DNA from: Candidatus Multivorans sp.
GTDB lineage: Bacteria; Acidobacteriota; Thermoanaerobaculia; Multivoradales; Multivoraceae
DNA length: 64,000 nucleotides
NCBI GenBank assembly: GCA_965247095.1
Contig: OZ251997.1
Location: 2,144,001-2,208,000 of the forward strand
Reading direction: 5' to 3'
Part shown: piece after piece, positions 1 through 64,000 of the stretch
Position numbering within the stretch: the stretch's first letter is position 1
Layout of the letters: every line of letters starts with the position of its first letter
Translations under genes and position numbers: made by a program
The notes under the pieces: generated by a model
Told to the model about the DNA's origin: nothing
Database searches by the model: none
What the model saw: only the letters and a program-made list of their open reading frames with translations

Positions 1-3000
1 ACTACGAGAACGCCGCCGACGCCGATACCAACAACACCTACCTGGTGACAGTGGAAGCTGACGACGGCACCGACACCGGCACGCTGGCCGTCACCGTCAC
101 CGTGACCGACGTGGCGAGTGCAGCCCCGGTCTTTGTCGGATATGGCACAACGGCGGACTTCACTTACGAGGAGAACGGCACGGCGGCGGTCCAGGCCTTC
201 ACGGTCACCACTCAAGACAGTAGTGATTCGGTCTACGTCCACATCTCTACTGGTGATGATGACGACGACTTCGTCGGAGTCTGGAGCAACGGTACGTTCA
301 CCCTGGCGTTCGACCGTCAGCCCAACTACGAGGATCCTCACGACGAGGACACCGACAACGAATACGAGGTCAATCTGCAGGCTGTCGCCGTGGGCAGCAC
401 CATCCTTGTCTCCTCGCTAGTGATTGACGTTACCGTGACCGACGTGGAGGAAGATCCCCTCTTCGGCGGCGACACAGGCGGCTTCGTCACCGAGGACGAC
501 TCCACCACAACCGTCAGCGGCACCCTGACCGTTAACGACGACGACGACACAACCATCATCGCTCAGAGCAATACCGCCGGGACCTACGGGTCCTTCTCCA
601 TCACTTCCACCGGCGCCTGGACGTACACTCTCGACAACACCGATCCCAGCACCAACGCCCTCGACGTCGGCGAGGACGTCACCGAGAGCTTCACCGTCTA
701 CGCCTCCGACGGCACCAGCCAGGATGTCGTCATCACCATCTCCGGCTACGACGACGCCCCCGCCGTTACTGGACCAACGGCGCCCTTGTACGCCGAGAAC
801 GGCACGGATCCGGTGGCGATCTACTCGGCCATCGACCCGGAAGGGCATTCTTTCCAGTGGGCTTTCTTGGGGGACGATACGACGCGATTCTCCTACAGTC
901 GCATCGCGAACACGCCCGACATCGAGTTGAATTTCGTGAGCACCGACCGGCCCGACTACGAGACCCCTGCCGACACGAACAGTGACAACGCCTATGAGCT
1001 AGCTCTGCTTCCCTATGCGTCCGGCACCAGGACCGGCTATCCGTACTACGTCACCGTATCCGTCACCGACGTGAACGAAGCCCCCACCTTCGACGAGGGG
1101 TCCAGTACGACCCGCTCCATCGACGAGAACTCGCCGCCGGGGACGCCAGTGGGAAACGCCGTCACGGCGACCGACCCGGACACCAACACGGCGTACTCCT
1201 CGCTGGCCTACTCCCTCTCGGGCACCGACGCCTCCTCCTTCGACATCCATGCCACGACCGGCCAGATCTCCGTGGCCAACGGCGCCACGCTCGACTGGGA
1301 AAGTAAGACCAGCTACTCCGTCACCGTGGAGGTCTCCGACCGCAGGCACGCCGGCGGCGCCCCCGACTCCACCATCGACGACACCATTGCCGTCACCATC
1401 AACGTGAACGACGCAAGTATCAATCTGGCGGTGAACACGACGAGCGTGGCCGAGGACGACGGCGCGACCACGGTGACGGTGACGGCGACGTTGGACGGCG
1501 GCGCGATCGGTAGCGCGACGACGGTGTCGGTCTCGGTGGCGGGAAGCGGGACGAACACGGCGGTGGACTTCGCGGCAGTCACGACTTTCAATATCAACAT
1601 CCCGGCGAACGTGTCGTCGGCGACGGGAACGTTCACGCTCACGCCGACCGATGACACGGTGGACGAGACGGACGAGACGGTGACGGTGACGGGCATTGCC
1701 GGCACGTTGACGGTCGCTTCGGCGACGCTGAGCCTGACGGACGACGAAACGACGCCGACGGTGACTTTGGCGTTGGACGACAACTCGGTGAGCGAGAACG
1801 GCGGGCAGGCCACGGTGACGGCGAGTCTGAGCGGGGCGTCGAGCGCGGTGACCACAGTGACCGTGTCGGCGGCGGCAGTGCCGCCCGCGGTTGCCGCGGA
1901 CCTCACGCTGACAGGCACGACGCTGACGATCGCAGCAGGCGACACCTCGAGCACCGGGCTGGTGACCATCACCGGGGTCGATAACAACGTGGCCGCATCC
2001 AACAAGACGGTGAACGTCTCGGCGAGCGTGAGCGGCGGCAACGGTGTGGCGGCGCCGGCCGGCACGACCCTGACGCTGGAGGACGATGACGCGGCGGGAA
2101 TCACGCTGTCGGTGAGCCAGGCGAGCGTAGCCGAGGACGCCGACCCGACCGATGTGACGGTGACGGCCACGGTGACCGACGGCAATACCCTCGCCGCGGC
2201 CCAGAGCGTGACGGTGGCGGTGGGCACGGCGGGCGACGCGGCGTCGGAAGGAGAGGACTACGAGACGGTCGCCGACTTCACGATCACCATCGAGGCGGGC
2301 AGCACGAGCGAGACCGGCACGTTCAGCCTCGATCCGACCGATGACGAGCTGGACGAGGGGACCGGCGAGACGCTGAGTGTTGGGGGCAGCACGACGGGCG
2401 GGGCAACGGTCACCGGGACCACGGTGACGATCACCGACAACGACGCGGCGCCCAGCGGGATCACGCTGTCGGTGAGCCCGACCATCGTGATCGAGGGCGC
2501 CGGCCCGACCACGGTGACGGTCACGGCGACGGTGGAGGGCGGCACGACCTACGCCACGGCCCAAGGCGTGACGGTGGAGGTGGGCGCGGCGGGCGACGCG
2601 GCGACGGAAGGCACCGACTACGCGGCGGTCGACGACTTCACCGTCACCATCCCGGCAGGCAGCACGAGCGATACCGGCACGTTCAGCCTCGATGCCACCG
2701 ATGACGAGCTGGACGAGGGGAACGGCGAGACGCTGAGCGTGAGCGGCACGCTGAGCGGCGTGACGGTCACCCCGGCCGCGGTGACGATAACCGACGAAGC
2801 CCCCTCGCCGCCTGCCGCGCCCACCAACCTCACTGCCACGGCCGGCAACGCGCAAGTGACCCTCGCCTGGGAGGACCCCGGCGACTCGAGCATCACCGGC
2901 TACAGATACCTGCAGAGCACCGACGGCGGCATGACGTTTGGGACGGGCACGACGATCACGGGCTCGGGCGCCAACACCACGAGCTACGTCGTCGACCAGG

Positions 3001-6000
3001 TCACGAGCGGCACCGCCTACACGTTCAAGGTCCAGGCGCAGAACCCGGGCGGCTGGAGCGCTTCGTCCAACGAGGCCACCGCAACCCCGCAGCAGCCGCC
3101 GCCCGGCGCGCCCACAAACTTCATCGCCACCGCCGGCAACGCGCAGGTGACCCTCGCCTGGGCAAACCCCAACGACTCCAACATCACCGCCTACCGGTAC
3201 CGCCAGAGCACTGACGGCGGCACGACGTTCGGGACGTTCACGACGATCACGGGCTCGGGCGCCAACACCACGAGCCACGTCGTCGACCAGCTCACCAACG
3301 GCGCCGCCTACACCTTCGAGATCCAGGCGCAGAACACGGGAGGCTGGAGCGACTTGTCCACCCAGGCCACCGCGACCCCGATCGCGCCTCCCGTCGTGCC
3401 CACGAACCTCGCTGCCACCGCCGGCAACGGGATAGTCATCCTGGGCTGGGCAGACCCCAGAGACTCCAGCATCACCGCCTACCGGTACCGCCAGAGCACC
3501 GACGGCGGCGCCACGTTCGGGGCGTTCACGACGATCTCAGGCTCGGGCGCCAACACCACGAGCCACGTCGTTGACCAGCTCACCAGCGGCACCGCCTACA
3601 CCTTCGAGATCCAGGCGAAAAACGCGGGTGGCTGGAGCGGCTCGTCCAACCGGGCCACCGCGACCCCGATCGCGCCGCCCGGCGCGCCCACAAACTTCAT
3701 CGCCACCGCCAGCAACGCGCAGGTGACCCTCGCCTGGGCAAACCCCAACGACTCCAACATCACCGCCTACCGGTACCGCCAGAGCACTGACGGCGGCGCC
3801 ACGTTCGGGACGTTCACGACGATCGCGGGCTCGGGCGCCTCCACCACGAGCCACGTCGTCGACCAGCTCACCAACGGCACCGCCTACACGTTCGAAATCC
3901 AGGCGCAGAACGCGGGAGGCTGGAGCACTTCGTCCATCCAGGCCACCGCGACCCCGATGGTGCCTGCTGGCACGCCCACGGGCCTAACGGCCACCGCCGG
4001 CAACGGGATAGTGACCCTCGGCTGGGCAAATCCCAGCGACCCCAGCATCCTCCGCTACCGCTACCGGCAGAGCACCGACGGCGGCGCCACGTTCGGGGCG
4101 TTCGTGACAATCGCGGGCTCGGGCGCCAACACTACGAGCCACATCGTCACCGGGCTCACCAACGGCAGTACCTACACGTTCGAAATCCAGGCGCAGCGCT
4201 CGTTTGGCTGGAGCCCTTCGTCCAACCGAGCTTCCGCGGCCCTGCTAACCGCGCCTCCCGTCGCGCCCACGGTCCTCACTGCCACCGCCGGCAACGGAAT
4301 AGTGACCCTCGAATGGGAAAACCCCAATGACACCAACATCACGGCTTACCGGTACCGGCAGAGCACCGACGGCGGCGCCACGTTCGGGGCGTTCGTGACA
4401 ATCGCGGGCTCGGGCGCCTCCACCACGAGCCACGTCGTGGGCCAGCTCACCAACGGCACCGCTTACACGTTCGAGATCCAGGCGCAAAACACAGTCGGCT
4501 GGAGTGCTTCCTCCAACCAGGACACCGCGACCCCGATCGAGCCTCTTGGCGCGCCCACGAGCCTCACCGCCACCGCCGGCAACGCGCAGGTGACCCTGGG
4601 CTGGGCAAACCCCAACGACACCAGCATCACGGCCTACCGCTACCGGCAGAGCACCAACGGCGGAGTGTCGTTCGGGGTGTTCGCGACGATCGCGGGCTCG
4701 GGCGCCAACACCACGAGCCACGTCGTTATCCAGCTCACCAACGGCACCGCCTACACGTTCGAGATCCAGGCGCAGCGCTCGGCGGTCTGGAGCGCTTCGT
4801 CCAACCAGGCCGCCGCGACCCCGATCGCGCCTCCTGACTCGCCCTTGAACCTCACCGCCACCGCCGGCAACGGGACAGCAATCCTCGGCTGGGCAGAACC
4901 CGACGACGCCAGCATCACGGCCTACCGCTACCGGCAGAGCACCGACGGCGGCACGACGTTCGGGGCGTTCACGACGATCGCAGGCTCGAGTGCCTCCACC
5001 ACGAGCCACATCGTTTCCCAGCTCACCAACGGCACCGCCTACACGTTCGAGATCCAGGCGCAGCGCTCGTCGGACTGGAGCGCTTCGTCCAACCAGGCCA
5101 CAGCGACCCCGTTCGCGCCTCCCGCCGCGCCCACGAGCTTCACCGCGACCACCGGCAACGGGCAGGTGACCCTCGACTGGGCGGAACCCTACGACTCCAG
5201 CATCACCGCCTACCGGTACCGGCAGAGCACCGACGGCGGCACGACGTTCGGGGCGTTCACGACGATCACGGGCTCGGGCGCCAACACCACGAGCCACGTC
5301 GTCGCCCAGCTCACCAACGGCACCGCCTACACATTCGAGATCCAGGCGCAAAACGCGAGCGGCTGGAGCGCTTCGTCCAACCGGGCCGCCGCGACCCCGA
5401 TCGTGCCTACCGCAACGCCCACGGGCCTCACCGCCACCGCCGGCAACGCGCAGGTTACCCTTGGGTGGGCAGACCCCAACGACTCCAGCATCACCGCCTA
5501 CCGGTACCGGCAGAGCACCAACGGCGGAGTGTCGTTCGGGGCGTTCGTGACAATCGCGGGCTCGGGCGCCGCCACCACGAGCCACGTCGTTTCCCAGCTC
5601 ACGAACGGCATCGCCTACACGTTCGAGATCCAGGCGCAGCGCTCGTCAGGCTGGAGCGCTTCGTCAAACCAGGCCACAGCGACCCCGTTCGCGCCTCCCG
5701 ACGCGCCCACGAGCTTCACCGCGACCGCTGGCGACGGGCGGGTGACCCTCGGGTGGGCGGAACCCTACGACCGATCCAGCATCACCGCCTACCGGTACCG
5801 GCAGAGCACCGACGGCGGCACGACGTTCGGAGCGTTCAGAACGATTACAGGTTCGGGCGCCTCCACCACGAGCCACACCGTCTCCCAGCTCACCAACGGC
5901 ACCGAGTACACATTCGAGGTCCAGGCGCAAAACGCGAGCGGCTGGAGCGTTTCGTCCAGTCAGGCCACGGTCGCCCCGCAGATCGCGTCTCCCGCCGCAC

Positions 6001-9000
6001 CCGCGGGCCTCAACGCCACCGCCGGCAACGCGCAGGTAACCCTCGCCTGGGTAGACCCCAGCGACTCCGGCATCACCGCCTACCGCTACCGGCAGAGCAC
6101 CGACGGCGGCACCTTCGGAGACTTCACAACGATCGCGGGCTCGGGCGCATCGACTAAGAGTCACGTCGTCGGCCAGCTCACGAACGGCACCGCCTACACG
6201 TTCGAGATCCAGGCCCAGAACGCAGGCGGCTGGAGCGCTTCGTCAAACCAAACTACGGTCACCCCGCAGATCCAGCCTCCCGGCGCAGCCACGGGCCTCA
6301 CCGCCACCGCCGGCAACGGGCAGGTGACCCTCGGCTGGGTGAATCCCAGCGGCTCCGGCATGACCGCCTCCCGGTACCGGAAGAGCACCGACGGCGGCTT
6401 GACGTTCGGGGCGTTTACGACCATCACGGGCTCAGGCGCGAGCCACGTCGTGGACCAGCTCACCAACAACACCAGCTACACGTTTGTCGTCCAGGCGGGG
6501 AACGCCGGTGGCTGGAGTACCTCGTCCAACGAAGCCACCGCGACCCCAATACAGCCGTTGGTGGCCTCCTTCGCGGCGTCGAGCTACAGGACCACGGAGG
6601 GCGGCACCGCCGCCGCGGTGACGGTGAGTCTGGACCAGACGTCGGACAGGGCGCTGACGATCCCGATCACGACCGATCCGACGAGCGGCGACTTTTCTCT
6701 GTCGTCCACCAGCTTGACCTTCGCCAGCGGCGATCAGAGCAAGACGTTCACGGTGACCGCGAGCGAGGACGCGGACCTCGATGACGACACGGTGGAGCTG
6801 GGCTTCGGGACGCTGCCGACAGCCGTAACCGCGGGGAACCAGGCGACGGCGACGGTGGCGCTGGAGGACGACGACGGCGCGGCGCTGCAGGTGAGTTTCG
6901 GGGCGTCGACCTACACGGCGATCGAGAACGGCGCCGCCGTCACGGTGACGGTGAGCCTGGACGCGACGTCGGACAGGGCGCTGACGATCCCGATCACGAC
7001 CGATCCGGCGACCGGCGACTTTTCCCTGTCGGCCGACAGTTTGAGCTTCGCTGTGGGCGATCAGAGCAAGACGTTCACGGTGACCGCGAGCGAGGACGCG
7101 GACCTCGACGACGACACGGTGACCTTGAGCTTCGGCACCCTGCCGACGGGCGTGACCGCGGGGAGCCAGGCGACGGTGGCGCTGGAGGACGACGACGGCG
7201 CGGCGCTGCAGGTGAGTTTCGGGGCGTCGACCTACACGGCGATCGAGAACGGCGCCGCCGTCACGGTGACGGTGAGCCTGGACGCGACGTCGGACAGGGC
7301 GCTGACGATCCCGATCACGACCGATCCGGCGACCGGCGACTTTTCCCTGTCGGCCGACAGTTTGAGCTTCGCCAGCGGCGATCAGAGCAAGACGTTCACG
7401 GTGACCGCGAGCGAGGACGCGGACCTCGACGACGACACGGTGGAGCTGGGCTTCGGGACGCTGCCGACAGCCGTAACCGCGGGGAGCCAGGCGGCGGCGA
7501 CGGTGGCGCTGGAGGACGACGACGGCGCGGCGCTGCAGGTGAGTTTCGGGGCGTCGACCTACACGGCGATCGAGAACGGCGCCGCCGTCACGGTGACGGT
7601 GAGCCTGGACGCGACGTCGGACAGGGCGCTGACGATCCCGATCACGACCGATCCGGCGACCGGCGACTTTTCCCTGTCGGCCGACAGTTTGAGCTTCGCT
7701 GTGGGCGATCAGAGCAAGACGTTCACGGTGACCGCGAGCGAGGACGCGGACCTCGACGACGACACGGTGACCTTGAGCTTCGGCACCCTGCCGACAGCCG
7801 TAACCGCGGGGAGCCAGGCGACGGCGACGGTGGCGCTGGAGGACGACGACGGCGCGGCGCTGCAGGTGAGTTTCGGGGCGTCGACCTACACGGCGATCGA
7901 GAACGGCGCCGCCGTCACGGTGACGGTGAGCCTGGACGCGACGTCGGACAGGGCGCTGACGATCCCGATCACGACCGATCCGGCGACCGGCGACTTTTCC
8001 CTGTCGGCCGACAGTTTGAGCTTCGCTGTGGGCGATCAGAGCAAGACGTTCACGGTGACCGCGAGCGAGGACGCGGACCTCGACGACGACACGGTGACCT
8101 TGAGCTTCGGCACCCTGCCGACGGGCGTGACCGCGGGGAGCCAGGCGGCGGCGACGGTGGCGCTGGAGGACGACGACGGCGCGGCGCTGCAGGTGAGTTT
8201 CGGGGCGTCGACCTACACGGCGATCGAGGGCGAGGCGGCCGTCACGGTGACGGTGAGCCTGGACGCGACGTCGGACAGGGCGCTGACGATCCCGATCACG
8301 ACCGATCCGGCGACCGGCGACTTTTCCCTGTCGGCCGACAGTTTGAGCTTCGCTGTGGGCGATCAGAGCAAGACGTTCACGGTGACCGCGAGCGAGGACG
8401 CGGACCTCGACGACGACACGGTGACCTTGAGCTTCGGCACCCTGCCGACGGGCGTGACCGCGGGGAGCCAGGCGGCGGCGACGGTGGCGCTGGAGGACGA
8501 CGACGGCGCGGCGCTGCAGGTGAGTTTCGGGGCGTCGACCTACACGGCGATCGAGGGCGAGGCGGCCGTCACGGTGACGGTGAGCCTGGACGCGACATCG
8601 GACCGGGCGCTGACGATCCCGATCACGACCGATCCGACGAGCGGCGACTTTTCTCTGTCGTCCACCAGCTTGACCTTCGCCAGCGGCGATCAGAGCAAGA
8701 CGTTCACGGTGACCGCGAGCGAGGACGCGGACCTCGACGACGACACGGTGGAGCTGGGCTTCGGGACGCTGCCGACGGCCGTAACCGCGGGGAACCAGGC
8801 GACGGTGACGGTGGCGCTGGAGGACGACGACGGCGCGGCGCTGCAGGTGAGTTTCGGGGCGTCGACCTACACGGCGATCGAGAACGGCGCCGCCGTCACG
8901 GTGACGGTGAGCCTCGACGCGACATCGGACCGGGCGCTGACGATCCCGATCACGACCGATCCGACGAGCGGCGACTTTTCTCTGTCGTCCACCAGCTTGA

Positions 9001-12000
9001 CCTTCGCCAGCGGCGATCAGAGCAAGACGTTCACGGTGACCGCGAGCGAGGACGCGGACCTCGATGACGACACGGTGGAGCTGGGCTTCGGGACGCTGCC
9101 GACGGCCGTAACCGCGGGGAACCAGGCGACGGCGACGGTGGCGCTGGAGGACGACGACGGCGCGGCGCTGCAGGTGACCTTCGGGGCGTCGACCTACACG
9201 GCGATCGAGAACGGCGCCGCCGTCACGGTGACGGTGAGCCTCGACGCGACATCGGACCGGGCGCTGACGATCCCGATCACGACCGATCCGACGAGCGGCG
9301 ACTTTTCTCTGTCGTCCACCAGCTTGACCTTCGCCAGCGGCGATCAGAGCAAGACGTTCACGGTGACCGCGAGCGAGGACGCGGACCTCGATGACGACAC
9401 GGTGGAGCTGGGCTTCGGGACGCTGCCGACGGCCGTAACCGCGGGGAACCAGGCGGCGGCGACGGTGGCGCTGGAGGACGACGACGGCGCGGCGCTGCAG
9501 GTGAGTTTCGGAGCGTCGACCTACACGGCGATCGAGAACGGCGCCGCCGTCACGGTGACGGTGAGCCTCGACGCGACATCGGACCGGGCGCTGACGATCC
9601 CGATCACGACCGATCCGACGAGCGGCGACTTTTCTCTGTCGGCCACCAGTTTGACCTTCGCCAGCGGCGATCAGAGCAAGGCGTTCACGGTGACCGCGAG
9701 CGAGGATGCGGACCTCGACGACGAGACGGTAACGCTGAGCTTCGGCACCTTGCCGACGGGCGTCACCGCCGGCACGCCGTCGTCGGCGGCGGTGACGCTG
9801 GAGGACGACGACGACGACGCGGAGGCGTTGACGGTGACCTTCGGGAAGTCGACCTACACGGCGATCGAGAACGGCGCCGCCGCCTCGGTGACGGTGGGTC
9901 TGGACAAGATGTCGGACCGGGCGCTGACGATCCCGATCAGCCTCTCGCCGTCGACCGGCGACTTCAGCGCATCGTCCACCAGTCTGAGCTTCGCGGCAGG
10001 CGACCAGACCAAGACGATCACGGTGACCGCGAGCGAGGACGCGGACCTCGACGACGAGACGGTGACGCTGAGCTTCGGCACCTTGCCGACGGGCGTCACC
10101 GCCGGCACGCCGTCGTCCGCGGCGGTGACGCTGGAGGACGACGACGACGACGCGGAGGCGTTGACGGTGACCTTCGGGAAGTCGACCTACACGGCGATCG
10201 AGAACGGCGCCGCCGCCTCGGTGACGGTGGGTCTGGACAAGATGTCGGACCGGGCGCTGACGATCCCGATCAGCCTCTCGCCGTCGACCGGCGACTTCAG
10301 CGCATCGTCCACCAGTCTGAGCTTCGCGGCAGGCGACCAGACCAAGACGATCACGGTGACCGCGAGCGAGGACGCGGACCTCGACGACGAGACGGTGACG
10401 CTGAGCTTCGGCACCTTGCCGACGGGCGTCACCGCCGGCACGCCGTCATCGGCGGCGGTGACGCTGGAGGACGACGACGACGACGCGGAGGCGTTGACGG
10501 TGACCTTCGGCGCGTCGACCTACACGGCGATCGAGAACGGCGCCGCAGCGGCGGTGACGGTCGGTCTGGACAAGATGTCGGACCGGGCGCTGACCATCCC
10601 GATCACCCTCTCGCCGTCGACCGGGGACTTCAGCGCATCGTCCACCAGCCTGAGCTTCGCGGCAGGCGACCGGACCAAGACGATCACGGTGACCGCGAGC
10701 GAGGATGCGGACCTCGCCGACGAGACGGTGACGCTGAGCTTCGGCACCCTGCCGACGGGCGTCACCGCCGGCACGCCGTCGTCGGCGGCGGTGACGCTGG
10801 AGGACGACGACGACGCCGCGGAGGCGTTGACGGTGACCTTCGGGAAGTCGACCTACACGGCGATCGAGAACGGCGCCGCCGCCTCGGTGACGGTGGGTCT
10901 GGACAAGATGGCGGACCGGGCGCTGACCATCCCGATCACCCTCTCGCCGTCGACCGGGGACTTCAGCGCATCGTCCACCAGCCTGAGCTTCGCGGCAGGC
11001 GACCAGACCAAGACGATCACGGTGACCGCGAGCGAGGACGCGGACCTCGACGACGAGACGGTGACGCTGAGCTTCGGCACCTTGCCGACGGGCGTCACCG
11101 CCGGCACGCCGTCGTCGGCGGCGGTGACGCTGGAGGACGACGACGACGCCGCGGAGGCGTTGACGGTGACCTTCGGGAAGTCGACCTACACGGCGATCGA
11201 GAACGGCACTGCGGCAGCGGTGACGGTGGGTCTGGACAAGATGGCGGACCGGGCGCTGACCATCCCGATCACCCTCTCGCCGTCGACCGGGGACTTCAGC
11301 GCATCGTCCACCAGCCTGAGCTTCGCGGCAGGCGACCAGACCAAGACGATCACGGTGACCGCGAGCGAGGACACGGACCTCGACGACGAGACGGTGACGC
11401 TGAGCTTCGGCACCTTGCCGACGGGCGTCACCGCCGGCACGCCGTCGTCGGCGGCGGTGACGCTCGAGGACGACGACGACGCCGCGGAGGCGTTGACGGT
11501 GACCTTCGGGGCGTCGACCTACACGGCGATCGAGAACGGCGCCGCCGTCACGGTGACGGTGAGTCTGGACGCGACGTCGGACCGGGCGCTGACGATCCCG
11601 ATCAGCCTTTCGCCGTCGACCGGCGACTTCAGCGCATCGTCCACCAGTCTGAGCTTCGCGGCAGGCGACCAGACCAAGACGATCACGGTGACCGCGAGCG
11701 AGGACGCGGACCTCGACGACGAGACGGTGACGCTGAGCTTCGGCACCTTGCCGACGGGCGTCACCGCCGGCACGCCGTCGTCGGCGGCGGTGACGCTCGA
11801 GGACGACGACGACGCCGCGGAGGCGTTGACGGTGACCTTCGGCGCGTCGACCTACACGGCGATCGAGAACGGCGCCGCCGTCACGGTGACGGTGGGTCTG
11901 GACAAGATGGCGGACCGGGCGCTGACCATCCCGATCACCCTTTCGCCGTCGACCGGCGACTTCAGCGCATCGTCCACCAGTCTGAGCTTCGCGGCAGGCG

Positions 12001-15000
12001 ACCAGACCAAGACGATCACGGTGACCGCGAGCGAGGACGCGGACCTCGACGACGAGACGGTGACGCTGAGCTTCGGCACCTTGCCGACGGGCGTCACCGC
12101 CGGCACGCCGTCGTCCGCGGCGGTGACGCTGGAGGACGACGACGACGACGCGGAGGCGTTGACGGTGACCTTCGCGGCGTCGACCTACACGGCGATCGAG
12201 AACGGCGCCGCCGCCTCGGTGACGGTGGGTCTGGACAAGATGGCGGACCGGGCGCTGACCATCCCGATCACCCTCTCGCCGTCGACCGGGGACTTCAGCG
12301 CATCGTCCACCAGCCTGAGCTTCGCGGCAGGCGACCAGACCAAGACGATCACGGTGACCGCGAGCGAGGACACGGACCTCGACGACGAGACGGTGACGCT
12401 GAGCTTCGGCACCTTGCCGACGGGCGTCACCGCCGGCACGCCGTCGTCGGCGGCGGTGACGCTCGAGGACGACGACGACGCCGCGGAGGCGTTGACGGTG
12501 ACCTTCGGGGCGTCGACCTACACGGCGATCGAGAACGGCGCCGCCGTCACGGTGACGGTGAGTCTGGACGCGACGTCGGACCGGGCGCTGACGATCCCGA
12601 TCAGCCTTTCGCCGTCGACCGGCGACTTCAGCGCATCGTCCACCAGCCTGAGCTTCGCGGCAGGCGACCAGACCAAGACGATCACGGTGACCGCGAGCGA
12701 GGACGCGGACCTCGATGACGAGACGGTAACGCTGAGCTTCGGCACCTTGCCGACGGGCGTCACCGCCGGCACGCCGTCGTCGGCGGCGGTGACGCTGGAG
12801 GACGACGACGACGACGCGGAGGCGTTGACGGTGACCTTCGCGGCGTCGACCTACACGGCGATCGAGAACGGCGCCGCCGCCTCGGTGACGGTGGGTCTGG
12901 ACAAGATGGCGGACCGGGCGCTGACGATCCCGATCACCCTCTCGCCGTCGACCGGGGACTTCAGCGCATCGTCCACCAGCCTGAGCTTCGCGGCAGGCGA
13001 CCAGACCAAGACGATCACGGTGACCGCGAGCGAGGACGCGGACCTCGACGACGAGACGGTGACGCTGAGCTTCGGCACCTTGCCGACGGGCGTCACCGCC
13101 GGCACGCCGTCGTCGGCGGCGGTGACGCTGGAGGACGACGACGACGACGCGGAGGCGTTGACGGTGACCTTCGCGGCGTCGACCTACACGGCGATCGAGA
13201 ACGGCGCCGCCGCCTCGGTGACGGTGGGTCTGGACAAGATGGCGGACCGGGCGCTGACGATCCCGATCAGCCTTTCGCCGTCGACCGGCGACTTCAGCGC
13301 ATCGTCCACCAGTCTGAGCTTCGCGGCAGGCGACCAGACCAAGACGATCACGGTGACCGCGAGCGAGGACGCGGACCTCGATGACGAGACGGTAACGCTG
13401 AGCTTCGGCACCTTGCCGACGGGCGTCACCGCCGGCACGCCGTCGTCGGCGGCGGTGACGCTCGAGGACGACGACGACGCCGCGGAGGCGTTGACGGTGA
13501 CCTTCGGGAAGTCGACCTACACGGCGATCGAGAACGGCACTGCGGCAGCGGTGACGGTGGGTCTGGACAAGATGGCGGACCGGGCGCTGACGATCCCGAT
13601 CAGCCTTTCGCCGTCGACCGGCGACTTCAGCGCATCGTCCACCAGTCTGAGCTTCGCGGCAGGCGACCAGACCAAGACGATCACGGTGACCGCGAGCGAG
13701 GACGCGGACCTCGACGACGAGACGGTGACGCTGAGCTTCGGCACCTTGCCGACGGGCGTCACCGCCGGCACGCCGTCGTCGGCGGCGGTGACGCTGGAGG
13801 ACGACGACGACGCCGCGGAGGCGTTGACGGTGACCTTCGGGAAGTCGACCTACACGGCGATCGAGAACGGCACTGCGGCAGCGGTGACGGTGGGTCTGGA
13901 CAAGATGGCGGACCGGGCGCTGACCATCCCGATCACCCTCTCGCCGTCGACCGGCGACTTCAGCGCATCGTCCACCAGTCTGAGCTTCGCGGCAGGCGAC
14001 CAGACCAAGACGATCACGGTGACCGCGAGCGAGGACGCGGACCTCGACGACGAGACGGTGACGCTGAGCTTCGGCACCTTGCCGACGGGCGTCACCGCCG
14101 GCACGCCGTCGTCCGCGGCGGTGACGCTGGAGGACGACGACGACGACGCGGAGGCGTTGACGGTGACCTTCGGGAAGTCGACCTACACGGCGATCGAGAA
14201 CGGCACTGCGGCAGCGGTGACGGTGAGTCTGGACGCGACGTCGGACCGGGCGCTGACGATCCCGATCAGCCTTTCGCCGTCGACCGGCGACTTCAGCGCA
14301 TCGTCCACCAGTCTGAGCTTCGCGGCAGGCGACCAGACCAAGACGATCACGGTGACCGCGAGCGAGGACGCGGACCTCGACGACGAGACGGTGACGCTGA
14401 GCTTCGGCACCTTGCCGACGGGCGTCACCGCCGGCACGCCGTCGTCCGCGGCGGTGACGCTGGAGGACGACGACGACGCCGCGGAGGCGTTGACGGTGAC
14501 CTTCGGGAAGTCGACCTACACGGCGATCGAGAACGGCACTGCGGCAGCGGTGACGGTGGGTCTGGACAAGATGGCGGACCGGGCGCTGACGATCCCGATC
14601 AGCCTTTCGCCGTCGACCGGCGACTTCAGCGCATCGTCCACCAGTCTGAGCTTCGCGGCAGGCGACCAGACCAAGACGATCACGGTGACCGCGAGCGAGG
14701 ACGCGGACCTCGACGACGAGACGGTGACGCTGAGCTTCGGCACCCTGCCGACGGGCGTCACCGCCGGCACGCCGTCGTCGGCGGCGGTGACGCTGGAGGA
14801 CGACGACGACGACGCGGAGGCGTTGACGGTGACCTTCGGGAAGTCGACCTACACGGCGATCGAGAACGGCGCCGCCGCCTCGGTGACGGTGGGTCTGGAC
14901 AAGATGTCGGACCGGGCGCTGACGATCCCGATCAGCCTCTCGCCGTCGACCGGCGACTTCAGCGCATCGTCCACCAGTCTGAGCTTCGCGGCAGGCGACC

Positions 15001-18000
15001 AGACCAAGACGATCACGGTGACCGCGAGCGAGGACGCGGACCTCGACGACGAGACGGTGACGCTGAGCTTCGGCACCTTGCCGACGGGCGTCACCGCCGG
15101 CACGCCGTCATCGGCGGCGGTGACGCTGGAGGACGACGACGACGACGCGGAGGCGTTGACGGTGACCTTCGGCGCGTCGACCTACACGGCGATCGAGAAC
15201 GGCGCCGCAGCGGCGGTGACGGTGGGTCTGGACAAGATGTCGGACCGGGCGCTGACCATCCCGATCACCCTCTCGCCGTCGACCGGGGACTTCAGCGCAT
15301 CGTCCACCAGCCTGAGCTTCGCGGCAGGCGACCGGACCAAGACGATCACGGTGACCGCGAGCGAGGATGCGGACCTCGCCGACGAGACGGTGACGCTGAG
15401 CTTCGGCACCCTGCCGACGGGCGTCACCGCCGGCACGCCGTCGTCGGCGGCGGTGACGCTGGAGGACGACGACGACGCCGCGGAGGCGTTGACGGTGACC
15501 TTCGGGAAGTCGACCTACACGGCGATCGAGAACGGCGCCGCCGCCTCGGTGACGGTGGGTCTGGACAAGATGGCGGACCGGGCGCTGACCATCCCGATCA
15601 CCCTCTCGCCGTCGACCGGGGACTTCAGCGCATCGTCCACCAGCCTGAGCTTCGCGGCAGGCGACCAGACCAAGACGATCACGGTGACCGCGAGCGAGGA
15701 CGCGGACCTCGACGACGAGACGGTGACGCTGAGCTTCGGCACCTTGCCGACGGGCGTCACCGCCGGCACGCCGTCGTCGGCGGCGGTGACGCTGGAGGAC
15801 GACGACGACGACGCGGAGGCGTTGACGGTGACCTTCGGGAAGTCGACCTACACGGCGATCGAGAACGGCACTGCGGCAGCGGTGACGGTGGGTCTGGACA
15901 AGATGGCGGACCGGGCGCTGACCATCCCGATCACCCTCTCGCCGTCGACCGGGGACTTCAGCGCATCGTCCACCAGCCTGAGCTTCGCGGCAGGCGACCA
16001 GACCAAGACGATCACGGTGACCGCGAGCGAGGACACGGACCTCGACGACGAGACGGTGACGCTGAGCTTCGGCACCTTGCCGACGGGCGTCACCGCCGGC
16101 ACGCCGTCGTCGGCGGCGGTGACGCTCGAGGACGACGACGACGCCGCGGAGGCGTTGACGGTGACCTTCGGGGCGTCGACCTACACGGCGATCGAGAACG
16201 GCGCCGCCGTCACGGTGACGGTGAGTCTGGACGCGACGTCGGACCGGGCGCTGACGATCCCGATCAGCCTTTCGCCGTCGACCGGCGACTTCAGCGCATC
16301 GTCCACCAGTCTGAGCTTCGCGGCAGGCGACCAGACCAAGACGATCACGGTGACCGCGAGCGAGGACGCGGACCTCGACGACGAGACGGTGACGCTGAGC
16401 TTCGGCACCTTGCCGACGGGCGTCACCGCCGGCACGCCGTCGTCGGCGGCGGTGACGCTCGAGGACGACGACGACGCCGCGGAGGCGTTGACGGTGACCT
16501 TCGGCGCGTCGACCTACACGGCGATCGAGAACGGCGCCGCCGTCACGGTGACGGTGGGTCTGGACAAGATGGCGGACCGGGCGCTGACCATCCCGATCAC
16601 CCTTTCGCCGTCGACCGGCGACTTCAGCGCATCGTCCACCAGTCTGAGCTTCGCGGCAGGCGACCAGACCAAGACGATCACGGTGACCGCGAGCGAGGAC
16701 GCGGACCTCGACGACGAGACGGTGACGCTGAGCTTCGGCACCTTGCCGACGGGCGTCACCGCCGGCACGCCGTCGTCCGCGGCGGTGACGCTGGAGGACG
16801 ACGACGACGACGCGGAGGCGTTGACGGTGACCTTCGCGGCGTCGACCTACACGGCGATCGAGAACGGCGCCGCCGCCTCGGTGACGGTGGGTCTGGACAA
16901 GATGGCGGACCGGGCGCTGACCATCCCGATCACCCTCTCGCCGTCGACCGGGGACTTCAGCGCATCGTCCACCAGCCTGAGCTTCGCGGCAGGCGACCAG
17001 ACCAAGACGATCACGGTGACCGCGAGCGAGGACACGGACCTCGACGACGAGACGGTGACGCTGAGCTTCGGCACCTTGCCGACGGGCGTCACCGCCGGCA
17101 CGCCGTCGTCGGCGGCGGTGACGCTCGAGGACGACGACGACGCCGCGGAGGCGTTGACGGTGACCTTCGGGGCGTCGACCTACACGGCGATCGAGAACGG
17201 CGCCGCCGTCACGGTGACGGTGAGTCTGGACGCGACGTCGGACCGGGCGCTGACGATCCCGATCAGCCTTTCGCCGTCGACCGGCGACTTCAGCGCATCG
17301 TCCACCAGCCTGAGCTTCGCGGCAGGCGACCAGACCAAGACGATCACGGTGACCGCGAGCGAGGACGCGGACCTCGATGACGAGACGGTAACGCTGAGCT
17401 TCGGCACCTTGCCGACGGGCGTCACCGCCGGCACGCCGTCGTCCGCGGCGGTGACGCTGGAGGACGACGACGACGCCGCGGAGGCGTTGACGGTGACCTT
17501 CGGCGCGTCGACCTACACGGCGATCGAGAACGGCGCCGCCGTCACGGTGACGGTGGGTCTGGACAAGATGGCGGACCGGGCGCTGACGATCCCGATCACC
17601 CTCTCGCCGTCGACCGGGGACTTCAGCGCATCGTCCACCAGCCTGAGCTTCGCGGCAGGCGACCAGACCAAGACGATCACGGTGACCGCGAGCGAGGACG
17701 CGGACCTCGACGACGAGACGGTGACGCTGAGCTTCGGCACCTTGCCGACGGGCGTCACCGCCGGCACGCCGTCGTCGGCGGCGGTGACGCTGGAGGACGA
17801 CGACGACGACGCGGAGGCGTTGACGGTGACCTTCGCGGCGTCGACCTACACGGCGATCGAGAACGGCGCCGCCGCCTCGGTGACGGTGGGTCTGGACAAG
17901 ATGGCGGACCGGGCGCTGACGATCCCGATCAGCCTTTCGCCGTCGACCGGCGACTTCAGCGCATCGTCCACCAGTCTGAGCTTCGCGGCAGGCGACCAGA

Positions 18001-21000
18001 CCAAGACGATCACGGTGACCGCGAGCGAGGACGCGGACCTCGATGACGAGACGGTAACGCTGAGCTTCGGCACCTTGCCGACGGGCGTCACCGCCGGCAC
18101 GCCGTCGTCGGCGGCGGTGACGCTGGAGGACGACGACGACGCGGCGACATCGTTAACGGCGACCTTCGGTGCGTCGACCTACACGGCGATCGAGGGCGAG
18201 AGGGGCGTCTCGGTGACGGTCAGTGTCGACCAAGCCGCCGACCGGGCTCTGACGATCCCGATCACCACCGATCCGTCGAGCGGGGACTTCACGGGCCCGG
18301 CCGAAGTGGTCTTTGCGGTGGGTGATGACTCGAAGACGATCACAGTCACCGCGACCGACGACCCGGACCTCGACGACGAGACGGTGAGGCTGAGCTTCGG
18401 TGCGCTGCCGACCAATGTCAGTGCGGGGAGCCGGGCGGCGACGACGGTGACGCTCGTGGACGACGACCGAGCGGAGCTCACGGTGACGCTCGGCGCCGGG
18501 GGGACCGAGGGTGGCACGACCTATACGGCGACCGAGGGCGGCACGGGCGCCCAGGTGCCGGTGAGTCTGGGCCAGAGCGCCGATCGCTCCATAGTGATCC
18601 CGATCACCACCGACCCGGCGAGCGGCGACTTCACGCTATCGGCGACCAGCCTGAGCTTCGCGGTGGGCGATGAGACGAAGACGATCACAGTCACCGCGAC
18701 CGACGACCCGGACCTCGAGGATGAGACCGTAACGCTAGGCCTTGGTGCGCTGCCGGTCGATGTCAGTGCGGGGAGCCAGGCGACGACGACGGTGACGCTG
18801 GTGGACGACGACCGGACGCCGCTCACGGTGACGTTCGCCGCAGAGACCTACACCGCGAAGGAAAACGGGACGGAAGCCGAGGTGAGGGTGGCGCTGGACC
18901 AGGCCGCGGACCGGGAGGTGAGGATCCCGATCACCACCGACCCGGCGAGCGGGGACTTCACGGGCCCGGCCGAAGTGGTCTTTGCGGTGGGTGATGACTC
19001 GAAGACGATCACAGTCACCGCGACCGACGACCCGGACCTCGACGACGAGACGGTGAGGCTGAGCTTCGGCACGCTGCCGGTCGATGTCAGCGAGGGGGGC
19101 CAAGCGACGACGACGGTGACGCTGGTGGACGACGACCGGACGCCGCTCACGGTGACGTTCGCCGCAGAGACCTACACCGCGAAGGAAAACGGGACCGAGG
19201 CCGAGGTGAGGGTCGTGCTGGACCAGGCCGCGGACCGGGAGGTGAGGATCTCGATCACCGCCGATCCGGCGACGGGGGACTTCGCCCTGTCAGCGACGCA
19301 GGTGGTCTTTGCGGTGGGCGATGAGTCGAAGACGGTCACGGTGACGGCGAGCGAGGACCCGGACCTCGATGACGAGAGGGTGACGCTGGGCTTCGGCACC
19401 CTGCCGGTCGATGTCAGTGCGGGGAGCCCTTCAGCGACGACGGTGACGCTTGTGGATGACGACGAGGTGCCACTCGTGGTGAGCTTCGGGGCAGCGTCCT
19501 ACGAGGCGACGGAGGGCGGGCCCGCCGCCACGGTGACGGTGGCGCTCGACCAGGCCGCGGATCGGGAGGTGACCATCCCACTCACCACCGATCCGGAGAC
19601 GGGGGACTTCGCCCTGTCGGCGACGCAGGTGGTCTTCGCGGTGGACGATGCGACGAAGACGATCACGGTGACGGCGAGCGAGGACCCGGACCGCGATGAC
19701 GAGACGGTCGAGCTGGGCTTCGGCACCCTGCCGGTCGATGTCAGTGCGGGGAGCCCTTCAGCGACGACGGTGACGCTTGTGGACAAGACGCTACTGGAAC
19801 TCGAGGTGAGCTTTGTACAGGCGGACTACCAGATGAGGGAAGGAGTCGAAGCGCTCATCGAGGTGCAGGTGTCGCCGGCAGCGGACCGGCGAGTGGAAGT
19901 GCCGCTGGAAGTGACGCCAGAAGGAGGGGCGAGTGAAGCCGACTATCGCATGCCAGTGTCTGTAGTGATCGAGGAAGGCGAGAGCCAAGGCACGGTCACC
20001 ATGGAGGTTCACGCGGATGAAGTGAACGATCCTGGGGAGTCGGTTGTGGTGGGCTTGGCAGGGATGCCGGAGGCGGTGAGTGCGGGCGATCTCTCCGCGA
20101 CCCAGGTGCACTTCAGACAGTGGCGGACGACGGAACAGTTCTCGCAAACGCTTGAAGCAATAGCAGCGGTGATCGCACGCACAATGGGTGACAGCGCGCA
20201 AACGGCGATAGAGGGCCGGTTTGAGCGGCATCGGCAGAGGAGTCGATCGGGGCAATCGGTTGACACGATGCCGACACTGCAGCCGGGGAGCGTTGCACTC
20301 TCCGACCAAACGCACATTAGCCCCTCTCCAGGCTCCGTCATAGCGCCGAGTCGGAGAGTCTACGGGCAGCAGAATCGACTACATGGTTCTGGAGCCGGAG
20401 CCGGGCCGCTGGGACCGGGGTCGCGTGGCTTCTCAGGGGTGAGGGATCACCTGTTCAGCCTTTCGGGGGTCTCCTTCGAGATGTCCTCGGGGGCCTTCGA
20501 GACGTCCCTGGGAGAGAGTGAGAAGGAGACGAACTGGGTTCCGGTGTTGTGGGGACAAGGGAATCTGCACCACTTCAGCGGGGACTTGAAGCGGATGGGA
20601 ATGAACTATCGAGGAGGTCTCGAGGCCGCTCATGTGGGGCTGGATCTCTTTGCCGACGACCAGGTGCTCGCCGGTCTGTCGTTCATGCGCAGCCGGGGGC
20701 ACCTGGATTACACCGATGATGGGATAGATGCGGTGCTACTGGAGAGTCGCATGAACACGGTTCACCCCTATCTGCACTGGCAGCCGAATGAACGGTTGAG
20801 CGTATGGGGTATTGGCGGCCTGGGCTGGGGTCAAGTGGATGCCACGGAGCCGGGCCGGGCTCACGACTTCGATGCCGACTTTCTGATGTTCGCGGGGGGC
20901 GTGAGGGCGGTGCTAGGCGGGCGGGCTAACAACGAATGGGGTCTGCGAGCGGATGCCTTCACGGCCCAACTCCAGACCGACGCGTCGAAGGACATCGCCA

Positions 21001-22226
21001 AGGTAAGCGGTGAGGCCCACCGGGGCCGGTTGATGCTGGAATGGGTGCACGACAGGGAGTTGTCGGTGGGGAGATCACTGAGCCTGACGGCGGAGGCCGG
21101 CGGGCGTTTCGACGGCGGCGACGCGGATCGTGGCAGCGGCGTGGAAACCGGCTTGCGTCTGGGCTTCCTGGATGCGAACAGCGGCCTGGATGTGGCGCTG
21201 CACGGCCGGGTGCTGGTAGCGCACGAAAGCGACTACCGGGACTGGGGAGCGGGCGTGCAGGCGAGTTGGGACCCGGGGGCGAAGCGGCGCGGTCTCACAT
21301 TGTCGGTGAATTCCTCGCTGGGCCAGGACGGCGGCGGCGGAACGACGCTGTGGGACAACGCAGATGCAATCACACGCACAGCCGGGCTGGGAGCCTTGGG
21401 GACCGGCTCCCAGTACCGAATGGAGAGCGAGGTGGCGTACGCCGGCATAAGGGCGCCGGGCTTACGCGGTCTGCTGACGCCGTATAGCCGGCTGCGATGG
21501 GCAGGACAGGCACGAGAGCTGGCCTTGGGCACGACTTGGAGCCTGCCGACTCGCTCGCACGCCGCGATGCCGGCCACGTTTGAGCTGGAATGCCTGAGGC
21601 GCGAGAGCACAACGGGACCGGCCGATCTGGCGGTCTTGCTGCGCGTGTCGATCCCCATGGGCGCCTCGCAGAGGGTCATCCCCCGTCCGGGCCGCGATTT
21701 CACCGTTGCGCTCCAGCTCACACCGCCGAGGGACGCGGCACCTGCTCTGGAATCGACTCCGCCAGGGTTGGCACGCTCGCCAACAGAGACAGCACGTTCC
21801 GGAGGAGAAGGGCGCGGAGTGACTATTCAGGCGGCGCTACTGCGAAGTGCGAGAGCGATGCCGCAACCCAGCTCCGCGGCACCCCCGACGGAAATCGCCG
21901 AGTTGCAAGCCCTGACGACACCGCCGCCCGAGCCTCGTCGTCAACCACAACCCGCGGAACCGGTCCCCGAGCTTTCGCCAAGCGGAGACATCCTCGTTCA
22001 AGTCGGCGCTTTTCGGAGCGGGGAGAAGGCCGCCCGGCTAACACACGAGCTGCGGCAAGAGGGCTATGCAGCGAACACGATCGAAGGCAGCGACTATGAC
22101 CGCGTCGTCGTTGGGCCATTCGCCAGCCGAACCGAAGCTGCCAACGCACGATCGCAGCTAGATCAGCAAGGCTACGAGGGATACCTTCGAGCCGACCTGG
22201 CGCACCGGCTGCCGCCTACGCGATAG
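1..22226 (+). CDS. Giant repetitive surface adhesin / autotransporter-like protein (cadherin-like, VCBS-like, FN3 x13, Calx-beta-like x~41, beta-barrel, C-terminal SPOR); 5'-partial
   Basis: 7393-aa ORF 45..22226. The frame is open from base 3 (YENAADADTNNTYLV, a cadherin-like motif), so the true start lies upstream. Motifs: PNYEDPHDEDTDNEYEV, GAWTYTLDN, FN3 W...Y...YTFEIQA, acidic DDD linkers, WGQG...PY beta-strands, VQVGAF...RVVVGPF. Confidence 0.9.
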   Translation, partial: YENAADADTNNTYLVTVEADDGTDTGTLAVTVTVTDVASAAPVFVGYGTTADFTYEENGTAAVQAFTVTTQDSSDSVYVHISTGDDDDDFVGVWSNGTFTLAFDRQPNYEDPHDEDTDNEYEVNLQAVAVGSTILVSSLVIDVTVTDVEEDPLFGGDTGGFVTEDDSTTTVSGTLTVNDDDDTTIIAQSNTAGTYGSFSITSTGAWTYTLDNTDPSTNALDVGEDVTESFTVYASDGTSQDVVITISGYDDAPAVTGPTAPLYAENGTDPVAIYSAIDPEGHSFQWAFLGDDTTRFSYSRIANTPDIELNFVSTDRPDYETPADTNSDNAYELALLPYASGTRTGYPYYVTVSVTDVNEAPTFDEGSSTTRSIDENSPPGTPVGNAVTATDPDTNTAYSSLAYSLSGTDASSFDIHATTGQISVANGATLDWESKTSYSVTVEVSDRRHAGGAPDSTIDDTIAVTINVNDASINLAVNTTSVAEDDGATTVTVTATLDGGAIGSATTVSVSVAGSGTNTAVDFAAVTTFNINIPANVSSATGTFTLTPTDDTVDETDETVTVTGIAGTLTVASATLSLTDDETTPTVTLALDDNSVSENGGQATVTASLSGASSAVTTVTVSAAAVPPAVAADLTLTGTTLTIAAGDTSSTGLVTITGVDNNVAASNKTVNVSASVSGGNGVAAPAGTTLTLEDDDAAGITLSVSQASVAEDADPTDVTVTATVTDGNTLAAAQSVTVAVGTAGDAASEGEDYETVADFTITIEAGSTSETGTFSLDPTDDELDEGTGETLSVGGSTTGGATVTGTTVTITDNDAAPSGITLSVSPTIVIEGAGPTTVTVTATVEGGTTYATAQGVTVEVGAAGDAATEGTDYAAVDDFTVTIPAGSTSDTGTFSLDATDDELDEGNGETLSVSGTLSGVTVTPAAVTITDEAPSPPAAPTNLTATAGNAQVTLAWEDPGDSSITGYRYLQSTDGGMTFGTGTTITGSGANTTSYVVDQVTSGTAYTFKVQAQNPGGWSASSNEATATPQQPPPGAPTNFIATAGNAQVTLAWANPNDSNITAYRYRQSTDGGTTFGTFTTITGSGANTTSHVVDQLTNGAAYTFEIQAQNTGGWSDLSTQATATPIAPPVVPTNLAATAGNGIVILGWADPRDSSITAYRYRQSTDGGATFGAFTTISGSGANTTSHVVDQLTSGTAYTFEIQAKNAGGWSGSSNRATATPIAPPGAPTNFIATASNAQVTLAWANPNDSNITAYRYRQSTDGGATFGTFTTIAGSGASTTSHVVDQLTNGTAYTFEIQAQNAGGWSTSSIQATATPMVPAGTPTGLTATAGNGIVTLGWANPSDPSILRYRYRQSTDGGATFGAFVTIAGSGANTTSHIVTGLTNGSTYTFEIQAQRSFGWSPSSNRASAALLTAPPVAPTVLTATAGNGIVTLEWENPNDTNITAYRYRQSTDGGATFGAFVTIAGSGASTTSHVVGQLTNGTAYTFEIQAQNTVGWSASSNQDTATPIEPLGAPTSLTATAGNAQVTLGWANPNDTSITAYRYRQSTNGGVSFGVFATIAGSGANTTSHVVIQLTNGTAYTFEIQAQRSAVWSASSNQAAATPIAPPDSPLNLTATAGNGTAILGWAEPDDASITAYRYRQSTDGGTTFGAFTTIAGSSASTTSHIVSQLTNGTAYTFEIQAQRSSDWSASSNQATATPFAPPAAPTSFTATTGNGQVTLDWAEPYDSSITAYRYRQSTDGGTTFGAFTTITGSGANTTSHVVAQLTNGTAYTFEIQAQNASGWSASSNRAAATPIVPTATPTGLTATAGNAQVTLGWADPNDSSITAYRYRQSTNGGVSFGAFVTIAGSGAATTSHVVSQLTNGIAYTFEIQAQRSSGWSASSNQATATPFAPPDAPTSFTATAGDGRVTLGWAEPYDRSSITAYRYRQSTDGGTTFGAFRTITGSGASTTSHTVSQLTNGTEYTFEVQAQNASGWSVSSSQATVAPQIASPAAPAGLNATAGNAQVTLAWVDPSDSGITAYRYRQSTDGGTFGDFTTIAGSGASTKSHVVGQLTNGTAYTFEIQAQNAGGWSASSNQTTVTPQIQPPGAATGLTATAGNGQVTLGWVNPSGSGMTASRYRKSTDGGLTFGAFTTITGSGASHVVDQLTNNTSYTFVVQAGNAGGWSTSSNEATATPIQPLVASFAASSYRTTEGGTAAAVTVSLDQTSDRALTIPITTDPTSGDFSLSSTSLTFASGDQSKTFTVTASEDADLDDDTVELGFGTLPTAVTAGNQATATVALEDDDGAALQVSFGASTYTAIENGAAVTVTVSLDATSDRALTIPITTDPATGDFSLSADSLSFAVGDQSKTFTVTASEDADLDDDTVTLSFGTLPTGVTAGSQATVALEDDDGAALQVSFGASTYTAIENGAAVTVTVSLDATSDRALTIPITTDPATGDFSLSADSLSFASGDQSKTFTVTASEDADLDDDTVELGFGTLPTAVTAGSQAAATVALEDDDGAALQVSFGASTYTAIENGAAVTVTVSLDATSDRALTIPITTDPATGDFSLSADSLSFAVGDQSKTFTVTASEDADLDDDTVTLSFGTLPTAVTAGSQATATVALEDDDGAALQVSFGASTYTAIENGAAVTVTVSLDATSDRALTIPITTDPATGDFSLSADSLSFAVGDQSKTFTVTASEDADLDDDTVTLSFGTLPTGVTAGSQAAATVALEDDDGAALQVSFGASTYTAIEGEAAVTVTVSLDATSDRALTIPITTDPATGDFSLSADSLSFAVGDQSKTFTVTASEDADLDDDTVTLSFGTLPTGVTAGSQAAATVALEDDDGAALQVSFGASTYTAIEGEAAVTVTVSLDATSDRALTIPITTDPTSGDFSLSSTSLTFASGDQSKTFTVTASEDADLDDDTVELGFGTLPTAVTAGNQATVTVALEDDDGAALQVSFGASTYTAIENGAAVTVTVSLDATSDRALTIPITTDPTSGDFSLSSTSLTFASGDQSKTFTVTASEDADLDDDTVELGFGTLPTAVTAGNQATATVALEDDDGAALQVTFGASTYTAIENGAAVTVTVSLDATSDRALTIPITTDPTSGDFSLSSTSLTFASGDQSKTFTVTASEDADLDDDTVELGFGTLPTAVTAGNQAAATVALEDDDGAALQVSFGASTYTAIENGAAVTVTVSLDATSDRALTIPITTDPTSGDFSLSATSLTFASGDQSKAFTVTASEDADLDDETVTLSFGTLPTGVTAGTPSSAAVTLEDDDDDAEALTVTFGKSTYTAIENGAAASVTVGLDKMSDRALTIPISLSPSTGDFSASSTSLSFAAGDQTKTITVTASEDADLDDETVTLSFGTLPTGVTAGTPSSAAVTLEDDDDDAEALTVTFGKSTYTAIENGAAASVTVGLDKMSDRALTIPISLSPSTGDFSASSTSLSFAAGDQTKTITVTASEDADLDDETVTLSFGTLPTGVTAGTPSSAAVTLEDDDDDAEALTVTFGASTYTAIENGAAAAVTVGLDKMSDRALTIPITLSPSTGDFSASSTSLSFAAGDRTKTITVTASEDADLADETVTLSFGTLPTGVTAGTPSSAAVTLEDDDDAAEALTVTFGKSTYTAIENGAAASVTVGLDKMADRALTIPITLSPSTGDFSASSTSLSFAAGDQTKTITVTASEDADLDDETVTLSFGTLPTGVTAGTPSSAAVTLEDDDDAAEALTVTFGKSTYTAIENGTAAAVTVGLDKMADRALTIPITLSPSTGDFSASSTSLSFAAGDQTKTITVTASEDTDLDDETVTLSFGTLPTGVTAGTPSSAAVTLEDDDDAAEALTVTFGASTYTAIENGAAVTVTVSLDATSDRALTIPISLSPSTGDFSASSTSLSFAAGDQTKTITVTASEDADLDDETVTLSFGTLPTGVTAGTPSSAAVTLEDDDDAAEALTVTFGASTYTAIENGAAVTVTVGLDKMADRALTIPITLSPSTGDFSASSTSLSFAAGDQTKTITVTASEDADLDDETVTLSFGTLPTGVTAGTPSSAAVTLEDDDDDAEALTVTFAASTYTAIENGAAASVTVGLDKMADRALTIPITLSPSTGDFSASSTSLSFAAGDQTKTITVTASEDTDLDDETVTLSFGTLPTGVTAGTPSSAAVTLEDDDDAAEALTVTFGASTYTAIENGAAVTVTVSLDATSDRALTIPISLSPSTGDFSASSTSLSFAAGDQTKTITVTASEDADLDDETVTLSFGTLPTGVTAGTPSSAAVTLEDDDDDAEALTVTFAASTYTAIENGAAASVTVGLDKMADRALTIPITLSPSTGDFSASSTSLSFAAGDQTKTITVTASEDADLDDETVTLSFGTLPTGVTAGTPSSAAVTLEDDDDDAEALTVTFAASTYTAIENGAAASVTVGLDKMADRALTIPISLSPSTGDFSASSTSLSFAAGDQTKTITVTASEDADLDDETVTLSFGTLPTGVTAGTPSSAAVTLEDDDDAAEALTVTFGKSTYTAIENGTAAAVTVGLDKMADRALTIPISLSPSTGDFSASSTSLSFAAGDQTKTITVTASEDADLDDETVTLSFGTLPTGVTAGTPSSAAVTLEDDDDAAEALTVTFGKSTYTAIENGTAAAVTVGLDKMADRALTIPITLSPSTGDFSASSTSLSFAAGDQTKTITVTASEDADLDDETVTLSFGTLPTGVTAGTPSSAAVTLEDDDDDAEALTVTFGKSTYTAIENGTAAAVTVSLDATSDRALTIPISLSPSTGDFSASSTSLSFAAGDQTKTITVTASEDADLDDETVTLSFGTLPTGVTAGTPSSAAVTLEDDDDAAEALTVTFGKSTYTAIENGTAAAVTVGLDKMADRALTIPISLSPSTGDFSASSTSLSFAAGDQTKTITVTASEDADLDDETVTLSFGTLPTGVTAGTPSSAAVTLEDDDDDAEALTVTFGKSTYTAIENGAAASVTVGLDKMSDRALTIPISLSPSTGDFSASSTSLSFAAGDQTKTITVTASEDADLDDETVTLSFGTLPTGVTAGTPSSAAVTLEDDDDDAEALTVTFGASTYTAIENGAAAAVTVGLDKMSDRALTIPITLSPSTGDFSASSTSLSFAAGDRTKTITVTASEDADLADETVTLSFGTLPTGVTAGTPSSAAVTLEDDDDAAEALTVTFGKSTYTAIENGAAASVTVGLDKMADRALTIPITLSPSTGDFSASSTSLSFAAGDQTKTITVTASEDADLDDETVTLSFGTLPTGVTAGTPSSAAVTLEDDDDDAEALTVTFGKSTYTAIENGTAAAVTVGLDKMADRALTIPITLSPSTGDFSASSTSLSFAAGDQTKTITVTASEDTDLDDETVTLSFGTLPTGVTAGTPSSAAVTLEDDDDAAEALTVTFGASTYTAIENGAAVTVTVSLDATSDRALTIPISLSPSTGDFSASSTSLSFAAGDQTKTITVTASEDADLDDETVTLSFGTLPTGVTAGTPSSAAVTLEDDDDAAEALTVTFGASTYTAIENGAAVTVTVGLDKMADRALTIPITLSPSTGDFSASSTSLSFAAGDQTKTITVTASEDADLDDETVTLSFGTLPTGVTAGTPSSAAVTLEDDDDDAEALTVTFAASTYTAIENGAAASVTVGLDKMADRALTIPITLSPSTGDFSASSTSLSFAAGDQTKTITVTASEDTDLDDETVTLSFGTLPTGVTAGTPSSAAVTLEDDDDAAEALTVTFGASTYTAIENGAAVTVTVSLDATSDRALTIPISLSPSTGDFSASSTSLSFAAGDQTKTITVTASEDADLDDETVTLSFGTLPTGVTAGTPSSAAVTLEDDDDAAEALTVTFGASTYTAIENGAAVTVTVGLDKMADRALTIPITLSPSTGDFSASSTSLSFAAGDQTKTITVTASEDADLDDETVTLSFGTLPTGVTAGTPSSAAVTLEDDDDDAEALTVTFAASTYTAIENGAAASVTVGLDKMADRALTIPISLSPSTGDFSASSTSLSFAAGDQTKTITVTASEDADLDDETVTLSFGTLPTGVTAGTPSSAAVTLEDDDDAATSLTATFGASTYTAIEGERGVSVTVSVDQAADRALTIPITTDPSSGDFTGPAEVVFAVGDDSKTITVTATDDPDLDDETVRLSFGALPTNVSAGSRAATTVTLVDDDRAELTVTLGAGGTEGGTTYTATEGGTGAQVPVSLGQSADRSIVIPITTDPASGDFTLSATSLSFAVGDETKTITVTATDDPDLEDETVTLGLGALPVDVSAGSQATTTVTLVDDDRTPLTVTFAAETYTAKENGTEAEVRVALDQAADREVRIPITTDPASGDFTGPAEVVFAVGDDSKTITVTATDDPDLDDETVRLSFGTLPVDVSEGGQATTTVTLVDDDRTPLTVTFAAETYTAKENGTEAEVRVVLDQAADREVRISITADPATGDFALSATQVVFAVGDESKTVTVTASEDPDLDDERVTLGFGTLPVDVSAGSPSATTVTLVDDDEVPLVVSFGAASYEATEGGPAATVTVALDQAADREVTIPLTTDPETGDFALSATQVVFAVDDATKTITVTASEDPDRDDETVELGFGTLPVDVSAGSPSATTVTLVDKTLLELEVSFVQADYQMREGVEALIEVQVSPAADRRVEVPLEVTPEGGASEADYRMPVSVVIEEGESQGTVTMEVHADEVNDPGESVVVGLAGMPEAVSAGDLSATQVHFRQWRTTEQFSQTLEAIAAVIARTMGDSAQTAIEGRFERHRQRSRSGQSVDTMPTLQPGSVALSDQTHISPSPGSVIAPSRRVYGQQNRLHGSGAGAGPLGPGSRGFSGVRDHLFSLSGVSFEMSSGAFETSLGESEKETNWVPVLWGQGNLHHFSGDLKRMGMNYRGGLEAAHVGLDLFADDQVLAGLSFMRSRGHLDYTDDGIDAVLLESRMNTVHPYLHWQPNERLSVWGIGGLGWGQVDATEPGRAHDFDADFLMFAGGVRAVLGGRANNEWGLRADAFTAQLQTDASKDIAKVSGEAHRGRLMLEWVHDRELSVGRSLSLTAEAGGRFDGGDADRGSGVETGLRLGFLDANSGLDVALHGRVLVAHESDYRDWGAGVQASWDPGAKRRGLTLSVNSSLGQDGGGGTTLWDNADAITRTAGLGALGTGSQYRMESEVAYAGIRAPGLRGLLTPYSRLRWAGQARELALGTTWSLPTRSHAAMPATFELECLRRESTTGPADLAVLLRVSIPMGASQRVIPRPGRDFTVALQLTPPRDAAPALESTPPGLARSPTETARSGGEGRGVTIQAALLRSARAMPQPSSAAPPTEIAELQALTTPPPEPRRQPQPAEPVPELSPSGDILVQVGAFRSGEKAARLTHELRQEGYAANTIEGSDYDRVVVGPFASRTEAANARSQLDQQGYEGYLRADLAHRLPPTR
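2806..6550 (+). repeat. 13 tandem fibronectin type III coding repeats (~288 bp period)
   Basis: Unit PxxPTxLTATAGNxxVTLxW...ITAYRYRQSTDGG...LTNGTAYTFEIQAQN counted 13 times; copies moderately diverged. Confidence 0.9.
6559..9820 (+). repeat. 10 tandem 327-bp (109-aa) Calx-beta-like coding repeats, type A
   Basis: LEDDDGAALQV recurs at about 6861, 7182, 7509, 7836, 8163, 8490, 8818, 9144 and 9471 (period 327; one unit is 321). Confidence 0.88.
9821..18145 (+). repeat. 25 near-identical tandem 333-bp (111-aa) Calx-beta-like coding repeats, type B
   Basis: Antisense shadow ORFs recur exactly every 333 bp from 9854 to 17846 (25 copies); unit ends in LEDDDD(D/A)AEAL. Confidence 0.92.
18146..20120 (+). 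repeat. About 6 diverged Calx-beta-like repeats
   Basis: Same fold signature (VTFxxxTYxAxE...DRxxxIP...DxDxDDETV...TVTLVDDD) at lower identity. Confidence 0.75.
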
Positions 22227-22241
22227 CGTGCGTCGGGGCCA

Positions 22242-22688
22242 GAGGCGGCGGCGTTCGTCGAGCCGGCCGCCTGTGTGCTGCGCGGAATCGATCGTGCCGG
22301 GTTGCCGAGCGAAGCGCCGGAGGTGGTCGTCGTCGGCGTCGGGTCCATGGGTCTACTCCATCTGCTGGTCCTGCGTGCGGTGTTCCCGGAGACCCGGATC
22401 GTCGTCGCCGAGCCCGACCGCGGCCGCCGGGAGATTGCACGGCAACTCGGCGCCGATGCCGCCGTCGCGCCCAAGCGGATCGTCGAGGCCTCGGGTAACG
22501 CCAGACCGTCGGGCGGCGCCGATGCCGTCTTCGAGACCGCCGGCGGTCAGGCCGCCTTCGACCTGCTACATCGCGGTGTGTTGGATCCGACTCGCCTGGT
22601 GACGCACCGCCTTCCGCTCGACCGAGCCGCGGAGGCCGTTGAACTGTGCCGACGGAGGGCAGCGTTGAAGGTACTGTTGCACCCATGA
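22242..22688 (+). pseudogene. 5'-truncated, internally deleted copy of the Zn-dependent dehydrogenase at 29441..30457
   Basis: EAAAFVEPAACVLRGIDRAGLPSEAPEVVV matches the intact gene from about 29850. The N-terminal catalytic domain is absent and 162 bp are missing internally. Confidence 0.88.
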
Positions 22689-22719
22689 CAGCCGACCCGT
22701 CGACGAGCCGATCCAGGTC

Positions 22720-23592
22720 GTGATCCCGAAGCAATACACGCAGGCGTTCCTGGTCGCACCCCGCAGTGTCGAGTTGAAGCAGCTTCCGATGCCCGAGCCG
22801 GGGCCGGGCGAATCGTTGATGCGGGTGGACGCCGCCACCGTCTGCGCCACGGACATCAAGGTCTACCGCCGCGGCAGCCATCCGACCATGCTGACCCTGC
22901 CGGCGCCCTTCGGCCACGAGGTCACCGGCACGATCGTCCGTTCCGATGCGGACGCCCTGTTCGAGGAGGGCGACGCCGTAGTGGTAGCCAACAGCGCCTT
23001 GTGCGGACACTGTCAGCCCTGTCGGCACAGCCGCGAAAACCTCTGCCGTGAACTTGTGTACCTGAACGGCGCCTTCTCCAACTACTTCCTGATCCCCGCA
23101 GCGGTCGCGACGCGCAGTGTGCACCGGCGGCCGCCGGGCCTCGAGCCCGCGATAGCGTCGCTGGCCGAACCCCTGGCCTGTGCCGTCCACTGCCTCGAGC
23201 CCTGCCTCGCCGCCTGGGGCGGCCCGCCGACTGAGGCCCGGGCACTGGTCATCGGCTGCGGCGCCCTGGGCCTGATGCTGATCGACCTGCTTCACAGCGT
23301 TCGCACCAGGGTCACCGCGCTCGACCCGCATCCGGAGCGGCTCGAACTGGCGGCCGCGTTCGGCGCCGTTGAGACGCACTGCGAGCGCGCCGGCGATGGC
23401 GGCTCCCAGCCGAGCGACTGTTCGATTTCACCGTCGACGCGACCGGCACCCCAACTGGCTGGAACCACGCGGTTGTCTCTCGCGCGCCGGGCGGCGTCGC
23501 CGCCCTCTTCGGAGGTTGCCGGCAAGGCACCGAGCTGACTCTGAACGCCGAACGGATTCACTACCAGGAACAGACCCAGCTCGGCGCCTACC
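22720..23592 (+). pseudogene. Frameshifted, 3'-truncated copy of the Zn-dependent dehydrogenase at 30496..31539
   Basis: MIPKQYTQAFL... is colinear with MIPKHQTQAFL. A 1-nt loss near 23416 (gcgactgttc vs gcgaactgttc) shifts the frame; homology stops at about 23592. Confidence 0.88.
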
Positions 23593-23993
23593 TGGCAATC
23601 AAGATCTGGGAGCCGACGTCTCGGGCCTCCTCGCCGCGGGCGGCATCGCCGGGCTCACGATCGGCTTCGCGGCCCGCGACACGCTGGCCAACCTGTTCGC
23701 CGGCATCTTCATCTTCTCGGACGGCCCCTACAAGATCGGCGACTTCATCACGCTGGACTCGGGCGAACGCGGCATGGTCACCGAGATCGGCATCCGCAGC
23801 ACCCGCCTGCTCACGCGCGGCGACATCGAGATCACGATCCCCAACGCAGTGATGGGCAACGCCAAGATCAACAACGAGAGCGGCGGCCCGCAGGTCAAGT
23901 ACCGGATCCGGGTCCGGGTCGGGGTCGCCTACGGCAGCGATGTGGACCACATCGAAGCGGTCCAGCTCCAGGTGGCCACCGACAACGACAAGG

Positions 23994-25572
23994 TAGTGCT
24001 TTCCAATCCTGAAATGAGCGTGAACGGGACCGTCATGGAGAGTCGAGTCGGGTCGGTCTCGGGGTAGTTCTGGGGCGGCAGACGGTTCTGCACCGTCTGC
24101 CGCCTAGGGTAGCGCCCGCTGCGAGGCCGCGGCGGGTTACGGGCGTTGTGTTCCGGCCTGGGCCGATGGTGTTGTGCGGTGTATGGCATCGGGCTGCGCG
24201 GTCTGCGGTTCAGGCGCTCCGGCGCCGGTGGGGATCGGACTCCCGGTCGATGAGTTCAAAGAGTCTGGCACGAGCCAGCTTGAGGGCGATCGCGGCGTCG
24301 AGGTCGCTCGTGGCGCCGGCCTGGTCTTCGAGGGCGGCGATGGTGACGCCGGGCCTGAGGTACCGCTCCGCGTCCGGCAGGGACTTGAGCTTCTCGAACG
24401 GCGTCATGGTGTCCTGGTAGCGGTAGCGTTTCCTGGTGCGGCCCTTCCTGTCGGTGACCTCGGTGGGAAACAGGCACGGGCGATGGAAGTTGAGGAAGGG
24501 GGTGAGCACATCGCGTGCGAAGACGTTGATCTCGCGGGCGAAGAGCTTGGGGATGTGCCGGTATCCGAACTGGCGCCGGATCACGTTGCCGTTCTTGCTC
24601 TCGACCAGGGCGTTGTCGTTGGTGTGCCGGCTGCGGGACTTGGTGAACTCGGGGACGTGCAGTTGGTTGAGCATCTCGGCGACCTTGCGGTTGATGTACT
24701 CGGAGCCGTTGTCGGCGTGGAAGCCCAGCACCTTGAAGGGGCAGGACTCGATGAGCTCCTTGAGCACCGGCACGAGACACCGTTGGGAGATGGCCCGTAC
24801 CGTCGCCACGTGCTCCCACTGCAACACCTCGTCCACGAGGTTGATGTGGTACACGCCCTTCTCGCCGTCTTTGTCCCCCTGATGCACCGTGTCCACCCGC
24901 AGGTAGCCCGGCTTCCCCTCCGGCTGGGGCTTGCGTCGTTCCCCGATCCCGACCGCGGTCGACCGCGTCTTCTTGAACGTCGTCCGGCGCCGCTGGTAGG
25001 TGGTCGACTTGCGCAGGTTGTAGAACTGGCCGTTCGAGATCACAGCCAGACGCTCGAAGCGCTCGTCGCCGTACACCTCGAACTGGCGCCGCATCACCGC
25101 CCGCGTGCTGTGACCGCACATCTGGCCCAGTGCCGCGTCGACCTCGGCGAGAAGGCCGATGTCGGCCTTCGTGTAACGCCGCCCGAATGCGTGAGGCGGC
25201 GCACCGCGGCGGTCCTCGATGCGGCCCGTCTCCCGGTGCTGCCGGATCAGCCGCGTCAACTGCGACTCGGACTTCCCGGTCATCTTCATCAGGTAGCGCC
25301 GAATCATGCCCTTGTCGCGCCTCACAAGCGCCCGGTAGCGGAACCTGACCAGCGTCTCACGGATGAACTCGTACGTCGATCCGCGGTCCACCACCACGAA
25401 GTCCACCGCCTCGTTGCCGGCCACGAAACTGCGGACCTCACAAAGAGTCTGAAGTCGGCCTGTCTGGAGCGTCACGATCATCCTCCGATGATCCCCGATA
25501 CCGGCGCTTCACGCTCACTTCTCGCTGGATTCACGCACCCCGCTCACGCTCACTTCTCGCTGGACAGCTCTA
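23994..25572 (-). mobile_element. Insertion sequence (~1.58 kb) with DDE integrase-like transposase (IS481/ISNCY-like; family not settled)
   Basis: Imperfect terminal IRs TAGTGCTTTCCA...TGAGCGTGAACGGG vs TAGAGCTGTCCA...TGAGCGTGAGCGGG. Flanked by AGG (or AAGGT) target duplication; removing the element restores mscS codons GAC AAG GTG TGC. Confidence 0.9.
24210..25481 (-). CDS. DDE-type (rve-like) transposase
   Basis: 423 aa; PGYLRVDTV, HADNGSEYIN and DNALVESKNG supply D, D and E motifs. Confidence 0.9.
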   Translation of the reverse strand: MIVTLQTGRLQTLCEVRSFVAGNEAVDFVVVDRGSTYEFIRETLVRFRYRALVRRDKGMIRRYLMKMTGKSESQLTRLIRQHRETGRIEDRRGAPPHAFGRRYTKADIGLLAEVDAALGQMCGHSTRAVMRRQFEVYGDERFERLAVISNGQFYNLRKSTTYQRRRTTFKKTRSTAVGIGERRKPQPEGKPGYLRVDTVHQGDKDGEKGVYHINLVDEVLQWEHVATVRAISQRCLVPVLKELIESCPFKVLGFHADNGSEYINRKVAEMLNQLHVPEFTKSRSRHTNDNALVESKNGNVIRRQFGYRHIPKLFAREINVFARDVLTPFLNFHRPCLFPTEVTDRKGRTRKRYRYQDTMTPFEKLKSLPDAERYLRPGVTIAALEDQAGATSDLDAAIALKLARARLFELIDRESDPHRRRSA

Positions 25573-25747
25573 AGGTGTGCAAACAACCCGAACCTAGGGT
25601 ACGGTTCCGCACCGCCGGGATCGAGATTCCCTTCAGCCAGCACGACATCCACATCAAGGAAACGCCAGCGCGGCAAGCCCGGGCAAGCGAACCCGCGGCC
25701 GACTAGCGAAGACCGCGCCCGACCGGCGCGCTTCAAACGAGAACGGA

Positions 25748-27598
<1,851 letters not shown>

Positions 27599-27616
27599 GC
27601 CTGAGCCCATTCGAGC

Positions 27617-29131
27617 TCAGCTCGCCAGTGCGCTCCACGCCCGGCGCGGGAACCGGCGGCCAAGGCCCCGCTGAATCTCACGCCACTTGCGCTCTTCGTC
27701 CGGCGTGATGAAGGTCACCGCCTCTCCGGAACGCCCCATGCGCCCGGTCCGCCCGACGCGGTGCGTGAAGAGTTGCTGCGAGTCCGGGAGGTCAAAGTTG
27801 ATGACCTTGCCGATGCCGTCAACATCCAGGCCTCGGGCAGCCACGTTGGTCGCCACCAGGATCGGCGCGGCGCCGGAACGAAAGCCCCTCATCACGCGCT
27901 CACGGGCGCCTTGGCTGAGGTTTCCCTGAAGCGCCCCGACCGGATAACCCAGCGAGTCGAGCTTCTTGGCCAGCTTCCTGACGCCGTGCTTGGTCCTGCC
28001 GAAGACGAGAATCGGGGCGCCGTTTCGTTCGTCCAGAAGCGTCTGCAGCGCGCTGATCTTGTCGTCCTTCCGGATCGAGAAGACCACGTGCTCCACCGTG
28101 GGCACTTGACGGCCGAGGTCGATTTCGACCCTTACCGGGTTGCGCAGATACTGCTTCGCGGTCTGAGCCACCCAGTTGGGCATGGTCGCCGAGAAGAGCG
28201 CCGTCTGCCGTGAAGCGGGCGTGCGGCTGAGGATCGCCTCGACATCGCGGGCAAAACCCTGGTCCAGCATTTCGTCCGCCTCATCAAGGACGAGGAACCG
28301 CACACCTCCAAGATCGAGGGAGCCCTGACGCAGGTGGTCCAACGTGCGGCCAGGTGTCCCAACGATCACATGGGCGCCCCGCCTCAAGGCCGCATGATCA
28401 CGCCTTACCGGCCGGCCGCCGTACAACGCCGCCACGCGCAAGCGCGACGAAGTCAGGCTGGAAAGGACTCCGGCCACCTGGATGGCCAGCTCCCGCGTCG
28501 GCGTCAGCACCAGCGCCTGCACCCGCCGTGCAGAGGGATCGCAAAGCTCAGCGATGGGCGCCGCAAAGGCCAGGGTCTTCCCCGACCCCGTCAGCGCCTG
28601 CCCGAGCAGGTCCCGCCCAGCCAGCAAATGGGGGATGGCCTGCTCCTGAATCGGCGTCGGCTCAGAAATACCCATGCGGGCAATCGCCGCCCTGGTCGCA
28701 CTCGTGAGCGGAATCCCAGGAAACACGCCGCTGCCGTCGGTGTCCTGGCCGCGATCAGCAGTCGGTCCAACCGGGCGAAGGCCGGGTTCAACCTCGTGAC
28801 TGTGGCCGTTCGGGGCGCCCTTGTTCCAGGCGCCCTTGTTCCAGGCGCTCTTCTTCGCGCCGCCCTTGTTCCAGGCGCTCTTCTTCGCGCCGCCCTTGTT
28901 CCAGGCGCGGTTGTTCCCGGCGCGGTTGGCCGGGGCGCGGTTGGCCGGGGCGGAAACGCCGTCGCGACGGTTGGTGAAGCAGGAACGGCAGTACACCGGC
29001 CTGCCCGGGGCAGGCCGGAAGGGCACGGTTGTCGAGGTATCGCACTCGGCGCAGACGGCCTCGTGGCTCGGTCTGGGGCCGGACGGACGCCGGCTGGTCG
29101 AGAAAGATTTCTTTGGCATTCTTCTGGGCAT
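27617..29131 (-). CDS. DEAD-box RNA helicase with N-terminal CxxC-x17-CxxC domain
   Basis: PTPIQ, TGSGKT, PTRELA, DEAD, SAT, HRVGRTGR; CAEC-x17-CRSC at the N-terminus. Confidence 0.93.
   Translation of the reverse strand: MPRRMPKKSFSTSRRPSGPRPSHEAVCAECDTSTTVPFRPAPGRPVYCRSCFTNRRDGVSAPANRAPANRAGNNRAWNKGGAKKSAWNKGGAKKSAWNKGAWNKGAPNGHSHEVEPGLRPVGPTADRGQDTDGSGVFPGIPLTSATRAAIARMGISEPTPIQEQAIPHLLAGRDLLGQALTGSGKTLAFAAPIAELCDPSARRVQALVLTPTRELAIQVAGVLSSLTSSRLRVAALYGGRPVRRDHAALRRGAHVIVGTPGRTLDHLRQGSLDLGGVRFLVLDEADEMLDQGFARDVEAILSRTPASRQTALFSATMPNWVAQTAKQYLRNPVRVEIDLGRQVPTVEHVVFSIRKDDKISALQTLLDERNGAPILVFGRTKHGVRKLAKKLDSLGYPVGALQGNLSQGARERVMRGFRSGAAPILVATNVAARGLDVDGIGKVINFDLPDSQQLFTHRVGRTGRMGRSGEAVTFITPDEERKWREIQRGLGRRFPRRAWSALAS
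28817..28951 (-). repeat. Nine 15-bp tandem coding repeats (APANR/AWNKG/GAKKS) in the helicase linker
   Basis: gcccttgttccaggc x4 interleaved with gctcttcttcgcgcc x2, followed by three gcggttg... units. Confidence 0.9.
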
Positions 29132-29440
29132 AGAGAGACAGACTCCTTAGGTCCTAAGGCATAACGAAACAGGCGATTCGGCGCGGGTGAGAAGCAGGGT
29201 GAACCAATGTTCACCGTTGCGTGAACCTCGGCGCGGCAATCGAGCGCTGTGGTCGTTATGACGACCAGGGGCTGCTAGCTAGACCCGGCGTAAGCGCGTA
29301 CCTTACTCGACTTCGCCCTCCCAGTCAAAGCGAAGGTCGTCCAGCGCCAGGCCCACGATCGGTCCGGCGACAGACGGACCCGAAGAGAATGGCCGCAGCG
29401 CCGTGGCGTTAGGATGGCAGCCAGTCGACAATGAGATGAG

Positions 29441-30457
29441 ATGTGGGTCGCGCGTACAACGGCCGACGGCAGCCTGGAACTCGCCGAGGCGCCCGAGCCG
29501 GCGATCAAGGGCGGCGAGGCGCTGATCGAACTCCTCTGTTGCGGCCTGTGCGGCACGGACCTCTACAAGCTGGCCGACGCCGGGCGACCTGCGGGAGAGG
29601 TGCTGGGGCACGAAGTCGTCGGCAGGGTGATCGACAGCCGCACCGATCACCTGAAACCAGGCGACCGGGTCGTGGTCCCACACCATGCACCGTGCGGCGA
29701 GTGCCGGCTGTGCCGGAGCGGGGCCGAGACGATGTGCCCCCAGTTCGCCGAGAACCTGCTTGATCCCGGCGGCTTCAGCGAACGGATCCGGCTGCGGGCG
29801 CTGGCGGTCGAACGCACGGTGCGGCGTCTCGACGACCAGCTTCCGGACGACGCCGCGGTGTTCGTCGAACCGGCGGCCTGCGTGCTGCGCGGGATCGACC
29901 GCGCCGGGTTGCCGAGCGAAGCCCCGGAGGTGGTCGTCATCGGCGCCGGATCGATGGGCCTGCTCCACCTGCTGGTGCTGCGAGCCGTGTTCCCGGCGAG
30001 TCGGATCGTTCTAGCCGAGCCGGACCAGGACCGCCGGGAGACGGCGCGGCGACTCGGCGCCGATGCTGCCGTCGCACCCGAACGGATCGTCGAGGCCTCG
30101 GGCAGTGGCAGGCCATCGGGCGGCGCCGACGCCGTCTTCGACACCGCCGGCGGTCAGGCCGCCTTCGACCTGGCCCTGCAGGCCACCCGGCCGGGTGGGC
30201 GCGTCGTCCTCTTCGCCCACGCCGCGCACGACGCCCGCGTGACCTTCGACATCAACGCCGTGTTCAAGTCCGAGCGCCAAGTCATCGGCGCCTACTCCGG
30301 GTCGCCAACCGAGCAAGCCCGCGTGCTCGACCTGCTGAGCCAGGGCGTGTTCGATCCCACGCCGCTGGTCACCCACCGCCTGCCCTTGGCCCGAGCCGCC
30401 GAAGCGGTCGATCTGTGCCGCCGGCGCGAAGCGCTCAAGGTACTGTTGCGCCCCTGA
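29441..30457 (+). CDS. Zinc-dependent alcohol/polyol dehydrogenase (MDR family)
   Basis: CGLCGTD, GHE, CGECRLC...C, GAGSMG. Confidence 0.9.
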   Translation: MWVARTTADGSLELAEAPEPAIKGGEALIELLCCGLCGTDLYKLADAGRPAGEVLGHEVVGRVIDSRTDHLKPGDRVVVPHHAPCGECRLCRSGAETMCPQFAENLLDPGGFSERIRLRALAVERTVRRLDDQLPDDAAVFVEPAACVLRGIDRAGLPSEAPEVVVIGAGSMGLLHLLVLRAVFPASRIVLAEPDQDRRETARRLGADAAVAPERIVEASGSGRPSGGADAVFDTAGGQAAFDLALQATRPGGRVVLFAHAAHDARVTFDINAVFKSERQVIGAYSGSPTEQARVLDLLSQGVFDPTPLVTHRLPLARAAEAVDLCRRREALKVLLRP

Positions 30458-30495
30458 TTCGCCGTGATTCGCCGTCTGCGCGCCGGAGAAGACCC

Positions 30496-31539
30496 GTGAT
30501 CCCGAAGCACCAGACCCAGGCGTTCCTCATCGGCCCCGGCAACCTCCAACTGAGGCGTATGCCCATGCCGGCGCCCGGCCCGGGCGAACTCCTGATCCGG
30601 GTCGACGCCGCCACCACCTGCGGAACGGACGTGAAGGTGTTCCGCCGCGGCGGCCATCCAACGATGTTGACGCTGCCGGCGCCCTTCGGCCACGAGGTCA
30701 CCGGCACCGTCGTCCGCGCCGCCGCCGGCGCCGCGCAGACAGAGGGCGACACCGTGGTGGTCGGCAACAGCGCCGCCTGCGGCCGGTGCCAGCCGTGCCG
30801 GCACAACCGCGAAAACCTGTGCCGGGAGCTCGTCTACCTGAACGGGGCCTTTGCCGACTACATGCTGATACCGGCCGCAGTCGCGGAGCGCAGCGTCCAC
30901 CCACGGCCGCCCGGCCTCGAACCGGTCATCGCGGCTCTGGCCGAGCCGCTGGCCTGCGCCGTCCACTGTCTCGAACGCTCCCTCGCCGCTTGGAGCGGTC
31001 CGCCGACCGAGGCGCGTGCACTGATCATCGGTTGCGGCCCCCTCGGGCTCATGCTGATCGATCTGTTCCACAGCGTTCGAACCTGCGTCTCCGTACTGGA
31101 CCCCCATCCGCATCGGCTCGCGGTGGCCGAGACCTTCGGCGCCGCCGAGACGCACTGCGGGCGCGCCGGCGACGACGACGCGGTGCCGGGCGAACTGTTC
31201 GACTTCACCGTTGACGCCACTGGCAGCCCCGCCGGCTGGCATCAGGCCGTCTCCTGTCTTGCTCCGGGCGGCGTGGCGGCACTCTTCGGAGGTTGCCGCC
31301 CCGGCGCCACCCTGAAGATCGACGCGGAGGCGGTCCACTACCAGGAGCAGACCCTGCTCGGTGTCTACCACTACCGGCCGGTATCGTTCCGCGCCGCGCT
31401 CGACCGGCTGATCGGTGCGCCGGAACGCTACGGCCAACTGATCGAAGCGGAACTGCCGCTGGATCGACTGACCGAAGCGCTCGATCTGATGATCGCCCGC
31501 CGCGCGCTCAAGGTGGCGATCCGGCCGCATCCGGACTAG
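30496..31539 (+). CDS. Zinc-dependent alcohol/polyol dehydrogenase (MDR family)
   Basis: TCGTD, GHE, CGRCQPC...C, GCGPLG. GTG start chosen from an upstream GGAG and the paralog at 22720. Confidence 0.9.
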   Translation: MIPKHQTQAFLIGPGNLQLRRMPMPAPGPGELLIRVDAATTCGTDVKVFRRGGHPTMLTLPAPFGHEVTGTVVRAAAGAAQTEGDTVVVGNSAACGRCQPCRHNRENLCRELVYLNGAFADYMLIPAAVAERSVHPRPPGLEPVIAALAEPLACAVHCLERSLAAWSGPPTEARALIIGCGPLGLMLIDLFHSVRTCVSVLDPHPHRLAVAETFGAAETHCGRAGDDDAVPGELFDFTVDATGSPAGWHQAVSCLAPGGVAALFGGCRPGATLKIDAEAVHYQEQTLLGVYHYRPVSFRAALDRLIGAPERYGQLIEAELPLDRLTEALDLMIARRALKVAIRPHPD

Positions 31540-31605
31540 CGCCGGCTTCCCGCCGTATACTGCGCGCCGGCGGTCGATCCGTCCGCCACGCAAATCGAGC
31601 AACAC

Positions 31606-32790
31606 ATGGCAGCCGCGGAGCATGACCTGTCGCCCGATCTTGAGGCGGTGCGCCAGGAACTTGAGCAGGTCGACCGGGATCTGCTGAGCGGTTTCCGGCG
31701 ACGCGTCGAGTTGTCGCGGGAAGTCGCCGGCGCCAAGATCGCGGCCGCCTTCCCGTTCCGCGACCAGTTGCGCGAGGAGCAGTTGCTAACCCGCGTGCGC
31801 ACGATCGCCGCCGAACTCGACCTCGACCCGCACCAGACCGAACGCATCTTCCGCCTGCTGATCGAGATGTCGATCGCCGCGCAGCAGGGCTACATCCGCG
31901 ATCTCGATAAGGCGCCGCTACGGGTTGCCTACCAGGGCGTCGAGGGCTCCTTCAGCCATCTCACCGCCCAGCGGCAGTACGCCGGCCGTCCCGGCGGCGT
32001 CGTGCTGCACGGCTACGAGCTGTTCCGGGAGGCTGCCGAAGGCGTCATCGGCGGGCGCCACGACATCGCCCTGCTGCCGATCGAGAACAGCACCGCGGGC
32101 AGCATCAACGAGACCTACGACCTGCTGGCGGAAGGCGGCCTCGTGATCACGGCTGAAGTGATCAGCCAGGTCGCGCACTGCCTGCTCGCCCTGCCCGGCG
32201 CAAGGATCGAGGAACTGCGCCTCGTTCTCTCGCATCCGCAGGCGCTCCGCCAGTGCGACCAGTTCTTCCGCGACCACAACTGGCTACGGCCGCAACCCGA
32301 GTTCGACACCGCGGGCGCCGCCGCGCGCGTTCGCGAGAGCAACGACCCGAGCATCGGCGCCATCGCCAGCGAGCCGGCCGCACGCGTCTTCGGTCTCGAG
32401 ATTCTCGCCTACAGCATCCAGAACGAGATCGGCAACTTCACCCGCTTCGTGGAAGTCGCCCGCGAGGCGGCGCCCTGTCCTCCGGAGCAGCCATGCAAGA
32501 CCTCCCTGCTGCTCGCCACCGGGAATCACCCCGGAGACCTGGGCGAGGTTCTACGCAGCTTCTCCCGCCGAGGCGTGAACCTGACCAAGCTCGAATCACG
32601 GCCGATCCCCGCCACACCCTGGCGCTACCGCTTCTATCTCGACATCGAGGGTCACGCCGCCTCCGCGCCGGTGACCGAAGCGCTGCAGGCGATCGAACCG
32701 AAGACGGCCGAGCTGCGCATCCTCGGCACCTATCCCCGGGCCGAACTGCCGGCCGGACCCGCCGGCGAGGGCGGCGCGGCCGACGGCTGA
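31606..32790 (+). CDS. pheA: Chorismate mutase / prephenate dehydratase (P-protein)
   Basis: N-terminal AroQ-like domain, VAYQGVEGSFS, PIENS, SHPQAL, NFTRF, NLTKLESRP. Confidence 0.93.
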   Translation: MAAAEHDLSPDLEAVRQELEQVDRDLLSGFRRRVELSREVAGAKIAAAFPFRDQLREEQLLTRVRTIAAELDLDPHQTERIFRLLIEMSIAAQQGYIRDLDKAPLRVAYQGVEGSFSHLTAQRQYAGRPGGVVLHGYELFREAAEGVIGGRHDIALLPIENSTAGSINETYDLLAEGGLVITAEVISQVAHCLLALPGARIEELRLVLSHPQALRQCDQFFRDHNWLRPQPEFDTAGAAARVRESNDPSIGAIASEPAARVFGLEILAYSIQNEIGNFTRFVEVAREAAPCPPEQPCKTSLLLATGNHPGDLGEVLRSFSRRGVNLTKLESRPIPATPWRYRFYLDIEGHAASAPVTEALQAIEPKTAELRILGTYPRAELPAGPAGEGGAADG

Positions 32791-32798
32791 AGCCCGCG

Positions 32799-34007
32799 AT
32801 GCCACAGCGCGCCGACGTCGTCTGCATCGGAGCCGGGATCATCGGCCTCGCCACCGCCCGCAGCCTCTCCCGCCGATACCGAGAGCTCGACATCCTCGTG
32901 GTCGAGGCCGAACCGCGACCCGCCGTCCACCAGACCGGGCACAACAGCGGCGTCATCCACTCCGGCCTCTACTACAAGCCCGGCTCGCTCAAGGCGAAGA
33001 ACTGCGTCACCGGACGGAAACGGCTGATCGAACTCTGCGAGCGCCGTGAGATCCCCTACGAGATCTGCGGCAAGCTCGTCATCGCGACCGACCGGGAGGA
33101 GATCCCGCGTCTCGACGAGCTGGAACGGCGCGGCCGCGCGAACGGCCTTGCCGGCCTGGAGCGGGTGCCGCCCGAGCGCATCCCGGAGTTCGAACCCCAC
33201 GCCACCGGCGTCGACGCGCTGTGGGTCCCGGAGACCGGCATCGTCGACTACAAGGCCGTCGCGAATGCCTACGCCGACGAGTTGGAGGACGCCGGTGTCC
33301 CGCTGCACCTCCGAACCCGGGTCATGGGGATTGAGCCCCGGTGCGACGGCGTCGTCATCCAGACCACCGCCGGCGCTTTCGAAGCCGGCCACGCGGTCAA
33401 CTGCGCGGGCCTCCAGTCGGACCGGGTCGCCCGCATGGCCGGTCTCGACCCCGACGTCCGGATCGTCCCCTTCCGTGGCGAGTATTTCGACATCGCGCCC
33501 GAACGGCGCGAACTGTTGCGTGGCCTGATCTACCCCGTGCCCGATCCACGCTTCCCCTTCCTCGGCGTGCACCTGACCCGGCGCGTCGACGGCTCGGTCG
33601 AGGCGGGGCCCAACGCGGTGCTCGCCCTCAAACGCGAGGGCTACGCCCGCGGCAGCTTCAATGCGCGTGACACCTGGAGCAGCCTCAGCTACCCGGGCTT
33701 CTGGAAGATGTCCCTGCGCTTCTGGAAGGTGGGCATCGGCGAGATGGCCCGCTCCGGCAGCCGTAGCCGCTTCGCCCGCGACCTCCGACGCTTCGTCCCC
33801 GACATCCGCGACTCCGATCTGCTGCCCGGCGGCGCCGGCATCCGCGCCCAGGCCCTGGACCGCAAGGGAAACCTGGTCGACGACTTCGCGATCGAGACCA
33901 GCCCGAGGATGCTGCACGTTCTGAATGCCCCTTCGCCGGGCGCTACGGCGTCGCTGGCGATCGGCGACACGCTCGCCGACCGGGCGGCGAAGACGTTTGG
34001 GCTCTAG
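32799..34007 (+). CDS. lhgO: L-2-hydroxyglutarate oxidase
   Basis: IGAGIIG, HQTGHNSGVIHSGLYY, PVPDPRFPFLGVH, GIRAQA, NAPSPGAT; ATG at 32799. Confidence 0.92.
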   Translation: MPQRADVVCIGAGIIGLATARSLSRRYRELDILVVEAEPRPAVHQTGHNSGVIHSGLYYKPGSLKAKNCVTGRKRLIELCERREIPYEICGKLVIATDREEIPRLDELERRGRANGLAGLERVPPERIPEFEPHATGVDALWVPETGIVDYKAVANAYADELEDAGVPLHLRTRVMGIEPRCDGVVIQTTAGAFEAGHAVNCAGLQSDRVARMAGLDPDVRIVPFRGEYFDIAPERRELLRGLIYPVPDPRFPFLGVHLTRRVDGSVEAGPNAVLALKREGYARGSFNARDTWSSLSYPGFWKMSLRFWKVGIGEMARSGSRSRFARDLRRFVPDIRDSDLLPGGAGIRAQALDRKGNLVDDFAIETSPRMLHVLNAPSPGATASLAIGDTLADRAAKTFGL

Positions 34008-34032
34008 CAGCACATGCCCGGCGCAGCCCGTC

Positions 34033-34722
34033 GTGAACCCCGTTCAGGCCGAAACAACCGAGACCAACTTCCCGGTCTCCGACAGCCAGCGGGTCAGCGC
34101 CCTCCTCCTCGAGCCCGAGAACGCGCGCTGCCTGCTCGTCTTCGCCCACGGCGCCGGCGCTGGCATGCGCCACGCGACAATGGAGACCTTTGCCCAGGGC
34201 GTGGCACGGCTTGGAATCGCCACGCTCCGATTTCGGTTTCCTTATCGTGAAACGGGCCGCCGCCCCCCGGACCCGCGGCTCCTATTGCAGCGATCCGTTC
34301 GGGCGGCGGTGGCCCAAGCCAAAACCATGCGGCCCGACTTGCCGCTTCTTGCAGGCGGACGGTCGATGGGAGGCCGCATGGCCTCAGGCGCCGATGCTAT
34401 CGAAGCCCTCGATGTCGCCGGCTTTGTCTTCCACGCCTTTCCGCTCCACCCTCCCGGCAAGCCCGGCACCTCCCGCGCAGACCACCTTGAGAAGGTTCAC
34501 AAGCCCATGCTCTTCCTGAACGGCACCCGCGACCGGCTCGCCGATCCCGACCTGCTGGCCGGCGTCTGCGACCGGCTCGGCTCCCGCGCGACGCTCCACC
34601 GAGTCGAAGGCGGAGACCACAGCCTCCACGTGCTGAAGCGGTCGAGCCGCAAGCAGGAAGATGTCGACCGGGAGGTGGCGGAGGCGGTCAGTGATTGGTG
34701 CCGGGAGGTGCTGGGACTGTAG
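34033..34722 (+). CDS. Alpha/beta hydrolase (KANL3/Tex30-like)
   Basis: AHGAGAGM, GGRSMGGR, FPLHPPG, GTRD, GDHS; start codon uncertain. Confidence 0.85.
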   Translation: MNPVQAETTETNFPVSDSQRVSALLLEPENARCLLVFAHGAGAGMRHATMETFAQGVARLGIATLRFRFPYRETGRRPPDPRLLLQRSVRAAVAQAKTMRPDLPLLAGGRSMGGRMASGADAIEALDVAGFVFHAFPLHPPGKPGTSRADHLEKVHKPMLFLNGTRDRLADPDLLAGVCDRLGSRATLHRVEGGDHSLHVLKRSSRKQEDVDREVAEAVSDWCREVLGL

Positions 34723-34749
34723 GTCCTTCTGGATAGCGGCGGTGCCGTC

Positions 34750-34977
34750 TCAGCAAGCCGATTCGAGGACGAACCGCGCGCCTTCCAGGCGAAGCATCTG
34801 AAATGGCGTCATGCACTTGATTCCGAGACCGATGCACACGTCGGGGATCTTGACCTTGCGGATGGAGCCCGAAGGCTCACCGCGTTCCGAAGCCCAGTCG
34901 GACAGTTTCATCGCCCAGTCCGAGCACCTCATCTCCTGCGCCGTGATCATGACGTTCGCGTCCAGGAGATAGCGCAT
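34750..34977 (-). pseudogene. DUF4411-like PIN-domain gene remnant with internal deletions
   Basis: MRYLLDANV N-terminus and KVKIPDVCIGLGIKCMTPFQMLR C-terminus are joined in only 75 aa. Confidence 0.75.
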
Positions 34978-35353
34978 CAGTAGCCAACCCCCAGCTTTCG
35001 GCCGAGCTCGCTGAAGGTCTCCATTTTCTTCACGCCGAGCAGCCCGAACGCCTCGGCAAACAGAGGTGGACAATGTCCAGAAGGTCGGGACTGGGCCGAC
35101 CCAGTTGAGCCTTGACTCCCGAACGGAAGTCGGGAATCGGCACGGACTCGACCGGCGGCTCCGCCAGGAACAGGTAGCCGATGGGCGCATGTGTCGCCTT
35201 CGCGAAGCCCTCCAACTGCTTGAACGTGGGCTGCATCTCGCCGCGCTCCCAGGCCTCGATCTTGGGGAAGCGCGGCGACAGTTCCTCCCTCGTGCGACCG
35301 GCCCGCTCACGGGCCCATCGAAGGAGATCAGGTTTCACAGGGACGCGGATCAT
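34977..35353 (-). pseudogene. XRE-HTH / ImmA-IrrE metallopeptidase gene remnant, peptidase domain deleted
   Basis: LLRWARERAG...WERGE.QPTFKQL...FLAEPP...PDFR, then out of frame the C-terminal FAEAFGLLGVKKMETFSELGRKLGVGY*, overlapping the next gene as TGATG. Confidence 0.78.
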
Positions 35354-35698
35354 CGGTGGGACCTCAGGCTCGCTTGGCGCCAGCGTCTCGGCCAAGACTA
35401 GGCAAGCGGTTTGATCTCAGGTCATCCAGGTCACCAATCCAACCTGCCCCACGCATGCGACCCGCCTCTGCCAGCCTCAGGGCCTCAGAAGCCGGTGTCC
35501 CTGGTGTGGGTTTGAGGGCATCACGCTTCGCCTTCAGCCGTTCGCCGCGCACGGCCTTGGCACTTTCCTCGCTGTCCACGCCTAGCTCCGAGCTAGCCAT
35601 GCGCCAACCCTATACAGATCACACGCGCCTTCCCCATGGGAGTACCAACGTCACGGACTCACAAGGAGGCCTTGACGGCCGGGTGATACCTTGCCGAC

Positions 35699-36163
35699 GT
35701 GGTCGGCACAGGCTTCCTCGGCACAAGGGCCGACGCCTTCGTGGACTCCGCGGTGGTCTTCCTCGTGGCGGCGCCGTTCCTGATGGCGTACGCGATACGA
35801 CTCGCCAGGCAGCACCGCTACCGCCGGCACCGTAACCTTCAGGTGACCCTGTTGCTGGCCGGAATCGCGGCCGTCCTGCTGCTCGAGGGCAGCATCCGCT
35901 TCGGCAGCGCCCAGGAGGCCTTCGCACTGAGCTCGGCGACCGGTCCTTGGCGTGCCTGGCTCTTCTATGGGCATCTCGTCGTCGCCTTCGCGACCGCCAT
36001 CGCCTGGTTCACACTGGCAGTCCTGTCCTGGCGCCGTTTCACTCGCACCCTGCCGGGCCCCTTTAGCCCACGGCACCGGCGCTGGGGGCTGCGCACCTTC
36101 ATCGGCCTGTTCCTGACCTCAGCAAGCGGCACCGTCTTGTACGTCGTCTCCTTCGCGCTCTGA
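35699..36163 (+). CDS. DUF420-like membrane protein
   Basis: GFLGTRA start, four hydrophobic segments, conserved His residues (RHRNLQ, GHL, RHRRWG). Confidence 0.7.
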   Translation: MVGTGFLGTRADAFVDSAVVFLVAAPFLMAYAIRLARQHRYRRHRNLQVTLLLAGIAAVLLLEGSIRFGSAQEAFALSSATGPWRAWLFYGHLVVAFATAIAWFTLAVLSWRRFTRTLPGPFSPRHRRWGLRTFIGLFLTSASGTVLYVVSFAL

Positions 36164-36270
36164 CGACGCGGCAGACGGACCGTGCAGATCGCCCTGGCGA
36201 TGCCGGGAGCGGAAGCCGCCCTTCGCCAGAGCCGGCGTTGATGAAGCGCCGCCTATAATCGCGCCCCACT

Positions 36271-38445
<2,175 letters not shown>

Positions 38446-38458
38446 CTGAGCCCGGAAG

Positions 38459-38875
38459 ATGGCAACGCCCTACCGGCACACGATCCGCGTCCGCTACGGC
38501 GAGGTCGACAAGCAGGGCGTGGTCTACAACGCCCACTACCTGGCGTACATGGACGACGCCCTGGAGAACTGGCTGCTCGGCATCCGCGAACTCCGGGCGA
38601 AGCTTGGTTGGGAGATGATGCTCCGCCGCTGCACGATCGACTTCCTCGGTTCGGTCACCGACGGCGACTTGCTCGACATCGACCTCGCCATCCGGCACTG
38701 GGGCCGGACCTCGTGGACGCTCGGCTACCGCGGCGCCCACGAGGGACGGCTCGTGTTCACCGCGGAAGTGCTCTACGTCAGCGTGCACGATCCCGAGTAC
38801 ACGAAGATGGAGACCCCGGCCGAAATCCGCGCCTACATGGGGCCTGAGACGGATCTGGAAGAGGTAGCGGTCTGA
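38459..38875 (+). CDS. Acyl-CoA thioesterase (4HBT/YbgC hot-dog fold)
   Basis: VRYGEVDKQGVVYNAHYLAY. Confidence 0.88.
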   Translation: MATPYRHTIRVRYGEVDKQGVVYNAHYLAYMDDALENWLLGIRELRAKLGWEMMLRRCTIDFLGSVTDGDLLDIDLAIRHWGRTSWTLGYRGAHEGRLVFTAEVLYVSVHDPEYTKMETPAEIRAYMGPETDLEEVAV

Positions 38876-39576
38876 GTCCCGGCGCCGGTTCGGGCAACGA
38901 GCCCCTCCTGGTCGCCGACCTTCCGCCTCTCCCCCGCTCCTTCTACGCCCGCACCGCGCTCGACGTAGCGCCAGAGCTGCTCAACAAGGTCCTGATCCGC
39001 GGCCGCCGCGCCGCTCGCATCGTCGAAGTCGAGGCCTACGAGGGATCGAACGACCCCTCCAGCCACGGCCATCGCGGCATGACGAACCGCAACCGGACGA
39101 TGTTCGGGCCGCCGGGCCATCTCTACGTGTACTTCACCTACGGCATGCACCACTGTGCCAACGTCGTCTGCGGCGAGGAAGGCGTGTGTTCGGCCGTCCT
39201 GCTGCGTGCCGTCGCACCGTTAGCCGGCCAAGACATCATGCGCCGCGCCCGCAACGCGGCCAGCAGACGCCGCTCCACCAAGCCGTTTCGGTCCGTCGAC
39301 CTATGCTCCGGTCCCGCCCGCCTGTGCCAGGCCTTCGGTCTCGACCGCCGCGACGACGGCGCCGACCTGGTCACGGCATCGGCCGCCCTCAGTCGCCTGT
39401 CCATCTTCATCGTCGATGACGGCACCTCGCCGCCAACCGAGCCCCGCCGCAGCGGCCGCATCGGCGTCTCGAGAGCACCGAATCGCCCTTGGCGCTTCTA
39501 CGTCGCCGGAGATCCGAACGTGTCCAGGTCCCGCGGACCCAGCATCGGCAGCGGCCCTGGGTCCGGCACAGCCTGA
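38872..39576 (+). CDS. mpg: DNA-3-methyladenine glycosylase (AAG/MPG type); probable CTG start
   Basis: In frame upstream of the listed ATG 39079: LPRSFYAR...IVEVEAY...DPSSH; then LYVYFTYGMHHCAN, GPARLC, RIGV...WRF. Confidence 0.88.
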   Translation: MSPGAGSGNEPLLVADLPPLPRSFYARTALDVAPELLNKVLIRGRRAARIVEVEAYEGSNDPSSHGHRGMTNRNRTMFGPPGHLYVYFTYGMHHCANVVCGEEGVCSAVLLRAVAPLAGQDIMRRARNAASRRRSTKPFRSVDLCSGPARLCQAFGLDRRDDGADLVTASAALSRLSIFIVDDGTSPPTEPRRSGRIGVSRAPNRPWRFYVAGDPNVSRSRGPSIGSGPGSGTA

Positions 39577-39602
39577 TGTTCGGGGGATCATCCCACCAGC
39601 CA

Positions 39603-39641
39603 TCCTTGCAATCATGGACCAAGAGTCCAGGATTGCAAGGA
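39603..39641. terminator. Long hairpin between convergent genes, possible bidirectional terminator
   Basis: tccttgcaatc-a-tggac caaga gtcca-g-gattgcaagga; no U-tract. Confidence 0.5.
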
Positions 39642-39667
39642 ACGCCAGCGGTTCCAGACCGCCCGGG

Positions 39668-40555
39668 TCACCCGCTCGAACGCTCGCTCATGGCCCGCAG
39701 GCGCGCAACCAGGCTCGACGTGTCCCAGCGCAGACCGCCGAGGGCGGTGACCTCGCTGTAGAACTGGTCGACGAGGGCCGCTAGCGGCAAGTGGGCGCCG
39801 TTCTGGCGGGCCTCGTCGAGGGCGATCCCGAGATCCTTGCGCATCCACTGGACGGCAAAGCCGTAGTCGAACTTGCCCTGGGCCATCGTTTCGGCCCGGT
39901 TCTCCATCTGCCAGGACCCGGCAGCGCCCGTTGAGATCGCGCCGACCACCGCCAGCGGATCGAGGCCGGCCTGCTCGGCGAAGTGGATGCCCTCGGAGAG
40001 GCCCTGGACGATGCCGGCGATGCAGAGCTGGTTGACCATCTTCGTCAACTGGCCGCTGCCGGCGGGGCCGAGCAGGGTCACAGCCCGGCTGTAGCAGTCG
40101 ATCACGGCGTTCACCCTCTCGAAGACGTCCGGCTCACCGCCACACATGACGGTCAAGACGCCGTTCTCGGCGCCGGCCTGACCGCCCGAGATCGGTGCGT
40201 CGAGGAAGCCGCAGCCACGCGCGGCGCAGGCTTCCGCAAGTTCGCGGGCAAGCCGCGCCGAAGCGGTCGTGTGGTCCACAAGCACGCTGCCCTCGGCCAT
40301 GCCTTCGAGCGCTCCGCCCGGGCCCAGGGTCACGGCCCGGACATCGTCGTCGTTGCCGACGCAGCAGAACACGAACTCGGCGCCTGCCGCCGAGTCGCCG
40401 GGCGTCGCGGCGCTCTCGCCGCCGTGCTCCTCGACCCATTGCTCCGCCTTCGCCGCGGTGCGGTTGTAGACCACGACCCGCTCGCCCGCGACCGCCAGAT
40501 GCCCGGCCATCGGGTAGCCCATGATCCCCAGTCCGATGAACGCAACGTCTGACAT
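39668..40555 (-). CDS. NAD(P)-dependent beta-hydroxyacid dehydrogenase (3-hydroxyisobutyrate dehydrogenase family)
   Basis: FIGLGIMGYPMA, DAPISGG, GQLTKMVNQ, KDL. Confidence 0.92.
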   Translation of the reverse strand: MSDVAFIGLGIMGYPMAGHLAVAGERVVVYNRTAAKAEQWVEEHGGESAATPGDSAAGAEFVFCCVGNDDDVRAVTLGPGGALEGMAEGSVLVDHTTASARLARELAEACAARGCGFLDAPISGGQAGAENGVLTVMCGGEPDVFERVNAVIDCYSRAVTLLGPAGSGQLTKMVNQLCIAGIVQGLSEGIHFAEQAGLDPLAVVGAISTGAAGSWQMENRAETMAQGKFDYGFAVQWMRKDLGIALDEARQNGAHLPLAALVDQFYSEVTALGGLRWDTSSLVARLRAMSERSSG

Positions 40556-40729
40556 CCGGCGTCCTCCCTTGCCGTGAGCGACTCGCGCCGCTTTGGTCTG
40601 ATCCGGTGAGGCGCGATCCTACCCGCGCACCGATGAACGAAACTGGGTGGTGAGCGCGCGGTCGCCCACCACCCCCGGCGACGGCGAGATGAGAAGCCGT
40701 CGCCCGTTCAATGTGTACGGGCCCCGCGA

Positions 40730-41239
40730 CTACTCCTCGCGCGGCCCCCGGCCCCGACGGCCGAAGGGGCCGCGGCGGCCGGAACGGTCGTTCTCGCGCA
40801 GAGCGTCCCAGCGGATCTTCTGCTCACGGTCGAGCAACCTCACCAGGTCCTTCTCCACTGCCCCCTGCGCCGCCGTCAGCCGCTGGGCCACGCCTCGCCG
40901 GTCGAGCTCCAACTGTCCGACCACGGCCGGGTCGGGCGCCGCACCGTTCGCCTCTTCCTCCAGTCGTTGCGACAGCTCGCGCATCTCACGCAACAGCGGG
41001 CGAACCTGAGCCCGGTGGTCCTCGCTCACGCGGCGCCACTCGGCCTTCTGGTCCTCGGTCAACTGGAGCACTCGAGCCATACGGTCAACGTCGAACTCCG
41101 CGGCGCCGGAGCGCCCGGAGCGCTTGGCGCCAGCCTTGTCACCCTCCTGCGCTCCGGCGAAGGCAGCCACAGCCGCAAGCGTCAGGCCGAGAAGAACGGT
41201 ACGGGCGATCAGGATGGAACGGTTCAAAGATGACTTCAT
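40730..41239 (-). CDS. Spy/CpxP-family periplasmic protein
   Basis: Signal peptide, LQLTEDQK and LDREQK (LTxxQ-like), helical; divergent from a two-component pair. Confidence 0.75.
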   Translation of the reverse strand: MKSSLNRSILIARTVLLGLTLAAVAAFAGAQEGDKAGAKRSGRSGAAEFDVDRMARVLQLTEDQKAEWRRVSEDHRAQVRPLLREMRELSQRLEEEANGAAPDPAVVGQLELDRRGVAQRLTAAQGAVEKDLVRLLDREQKIRWDALRENDRSGRRGPFGRRGRGPREE

Positions 41240-41317
41240 TGCAAGCACCTCCTATGTGCATAAATCAAACGTGGGAGAACGCTACGGGCCGCCGCCAGCG
41301 CCAGTCATCAAGCCCAG

Positions 41318-41341
41318 GCAAGATGTTTGTAACGCTTGTAA
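41318..41341. promoter_or_regulatory. Putative OmpR/CpxR-like direct-repeat box in a divergent promoter
   Basis: GCAA(41318), GTAA(41329), GTAA(41338); spacing imperfect. Confidence 0.3.
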
Positions 41342-41374
41342 GAGCGTGTCTTCCGCGGCGCTACACTGCCTCCG

Positions 41375-43161
41375 ATGGCTGTCCGGCGCATTCCCGGGCG
41401 CGCACCCGGCTCACGCAACCGCGGGTCCCTGATCGTTGCGGCCGTGGCGGCCGTACTGCTGGTGACCCTCGCCGTGCTCCAGTACCGGTGGACCGGCGAG
41501 TTGAGCGCTGCCGCCAACGAGCGGATGCGCGTGAACCTGGAGGAGTCGAGCCGCTTGCTTGCGAGCGACATCGAGGCTCCGCTGGCTCAGCTCTACAGCG
41601 GCTTCCTGCGCGCCGCGACCCTGACCGAGCCGCGCCGGGGCCGATCGGAGGGCACGCCGGAGCAGTTCGAGGGGTTCCTCTCCCGGGTTGTAGAGGACTG
41701 GCGCGAGAACGCGGAGTTTCCGGACATTCTCGACGAAACCTGGGCCGTGCTGACCGACCGGCGCGAAGGGACGCGCGAGGTCTTCCGGTTCGACGAAATC
41801 ACCGGGCGCCTGCAGCCTGATCCGGAGCCCGGCGACATGGAGGAGCTCCTTCGCGTTTGCGGCGGCCGGGACGCCAGACTCCGCCTCTACGGACCGACCG
41901 CCTGGTCGTCCCGATTCCCGCGCGAACTCGAAGCGGGCGGCCCGGGCGGCCCGGACCGCCGACCGGCCTGATCGTGGCGCGCCTGAGTGTGACCACCCTC
42001 GAACACGAGATGCTGCCTGCCGTCATCGAGCGGCACTTCGGCGCTCCCACCGCCCGCGGCGGACCGGAGTACCTGGTCTCGGTGACCGACCTGTCCAGTT
42101 CGCCGACCCGCCGGCTCTATCCGCGGCCGGACGGAGAACGAGCGAATGAAGCTGGCGCCACGTCGGGCCCCGCGGACATCGAGTTCTCGGCGCTGCGGAT
42201 GCGCGGCCCCTTGGGGCCGCCCGGCAGCCGCGGCCTGCGGCTCGCACGCGGCGAGCGCGGCGAAACCCGGGGCGCCCCGCGGTCCCCGGACCCACCCCCT
42301 GGAGCGTGGCAGGTGCGGATCACCCACCGCCGCGGTTCGCTCGAAGCCGCCACCGGCGCTGCACGGCGGCGGAATCTCTACATCAGCTCCGGCGCCCTGA
42401 CCCTGATCGCCATCGGCTTCGGCCTGACTCTGCTTGCGGCCCGCCGTGCGCAGACCCTGGCCGCCCAGCAGGTCGACTTCGTGGCCGGGGTGTCTCACGA
42501 ACTGAACACGCCGCTGCAGGCGATCCGCTCGGCGGGCGAGAACCTGCGCGCCGGTGTCATCCGGGAACCTGCCGACATCCGAGGATACGGTGAGCTGATC
42601 GAGCGCGAGGGCCGGCGGCTGATGCGGCTCATCGAACAGGTTCTCCACTACGCCGGCATCGGCCGCGGCGCCGCGCGAGCGCCGGCAGCGCAGGTCGACC
42701 TGGGCGAACTCCTCCGCACCGTGGAGAACGAGTCGAGCTGGTTCCTGGAGGAACACCGGGTCGAACTCGAGCTGTCCGGGCTCGACGATCTGCCCGCGAT
42801 CCAGGGCGACGGCGCCGCCCTGAACCTGGCCTTTGCCAACATCCTCCACAACGCGGCGAAGTACGGAGCGGACGACGACGGCGCGGTCCGCGTGCGCGTC
42901 GAAGCGGCCTGCGACGCGGATCGGCAACGGGTGACCGTCGCGGTCACCGACTGCGGCCCCGGCATTCCGGCAGACGAGCAGCAACGCATCTTCGAGCCCT
43001 TCGTCCGCGGCCGCCGCGCCACCGAGGGGACCGTCCCCGGCTCCGGCCTCGGACTGAGCCTCGCGCGGCAGACGATCCAAGCCCACGGCGGCTCGGTCAC
43101 CGTCGACAGCGAACCCGGCCAGACGACATTCCGCGTCTCGCTGCCGGCGAGCGGCCCATGA
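41375..43161 (+). pseudogene. Sensor histidine kinase split by a frameshift near 41850 (real lesion or sequencing error)
   Basis: TM1 and sensor start in 41375..41971; TM2, HisKA (VSHELNTPL) and HATPase (NAAKY, DCGPGI, GSGLGL) in 41857..43161. Confidence 0.8.
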
Positions 43162-43865
43162 ACGCCCGGCGCCTGCTTCTCGTCGAAGACGAACCCAGCC
43201 TCGTCCGCACCCTGACCGACCGGCTGGCCGCCGAGGGCTACGAGGTCGAGACTGCGGCCGACGGCCCGTCGGGCGAACGAATGGCGGCGCAGGGCGGCTT
43301 CGACGTCGTGCTGCTCGACGTCAGCCTGCCCGGCAAGAACGGCTTCGACGTCTGCCGCGATCTCCGGCAGCAAGGCGTCGCGACGCCGATTCTCATGCTC
43401 ACCGCCCGCAACGAGCTCGTCGACCGGGTGCTCGGCCTCAAGCTGGGCGCCGACGACTACCTGGCCAAGCCGTTCGAGACCCTGGAACTGTTGGCACGGA
43501 TCGAGGCGCTGCTCCGCAGGGTCCCGGTCCAGCCCGATTCGGCACGCCTGAACGGCCACCGCTTCGGCAGCGTACGTGTCGACTTCGACCGCGCCCAGGT
43601 GTGGCGCGTCCGCGACGAAGGTGTCGAGTCCGAAATCGCCTGTTCCAGCCTCGAGTACCGGCTGCTCAAGTTCCTCATCGAGAACCGCGGTCAGGTCCAC
43701 GACCGCGACCGCCTGCTCGACGAGGTCTGGGGCTACGACGCCACGCCGACCACGCGCACCGTGGACGTCCACGTGTCGTCGCTGCGCCAGAAGATCGAGC
43801 CGAACCCGGGTAAGCCCGAGTACATCGTCACGGTGCACGGGCTTGGCTATCGGTTCGACGGCTGA
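43158..43865 (+). CDS. OmpR-family response regulator
   Basis: [30 protein letters not shown]...LRQKIE...GYRF. Confidence 0.95.
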
Positions 43866-43927
43866 ACGACGCGAAGCGACGTTCAGATAGCCTTCGCTGC
43901 TTCGCAGCAAGCCGCTCCCCCTCCGCC

Positions 43928-45628
<1,701 letters not shown>

Positions 45629-45691
45629 CCGGCGGCCGTGGCGCCCCTTCGTGCACCGGCGACGCCCGGTCCGTCCTACAATCAAGGAGAA

Positions 45692-46234
45692 ATGGCCGTC
45701 CCTCGATCCTCCGAACAGAGCCGCGCGACCGCGCGACTGCTGAGCCAGTACGACAACCTCCTGGACACCGTCCTCAAGGCCTGCAAGGCACACTACGGGA
45801 ACCGACTGGCCGCCCTCGCCGTCTACGGATCAGTCGGCCGCGCCACGCCCAGGGCCAACTCCGACATAGACCTCCTCCTCGTGGCGGACGATCTGCCGGA
45901 TGGCCGGATCGCTCGGGTCGAGGAGTTCCGAGCCATGGCGGACCGGCTCCGGCCGTTGTTCGACATGGCCGCCGACCTTGGAATCCAAACCCGGCTGGCG
46001 CCGATCTTCAAGACGCCCCGGGAACTGCGCCGCGGAACCCTGCTCCTGCTCGACATGACCGAGGATGCGCGCATCCTCCACGACCCCGACCGCTGTCTGG
46101 CCGACACCCTCGATCGCCTGCGCGACCGCCTCCGCGAACTGGGCTCGAAGCGGGTCTGGCAGAGCGGCGAGTGGTACTGGGACCTGAAGCCCGACTACAA
46201 GCCCGGCGATGTCTTCGACCTGTTCCCGAAATGA
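45692..46234 (+). CDS. Minimal nucleotidyltransferase (MNT)
   Basis: YGSVGR...SDIDLL; AAGGAG before ATG 45692. Confidence 0.88.
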   Translation: MAVPRSSEQSRATARLLSQYDNLLDTVLKACKAHYGNRLAALAVYGSVGRATPRANSDIDLLLVADDLPDGRIARVEEFRAMADRLRPLFDMAADLGIQTRLAPIFKTPRELRRGTLLLLDMTEDARILHDPDRCLADTLDRLRDRLRELGSKRVWQSGEWYWDLKPDYKPGDVFDLFPK

Positions 46235-46647
46235 CGACGAACGGCGCTCTGGCGAGAAGCTACCTGGCCAAGGCGAGAGTGCGGCTCCGCGCCCTGGCTG
46301 TGTTCGTGGCCGAAGAGGCGCACTCAGACGTCATCCGGGAATCGCAGGAACTCGTGGAGCTCGCGCTCAAGGGAATGCTCCGGCAGGCAGGCGTGGAGCC
46401 GCCCCACTGGCACGACGTGGGCAGCCTGTTTCGGGAACGTGCCGACCGCTTCCCCGATCTCGACTCGGCGGACCTCGACCGAATCGCCGCCATCTCCTCG
46501 TGGCTGCACGCCGAACGGGAGCCTTCCTTCTACGGGGAACCGGGTCTGATCCCCACCGAGCGCTACACGGAAGCCGACGCGAGGCGGGCGTTCGAAGACG
46601 CCTCCTGGGTCGTCTCGGTCGCTGCTCGGGTGATCCCTGCAGAGTAG
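46231..46647 (+). CDS. HEPN domain protein
   Basis: ATGA overlap with the MNT; SQELVELALKGML, PPHWHDV, REPSFYG. Confidence 0.87.
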   Translation: MTTNGALARSYLAKARVRLRALAVFVAEEAHSDVIRESQELVELALKGMLRQAGVEPPHWHDVGSLFRERADRFPDLDSADLDRIAAISSWLHAEREPSFYGEPGLIPTERYTEADARRAFEDASWVVSVAARVIPAE

Positions 46648-46836
46648 GCTCCTTCAGGCATTTCGCTCACTCCAGCACCGCAACGAGAGCAGCAGTAGGG
46701 CGCCAGCCAAACTGGCTCCACAGCAGTACACGTTCGATTGCGATCCGGTCCGTTCTCATGGCGAGCAACAACTACTGTAGAAGCCTTGCTCCGCCCACCG
46801 CACTCTCACGGAGAGAGTCAAGCGGCTAATCCCTTT

Positions 46837-48339
46837 CTACCCGGAAGACTCTGGCAACCCCTCGAACCGCTTCTGCAGCTTCTTCATCCGCTTGCCGGAG
46901 ATGCCGTCGAGCGCCTTGATGGCGCGGCGGATGCGCGCGCGCACGAGGTCGGGGCCGAGAATCTCCATCGACTGGAACAGCGGCAACGAGGCCGTCTCGC
47001 CGGACATGGCGACGTAGCAGGGCCGGGTCAGGTCGCGCAGGCTCAGGCCGAGCGCCTCGGACAGGCGCCGGAACTGGCCCTGGATGACGTCGGCGGTGAA
47101 GGTCTGCTCGCGCTCCAGCACCCAGAGCACGCACTGCAACGCTTCGGCGACCTGGACCTCTTCGAGACCCTTGACGGCGAGCTTCTCCCGCTCCACCTCC
47201 GGCGCGTCGACGAAGAGGAAGTTCGTGAGTCGGCCCCAGTCGCCGAGCGTCTCGAGCCGCGGTTGGGCCAGGGCGGCGATTCCGGCAAGCCGCTCCTCTC
47301 CCATCGACCACTCGCGCACGAGCGCCGCCAAACCGGCCGCGTCGTAGTCCTCGCGCAGGTAGCGGGCGTTCAGCCAGCGCAGTTTGTCGAGGTCGAAGAC
47401 GGGACCGCCGAGCGAGATGTCCTCGAGGCGGAAGCCGTCCGCGAGCTGGTCGAAGCTGAACTTCTCCTCGCCTTCCGACCGGCTCGACACCATCAGGCCG
47501 AGGAAGTTGAGCAGCGCCTGGGGCAGGAAGCCGGCATCCCGGAACCAGGTGATCGAGGTCGGGTTGCGCCGCTTGGACAGCTTGGAGCGGTTCGCGTCAT
47601 TGTTGCGGAGCAACGGCAGGTGGCAGAACGTCGGCGGCTCGTAGCCGAGCGCCTCGTAGAGCCGCAGGTGCTTCGGCAGCGAGTTGATCCACTCCTCGCC
47701 GCGGATCACGTGGCTGATCGCCATTGCGTGATCGTCGACCACGCACGCCAGGTGGTAGGTCGGGTAACCGTCGGCCTTGAGGATGACCTGGTCGTCGATC
47801 AGTTCCCACTCGCGCCGGATCTCGCCGCGCAGCAGGTCCTGCATCACGCATTCGCCCTCGGTCGGCATCCCGATTCGCACCACGTGCTCTTCACCGGCGG
47901 CGACCCTCCGCTCCGCTTCTTCCCGCGAGAGGTTCCGGCAGCGCCGGTCGTAGCCGGGGAAGCGCTGCCGCGCGCGGTTCTCCCGCCGCATCTCCTCCAG
48001 GCGCTCGCGAGTGCAGAAGCAGCGGTAGGCGCTGCCTTCGGCCAGGAGCCGGTCGACCTCGACCCGGTACGACGCGAGCCTCTCGCTCTGGCGGTAGGGA
48101 CCCTCGTCCCAGTCCAGACCCAGCCAGCGCAGGGCGTCGAGGATCGCGGACTCCGACGCGCGGCTCGACCGCGCACGGTCCGTGTCCTCGATCCGCAGCA
48201 CGAAGACGCCGCCGCGGCTGCGCGCGAAGGCGAGGTTGACCAGCGCCTGGTAGGCGGTGCCGACGTGCGGGTCGCCGGTCGGCGACGGCGCCACGCGCAC
48301 TCGCACCGGAGCGCCGGCCTTGAGTCCCGAATCACTCAT
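46837..48339 (-). CDS. gltX: Glutamyl-tRNA synthetase
   Basis: RVAPSPTGDPHVGT, RIEDTD, YRQSER, IRGEEW, KLSKR. Confidence 0.96.
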   Translation of the reverse strand: MSDSGLKAGAPVRVRVAPSPTGDPHVGTAYQALVNLAFARSRGGVFVLRIEDTDRARSSRASESAILDALRWLGLDWDEGPYRQSERLASYRVEVDRLLAEGSAYRCFCTRERLEEMRRENRARQRFPGYDRRCRNLSREEAERRVAAGEEHVVRIGMPTEGECVMQDLLRGEIRREWELIDDQVILKADGYPTYHLACVVDDHAMAISHVIRGEEWINSLPKHLRLYEALGYEPPTFCHLPLLRNNDANRSKLSKRRNPTSITWFRDAGFLPQALLNFLGLMVSSRSEGEEKFSFDQLADGFRLEDISLGGPVFDLDKLRWLNARYLREDYDAAGLAALVREWSMGEERLAGIAALAQPRLETLGDWGRLTNFLFVDAPEVEREKLAVKGLEEVQVAEALQCVLWVLEREQTFTADVIQGQFRRLSEALGLSLRDLTRPCYVAMSGETASLPLFQSMEILGPDLVRARIRRAIKALDGISGKRMKKLQKRFEGLPESSG

Positions 48340-49670
48340 CCGCGCACCTTTCCTCGGTAGTCCTCGAGCCGCCGCCGGAGCGGTCGAAGCTCCGCCTCGC
48401 CGGTTCCGGCCCGCTCCAACGTTTCGATAACCTGTTCGATCCGCCGTCCCGCGTCATCGTAGAGACCGGCGCCACCTAGGGCGTCGGCCAGCTCCAGTTG
48501 GAGCTGGACCATCAGATCACGCAGGTGGGGCTCTGAGGCGCCGGCGGCGGCCGCCCGGTCCAGCCGCTCAAGCGCGCGGCCGACATCGTTCGCTCTCATC
48601 GCCAGCATCGTGGTCACGAGCAGCATGTGGACATCGGCGGGATCGTCCGCCAGCACCCGCTCCGCCTCGACCGCCGCCTGCTCGAAGCGCCCGAGCTTGA
48701 ACAGCGCGCCCGCCAGCACCGCGCGGCCGCCGGCAAGGTCGGCGTCGATCTCAAGCGCGCGCCGCGCCGACGCCGCTGCTTCCTGTGGCCGGTTCATCCG
48801 GTCGTAGACGCCGGCAGCGGCGAAGTGGGCCTGGGCGTTGCCCGGCTCGAACTCGATCAGCCGGAGAAGTTCCGCGAGCGAGGCCTGCAACTGGCCCGTC
48901 TCCCGGTAGGTCTTGCTGCGACGAAGGAAGCTCTCCGAGTCCACGGCCAGGACGTCGACCTGGGCCCGGCGCGGGTCGCGGTGGTGGATCATCGGCGGCA
49001 GCCCGCGGGCCGCCTGCGCCAGACGCCGTGCGCCGTCCCGATCACCTGCCCGGTGACGGGCGCGCGACAGCGTGGCCACGATCGCCTGGGTTTCGGGGCT
49101 CAACTGGTAGGCGCGCTCGAGATGTCGCACGGCCTGGGCGACCTCGCCGCGGGCGAGCGCCAGCCGGCCCAGGCCGAGATGCGCCACCGCGTTGTCCGGT
49201 TCGAGACGGGCCGCCTGCTGGTAGTGGGCGTCGGCTTCACCGGCCTGGCCCACCTTCTCCAGGCTCGCGGCGAGCCGGACGCGCGCGGGCGCGTAGCCCG
49301 GATCGATCTCGACCGCCTGCCGGTAGAGGCGCACGGCGGCAGCCGCGTCGTGGGCATCGGCGAGGACGGCTCGCAGGTAGACCCAGCGGAAGTCGGCGGG
49401 CGCGAGCCGGGAGGCTTCGCTGTAGACGACCCCGGCCTCGTCGTCGAACTGGTGGGCCTGGAGGACCATGCCGAGACGGCCCCAGGCCGCGGGCGACTCG
49501 GGTTGGCGGCCGGCGGCTCGAAGTTCGGTTTCGATCGCGGTGCGCACGCGGGGTTCGACAGCGGAAAGGTCGGGGGTGGGGAGGTCGGCGGCTTGTGTGG
49601 CGGTGGCGAGGAGGAGAATCGCTACGACGGTGCTGAACAACCGGATGCGGGCGAGACGCCCGCGTTCCAT
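48336..49670 (-). CDS. Exported tetratricopeptide repeat protein
   Basis: Signal-like segment followed by multiple TPR helices; start uncertain. Confidence 0.82.
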   Translation of the reverse strand: MERGRLARIRLFSTVVAILLLATATQAADLPTPDLSAVEPRVRTAIETELRAAGRQPESPAAWGRLGMVLQAHQFDDEAGVVYSEASRLAPADFRWVYLRAVLADAHDAAAAVRLYRQAVEIDPGYAPARVRLAASLEKVGQAGEADAHYQQAARLEPDNAVAHLGLGRLALARGEVAQAVRHLERAYQLSPETQAIVATLSRARHRAGDRDGARRLAQAARGLPPMIHHRDPRRAQVDVLAVDSESFLRRSKTYRETGQLQASLAELLRLIEFEPGNAQAHFAAAGVYDRMNRPQEAAASARRALEIDADLAGGRAVLAGALFKLGRFEQAAVEAERVLADDPADVHMLLVTTMLAMRANDVGRALERLDRAAAAGASEPHLRDLMVQLQLELADALGGAGLYDDAGRRIEQVIETLERAGTGEAELRPLRRRLEDYRGKVRG

Positions 49671-49731
49671 CCGTGCGCCCGATGACGGGCGTACGGAGTG
49701 GTTCACGGGTGGCGCGGTATCGCGCCACCCG
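49645..49731. repeat. Two GC-rich REP-like hairpins
   Basis: gcgggcg-aga-cgcccgc (within 49645..49670) and cgggtggcgcg-gtat-cgcgccacccg (49706..49731). Confidence 0.5.
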
Positions 49732-49756
49732 GGTTCCCAGGTATGGACGGCGGGGA

Positions 49757-51502
49757 TCACCGGCCCGCCCCGCGAGCGAGGACGACTTCGCTGCCGCTCG
49801 AAGCGCCGTCGAACTCCTCGACCTCGCCACCGGGCCAGGTCACCTCGAAGCGCTCGACACCGGTGGCTTCGCCGAGGCCGATGTGAACAGGCGCTTCGCC
49901 GCCGGTCAGGTAACCGCCCAGCGGCAAGACGCGGCGCCGAACCGGCCGGCCAGAGGTCCACGCGACGACGGAGGCGCCGAGGGCCGTGCGCCGCAACTCG
50001 GGATCGACCACTCGCAGACGCACCCAGCCGGTCGGGCCTGCGGTCGACTCGTTGCGGTAGATGCGCGCCGGCCCCTCCAGGTTGCTGACCAGGAGGTCGA
50101 GGTCGCCGTCGCCCTCCAGGTCGAACGGCACCAGACCGCGGCTCACGTCCAGCGCCGCGCCGAAGTCGCCCGAGGCGGCGCTGACGTCAACGAAGGCGCC
50201 CGCGCCGTCCCCCAGCATCAGCAGGTTCGGCTCCGCATAGCCCCGCCAGAACCAGTCGTCGCGGTCGGAGAGCGCGGCCGGACGCCGCTTCACCGCGCCG
50301 TTGACCACGGCGAGGTCGAGGTCGCCGTCGTTGTCGGCGTCGAAGAACGCGGTACCGAAGCCCGTGTACGGTGTGCTCGGCGCGGCCAGACCCGCCTCGG
50401 CCGCCAGGTCGTCGAAACCCGCGGATTCTCCCGGCGCACCCCCGAGGTTCACGTACAGGGTGTTCGTCTCCTCGATCAGGTGGCTCAGGAACAGGTCGAG
50501 GTCCAGGTCGCCGTCGATGTCACCCAGTGCTATGCCCATGCCCGCCTCGCCGACCCCGAACCGATTGTAGGCCGCTCCGAGCAGCACCGCGTCGTCCTCG
50601 AAGGTCCCGTCGCCCCGGTTGATCCAGAGCTGGTTCGGGTCGGCATCGTTGGCGACGTAGATGTCGGGCCGGCCGTCGTCGTCGAAGTCGGCGGCCGCGA
50701 CGCCCAGGCCGGCGTCCGCGATCAGCGACACACCGGCATCCCTGCTGCGGTCTACGAAGCGCCGGCCGCCCTCGTTGACGTAGAAGACGTCCGCCTCGCC
50801 CTCGAACTGCTGCGGACCGCAGTAGTCGACCCGCCCGCCCTGCACCTGGCACTCGCGGGCCTCGTTCCACTGGACGTAGCGGGCCACGTAGAGATCGAGC
50901 CAGCCGTCGAAGTCGGCGTCGAAGAACACCGCGGACGTGGACCATGCGGGCGTTGCGAGGCCCAACGCCGCCGTCGCGTCGACGAAGCGGCCGCCGCCCT
51001 CGTTCCGGTAGAGAACATCGGCGCCGAAGTTGGTCACGTAGAGGTCGAGATCGCCGTCGTTGTCGATGTCGCCGACCGCGGCGCCCATGCCGTACCCCGG
51101 GTTGTCGAGCCCGGAGTCCGCGGTCCCGTCGACGAAGCGGCCGCGCGGCCGCTGCAGGTACAGCCGGTTGCGCCCAGCCTCGCCCGTGACCGCGCTGCCG
51201 GCGTTCGGGAAGTAGAGGTCGAGCAGACCGTCGCCGTCGGCATCGAACACCGCCACACCGCCACCCATGATCGCCGGCATCGGAAACGACCCCGCCGAAC
51301 CCGTGGCGTGGACGAAGTCGAGTCCGGTCTCGGCGGTCACGTCGACGAAGCGGATGCCGGCCGGCGTCGCCGCATCCTTGGACGTCGACGGAGCCTCGGC
51401 CGTGACGGACGCCGGATCCCCGTCTGCCTGGGTGCAGCTCCAGGCCGCCAACAGGCTGGCGCCGAGGACGAGAGGCCCTTTCCACCCAGCCGTGGAGATC
51501 AT
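49757..51502 (-). CDS. CRTAC1-family protein (FG-GAP/VCBS propeller + ASPIC/UnbV), probable lipoprotein
   Basis: Repeated DxDxDGxLDL motifs, C-terminal HIGLG...VTWPGG, AWSC lipobox-like. Confidence 0.9.
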   Translation of the reverse strand: MISTAGWKGPLVLGASLLAAWSCTQADGDPASVTAEAPSTSKDAATPAGIRFVDVTAETGLDFVHATGSAGSFPMPAIMGGGVAVFDADGDGLLDLYFPNAGSAVTGEAGRNRLYLQRPRGRFVDGTADSGLDNPGYGMGAAVGDIDNDGDLDLYVTNFGADVLYRNEGGGRFVDATAALGLATPAWSTSAVFFDADFDGWLDLYVARYVQWNEARECQVQGGRVDYCGPQQFEGEADVFYVNEGGRRFVDRSRDAGVSLIADAGLGVAAADFDDDGRPDIYVANDADPNQLWINRGDGTFEDDAVLLGAAYNRFGVGEAGMGIALGDIDGDLDLDLFLSHLIEETNTLYVNLGGAPGESAGFDDLAAEAGLAAPSTPYTGFGTAFFDADNDGDLDLAVVNGAVKRRPAALSDRDDWFWRGYAEPNLLMLGDGAGAFVDVSAASGDFGAALDVSRGLVPFDLEGDGDLDLLVSNLEGPARIYRNESTAGPTGWVRLRVVDPELRRTALGASVVAWTSGRPVRRRVLPLGGYLTGGEAPVHIGLGEATGVERFEVTWPGGEVEEFDGASSGSEVVLARGAGR

Positions 51503-52182
51503 CAGTTGACCCCGACGGCCGTCTCGGCTTCCGGCCGGCGGCGCCGGCGGGCGTAGCGCTGGATCATCCCGAGCATCGTGGCTTCGTCGTGGATGCCGCA
51601 CAGCGGGAAGGCGTCGAACATCAGGGTCGGTGCACCCTCCACGCCGGCCGCTGCTGCGCTGCGCGTGGCAACTGCCAGGCGGCGGCCGGCGGCCAGGTCG
51701 TCGAGCGAGGCGACGCCGTGCGTCCCGAAGTGGCCGCGACGCTCGAAGTTGCGGAAGAGCTGCTCGACTGCGACGGCCGCGGCAACCTGCTCGTAAAACG
51801 CCGCGAACGCGGCCTGCCGCCACTCCCGCTCGACTGCCGGGTCGAGTCCGCGGTCGATCGCGGTGTCAAGGGCCAGCGCCACCTCGCCGGCCAGACGCGA
51901 GTCCGGCCAGCGGGCCGGGGGATCGAGCTCCACCTTCAATGCCGAGGCAACCTCGATGAGGCTACGCCGGCGCTCGGCGTCCAGCAGCCGCCCGCGCTGG
52001 AAGCGGCCGATCCCGGTCAGATCGATCGCCTTCCAGCGCAGCTCGATCCGTTCCTCCGCAAGCTCCCCGTCGATCCGCGCCAACACCCGGTGGGCGACGT
52101 AGCTCAGGCAGGACGCGAAGTCGTAGTACACGAAGACCTCGAGCGGCGCGTCTCCGGCGCCCGGCCGGTCCTCGCCGCTCAA
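51502..52182 (-). CDS. DsbA/FrnE/HCCA-isomerase-like thioredoxin-fold protein
   Basis: VFVYYDFASCLSY, GVEGAPT. Confidence 0.72.
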   Translation of the reverse strand: MSGEDRPGAGDAPLEVFVYYDFASCLSYVAHRVLARIDGELAEERIELRWKAIDLTGIGRFQRGRLLDAERRRSLIEVASALKVELDPPARWPDSRLAGEVALALDTAIDRGLDPAVEREWRQAAFAAFYEQVAAAVAVEQLFRNFERRGHFGTHGVASLDDLAAGRRLAVATRSAAAAGVEGAPTLMFDAFPLCGIHDEATMLGMIQRYARRRRRPEAETAVGVN

Positions 52183-53204
52183 GTCCCGTAGCCCTCCAGG
52201 TTCTCGCTCTGCCAGCGCCAGGCATCGGCGCAGATGTCGTCGAGACCGCGCTCCGCCCTCCAGTTCAGCTCACGCTCGGCGAGCGCGGGATCCGCCCAAA
52301 CCGCCGTCGCGTCACCCGGCCGCCGGGGCTCCAGAACGCATGGCACTTCGCGGCCGCTGGCCCGGCGGACGGCCTCGATCACCTCGAACACCGTGGCGCC
52401 GCGACCTGTGCCCAGGTTGTACTCGGCGCAACCGCCAACGGCCGGCAAACGGTCCAGGGCCCGCAGGTGCCCGGTCGCGACATCGACGACGTGAAGATAG
52501 TCCCGGATCGCCGTGCCGTCCCGGGTCGGATAGTCCGTTCCGAAGACGCGAAGCTGCGGCAGCCTGCCGACGGCGACCTGCATCGCGCTCGGCAGCAGGT
52601 TCTCGGGGACGCCCCGCGGATCCTCACCGATGCGGCCGCTTGGATGGGCCCCGGCTGGATTGAAGTAGCGCAGCGACACGATGTGCCAGCCGTCCTCCGA
52701 CGCCGCAAGGTCGCGCAGCATCCGCTCGACGCAGAGCTTCGTGTACCCGTAGGGGTTCGACGCCGCAAGCGGCGCGCTCTCGGACAACGGGCACGCCTCC
52801 GGCGCCGGGTCGCCATAGACCGTCGCCGACGACGAGAACACGAGCCGGCGCACGTCGCGGCGCCGCATCGCCCGCAGCAGACTGAGCGTACCGCCCACGT
52901 TCGTGCGGTAGTAGCCGAGTGGATCCGCGCAGGACTCGCCAACCGCCTTCCTGGCGGCGAAGTGGATCACCGCCGCGCAGCCGCCCCCACCGAACGCCTC
53001 GTCCAGCGCCGCGTCGTCCAGCACGTCCCCTTCGACGAACCGCAGCCCGCGCCCGGCCAGCTCCTCCACTCGCCGCAGAGCCTCCCGCGAACTGTTCGAC
53101 AGGTCGTCGATCACCGTCACGTCCCAGCCCGCCGCCAGCAGCTCGACACACGTGTGGCTGCCGATGAAACCGGCCCCGCCGGTGACCAGAACGCGCTCCG
53201 CCAT
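52179..53204 (-). CDS. galE: UDP-glucose 4-epimerase
   Basis: TGGAGFIGSH, KAVGES, SSSATVYG, YGYTK, LRYFNP, RDYLHV. Confidence 0.96.
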   Translation of the reverse strand: MAERVLVTGGAGFIGSHTCVELLAAGWDVTVIDDLSNSSREALRRVEELAGRGLRFVEGDVLDDAALDEAFGGGGCAAVIHFAARKAVGESCADPLGYYRTNVGGTLSLLRAMRRRDVRRLVFSSSATVYGDPAPEACPLSESAPLAASNPYGYTKLCVERMLRDLAASEDGWHIVSLRYFNPAGAHPSGRIGEDPRGVPENLLPSAMQVAVGRLPQLRVFGTDYPTRDGTAIRDYLHVVDVATGHLRALDRLPAVGGCAEYNLGTGRGATVFEVIEAVRRASGREVPCVLEPRRPGDATAVWADPALAERELNWRAERGLDDICADAWRWQSENLEGYGT

Positions 53205-53259
53205 GAGCCGGAGTCTATTGGCGGCCGCCCGGCCGGTAGACTGCCACCGAGGCGGCAAC

Positions 53260-53649
53260 ATGGCACAGCGATCGCAGGACTGGTGGAATCAGGCACGGCG
53301 CGACCTGGAGACCGCCGCGGAGAACCGGGCGAACGGCCGTCACGAATGGGCCTGCTTCGCCGCTCACCAGGCCGCGGAGAAGGCTGTCGAAGCCCTGCAC
53401 CTCGCCCACGGCCAGGAAGCCTGGGGTCACGTCGTGGCGCGGTTACTGACCGAGTTGCCAACGCCCGCGCCGGAGGAACTCATCGCCAGCGGCAAGGTAC
53501 TGGACAACTTCTACGTCCCGGCCCGGTATCCGAACGGCCACGCCGAAGGCGCGCCGTTCGAGCACTACGGTCCAATCCAGAGCGAACTGGGGCTGACTCA
53601 TGCCCGTTACATCCTCGACTTCGTCGATCAAGCGCTGGCCGAGCGCTGA
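53260..53649 (+). CDS. HEPN domain protein
   Basis: DWWNQARRDL, WACFAAHQAAEKA, WGH, YVPARYP. Confidence 0.9.
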   Translation: MAQRSQDWWNQARRDLETAAENRANGRHEWACFAAHQAAEKAVEALHLAHGQEAWGHVVARLLTELPTPAPEELIASGKVLDNFYVPARYPNGHAEGAPFEHYGPIQSELGLTHARYILDFVDQALAER

Positions 53650-53971
53650 GGTTGTCCTGAGCGCGCTCAAGAACTGGAGTGCGGCGGCGGCCGAGGATCG
53701 CGATGACCTGATCGCCCTCGGCTACTTCGGCTCCTACGCCCGTGGCGACGCGGGCTTCGCCAGCGACCTGGATCTGATCGCGATCGTCCTGCGGGACGAT
53801 CGACCCGCGATGGACAGAGCCGGTGACTGGTCGACGGAGAAGCTACCGATTCCAACCGATCTGCTCGTGTACACCGCCGACGAGTGGGCGCGCCTGCAAG
53901 CCGAGGATGGCCGATTCGCGCGAACGCTCGCCGCTGACGTACGGTGGCTGGTAAGACCCGAGGCACCTTAG
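53600..53971 (+). CDS. Minimal nucleotidyltransferase (MNT)
   Basis: FGSYARGD...SDLDL, DLLVYT; overlaps the HEPN gene. Confidence 0.88.
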   Translation: MPVTSSTSSIKRWPSAEVVLSALKNWSAAAAEDRDDLIALGYFGSYARGDAGFASDLDLIAIVLRDDRPAMDRAGDWSTEKLPIPTDLLVYTADEWARLQAEDGRFARTLAADVRWLVRPEAP

Positions 53972-54089
53972 CGGCCGCCCTTTCGCCAGCCACATGGAAC
54001 CAACAGCGATGTTCTGGCGCTAACGGTCTTCCGGCACCGGCACCGCGGCGGTCCTTGCTTCAAGATTGACGGGAGCGACCGCCGCGCCG

Positions 54090-54530
54090 TCACGGATGAC
54101 GACGCCCAGAACGTCGATCTCGGGCGCGGAGCGCAGGAAGGTAGCGGGTCGCCCGACCGGCCTCAACTCTGCGCAGCGGCGGCAGCAGCGTGTCCGTCGC
54201 CGGCCCGACCAGTAGAAGGGCCTCGGGCGCGGAACCTCCGCGACGTACCCGGACCCAACGCACGCCGGGCTCGGCGACCTCGAACGTGAAGCGGCCGTCT
54301 TGCGCCTGAACCGTCGCTTCGACGGGGTGGAGGCCGCCTGGACCGTCGTTCAGCACGGCGGCGAGCAGCTCGTAGAGCATCGGTGCCCGAACCAGGGAAA
54401 CCTCCACCGTGGCACCTTCCGGGGCGCCCTTCAGCGAGCCCCGCACTTCCACCGCCGCCGAGGCGCTGTGCGTGGCGGCGAACACGCCGACGCAGACTAC
54501 CGCGGCCGCCCGGTACCAGGCAGCAGTCAA
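54090..54530 (-). pseudogene. Truncated paralog of the N-terminus of the upstream carboxypeptidase-regulatory repeat protein
   Basis: Signal peptide plus GRFTFEVAEPGV...GPATDTLL, aligning with [12 protein letters not shown]...GPETDMRL; ends after about 125 aa. Confidence 0.6.
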
Positions 54531-54568
54531 CCGGCGCTCAGCACACGTGACAACACTTCTGCAAGAGC

Positions 54569-57500
54569 TTATGGATCCCGGACCGCCAGCGTCACATCCA
54601 CCTCGCCGGCCCCAAGGTCCACCGAAGCGGCCCCCAGTTCGGCTCCGGTGCTCAACCCACGTCGGGGCTCGCCAACCACCAACCGGTAGGGCGCCCTGAA
54701 GAGACCGCTCATCGCAAAGGAACCGTCCTCGGCAGTCCGTGTCGTCCGCATCAGGCCATGGTGCCGCGCCGTCTCAGCCGGCACGTTGGCGGGCGCCGCC
54801 GAAACTTCGAGGTTCGCCGCAGGCACGCCCGTTGACTCCGAGATGAGCCTGCCGCGGAGCGAAGCGGTCAGGACATCGAAATCGAGCCGCTTCGCAGTCT
54901 CGCCTCGCACTCGGACCGTCTTGCTCTGACCCACCGCGGCCACCCTGACCTCCGCGCCTTTCTCCAGACCATCGACTGTGAACGCGCCCCGGTGATCGGT
55001 CCACACGGTCCAGGGCGCGGGCCGCTGCGCGTCAAAGACCAGGACCGCTTCGCCGGCCCACGGTCCGCCGTCGACGGTCACAAGGCCCTCTATCTTCCCG
55101 TCCTTCTCGCCGTCGAACGCGATCTCCACTTCGGTCACCGTCCCGGAGTCAAGCTCGACCGTTCGCCGCCGCTCGCGGCCCGACGACGAAACGGCGGCCA
55201 CCACAGTCACAGCGCCCGATCGCATGCCCGATCCTTCGAAGATGGCGCCGGCTTCCTGCCCGGCGCGCTGCAACGACCAGCGCCCGGCATGGACCTGAAG
55301 CTCATTCTCCTCAGCCAGTGTCAGACCAAGGACGTGAACCCGCAAGCCGGCGCGCTCCCGGTCGCGCACTGTCACCACGACATAGGGGCGATCGCCGGCT
55401 TCCACCACGATCTCCTCGGTCCCCAATCCCACTCCGCCATCAGGCCCTGGGTACACGACGACGCTCTGGCGGCCTGGGAAGACCTCCAACTCGAACCGGC
55501 CCTCTTCGTCGCTCACCGTGCTCGGACCGAAAGGACCCGGGTTGGCAGTCACCATCGTTTCGCCGAACGGACTGCCGTCCTCACGCTGTGCCCTGCCGCT
55601 AAGGACGACCGGCGTCAAGTCCACCACGACCTCATTGACTCCAGGCTCAAGTTGCAGCCAACGCTCGAGCACCCACGCCGACGCACTCGGAAGCCACACA
55701 TCGAGACGGGCGTCGCCGGCCGGAGCTTGAAGCACGAAACGGCCGGAGGCGTCGGCGTGCGCCTCCCTGCGCGCGACCTGGATGCGGGCCCCAACCACGG
55801 GCGCGCCATTCCTGACCACGACGCCCTCGACCGTGGCGCCGCCACGGCTGAGGGCGATCTCTATCGGCTGTCGAGGCCGCGCCTCCAAGCGGCGGTGGAC
55901 CGCCTCGTAGGCCCTGGCGTCCACGCGCAAGACGCCCGCTCGATCCGGAACGCCGCGCAGGACGAACTTACCGTCCGGCGCCGACTGCTGGAGCGCCGAC
56001 GCGCCGCCCCCTTCCGGCACGAAGCGCACGAGGGCCTCCTCGACACTCTCGCCGGTCGACTCGTCCGTCAGATGAACGTGCAGTTCCACGCCCGTTTCCA
56101 ACTCGATGTCAAACGGCGCAGCCGCGGACGCCTGGTCGATCCGAACTCGCGGTAGTTCCCTGTACACGTACCCGCCCGCCTGGACCCCGAGGTCCAGGAG
56201 ATCGCCGTCACTCAGACCGTCGATCTCGAAACGGCCCGTCTCGTCCGAAACGGTGGACGCCACCGGCCGAAGAGACCGACCGCCCGGTCCGCTTCGGCTC
56301 CGCTGGCTGCGCGCGAAGCTCAGCTCCGCGCCTGCGATCGGGCGTCCGCCCTCGTCCGTAACGACTCCACCGAGGGACAGCCCCGGCTCGACGATCACGT
56401 CGCCCACGTCGAGCGGCTCGCTGCCGGCGCTCTCGATCGCTCGCCAAGTCGGCGTGTAGCCTGGAGCGGAGACGACGAGCCACTGGTTGCGGCCCGGTCT
56501 GACATCGGCGAAGACAAAGGCACCCCGGTCGTCCGCTGCGACCAACTCCAGTACGCTTGCCCCGCCGGCAGGCCACGCGCGACTCGGCTCCCACCAGCAC
56601 TCGACGGCGCCGACGAGCAACCCGGCGCCCGGCTGGGCGGCGCTGCGAACGATCGCGGCTGATCCCCGGAGGCCCTCGCCGCGGGGCGAAACCACGCGGC
56701 CCGTCAAGCCGGTCGGTCTTGCCAGCTCAAGCGCTACCGGCGACTTCAAGGGATCCACTCGAAGACCCTGCGAGCGGAACCCAGTCGCCGACGCGGCGAA
56801 TCCGGCCTGCCGCCGTGACCCCGGCAAATGGACCACAAAGCCGCCCTGCTCCGTCGTACGCGCCTGCCTGCGCGCCCCGTCTGGATCGCCGGCTGAAACG
56901 AGCACTTCCGCGTCGGCGATCCCGACCCCGTCGCGGTCCACTACCGTGCCCTCAATCGACCGAAGCGGACTCAGCCCGGGATCGCTGGGGGGGTTCTCCC
57001 AATCGATGGACAGCGTCTCGTAGCCGAACGCCATCACCGTGGTCCTGACCGCATCCGGGTGCCGAACCACACGGAGGCTCTCGGCGCCGGACCCGGCGGC
57101 CACGAACTTCACGACGTCCGATCCCAGGAGTTGTCCGTTCGCGAACCAGTGAGCGATGTGGGCCGCCGCGCTGGAAGGAGCGCTGCCGGCGCGGCCGGAC
57201 CGGACGCGGACTTCGACCGCAGGCCCGGCGGCGACCGGCAGCGGCACCTCGTATCGGCCGGCTTCACGCACCCTGATCCCGATCTCCGCATGATCCGCAG
57301 TGACCACCGAGTAGGAAGCGCGACGCGCACGGCAGCGACCGAGGTCGTCGGTCATGCACTCCGGCCAACCGTCTTCGGCGACCAGCACCGCCGCGGTTAG
57401 CGGCTCTCCCCCACGCTCCAAGACCACATCCACCGGGGCGCCGGGCCGGAAGGGCAAACGCACCGCCACCTCTCGGCCCGGTTCGCACATGTACGTCATC

Positions 57501-58090
57501 GGCTCACGCCCGGGGGCACCCACGACCACTTTGGCTCGCCCTTGAGACGCATCGAACCTGTAGGTCCATGCCCTTGCACGCTCGAGCCGCACCCACGGCC
57601 TCCACCGCTCCCAGACCTTCGGCCCTCCGGACCGACGGTCAAGCGGCCTGCCGTCGACCCAGGCCAACGCCGGGGCCTCCAGCACTAGCCGGCACGCATG
57701 CCGCGACCGGATACCACTCGGCCGCAAGCGCATGTCGGTCTCCGGGCCGGTCAGTCCGAAACCGCCGAACCATCCGTCGCGCGTCCCGACCAGCAAGCGC
57801 CAAACACCCGGCTCCGGTGCTTCGAACGCGAACCCTCCGTTCGCCTGAACCTGAACCGGCGTCCCGGAGGGCGTTTCGAACGTCCCATCGGCCATTCCCG
57901 CCAATCGCTCGTACCGGGACAGTCTGGGCGCGAGCTGGAGGAGGACAGGCTGCGCCCCTGCTTCGCGCTCGATGACGCCCGAAACCCGCACTCCCGCAGC
58001 CTCCAGGTCTCCGGACGAAGAGAACAAGAGCAACACGAGCGCAGCACATCGCGCGGCATGGGCCTCCTGCGATCCGCCTCTCCCGCGCAT
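54569..58090 (-). CDS. Exported carboxypeptidase-regulatory-like (Cna-B/transthyretin-like) repeat protein
   Basis: Repeated GxVxDxxGxPIxGA...TDxxGxF...AxGY units; ATG 58090 with upstream GAGG and a signal-like segment. Confidence 0.8.
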
Positions 58091-58254
58091 GTCCCTACCT
58101 CTGCTATGCAGTTGCGATGGTGTCTGCCCATCTGGGTCTGAAAGCGACTCGTCGACTCTATCGGTACCGCACTCACTGGGACGCGACCCCTGGACCGCCC
58201 GCATCGCTGGGCGGTGCTACGATCGCGCGCCGGATTCTGGGAGGAAACCAAGCC

Positions 58255-59235
58255 ATGCAGACACCCGTTCGAGTCGCCGTCACCGGGGCCGCCGGTCAGA
58301 TCGGCTATTCCCTGATCTTCCGTATCGCCGCCGGCGAGATGCTGGGGCCGGACCAGCCGGTGAGCCTTCATCTATTGGAGATCCCGCCGGCGATGGACAC
58401 CCTCGCGGGCGTGGTCATGGAGCTCCGCGACTCCGCCTATCCCCTCCTGCACGACATCGTGCCCAGTTCCGACGCTGCCGAGGCCTTCGACGGCGTGGAC
58501 ATCGCCATGCTGGTCGGCGCACGGCCGCGCGGACCGGGCATGGAGCGCAAGGATCTGCTGCAGGCGAACGCCCAGATCTTCTCGGTCCAGGGCAAGGCGC
58601 TCGACCAGGGCGCCAGCCGTGACGTGCGGGTGGTGGTCGTCGGCAACCCGGCCAACACGAATGCCCTGATCGCGGCCAGCAACGCACCGAGCCTCGACCG
58701 GAGGCAGTTCACCGCGATGACCCGGCTCGACCACAACCGGGCGATCAGCCAGCTCGCCGAGAAGACGGGCGCTCACACCACCCAGGTGCGCCGGATGACG
58801 ATCTGGGGCAACCATTCGGCGACCCAGTACCCGGACCTCACCCATGCCCTGGTCCACGGCAAGCCGGCGCCCGAACTGGTCGACGAAGCCTGGACGCGCG
58901 AGGAGTTCATTCCCACCGTCCAGCAGCGCGGCGCGGCGATCATCAAGGCCCGCGGCGCCTCGTCCGCGGCCTCTGCGGCGGCCGCGGCGATCGACCACAT
59001 CCGCACCTGGGTGCAGGGCACCGCCGACGGCGACTGGGTGAGCATGGCGATCCCCGCCGACGGCAGCTACGGGGCCAGGGAAGGCGTGGTCTACTCCTTC
59101 CCGGTCACCACGAGCGGCGGCGACTACCAGATCGTCCAGGGTCTTGACATCGACGAGTTCAGCCGCGGGCGGATGCAGGGGACCCAGGACGAGTTGTTCG
59201 AAGAGCGCGCCGGCGTCGAAGAACTCCTTCCGTAG
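58255..59235 (+). CDS. mdh: Malate dehydrogenase (MDH type 2)
   Basis: [41 protein letters not shown]. Confidence 0.96.
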
Positions 59236-59304
59236 GGAACTGCCCGGGGTGCGGCGCTATGCTGACGCCGCGTCCAGTTCCAATTGCCCAACACAGAGGA
59301 CACG

Positions 59305-59832
59305 ATGGACCAGACACTCCACGACCGTCTGAATGCACACCTCCAACTCGAGTTCGAGGCCGCCCACCGCTATTTGTCGATGGCGCTCTGGCTCGAGCGA
59401 ATCGATCTTCCCGGTTTCGGCGCCTGGCTGCGCGGTCAGTCCGCCGACGAGCTGAGTCACGCTCACCGAATCATCGACCACCTCGCCGACCGCGATCTGC
59501 TGGTCAGCATCCCCGCGATTCCGGCCCAGCCGACGGAATGGGAATCGCCCGAGGCCGCGGTCGCCGCGATCCTCGAGAGCGAGCAGCGGGTGACCAAGGC
59601 GATCGAGGACCTCTACGACCTCTCCGAGAGCCTCCACGACCGCGCCGCATCGATCATGCTCCAGTGGTTCATCAACGAGCAGGTCGAGGAGGAGAACGTC
59701 GCCCGCACCCTGCTCGGCAGGTTGCGGCTGATCAAGGGCGACGGCGTCGGTATGCTGATGATTGATCAGGAACTGGCCACGGGCACCGTGCCCGGCGCGA
59801 TGGCGGCAGCCGGCGCCAGCGGCGCCGAATGA
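59305..59832 (+). CDS. ftnA: Non-heme ferritin
   Basis: E...YLSM, DELSH, ESEQRVT, LQWFINEQVEEE ferroxidase ligands. Confidence 0.88.
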   Translation: MDQTLHDRLNAHLQLEFEAAHRYLSMALWLERIDLPGFGAWLRGQSADELSHAHRIIDHLADRDLLVSIPAIPAQPTEWESPEAAVAAILESEQRVTKAIEDLYDLSESLHDRAASIMLQWFINEQVEEENVARTLLGRLRLIKGDGVGMLMIDQELATGTVPGAMAAAGASGAE

Positions 59833-61460
59833 ACTCGTTTCGGAGCGAAATGACGTCAACAGACCAGGACTCGCAGAACCCCAACCCCCAGGCGCCCGGC
59901 CGGCGGTACTCCAACTACGTCCTGGGCGTCCTCGTCCTGGTCTACGTCTTCAACTTCATCGACCGCCAGATCCTATCGATCCTGGCGGAGGACATCCGCG
60001 CCGATCTGGGCATCGACGACGCCCAGCTCGGCTTCCTCTACGGCACCGCGTTCGCCGTCTTCTACGCCATCTTCGGCATTCCGATCGGCCGTCTGGCCGA
60101 CATGTGGACCCGCAAGAACCTGATCTCGATCGGCTTGGCCGCCTGGAGCCTGATGACGGCGCTGTCCGGGACCGCACGCGGTTTCACGTCACTCGCCGCC
60201 TACCGGATCGGCGTCGGAATCGGCGAATCGAGCGCCGGCCCAGCGGCGTTCTCCATGCTCGGGGACTACTACCCGCCGCGGCTGCGCGCCACGGTAACCG
60301 CCATCTACTCGAGCGGGGTCTACATCGGCTCCGGGGTCGGCATCTTGATCGGCGGCCAGATCGTCGACCGGTGGAACGCCGCGTACAGCGACGGCGGGGC
60401 GCCGTTCGGCCTTGTCGGCTGGCAGGTCGCCTTCTTCGCCGTCGGCCTTCCCGGACTCCTCATGGCGATCTGGGTGTGGACCCTGCGGGAGCCCATAAGG
60501 GGCCAGAGCGAGGGCATCGTCACTCCCCCGCATCCCGAACCGTTCAAGGAACTGGGCCGGGAGACAGCCGCCATTCTCCCGCCGCTGACCGTGTTCTCGC
60601 TGTACCGCAACGGCGGCCACCGCGCGGTCGGTTCGAATCTGCTGATCGCGCTCGGGTGCGCCGGCAGCTCCTTCCTCCTGATCCAGATCTTCGGCAGGCC
60701 GGCGCAGTGGATCGCACTCGCGATCGGCGCCTACGCCTTCCTCTCCTGGGTGCAGGGACTCCGGGTGAGGGACCGGCCGACTTTCGAACTGATCTACGGC
60801 ACCCGATCGATGATCTACGGCATGATCGGCTTCGGCTGGATCGCGTTCGTCGGCTACGGCGCAGGCTTCTGGGCGCCGACGTTCTTCCGGCGAGTTCACG
60901 AGCAGAGCGCCGGCCAGGCCGGCCTGGTTCTCGGTCTCACTGCCGCGGTCGCAGGCTGGCTTGGAGTAGCCGGCGGCGGCTACTTCTCCGACTGGATGAA
61001 ACGAAGAAGGGCGAACGCCCGCCCACTTTGCGGCGCCTTCGCCGCCCTGGGGTCGATACCGCTCGGCGCAGCCTTCCTACTCACCGACAACGTGACCACA
61101 GCCTACGTCTTCAACTTCCTCTTCACGATCACCTCGGCGTGCTGGATCGGTTCCGCCGTTGCGATGGCCAACGACCTCGTGCTGCCCAGGATGCGTGGGA
61201 CGGCCTCCGCGTTCTACATCCTCACGATGACCTTCGTCGGCCTCGCCCTGGGCCCGTTCCTGATGGGCTGGATGAGCGGTACGTTCGAGGCCGGCGGCGC
61301 CGACTCCGGCCATTCCCTGCAGCTCGCCATGCTGATCGGTCTCGGCGCCTACCTCATCGGCGCGGTGTTCTTCTGGCTTGCCGGCCGCACCGTGGCCAAG
61401 GACGAGGAGAGCCGAATCGAACGAGCCCAGGCTGCCGGCGAAGTCGTCGAAGCGGCCTGA
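59829..61460 (+). CDS. MFS transporter (spinster-like)
   Basis: NFIDRQILSIL, GRLAD, RIGVGIGE; many TM segments. Confidence 0.9.
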   Translation: MNSFRSEMTSTDQDSQNPNPQAPGRRYSNYVLGVLVLVYVFNFIDRQILSILAEDIRADLGIDDAQLGFLYGTAFAVFYAIFGIPIGRLADMWTRKNLISIGLAAWSLMTALSGTARGFTSLAAYRIGVGIGESSAGPAAFSMLGDYYPPRLRATVTAIYSSGVYIGSGVGILIGGQIVDRWNAAYSDGGAPFGLVGWQVAFFAVGLPGLLMAIWVWTLREPIRGQSEGIVTPPHPEPFKELGRETAAILPPLTVFSLYRNGGHRAVGSNLLIALGCAGSSFLLIQIFGRPAQWIALAIGAYAFLSWVQGLRVRDRPTFELIYGTRSMIYGMIGFGWIAFVGYGAGFWAPTFFRRVHEQSAGQAGLVLGLTAAVAGWLGVAGGGYFSDWMKRRRANARPLCGAFAALGSIPLGAAFLLTDNVTTAYVFNFLFTITSACWIGSAVAMANDLVLPRMRGTASAFYILTMTFVGLALGPFLMGWMSGTFEAGGADSGHSLQLAMLIGLGAYLIGAVFFWLAGRTVAKDEESRIERAQAAGEVVEAA

Positions 61461-61481
61461 GGGGCAAGTAGCCAACCGCCT

Positions 61482-64000
61482 CTACGGCGCGCAACTCTCC
61501 GGAAACGCCTTCCCGTCCGTGATCGCCGGCGCCGGGTGACCCGGCTCGTTGCGGTACTCCTTCGCCGTTCCCGTCACGGTGTCCGTGACCCGGATCGAAT
61601 AGCCCAGGTCCGTCGTCGACGCCGCGTACACCCATACATGACCGTTCAGCGCACAACCGTCCAGCACCTTGATCAGGACTTCCCAGTTCTCCCGGTTGAA
61701 GAACCGGAACAGGCCCGAGTCGTTGGTCCCTGCATGAACCACGCTGCCGCTGCCGCTCTTGCCGTCACCGGTCCACCAGTCGACAACGACGGTGTGCCGC
61801 GAATCCTGAAGGCACAGAGTCTCCCCGTCCGGCTCGCAACTGCCCGCCGGATCGCTCGCCACCACCAGGAGGTCCCGGCTCGCCGCGGACTCCGCACCCA
61901 GGCCGGAAACCACGAGATCGACCCGGTAGAAACCCGGCGAAGACCACGAGTGCTCCGGATCGCGCTCGCTCGACCGGAATCCATCGCCGAAGTCCCAGCT
62001 CCTCCCGGCCACCGTACCGCTGCTCAGGTCGCGGAACGTCACCTCGACGCCGGTGCGAACAACACACAGATCCTCCCCGCAGTCAGCGTTCAGTTCGAAC
62101 TGCGCCGCCGGCACAGGCCCCGCCTCGACTTCGACCGTCTCCGTCGCCGCGGCGAACTCGCAGAACTGGTCGACGCAGTCGCCGCCGCGCGCGACCTCCA
62201 GCCGCACCGTGTACGAACCGGGCTCGACGTACGTGTGCGACGGCTGCGACATCGTGCTCGGATGCGCGATCATGGCGCCGTCGCCGAAGTCCCAACTGTA
62301 GCTCTCAGCACCGCTTGAAGCGCTGCCGTCGAACGGCACGGGCACTCCCGTCTCCACCATCGACGGCGCCGCGAAGTTGGCCGCCAGGGGATCGGCGTCT
62401 GATGGAGGCGATGGAGGCGGGGGAGGCGGAGGCGGTGGAGGAGGAGGTGGAGACGGTGGAGGAGGCGGTGGAGACGGTGGAGGAGGCGGTGGAGACGGTG
62501 GAGGAGGCGGAGGCGGTGGCGGGCTCGCGCAGGCGACGCCGTTTCCGCCCGAACCTGTCGCCGTGCGATTCGTCACTCCCGTCCCGTCGTTGAGCGCGGC
62601 CTTGCCGACAAGATCGCGAAGTGGACTCGCGTTGGGCGTGTAACCCACCCCAACCTGCTCACCCGGACCCACCGCCGCGGCGAGCGTCAAGGTCACGTTC
62701 GCGCCGCTGATATCGACCGCACTGGCGGAGGTGCATCGCTCACCGCCATCGATCTCAACGACGAAACCGCCGGAATCGCGGGCGGCTGGATCCAGGGCCT
62801 CGGTGAACTCTACGATAAGCGTTGCGCCGTCGACCGAGCCTCCACCCCGCATGTACGGCCTGATCCCATCCACCTTGTGGCCCGACTGGGTGGCCAGCTC
62901 CGGGTGCGGGACGTTGACAACCCGGTTCGTGCCGTCCTCGATCACACCGCCGTTGAGCGCGATCACGCCCGCCTCGACGCTCAGACCGTCTTCGTCTTCA
63001 TCGCCTATGGGCGGCGCCTCGCGGCCGAGCAGGCGGAGGATCGTCACGAAGAATGCATCTGCGCCCACGGCGACCGTGTAGCTGAAGGTCAGCGCCGCCG
63101 AGCCCGAACCGCCGGCATAGACGGCTTCATGGGGACGAGAGCCCACCGCCAGCAGGATCGATGGCGCGCCGTTCGTCGTGTCCACGGTCACGTCCCGGTC
63201 GAACGTCAGGATCGCGTCGATCGCATCGCCGCCGGCATAGGTGTCGTCCGCGCCCGGCGCCGAACCGATCGCCACCGTCCGGACATTCGCGGCGTCCGGG
63301 TCAATAACCGGAGGAGGCGGCGGTGGCGTGTTGTTCTCCACGTAGGAAGATCCCACCTCCAGCGCTTCGTTGCCGAGGAGATCCCGAATTGGCGTCGTGC
63401 CGGGCACATAGGAGACCCACACGCTGTCGTCGTGCTCGATCGGCGTGTCGAGCGTCAAGGTGACGGCAGTTCCTGTCACGTTGACATGGGTCACGACTCG
63501 AAAATCATCCACCCGTCCACCGTCTACCGAGAGGTCCGCCGGATCCGGGATCGAGGACTCGTCGAGCGCTTCGACGAAGGAGATCGTGAGCGTGTCGCCG
63601 CTGAGCTCCGAGCGGCCACGCATCGTCGGGCCGACACCGTCCACCTTGTGCCCGGACTGCACCGGAAGCTCTGGGTGAGCGAGGTCGGCGTTGTTGTCGG
63701 TCGCGTTCCGGATCGTGCCGCCGTTCAACGCGATGCGACCCGCCTCGACACTCAAGCCGTCGGCGTCCTCGTCGCCCACGGTCAATGACCTGTTGGAGTG
63801 ATTGTTCAGAAAGACCGCGGCAAGGGGCGGGTACCCCTCGGCCACCGTGTGACGGAAGGTCAACGTCGCGGCGCCCGAGCCCTCCTCGTAGCCGGCATGC
63901 CTTGCCAGATCACCAACCATCAGACGGAGGGACGGCCTGCCGCTCGTCGTATTCACAGTCACGTTGTCATCGAAGGTCACCGTCACGTCGATGTCATCGC
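61482..64000 (-). CDS. Surface protein with beta-sandwich/SwmB-like repeats, poly-Pro linker, two PKD domains and a Cys-containing C-terminal module; 5'-partial
   Basis: LTISFVEALD (SwmB-like), SWDFGDG x2, SGLFRFF...WEVLIKVLDGC...WVYAASTTD; frame open to the window end. Confidence 0.82.
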   Translation of the reverse strand, partial: DDIDVTVTFDDNVTVNTTSGRPSLRLMVGDLARHAGYEEGSGAATLTFRHTVAEGYPPLAAVFLNNHSNRSLTVGDEDADGLSVEAGRIALNGGTIRNATDNNADLAHPELPVQSGHKVDGVGPTMRGRSELSGDTLTISFVEALDESSIPDPADLSVDGGRVDDFRVVTHVNVTGTAVTLTLDTPIEHDDSVWVSYVPGTTPIRDLLGNEALEVGSSYVENNTPPPPPPVIDPDAANVRTVAIGSAPGADDTYAGGDAIDAILTFDRDVTVDTTNGAPSILLAVGSRPHEAVYAGGSGSAALTFSYTVAVGADAFFVTILRLLGREAPPIGDEDEDGLSVEAGVIALNGGVIEDGTNRVVNVPHPELATQSGHKVDGIRPYMRGGGSVDGATLIVEFTEALDPAARDSGGFVVEIDGGERCTSASAVDISGANVTLTLAAAVGPGEQVGVGYTPNASPLRDLVGKAALNDGTGVTNRTATGSGGNGVACASPPPPPPPPPSPPPPPPSPPPPPPSPPPPPPPPPPPPPSPPSDADPLAANFAAPSMVETGVPVPFDGSASSGAESYSWDFGDGAMIAHPSTMSQPSHTYVEPGSYTVRLEVARGGDCVDQFCEFAAATETVEVEAGPVPAAQFELNADCGEDLCVVRTGVEVTFRDLSSGTVAGRSWDFGDGFRSSERDPEHSWSSPGFYRVDLVVSGLGAESAASRDLLVVASDPAGSCEPDGETLCLQDSRHTVVVDWWTGDGKSGSGSVVHAGTNDSGLFRFFNRENWEVLIKVLDGCALNGHVWVYAASTTDLGYSIRVTDTVTGTAKEYRNEPGHPAPAITDGKAFPESCAP
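62404..62523 (-). repeat. Poly-proline coding tract containing 3 x 21-bp units
   Basis: ggtggagacggtggaggaggc x3 at 62446..62508. Confidence 0.85.

Follow-up and report, generated by a model that had tools for sequence, protein, structure and literature searches.

Why would the chain of a giant autotransporter-like adhesin carry on beyond its outer membrane barrel into a SPOR domain, and what could such a tail be doing? This question is raised by a gene in the 64,000-nucleotide stretch of Candidatus Multivorans sp. DNA that was analysed here (the window). A first-pass annotation, made from the sequence alone, had proposed a single gene running in frame from an array of repeats through a barrel and a linker to SPOR, with a product of more than 7,400 aa. 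The reading frame is open from window base 3 to its stop codon and starts at an upstream ATG (L005:9706, which is genome position 2143706). Indeed, this is one ORF of 7,506 codons without a stop, and its 7,506-aa product is identical to the database protein P0160, so that both the unity of the gene and the size of its product were borne out.

The annotation had also singled out positions 21650..21670 as the place where a stop or indel might lie. No gap was seen there: the junction is bridged by an independent 1,454-nt unitig covering 21473-22400. It matches in 4 runs, without a gap and with no more than 1 mismatch, and these runs all come from one sample that may be the source of the assembly itself; no RNA run was among those listed for the region. 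Simple scans of positions 21500-22800 revealed neither a promoter-like nor a terminator-like site, and no hydrophobic signal segment was found inside the linker. The SPOR domain could therefore not work as a separate product. These findings bear on the view that an adhesin gene and a SPOR gene are joined at the barrel end through a fault of assembly or sequencing. The long near-identical repeat arrays of this genome are hard to assemble, and the single sample behind the runs would fit such an error. However, the gapless unitig and the lack of a signal peptide belonging to the tail argue against it, as does the in-frame junction motif SIP[FLMV] GGS..VIP, which is shared by ten further cluster representatives that stem from other assemblies. 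We regard an artefact as extremely improbable.

As judged by eye from the translation, the protein opens with a Sec-type signal peptide (MNGRRR...ILLIAAIACLALPVGARA followed by DL, thus ending ALPVGARA before DL), in which the n-region is basic, the core is hydrophobic and ARA stands before the D. The features within the window are listed in Table 1.

Table 1. Features of the adhesin gene in the window. Residues with the prefix q are numbered along the 701-aa C-terminal piece (window:20121-22223).
Feature	Position	Strand	Basis and remarks
Passenger, in-window part	3..20129	+	Cadherin-like, FN3 and Calx-beta repeats (Pfam Cadherin, fn3, Calx-beta); gene start 295 bases upstream of the window
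Tandem 288-nt units (96-aa FN3), ~13 copies, 82% matches	2816..6547	+	Tandem Repeats Finder; Pfam fn3
Tandem 333-nt units (111-aa Calx-beta), ~40 copies, 92-95% matches	6568..19733	+	Tandem Repeats Finder; Pfam Calx-beta
Predicted 40-residue alpha-helix, q4-43	20130..20249	+	Modelled in the barrel pore like the linker helix of NalP/Hbp/EspP; AF2 pLDDT 90-97; VIA-align ranges from model residue 1-6 onto helix-bearing translocator units
96-residue low-complexity loop from pore helix to strand 1, q44-139, predicted disordered	20250..20537	+	pLDDT 31-58; length differs among homologues
Predicted canonical 12-strand autotransporter beta-barrel, q140-385	20538..21275	+	AF2 pLDDT mostly >90; structure superposition
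Six predicted amphipathic beta-strands, family-wide add-on, q391-513	21291..21659	+	AF2 pLDDT 58-88; column conservation; alternating hydrophobicity
ATG (Met) at the family's C-terminal Phe/Trp position; frame continues	21657..21659	+	Terminal-residue comparison
107-residue Pro/Ala-rich linker, q514-620, opening with cassette motif G[GA]S.R/xVIP	21660..21980	+	21 Pro, 16 Ala; pLDDT 27-63; homologous linkers in relatives and P0158
SPOR domain, q621-690	21981..22190	+	Pfam PF05036; FtsN 1uta phmmer E 5e-5; AF2 pLDDT 76-89
Stop codon of the giant gene	22224..22226	+	ORF analysis

The C-terminal 701 aa are more than a chance sequence: of 1.84 billion representatives, 4,910 are homologous at E<=1e-3 and 3,495 at E<=1e-10. 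A profile search of solved-structure sequences with a 41-sequence alignment returned no barrel relatives and only weak Calx-beta-type matches, and a comparison at the level of the fold was therefore needed. An AF2 model from the single sequence of 701 aa reached a mean pLDDT of only 36.9, and the model based on the 41-sequence alignment, which is shallow, was used instead (mean pLDDT 70.8, pTM 0.56). This model superposes on the translocators of NalP, Hbp, EspP, EstA, AIDA-I and BrkA with Z-scores of 24-29 and rmsd values of 2.0-2.8 over 231-277 residues. Of these, NalP has the highest score (Z 28.9, rmsd 2.1, 260/279 residues), followed by Hbp (Z 28.5), EstA (27.6), EspP (26.9) and AIDA-I (26.6), in each case with the pore helix included; the Foldseek match of the barrel model had an E-value of 3e-8. 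The helix that had been noticed from the sequence (QFSQTLEAIAAVIARTMG...EGRF) is present and corresponds to the modelled pore helix. The expectation that profile scans would detect both an Autotransporter and a SPOR domain was met by SPOR (E ~2e-15), but not directly by Autotransporter: PF03797 gave no match at E<=1 in the window protein, whereas 16 of the 41 aligned homologues matched it (best E 9e-13), and P0144 (profile positions 2-203) and P0151 (1-97) matched it too. As far as these profile matches go, the tie of the window protein to PF03797 is transitive only, via its homologues. Altogether, sequence and model support an assignment as a type Va-like giant adhesin, in which a signal peptide and a passenger made of repeats are followed by a pore helix and a barrel of 12 strands. 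The passenger would then be exported through or with its own barrel with assistance from BAM, as the architecture suggests.

The amphipathic region at 20535..21659 (q139-513) had been taken for the barrel, with the linker following directly. This was correct for the 12-strand unit, but the region is not one simple barrel, and the proposed layout missed the six extra strands (q391-512) that are predicted between the canonical barrel and the linker. Strand 12 ends with ...ASW, which is followed by an invariant DPG. The last strand of the add-on (...LLRVSIPM) is the strand that ends in the C-terminal Phe or Trp of non-extended relatives. No internal duplication between the add-on and the 12-strand part was detected by hhalign (probability 1.9%), and a count of strand-face composition was not discriminating. 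No PDB chain was found to cover the add-on and the barrel together. However, since the match lists were filled by the 12-strand barrel, this says nothing about the novelty of the add-on fold. A protein language-model atlas placed q386-520 near autotransporter- or inverse-autotransporter-like clusters at 0.84-0.91, which we treat as leads only.

The last residue of the non-extended homologues, which aligns to q513, is F or W in 105 of 117 cases. In the SPOR-tailed group of 12, this position is occupied by L in 8, by F in 3 and by M in 1, the latter being the window protein, which continues for another 188 residues after its Met. According to this alignment, the point where the window chain carries on is exactly the C-terminus of the family.

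The Pro-rich linker, originally put at about 108 aa, measures 107 aa. It is predicted to be disordered and without a helix, except for a low-confidence strand at q526-533 (pLDDT 50-63). The SPOR domain that had been recognised at 21984..22190 proved genuine: PF05036 matches with E-values of 2.1e-15 and 3.4e-15 and 56.6-57.2 bits against a cut-off of 21, over profile positions 2-75 of 76, and with 62.4 bits in a whole-genome scan. Matches to DedD and CwlC were weaker than the match to E. coli FtsN (1uta), and the NCBIfam models of RlpA and DedD matched partially. In the AF2 model, the domain shows a beta-alpha-beta-beta-alpha order (E626-631, H634-646, E651-654, E660-664, H670-683), and the last strand of the RNP-like fold was not modelled (pLDDT <50). 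Five residues of FtsN are reported as important for septal localisation, namely Q251, S254, W283, R285 and I313, with RlpA having Ala at the second of these (PMC6895207). In the phmmer alignment to 1uta, Q251 and R285 are retained in the window protein, whereas S254 is replaced by A, W283 by Y and I313 by L. The glycan-binding face thus appears conserved, and homology together with these residues suggests that the domain would bind glycan.

The side of the membrane on which the tail lies depends on the number of strands. Twelve strands are modelled, or 18 when the add-on is counted; both numbers are even, and the tail should therefore be periplasmic, as had been anticipated for an even count. 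In translocators of known structure, the end of strand 12 faces the periplasm. If the number of strands in the membrane were odd, SPOR would instead lie outside, and its ligands might be foreign glycans or the cell walls of neighbours. The linker strand q526-533 would have this consequence if it spanned the membrane, and it does adjoin the last family strand in the AF2 model; moreover, RlpA-type SPOR proteins are reported as surface binders in some pathogens (PMC11392263, PMC10399853). However, this strand has a low pLDDT and the linkers of relatives do not share its sequence, while the fold of the family is complete without it, because non-extended relatives stop at q513. An extracellular SPOR domain is therefore highly unlikely.

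We then asked where else such tails occur, as the first-pass annotation had suggested that further barrel-SPOR proteins might exist. The combination of barrel, linker and SPOR was found in ten other cluster representatives (P0004, P0005, P0006, P0028, P0112, P0154, P0155, P0156, P0157 and P0161), and one Oar-like barrel, P0158, carries the tail as well. P0028 has two SPOR domains, and P0155 represents a cluster of 7 members, which lie on 7 contigs of 1-7 Mb. The tail-bearing relatives are mostly long (1,454-7,506 aa), and across relatives SPOR is much better conserved than the linker. P0158 consists of CarboxypepD_reg and OMP_b-brl_4 (E 5e-129); its barrel ends with ...KYQF and is followed by the linker and SPOR, a tail that is 47% identical to that of P0028 over 284 columns. 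The presence of linker and SPOR on this TonB-receptor-type barrel too shows that they form a movable post-barrel cassette. P0112 is placed in the other half of the barrel tree, and in the close clade the extended barrels are scattered among the non-extended ones, a single clade of the extended rows being rejected (p-AU 0.0011).

The fusion is rare: among 300 genomes of the same order, 41 of them congeneric, no other one was found to have the cassette, and 401 genomes sampled from the class yielded ordinary SPOR proteins only. A 947-aa SPOR protein of genome G486 was rejected as a barrel fusion, as were P0168-P0170, which are double-SPOR periplasmic proteins without a barrel. Among species genomes, the only related loci were three from Pseudohongiella MAGs, and these match the barrel end, not the tail. 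Host genes have a GC3 of 0.81-0.90, whereas the linker and SPOR reach only 0.63-0.64; the tail may be a recent import that need not be of use in this host. The extension is truncated in a paralogue in the same genome (L020), in P0025/L006 and in P0159; with truncations this frequent, the tail is dispensable. The truncated paralogue of the same genome adjoins an IS21-like transposase.

Compared with the type Va autotransporters NalP, Hbp, EspP, EstA, AIDA-I and BrkA, the window protein shares the Sec signal peptide, the N-terminal passenger, the pore alpha-helix and the 12-strand barrel. It differs in having no direct PF03797 match, in the 96-residue disordered loop that parts the helix from strand 1, and in the six strands, linker and SPOR domain that are predicted after strand 12, so that its chain does not end on an aromatic residue of the last barrel strand. 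Furthermore, its passenger, which is made up of Ig-like, FN3 and Calx-beta repeats, exceeds the usual length by far. Periplasmic peptidoglycan-binding extensions straight after the barrel are described for trimeric autotransporters (SLH in Veillonella VtaG, OmpA in Streptobacillus), for which extra anchoring against shear has been proposed (10.64898/2026.01.22.700529). However, these are type Vc proteins (3 x 4 strands) in which the extension opens with a coiled coil and bears SLH or OmpA domains, and such domains are reported almost exclusively outside the Proteobacteria (10.64898/2026.01.22.700529). The window protein, in contrast, is modelled as a monomeric 12-strand barrel with a Pro-rich disordered linker and no coiled coil. 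The word 'SPOR' does not occur in the main text of that study, in which type Va proteins are analysed for signal peptides only (10.64898/2026.01.22.700529).

In the inverse autotransporters (type Ve) intimin and YeeJ, a single chain likewise contains the 12-strand barrel of an adhesin and a periplasmic domain that binds peptidoglycan, but the latter is a LysM domain located N-terminal to the barrel, with inverted topology (PMC5595812). The very long fibre of Acinetobacter AtaA is also tied to peptidoglycan against extraction, though by a separate periplasmic protein, TpgA (a BamE-like plus an OmpA domain), rather than by a fused tail (PMC12523085, PMC13082670). FtsN, DedD, DamX, RlpA and CwlC share the SPOR family and the conserved binding-face residues, but they are inner-membrane-anchored or lipoprotein division and morphogenesis factors, whereas the present carrier would be an integral outer-membrane adhesin barrel; all known SPOR proteins are described as acting in division or morphogenesis (PMC6895207). 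OmpA offers a parallel in layout only, with an even-stranded barrel, a Pro-rich hinge, a C-terminal periplasmic wall-binding domain and an internal beta-signal strand. OmpA has 8 strands and no passenger, and its OmpA_C domain binds the peptide stem region, whereas SPOR binds stem-free glycan. No match to PF00691 (OmpA_C-like) was found in the window protein at E<=1.

The best explanation, to which we give slightly better than an even chance, is that the tail is a load-bearing tether from the barrel to peptidoglycan in a Sec-exported, type Va-like giant adhesin. The C-terminal translocator, made up of the pore helix, the 12-strand barrel and the 6-strand module, would sit in the outer membrane, and the chain would continue into the periplasm as a flexible tether of ~107 residues that is rich in Pro and ends in SPOR. 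This domain would bind the glycan backbone of peptidoglycan, favouring strands without stem peptides, and the tail would thereby couple the barrel non-covalently to the sacculus. Pull on the ~6,800-residue filament would then be borne by the wall, and not by the outer-membrane bilayer alone. The anchoring role is suggested by analogy with the systems described above, and the presence of this tail on a TonB-receptor-like barrel as well favours a general tie between barrel and wall over an adhesin-specific device. Since constricting septa are enriched in SPOR ligands, the capture of copies inserted near mid-cell, and their later arrival at new poles, would be a possible by-product and not the core of the mechanism.

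Such capture could conversely be the main purpose, with the tail acting as a localisation device that brings the adhesin from constricting septa to the new poles and with mechanical anchoring being secondary. Denuded glycans, in which the septum is enriched, are the reported ligands of all characterised SPOR domains (PMC6895207; 10.1101/2022.07.01.498525). The conserved binding face and the length and flexibility of the tether would suit this role. Targeting to the septum or new pole is nevertheless a reading drawn entirely from the behaviour of SPOR in FtsN, DamX, DedD and RlpA. Moreover, integral barrels diffuse little, so that capture would hinge on the site of insertion by BAM, and on P0158 a polar placement would have no obvious use. 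We consider a primary role in localisation possible, but rather unlikely. Deletion of the SLH tail of Veillonella trimeric autotransporters mainly lowered the protein level and affected function modestly (10.64898/2026.01.22.700529), which suggests that anchoring may not be the main benefit of such tails. The tail could accordingly guard against periplasmic degradation or help assembly by BAM, wall binding being incidental. This would agree with the finding that the Veillonella proteins are undetectable or much scarcer without their post-barrel periplasmic domains (10.64898/2026.01.22.700529) and with the length of most tail-bearing relatives. However, the closest non-extended relatives are equally long (P0011, 5,499 aa; P0015, 7,068 aa with its end cut) and assemble without a tail, and a chaperone-like role needs no wall-binding fold with an intact binding face. 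An aid to biogenesis or stability is therefore improbable as the main function.

Lastly, the cassette may have been recombined from a paralogue or a foreign gene, be of no use in this host and be heading for loss. This would account for the low GC3 of the tail, its absence from the 41 congeneric genomes, the truncations in relatives, the paralogue beside the transposase, and the Met instead of Phe at the barrel end. Yet the SPOR domain is intact, exceeds the Pfam cut-off by a wide margin and retains its key residues, it outlasts the linker in conservation across relatives, and the 564 bases of the tail contain neither a stop nor a frameshift. A neutral hitch-hiker is thus very unlikely, and we retain the tether to peptidoglycan as the preferred reading.

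In the open-access literature searched, as covered by titles and the openings of abstracts, no report of SPOR on a monomeric autotransporter was found. The first-pass annotation had not recognised the architecture as described, which holds for the SPOR domain, the monomeric type Va class and the cassette behaviour, but not for post-barrel wall-binding domains as such, since these are described as SLH or OmpA in trimeric proteins, or for N-terminal LysM in inverse autotransporters. What is new is therefore the domain, the class and the cassette behaviour. The finding widens the repertoire of SPOR to outer-membrane tethering, as the periplasmic tail of an integral barrel on two unrelated barrel families, and it suggests that monomeric autotransporters can carry the post-barrel wall-binding domains that were so far reported for trimeric ones. 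It also provides a natural test of whether BAM tolerates an internal, non-aromatic beta-signal (Met or Leu versus terminal Phe), as well as an experimental handle, through tail deletions and SPOR point mutants, on the resistance of giant adhesins to extraction from the membrane, and it lets one ask whether septal glycan can position outer-membrane proteins. A bolder proposal, which we put forward tentatively and consider unlikely as a whole, is that a portable linker and SPOR module, added by recombination to the C-terminal strand of outer-membrane barrels that are unrelated to each other (a monomeric autotransporter and a TonB-receptor-like Oar protein), couples them to stem-free glycan and fixes new copies at division sites and new poles; separately, the six conserved strands that follow the canonical 12 may mark a sub-type of type V translocator, so far undescribed, in thousands of proteins. 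If true, the portable module would represent an unrecognised way to pattern integral outer-membrane proteins in space, and it would provide an adhesin of 7,500 residues with a polar base that is anchored in the wall.

The frame of the giant adhesin gene is already open where the window begins and runs to a stop codon at 22224-22226 on the plus strand; its ATG lies 295 bases upstream of the window, in a genome that consists of a single contig of 4,617,209 bases (window at 2144001-2208000). The resulting product of 7,506 residues, in line with the more than 7,400 anticipated by the first-pass annotation, is exactly as long as P0160 in the protein collection. By inspection, its N-terminus resembles a Sec-type signal peptide, in which basic residues and then a hydrophobic core precede ARA|D. 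The passenger contains a cadherin domain, an array of some 13 FN3 units (288 nt each) and some 40 tandem Calx-beta units (333 nt each, 92-95% identity), the copy number of the latter being uncertain in any assembly. Our detailed analysis covered the last 701 residues (q1-701, window 20121-22223).

The first-pass annotation had read a barrel, a Pro-rich linker of about 108 residues and a SPOR domain on one chain. A stop or indel at the end of the barrel would make the SPOR domain a separate gene. Neither was seen, since a 1,454-nt Logan unitig contig spans 21473-22400 with no gaps and at most one mismatch, and the coding-like codon-position GC pattern is maintained across the tail; the unitigs derive from four runs of one sample in one study, possibly the assembly's own source. 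The linker comprises 107 residues, 21 of them Pro and 16 Ala. No signal-peptide-like hydrophobic segment was detected in it, and no promoter-like site was found at the junction between barrel and linker.

Features of the passenger and of the last 701 residues of the adhesin, and of the surroundings of its gene
Feature	Residues	Window position	Strand	Remark
Calx-beta array		6568-19733	+	
Helix	q4-43		+	AF2 pLDDT 90-97
Gly/Ser/Pro-rich disordered loop, 96 residues	q44-139	20250-20537	+	AF2 pLDDT low (disordered stretch q57-134)
Twelve strands	q140-385		+	AF2 pLDDT mostly >90
Six further strands	q391-513	21291-21659	+	AF2 pLDDT 58-88
Linker, disordered	between q513 and SPOR		+	AF2 pLDDT low
SPOR domain, C-terminal end	q621-690 (PF05036 match)	21981-22190	+	AF2 pLDDT 76-89
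mscS-like gene, intact		upstream of giant gene (locus L005:8259-9425)		
Alcohol-dehydrogenase paralogue, truncated		22720-23538		downstream of giant gene; 71% to 30415-31539
mscS fragment		23369-24067		downstream of giant gene; 95% identical to upstream mscS-like gene
Transposase-like ORF, 423 aa		24210-25481	minus	no Pfam match

Searching 1.84 billion representatives with the 701-residue piece yielded 4,910 homologues at E<=1e-3 and 3,495 at E<=1e-10. From an alignment of 41 sequences (the query and 40 homologues of less than about 1,000 aa, picked among 150 listed), AF2 produced a model with a mean pLDDT of 70.8 and a pTM of 0.56. The top Foldseek ranks were taken by the autotransporter beta-domains of EstA, BrkA, EspP, Hbp, NalP and AIDA-I (E 3e-8 to 8e-6), and VIA-align superposed model range 6-385 on NalP with a Z of 28.9 (rmsd 2.1, 260 of 279 residues), followed by Hbp (Z 28.5), EstA (27.6), EspP (26.9) and AIDA-I (26.6). 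A structure search of 48,161 chains, independent of Foldseek, left this ranking of translocators unchanged. On account of these Foldseek and VIA-align results, the helix and q140-385 are predicted to form a 12-strand translocator of the canonical kind, its pore occupied by the helix, as expected from the barrel proposed earlier. The Pfam 'Autotransporter' profile (PF03797) did not match the window protein directly, but was reached through 16 of the 41 aligned sequences (best E 9e-13); the expected profile hits were thus obtained directly for SPOR and only by way of relatives for the barrel. In classical autotransporters the helix runs straight into strand 1, whereas here a loop of 96 residues lies between them. 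By eye, this loop is longer in some relatives, P0008 and P0004 for example, at about 170-190 residues.

After the ...ASW end of strand 12 comes a DPG that is nearly invariant. The six further strands occur in all homologues with a match extending that far. They strictly alternate Leu/Val/aromatic with Arg/Glu/Gly/Ser residues, and the last of them bears the C-terminal Phe or Trp of the family. This add-on may be a small beta-domain in the periplasm or may consist of membrane strands; either way, the chain sets out from where strand 12 ends on the periplasmic side, and the count of added strands is even. A duplication of the 12-strand part was not detectable with hhalign (probability 1.9%). No solved chain aligned to add-on and barrel jointly; the match lists were filled by the barrel, so that this is no evidence for a new fold. 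The combination of 12 and 6 strands in thousands of homologues may represent an undescribed translocator sub-type.

At position q513, the chain ends in F or W in 105 of 117 non-extended homologues (79 F, 26 W), in L in six and in an odd manner in another six. Met takes this place in the window protein (ATG 21657-21659), whose chain continues for 188 residues. Of the 12 rows in the SPOR-bearing group, eight have L at q513, three have F and one has M; the rows are kin and carry no statistical claim, and this variation is compatible with relaxed pressure on a strand that is no longer terminal.

The tail is, by sequence, a clear member of the SPOR family, as had been proposed: PF05036 matches with an E of 2e-15 (57 bits versus a cut-off of 21), and the SPOR ends of RlpA, DedD and FtsN in NCBIfam are matched in part. 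The best solved structure found with phmmer was the SPOR domain of E. coli FtsN (1uta, E 5e-5), with DedD and CwlC being weaker. AF2 modelled a beta-alpha-beta-beta-alpha order, without the final strand. Mutagenesis described in PMC6895207 has shown that septal localisation requires FtsN residues Q251, S254, W283, R285 and I313, and the FtsN alignment gives Q, A, Y, R and L at these positions. Ala at the S254 position is also described there for P. aeruginosa RlpA. The genome's other large SPOR protein (G000:C1:3670738-3673947, a 639-aa ORF) did not, by eye, resemble a barrel fusion.

The search for further barrel-SPOR proteins was rewarded with ten cluster representatives besides the window protein: P0004 and P0006 (two paralogues on the same 3.2-Mb contig), P0005, P0112, P0154, P0155, P0156, P0157, P0161 (7,436 aa) and the fragment P0028, in which SPOR occurs twice. 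The P0155 cluster has seven members across seven contigs of 1-7 Mb, and in P0159 the SPOR domain is broken. The same linker and SPOR follow the barrel end ...KYQF of P0158, a metagenomic protein on an 11-kb contig that consists of CarboxypepD_reg and OMP_b-brl_4 and is of the Oar/TonB-receptor type (E 5e-129). Over 284 columns, this tail and that of P0028 share 47% identity, the similarity beginning right after the terminal Phe. Because an Oar-type protein bears the tail of the autotransporter relatives, linker and SPOR are a cassette that has been joined to unrelated outer-membrane barrels; P0158 is the most telling case. Proteins of the type of P0168-P0170 could be one source of it. These have a signal peptide and a long Pro-rich region but no barrel, and each carries two SPOR domains, which belong to the sub-type of the tail (…YHRVVVGPF…QQGYQGYVRADL).

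FastTree placed 10 of 11 SPOR rows, out of 138 barrel segments, within a single 40-row clade among 21 terminal-Phe rows; the remaining one, P0112, fell into the tree's other half. IQ-TREE in 'quick' mode, applied to this clade and five outgroups, required at least three SPOR-label changes on well-supported branches. Constraining 19 extended rows to one group cost 243.8 log-likelihood units (p-AU 0.0011), this group being defined by tails but named after the first tree had been seen. Early-ending remnants of the extension, with the motif SIP[FLV] GG[SDE].., were found in P0023, P0025, P0034, P0038 and P0040, and one with the same start occurs in a Pseudohongiella MAG locus. Among named genomes, the nearest barrels (61-62% identity) are those of Pseudohongiella MAG loci (L006-L008, contigs OX638323.1 and OX638341.1); they end either with Leu as the last residue or with 14 residues left of the extension (GGSRNV...), and look like barrels that have lost their tails. 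In the window's own genome, a barrel paralogue at G000:C1:1199200-1202200 has a shortened extension that starts with the same motif and ends in ...SIPLGGSRDVMP*. As a reading frame resembling an IS21-family transposase (by eye) follows, this suggests a second tail-bearing copy cut by an insertion.

With the 201-residue tail as query (E<=1e-8), no other tail was found among 300 genomes of the same order (41 of the same genus), one ordinary SPOR protein of 259 aa being matched. A 401-genome sample of the class gave nine ordinary SPOR proteins only (E 1e-9 to 1e-11), two of them from genomes flagged unpublished (G379, G432), on which no other result depends. The window's own genome encodes five or more further barrels of this family, and SPOR is absent from all of them. 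GC3 was 0.81-0.90 in neighbouring host genes, 0.86-0.97 in the passenger, 0.63-0.82 in the translocator (from about window 19800 onwards to 22226) and 0.63-0.64 in linker and SPOR. Since these latter values are below those of passenger and host genes, they suggest that the translocator may have arrived, together with the tail, by import or exchange; GC3 is low in the two close paralogous barrels as well (0.76-0.78). The flanks of the giant gene, to 25481, with their mscS copies, paralogue fragment and transposase-like ORF, show signs of rearrangement or insertion.

Barrel-to-wall connections are known from OmpA, the LysM domain of intimin/YeeJ and AtaA-TpgA, and the window protein probably works like such proteins. 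In trimeric autotransporters, periplasmic extensions after the barrel (coiled coil, SLH, OmpA) occur almost exclusively outside Proteobacteria (10.64898/2026.01.22.700529). The main text of that study does not contain the term 'SPOR', its supplementary domain tables may hold exceptions, and its monomeric autotransporters are analysed for extended signal peptides only. A SPOR tail on an autotransporter was not found described in the open-access literature searched, within which it is the new element relative to known post-barrel wall-binding tails. The window protein is related to type Va autotransporters but divergent: of their usual features it lacks two, the direct match to PF03797 and the aromatic residue at the C-terminus.

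Judging by the topology known for type Va barrels, the chain would leave the membrane on the periplasmic side, and the SPOR domain would, by homology, bind stem-free glycan. By analogy with the barrel-to-wall proteins and the trimeric SLH/OmpA tails, the tail probably fastens the barrel, and with it a very long fibre, to the wall. Fully extended, the Pro-rich tether would measure roughly 30 nm (estimated at about 0.3 nm per residue), and would reach further than the distance from outer membrane to wall. Of the septum-anchored adhesin suggested previously, the architecture (one frame, barrel fold, SPOR) and the periplasmic placement (even strands, type Va topology) thus stand; septal or polar enrichment is a possibility that would arise only if insertion occurs near constricting septa. 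All known SPOR proteins are described as acting in division or morphogenesis (PMC6895207). We regard it as rather unlikely, though worth considering, that the tail is a portable SPOR module positioning or anchoring outer-membrane barrels at division sites, combined with an undescribed type of 12+6-strand translocator.
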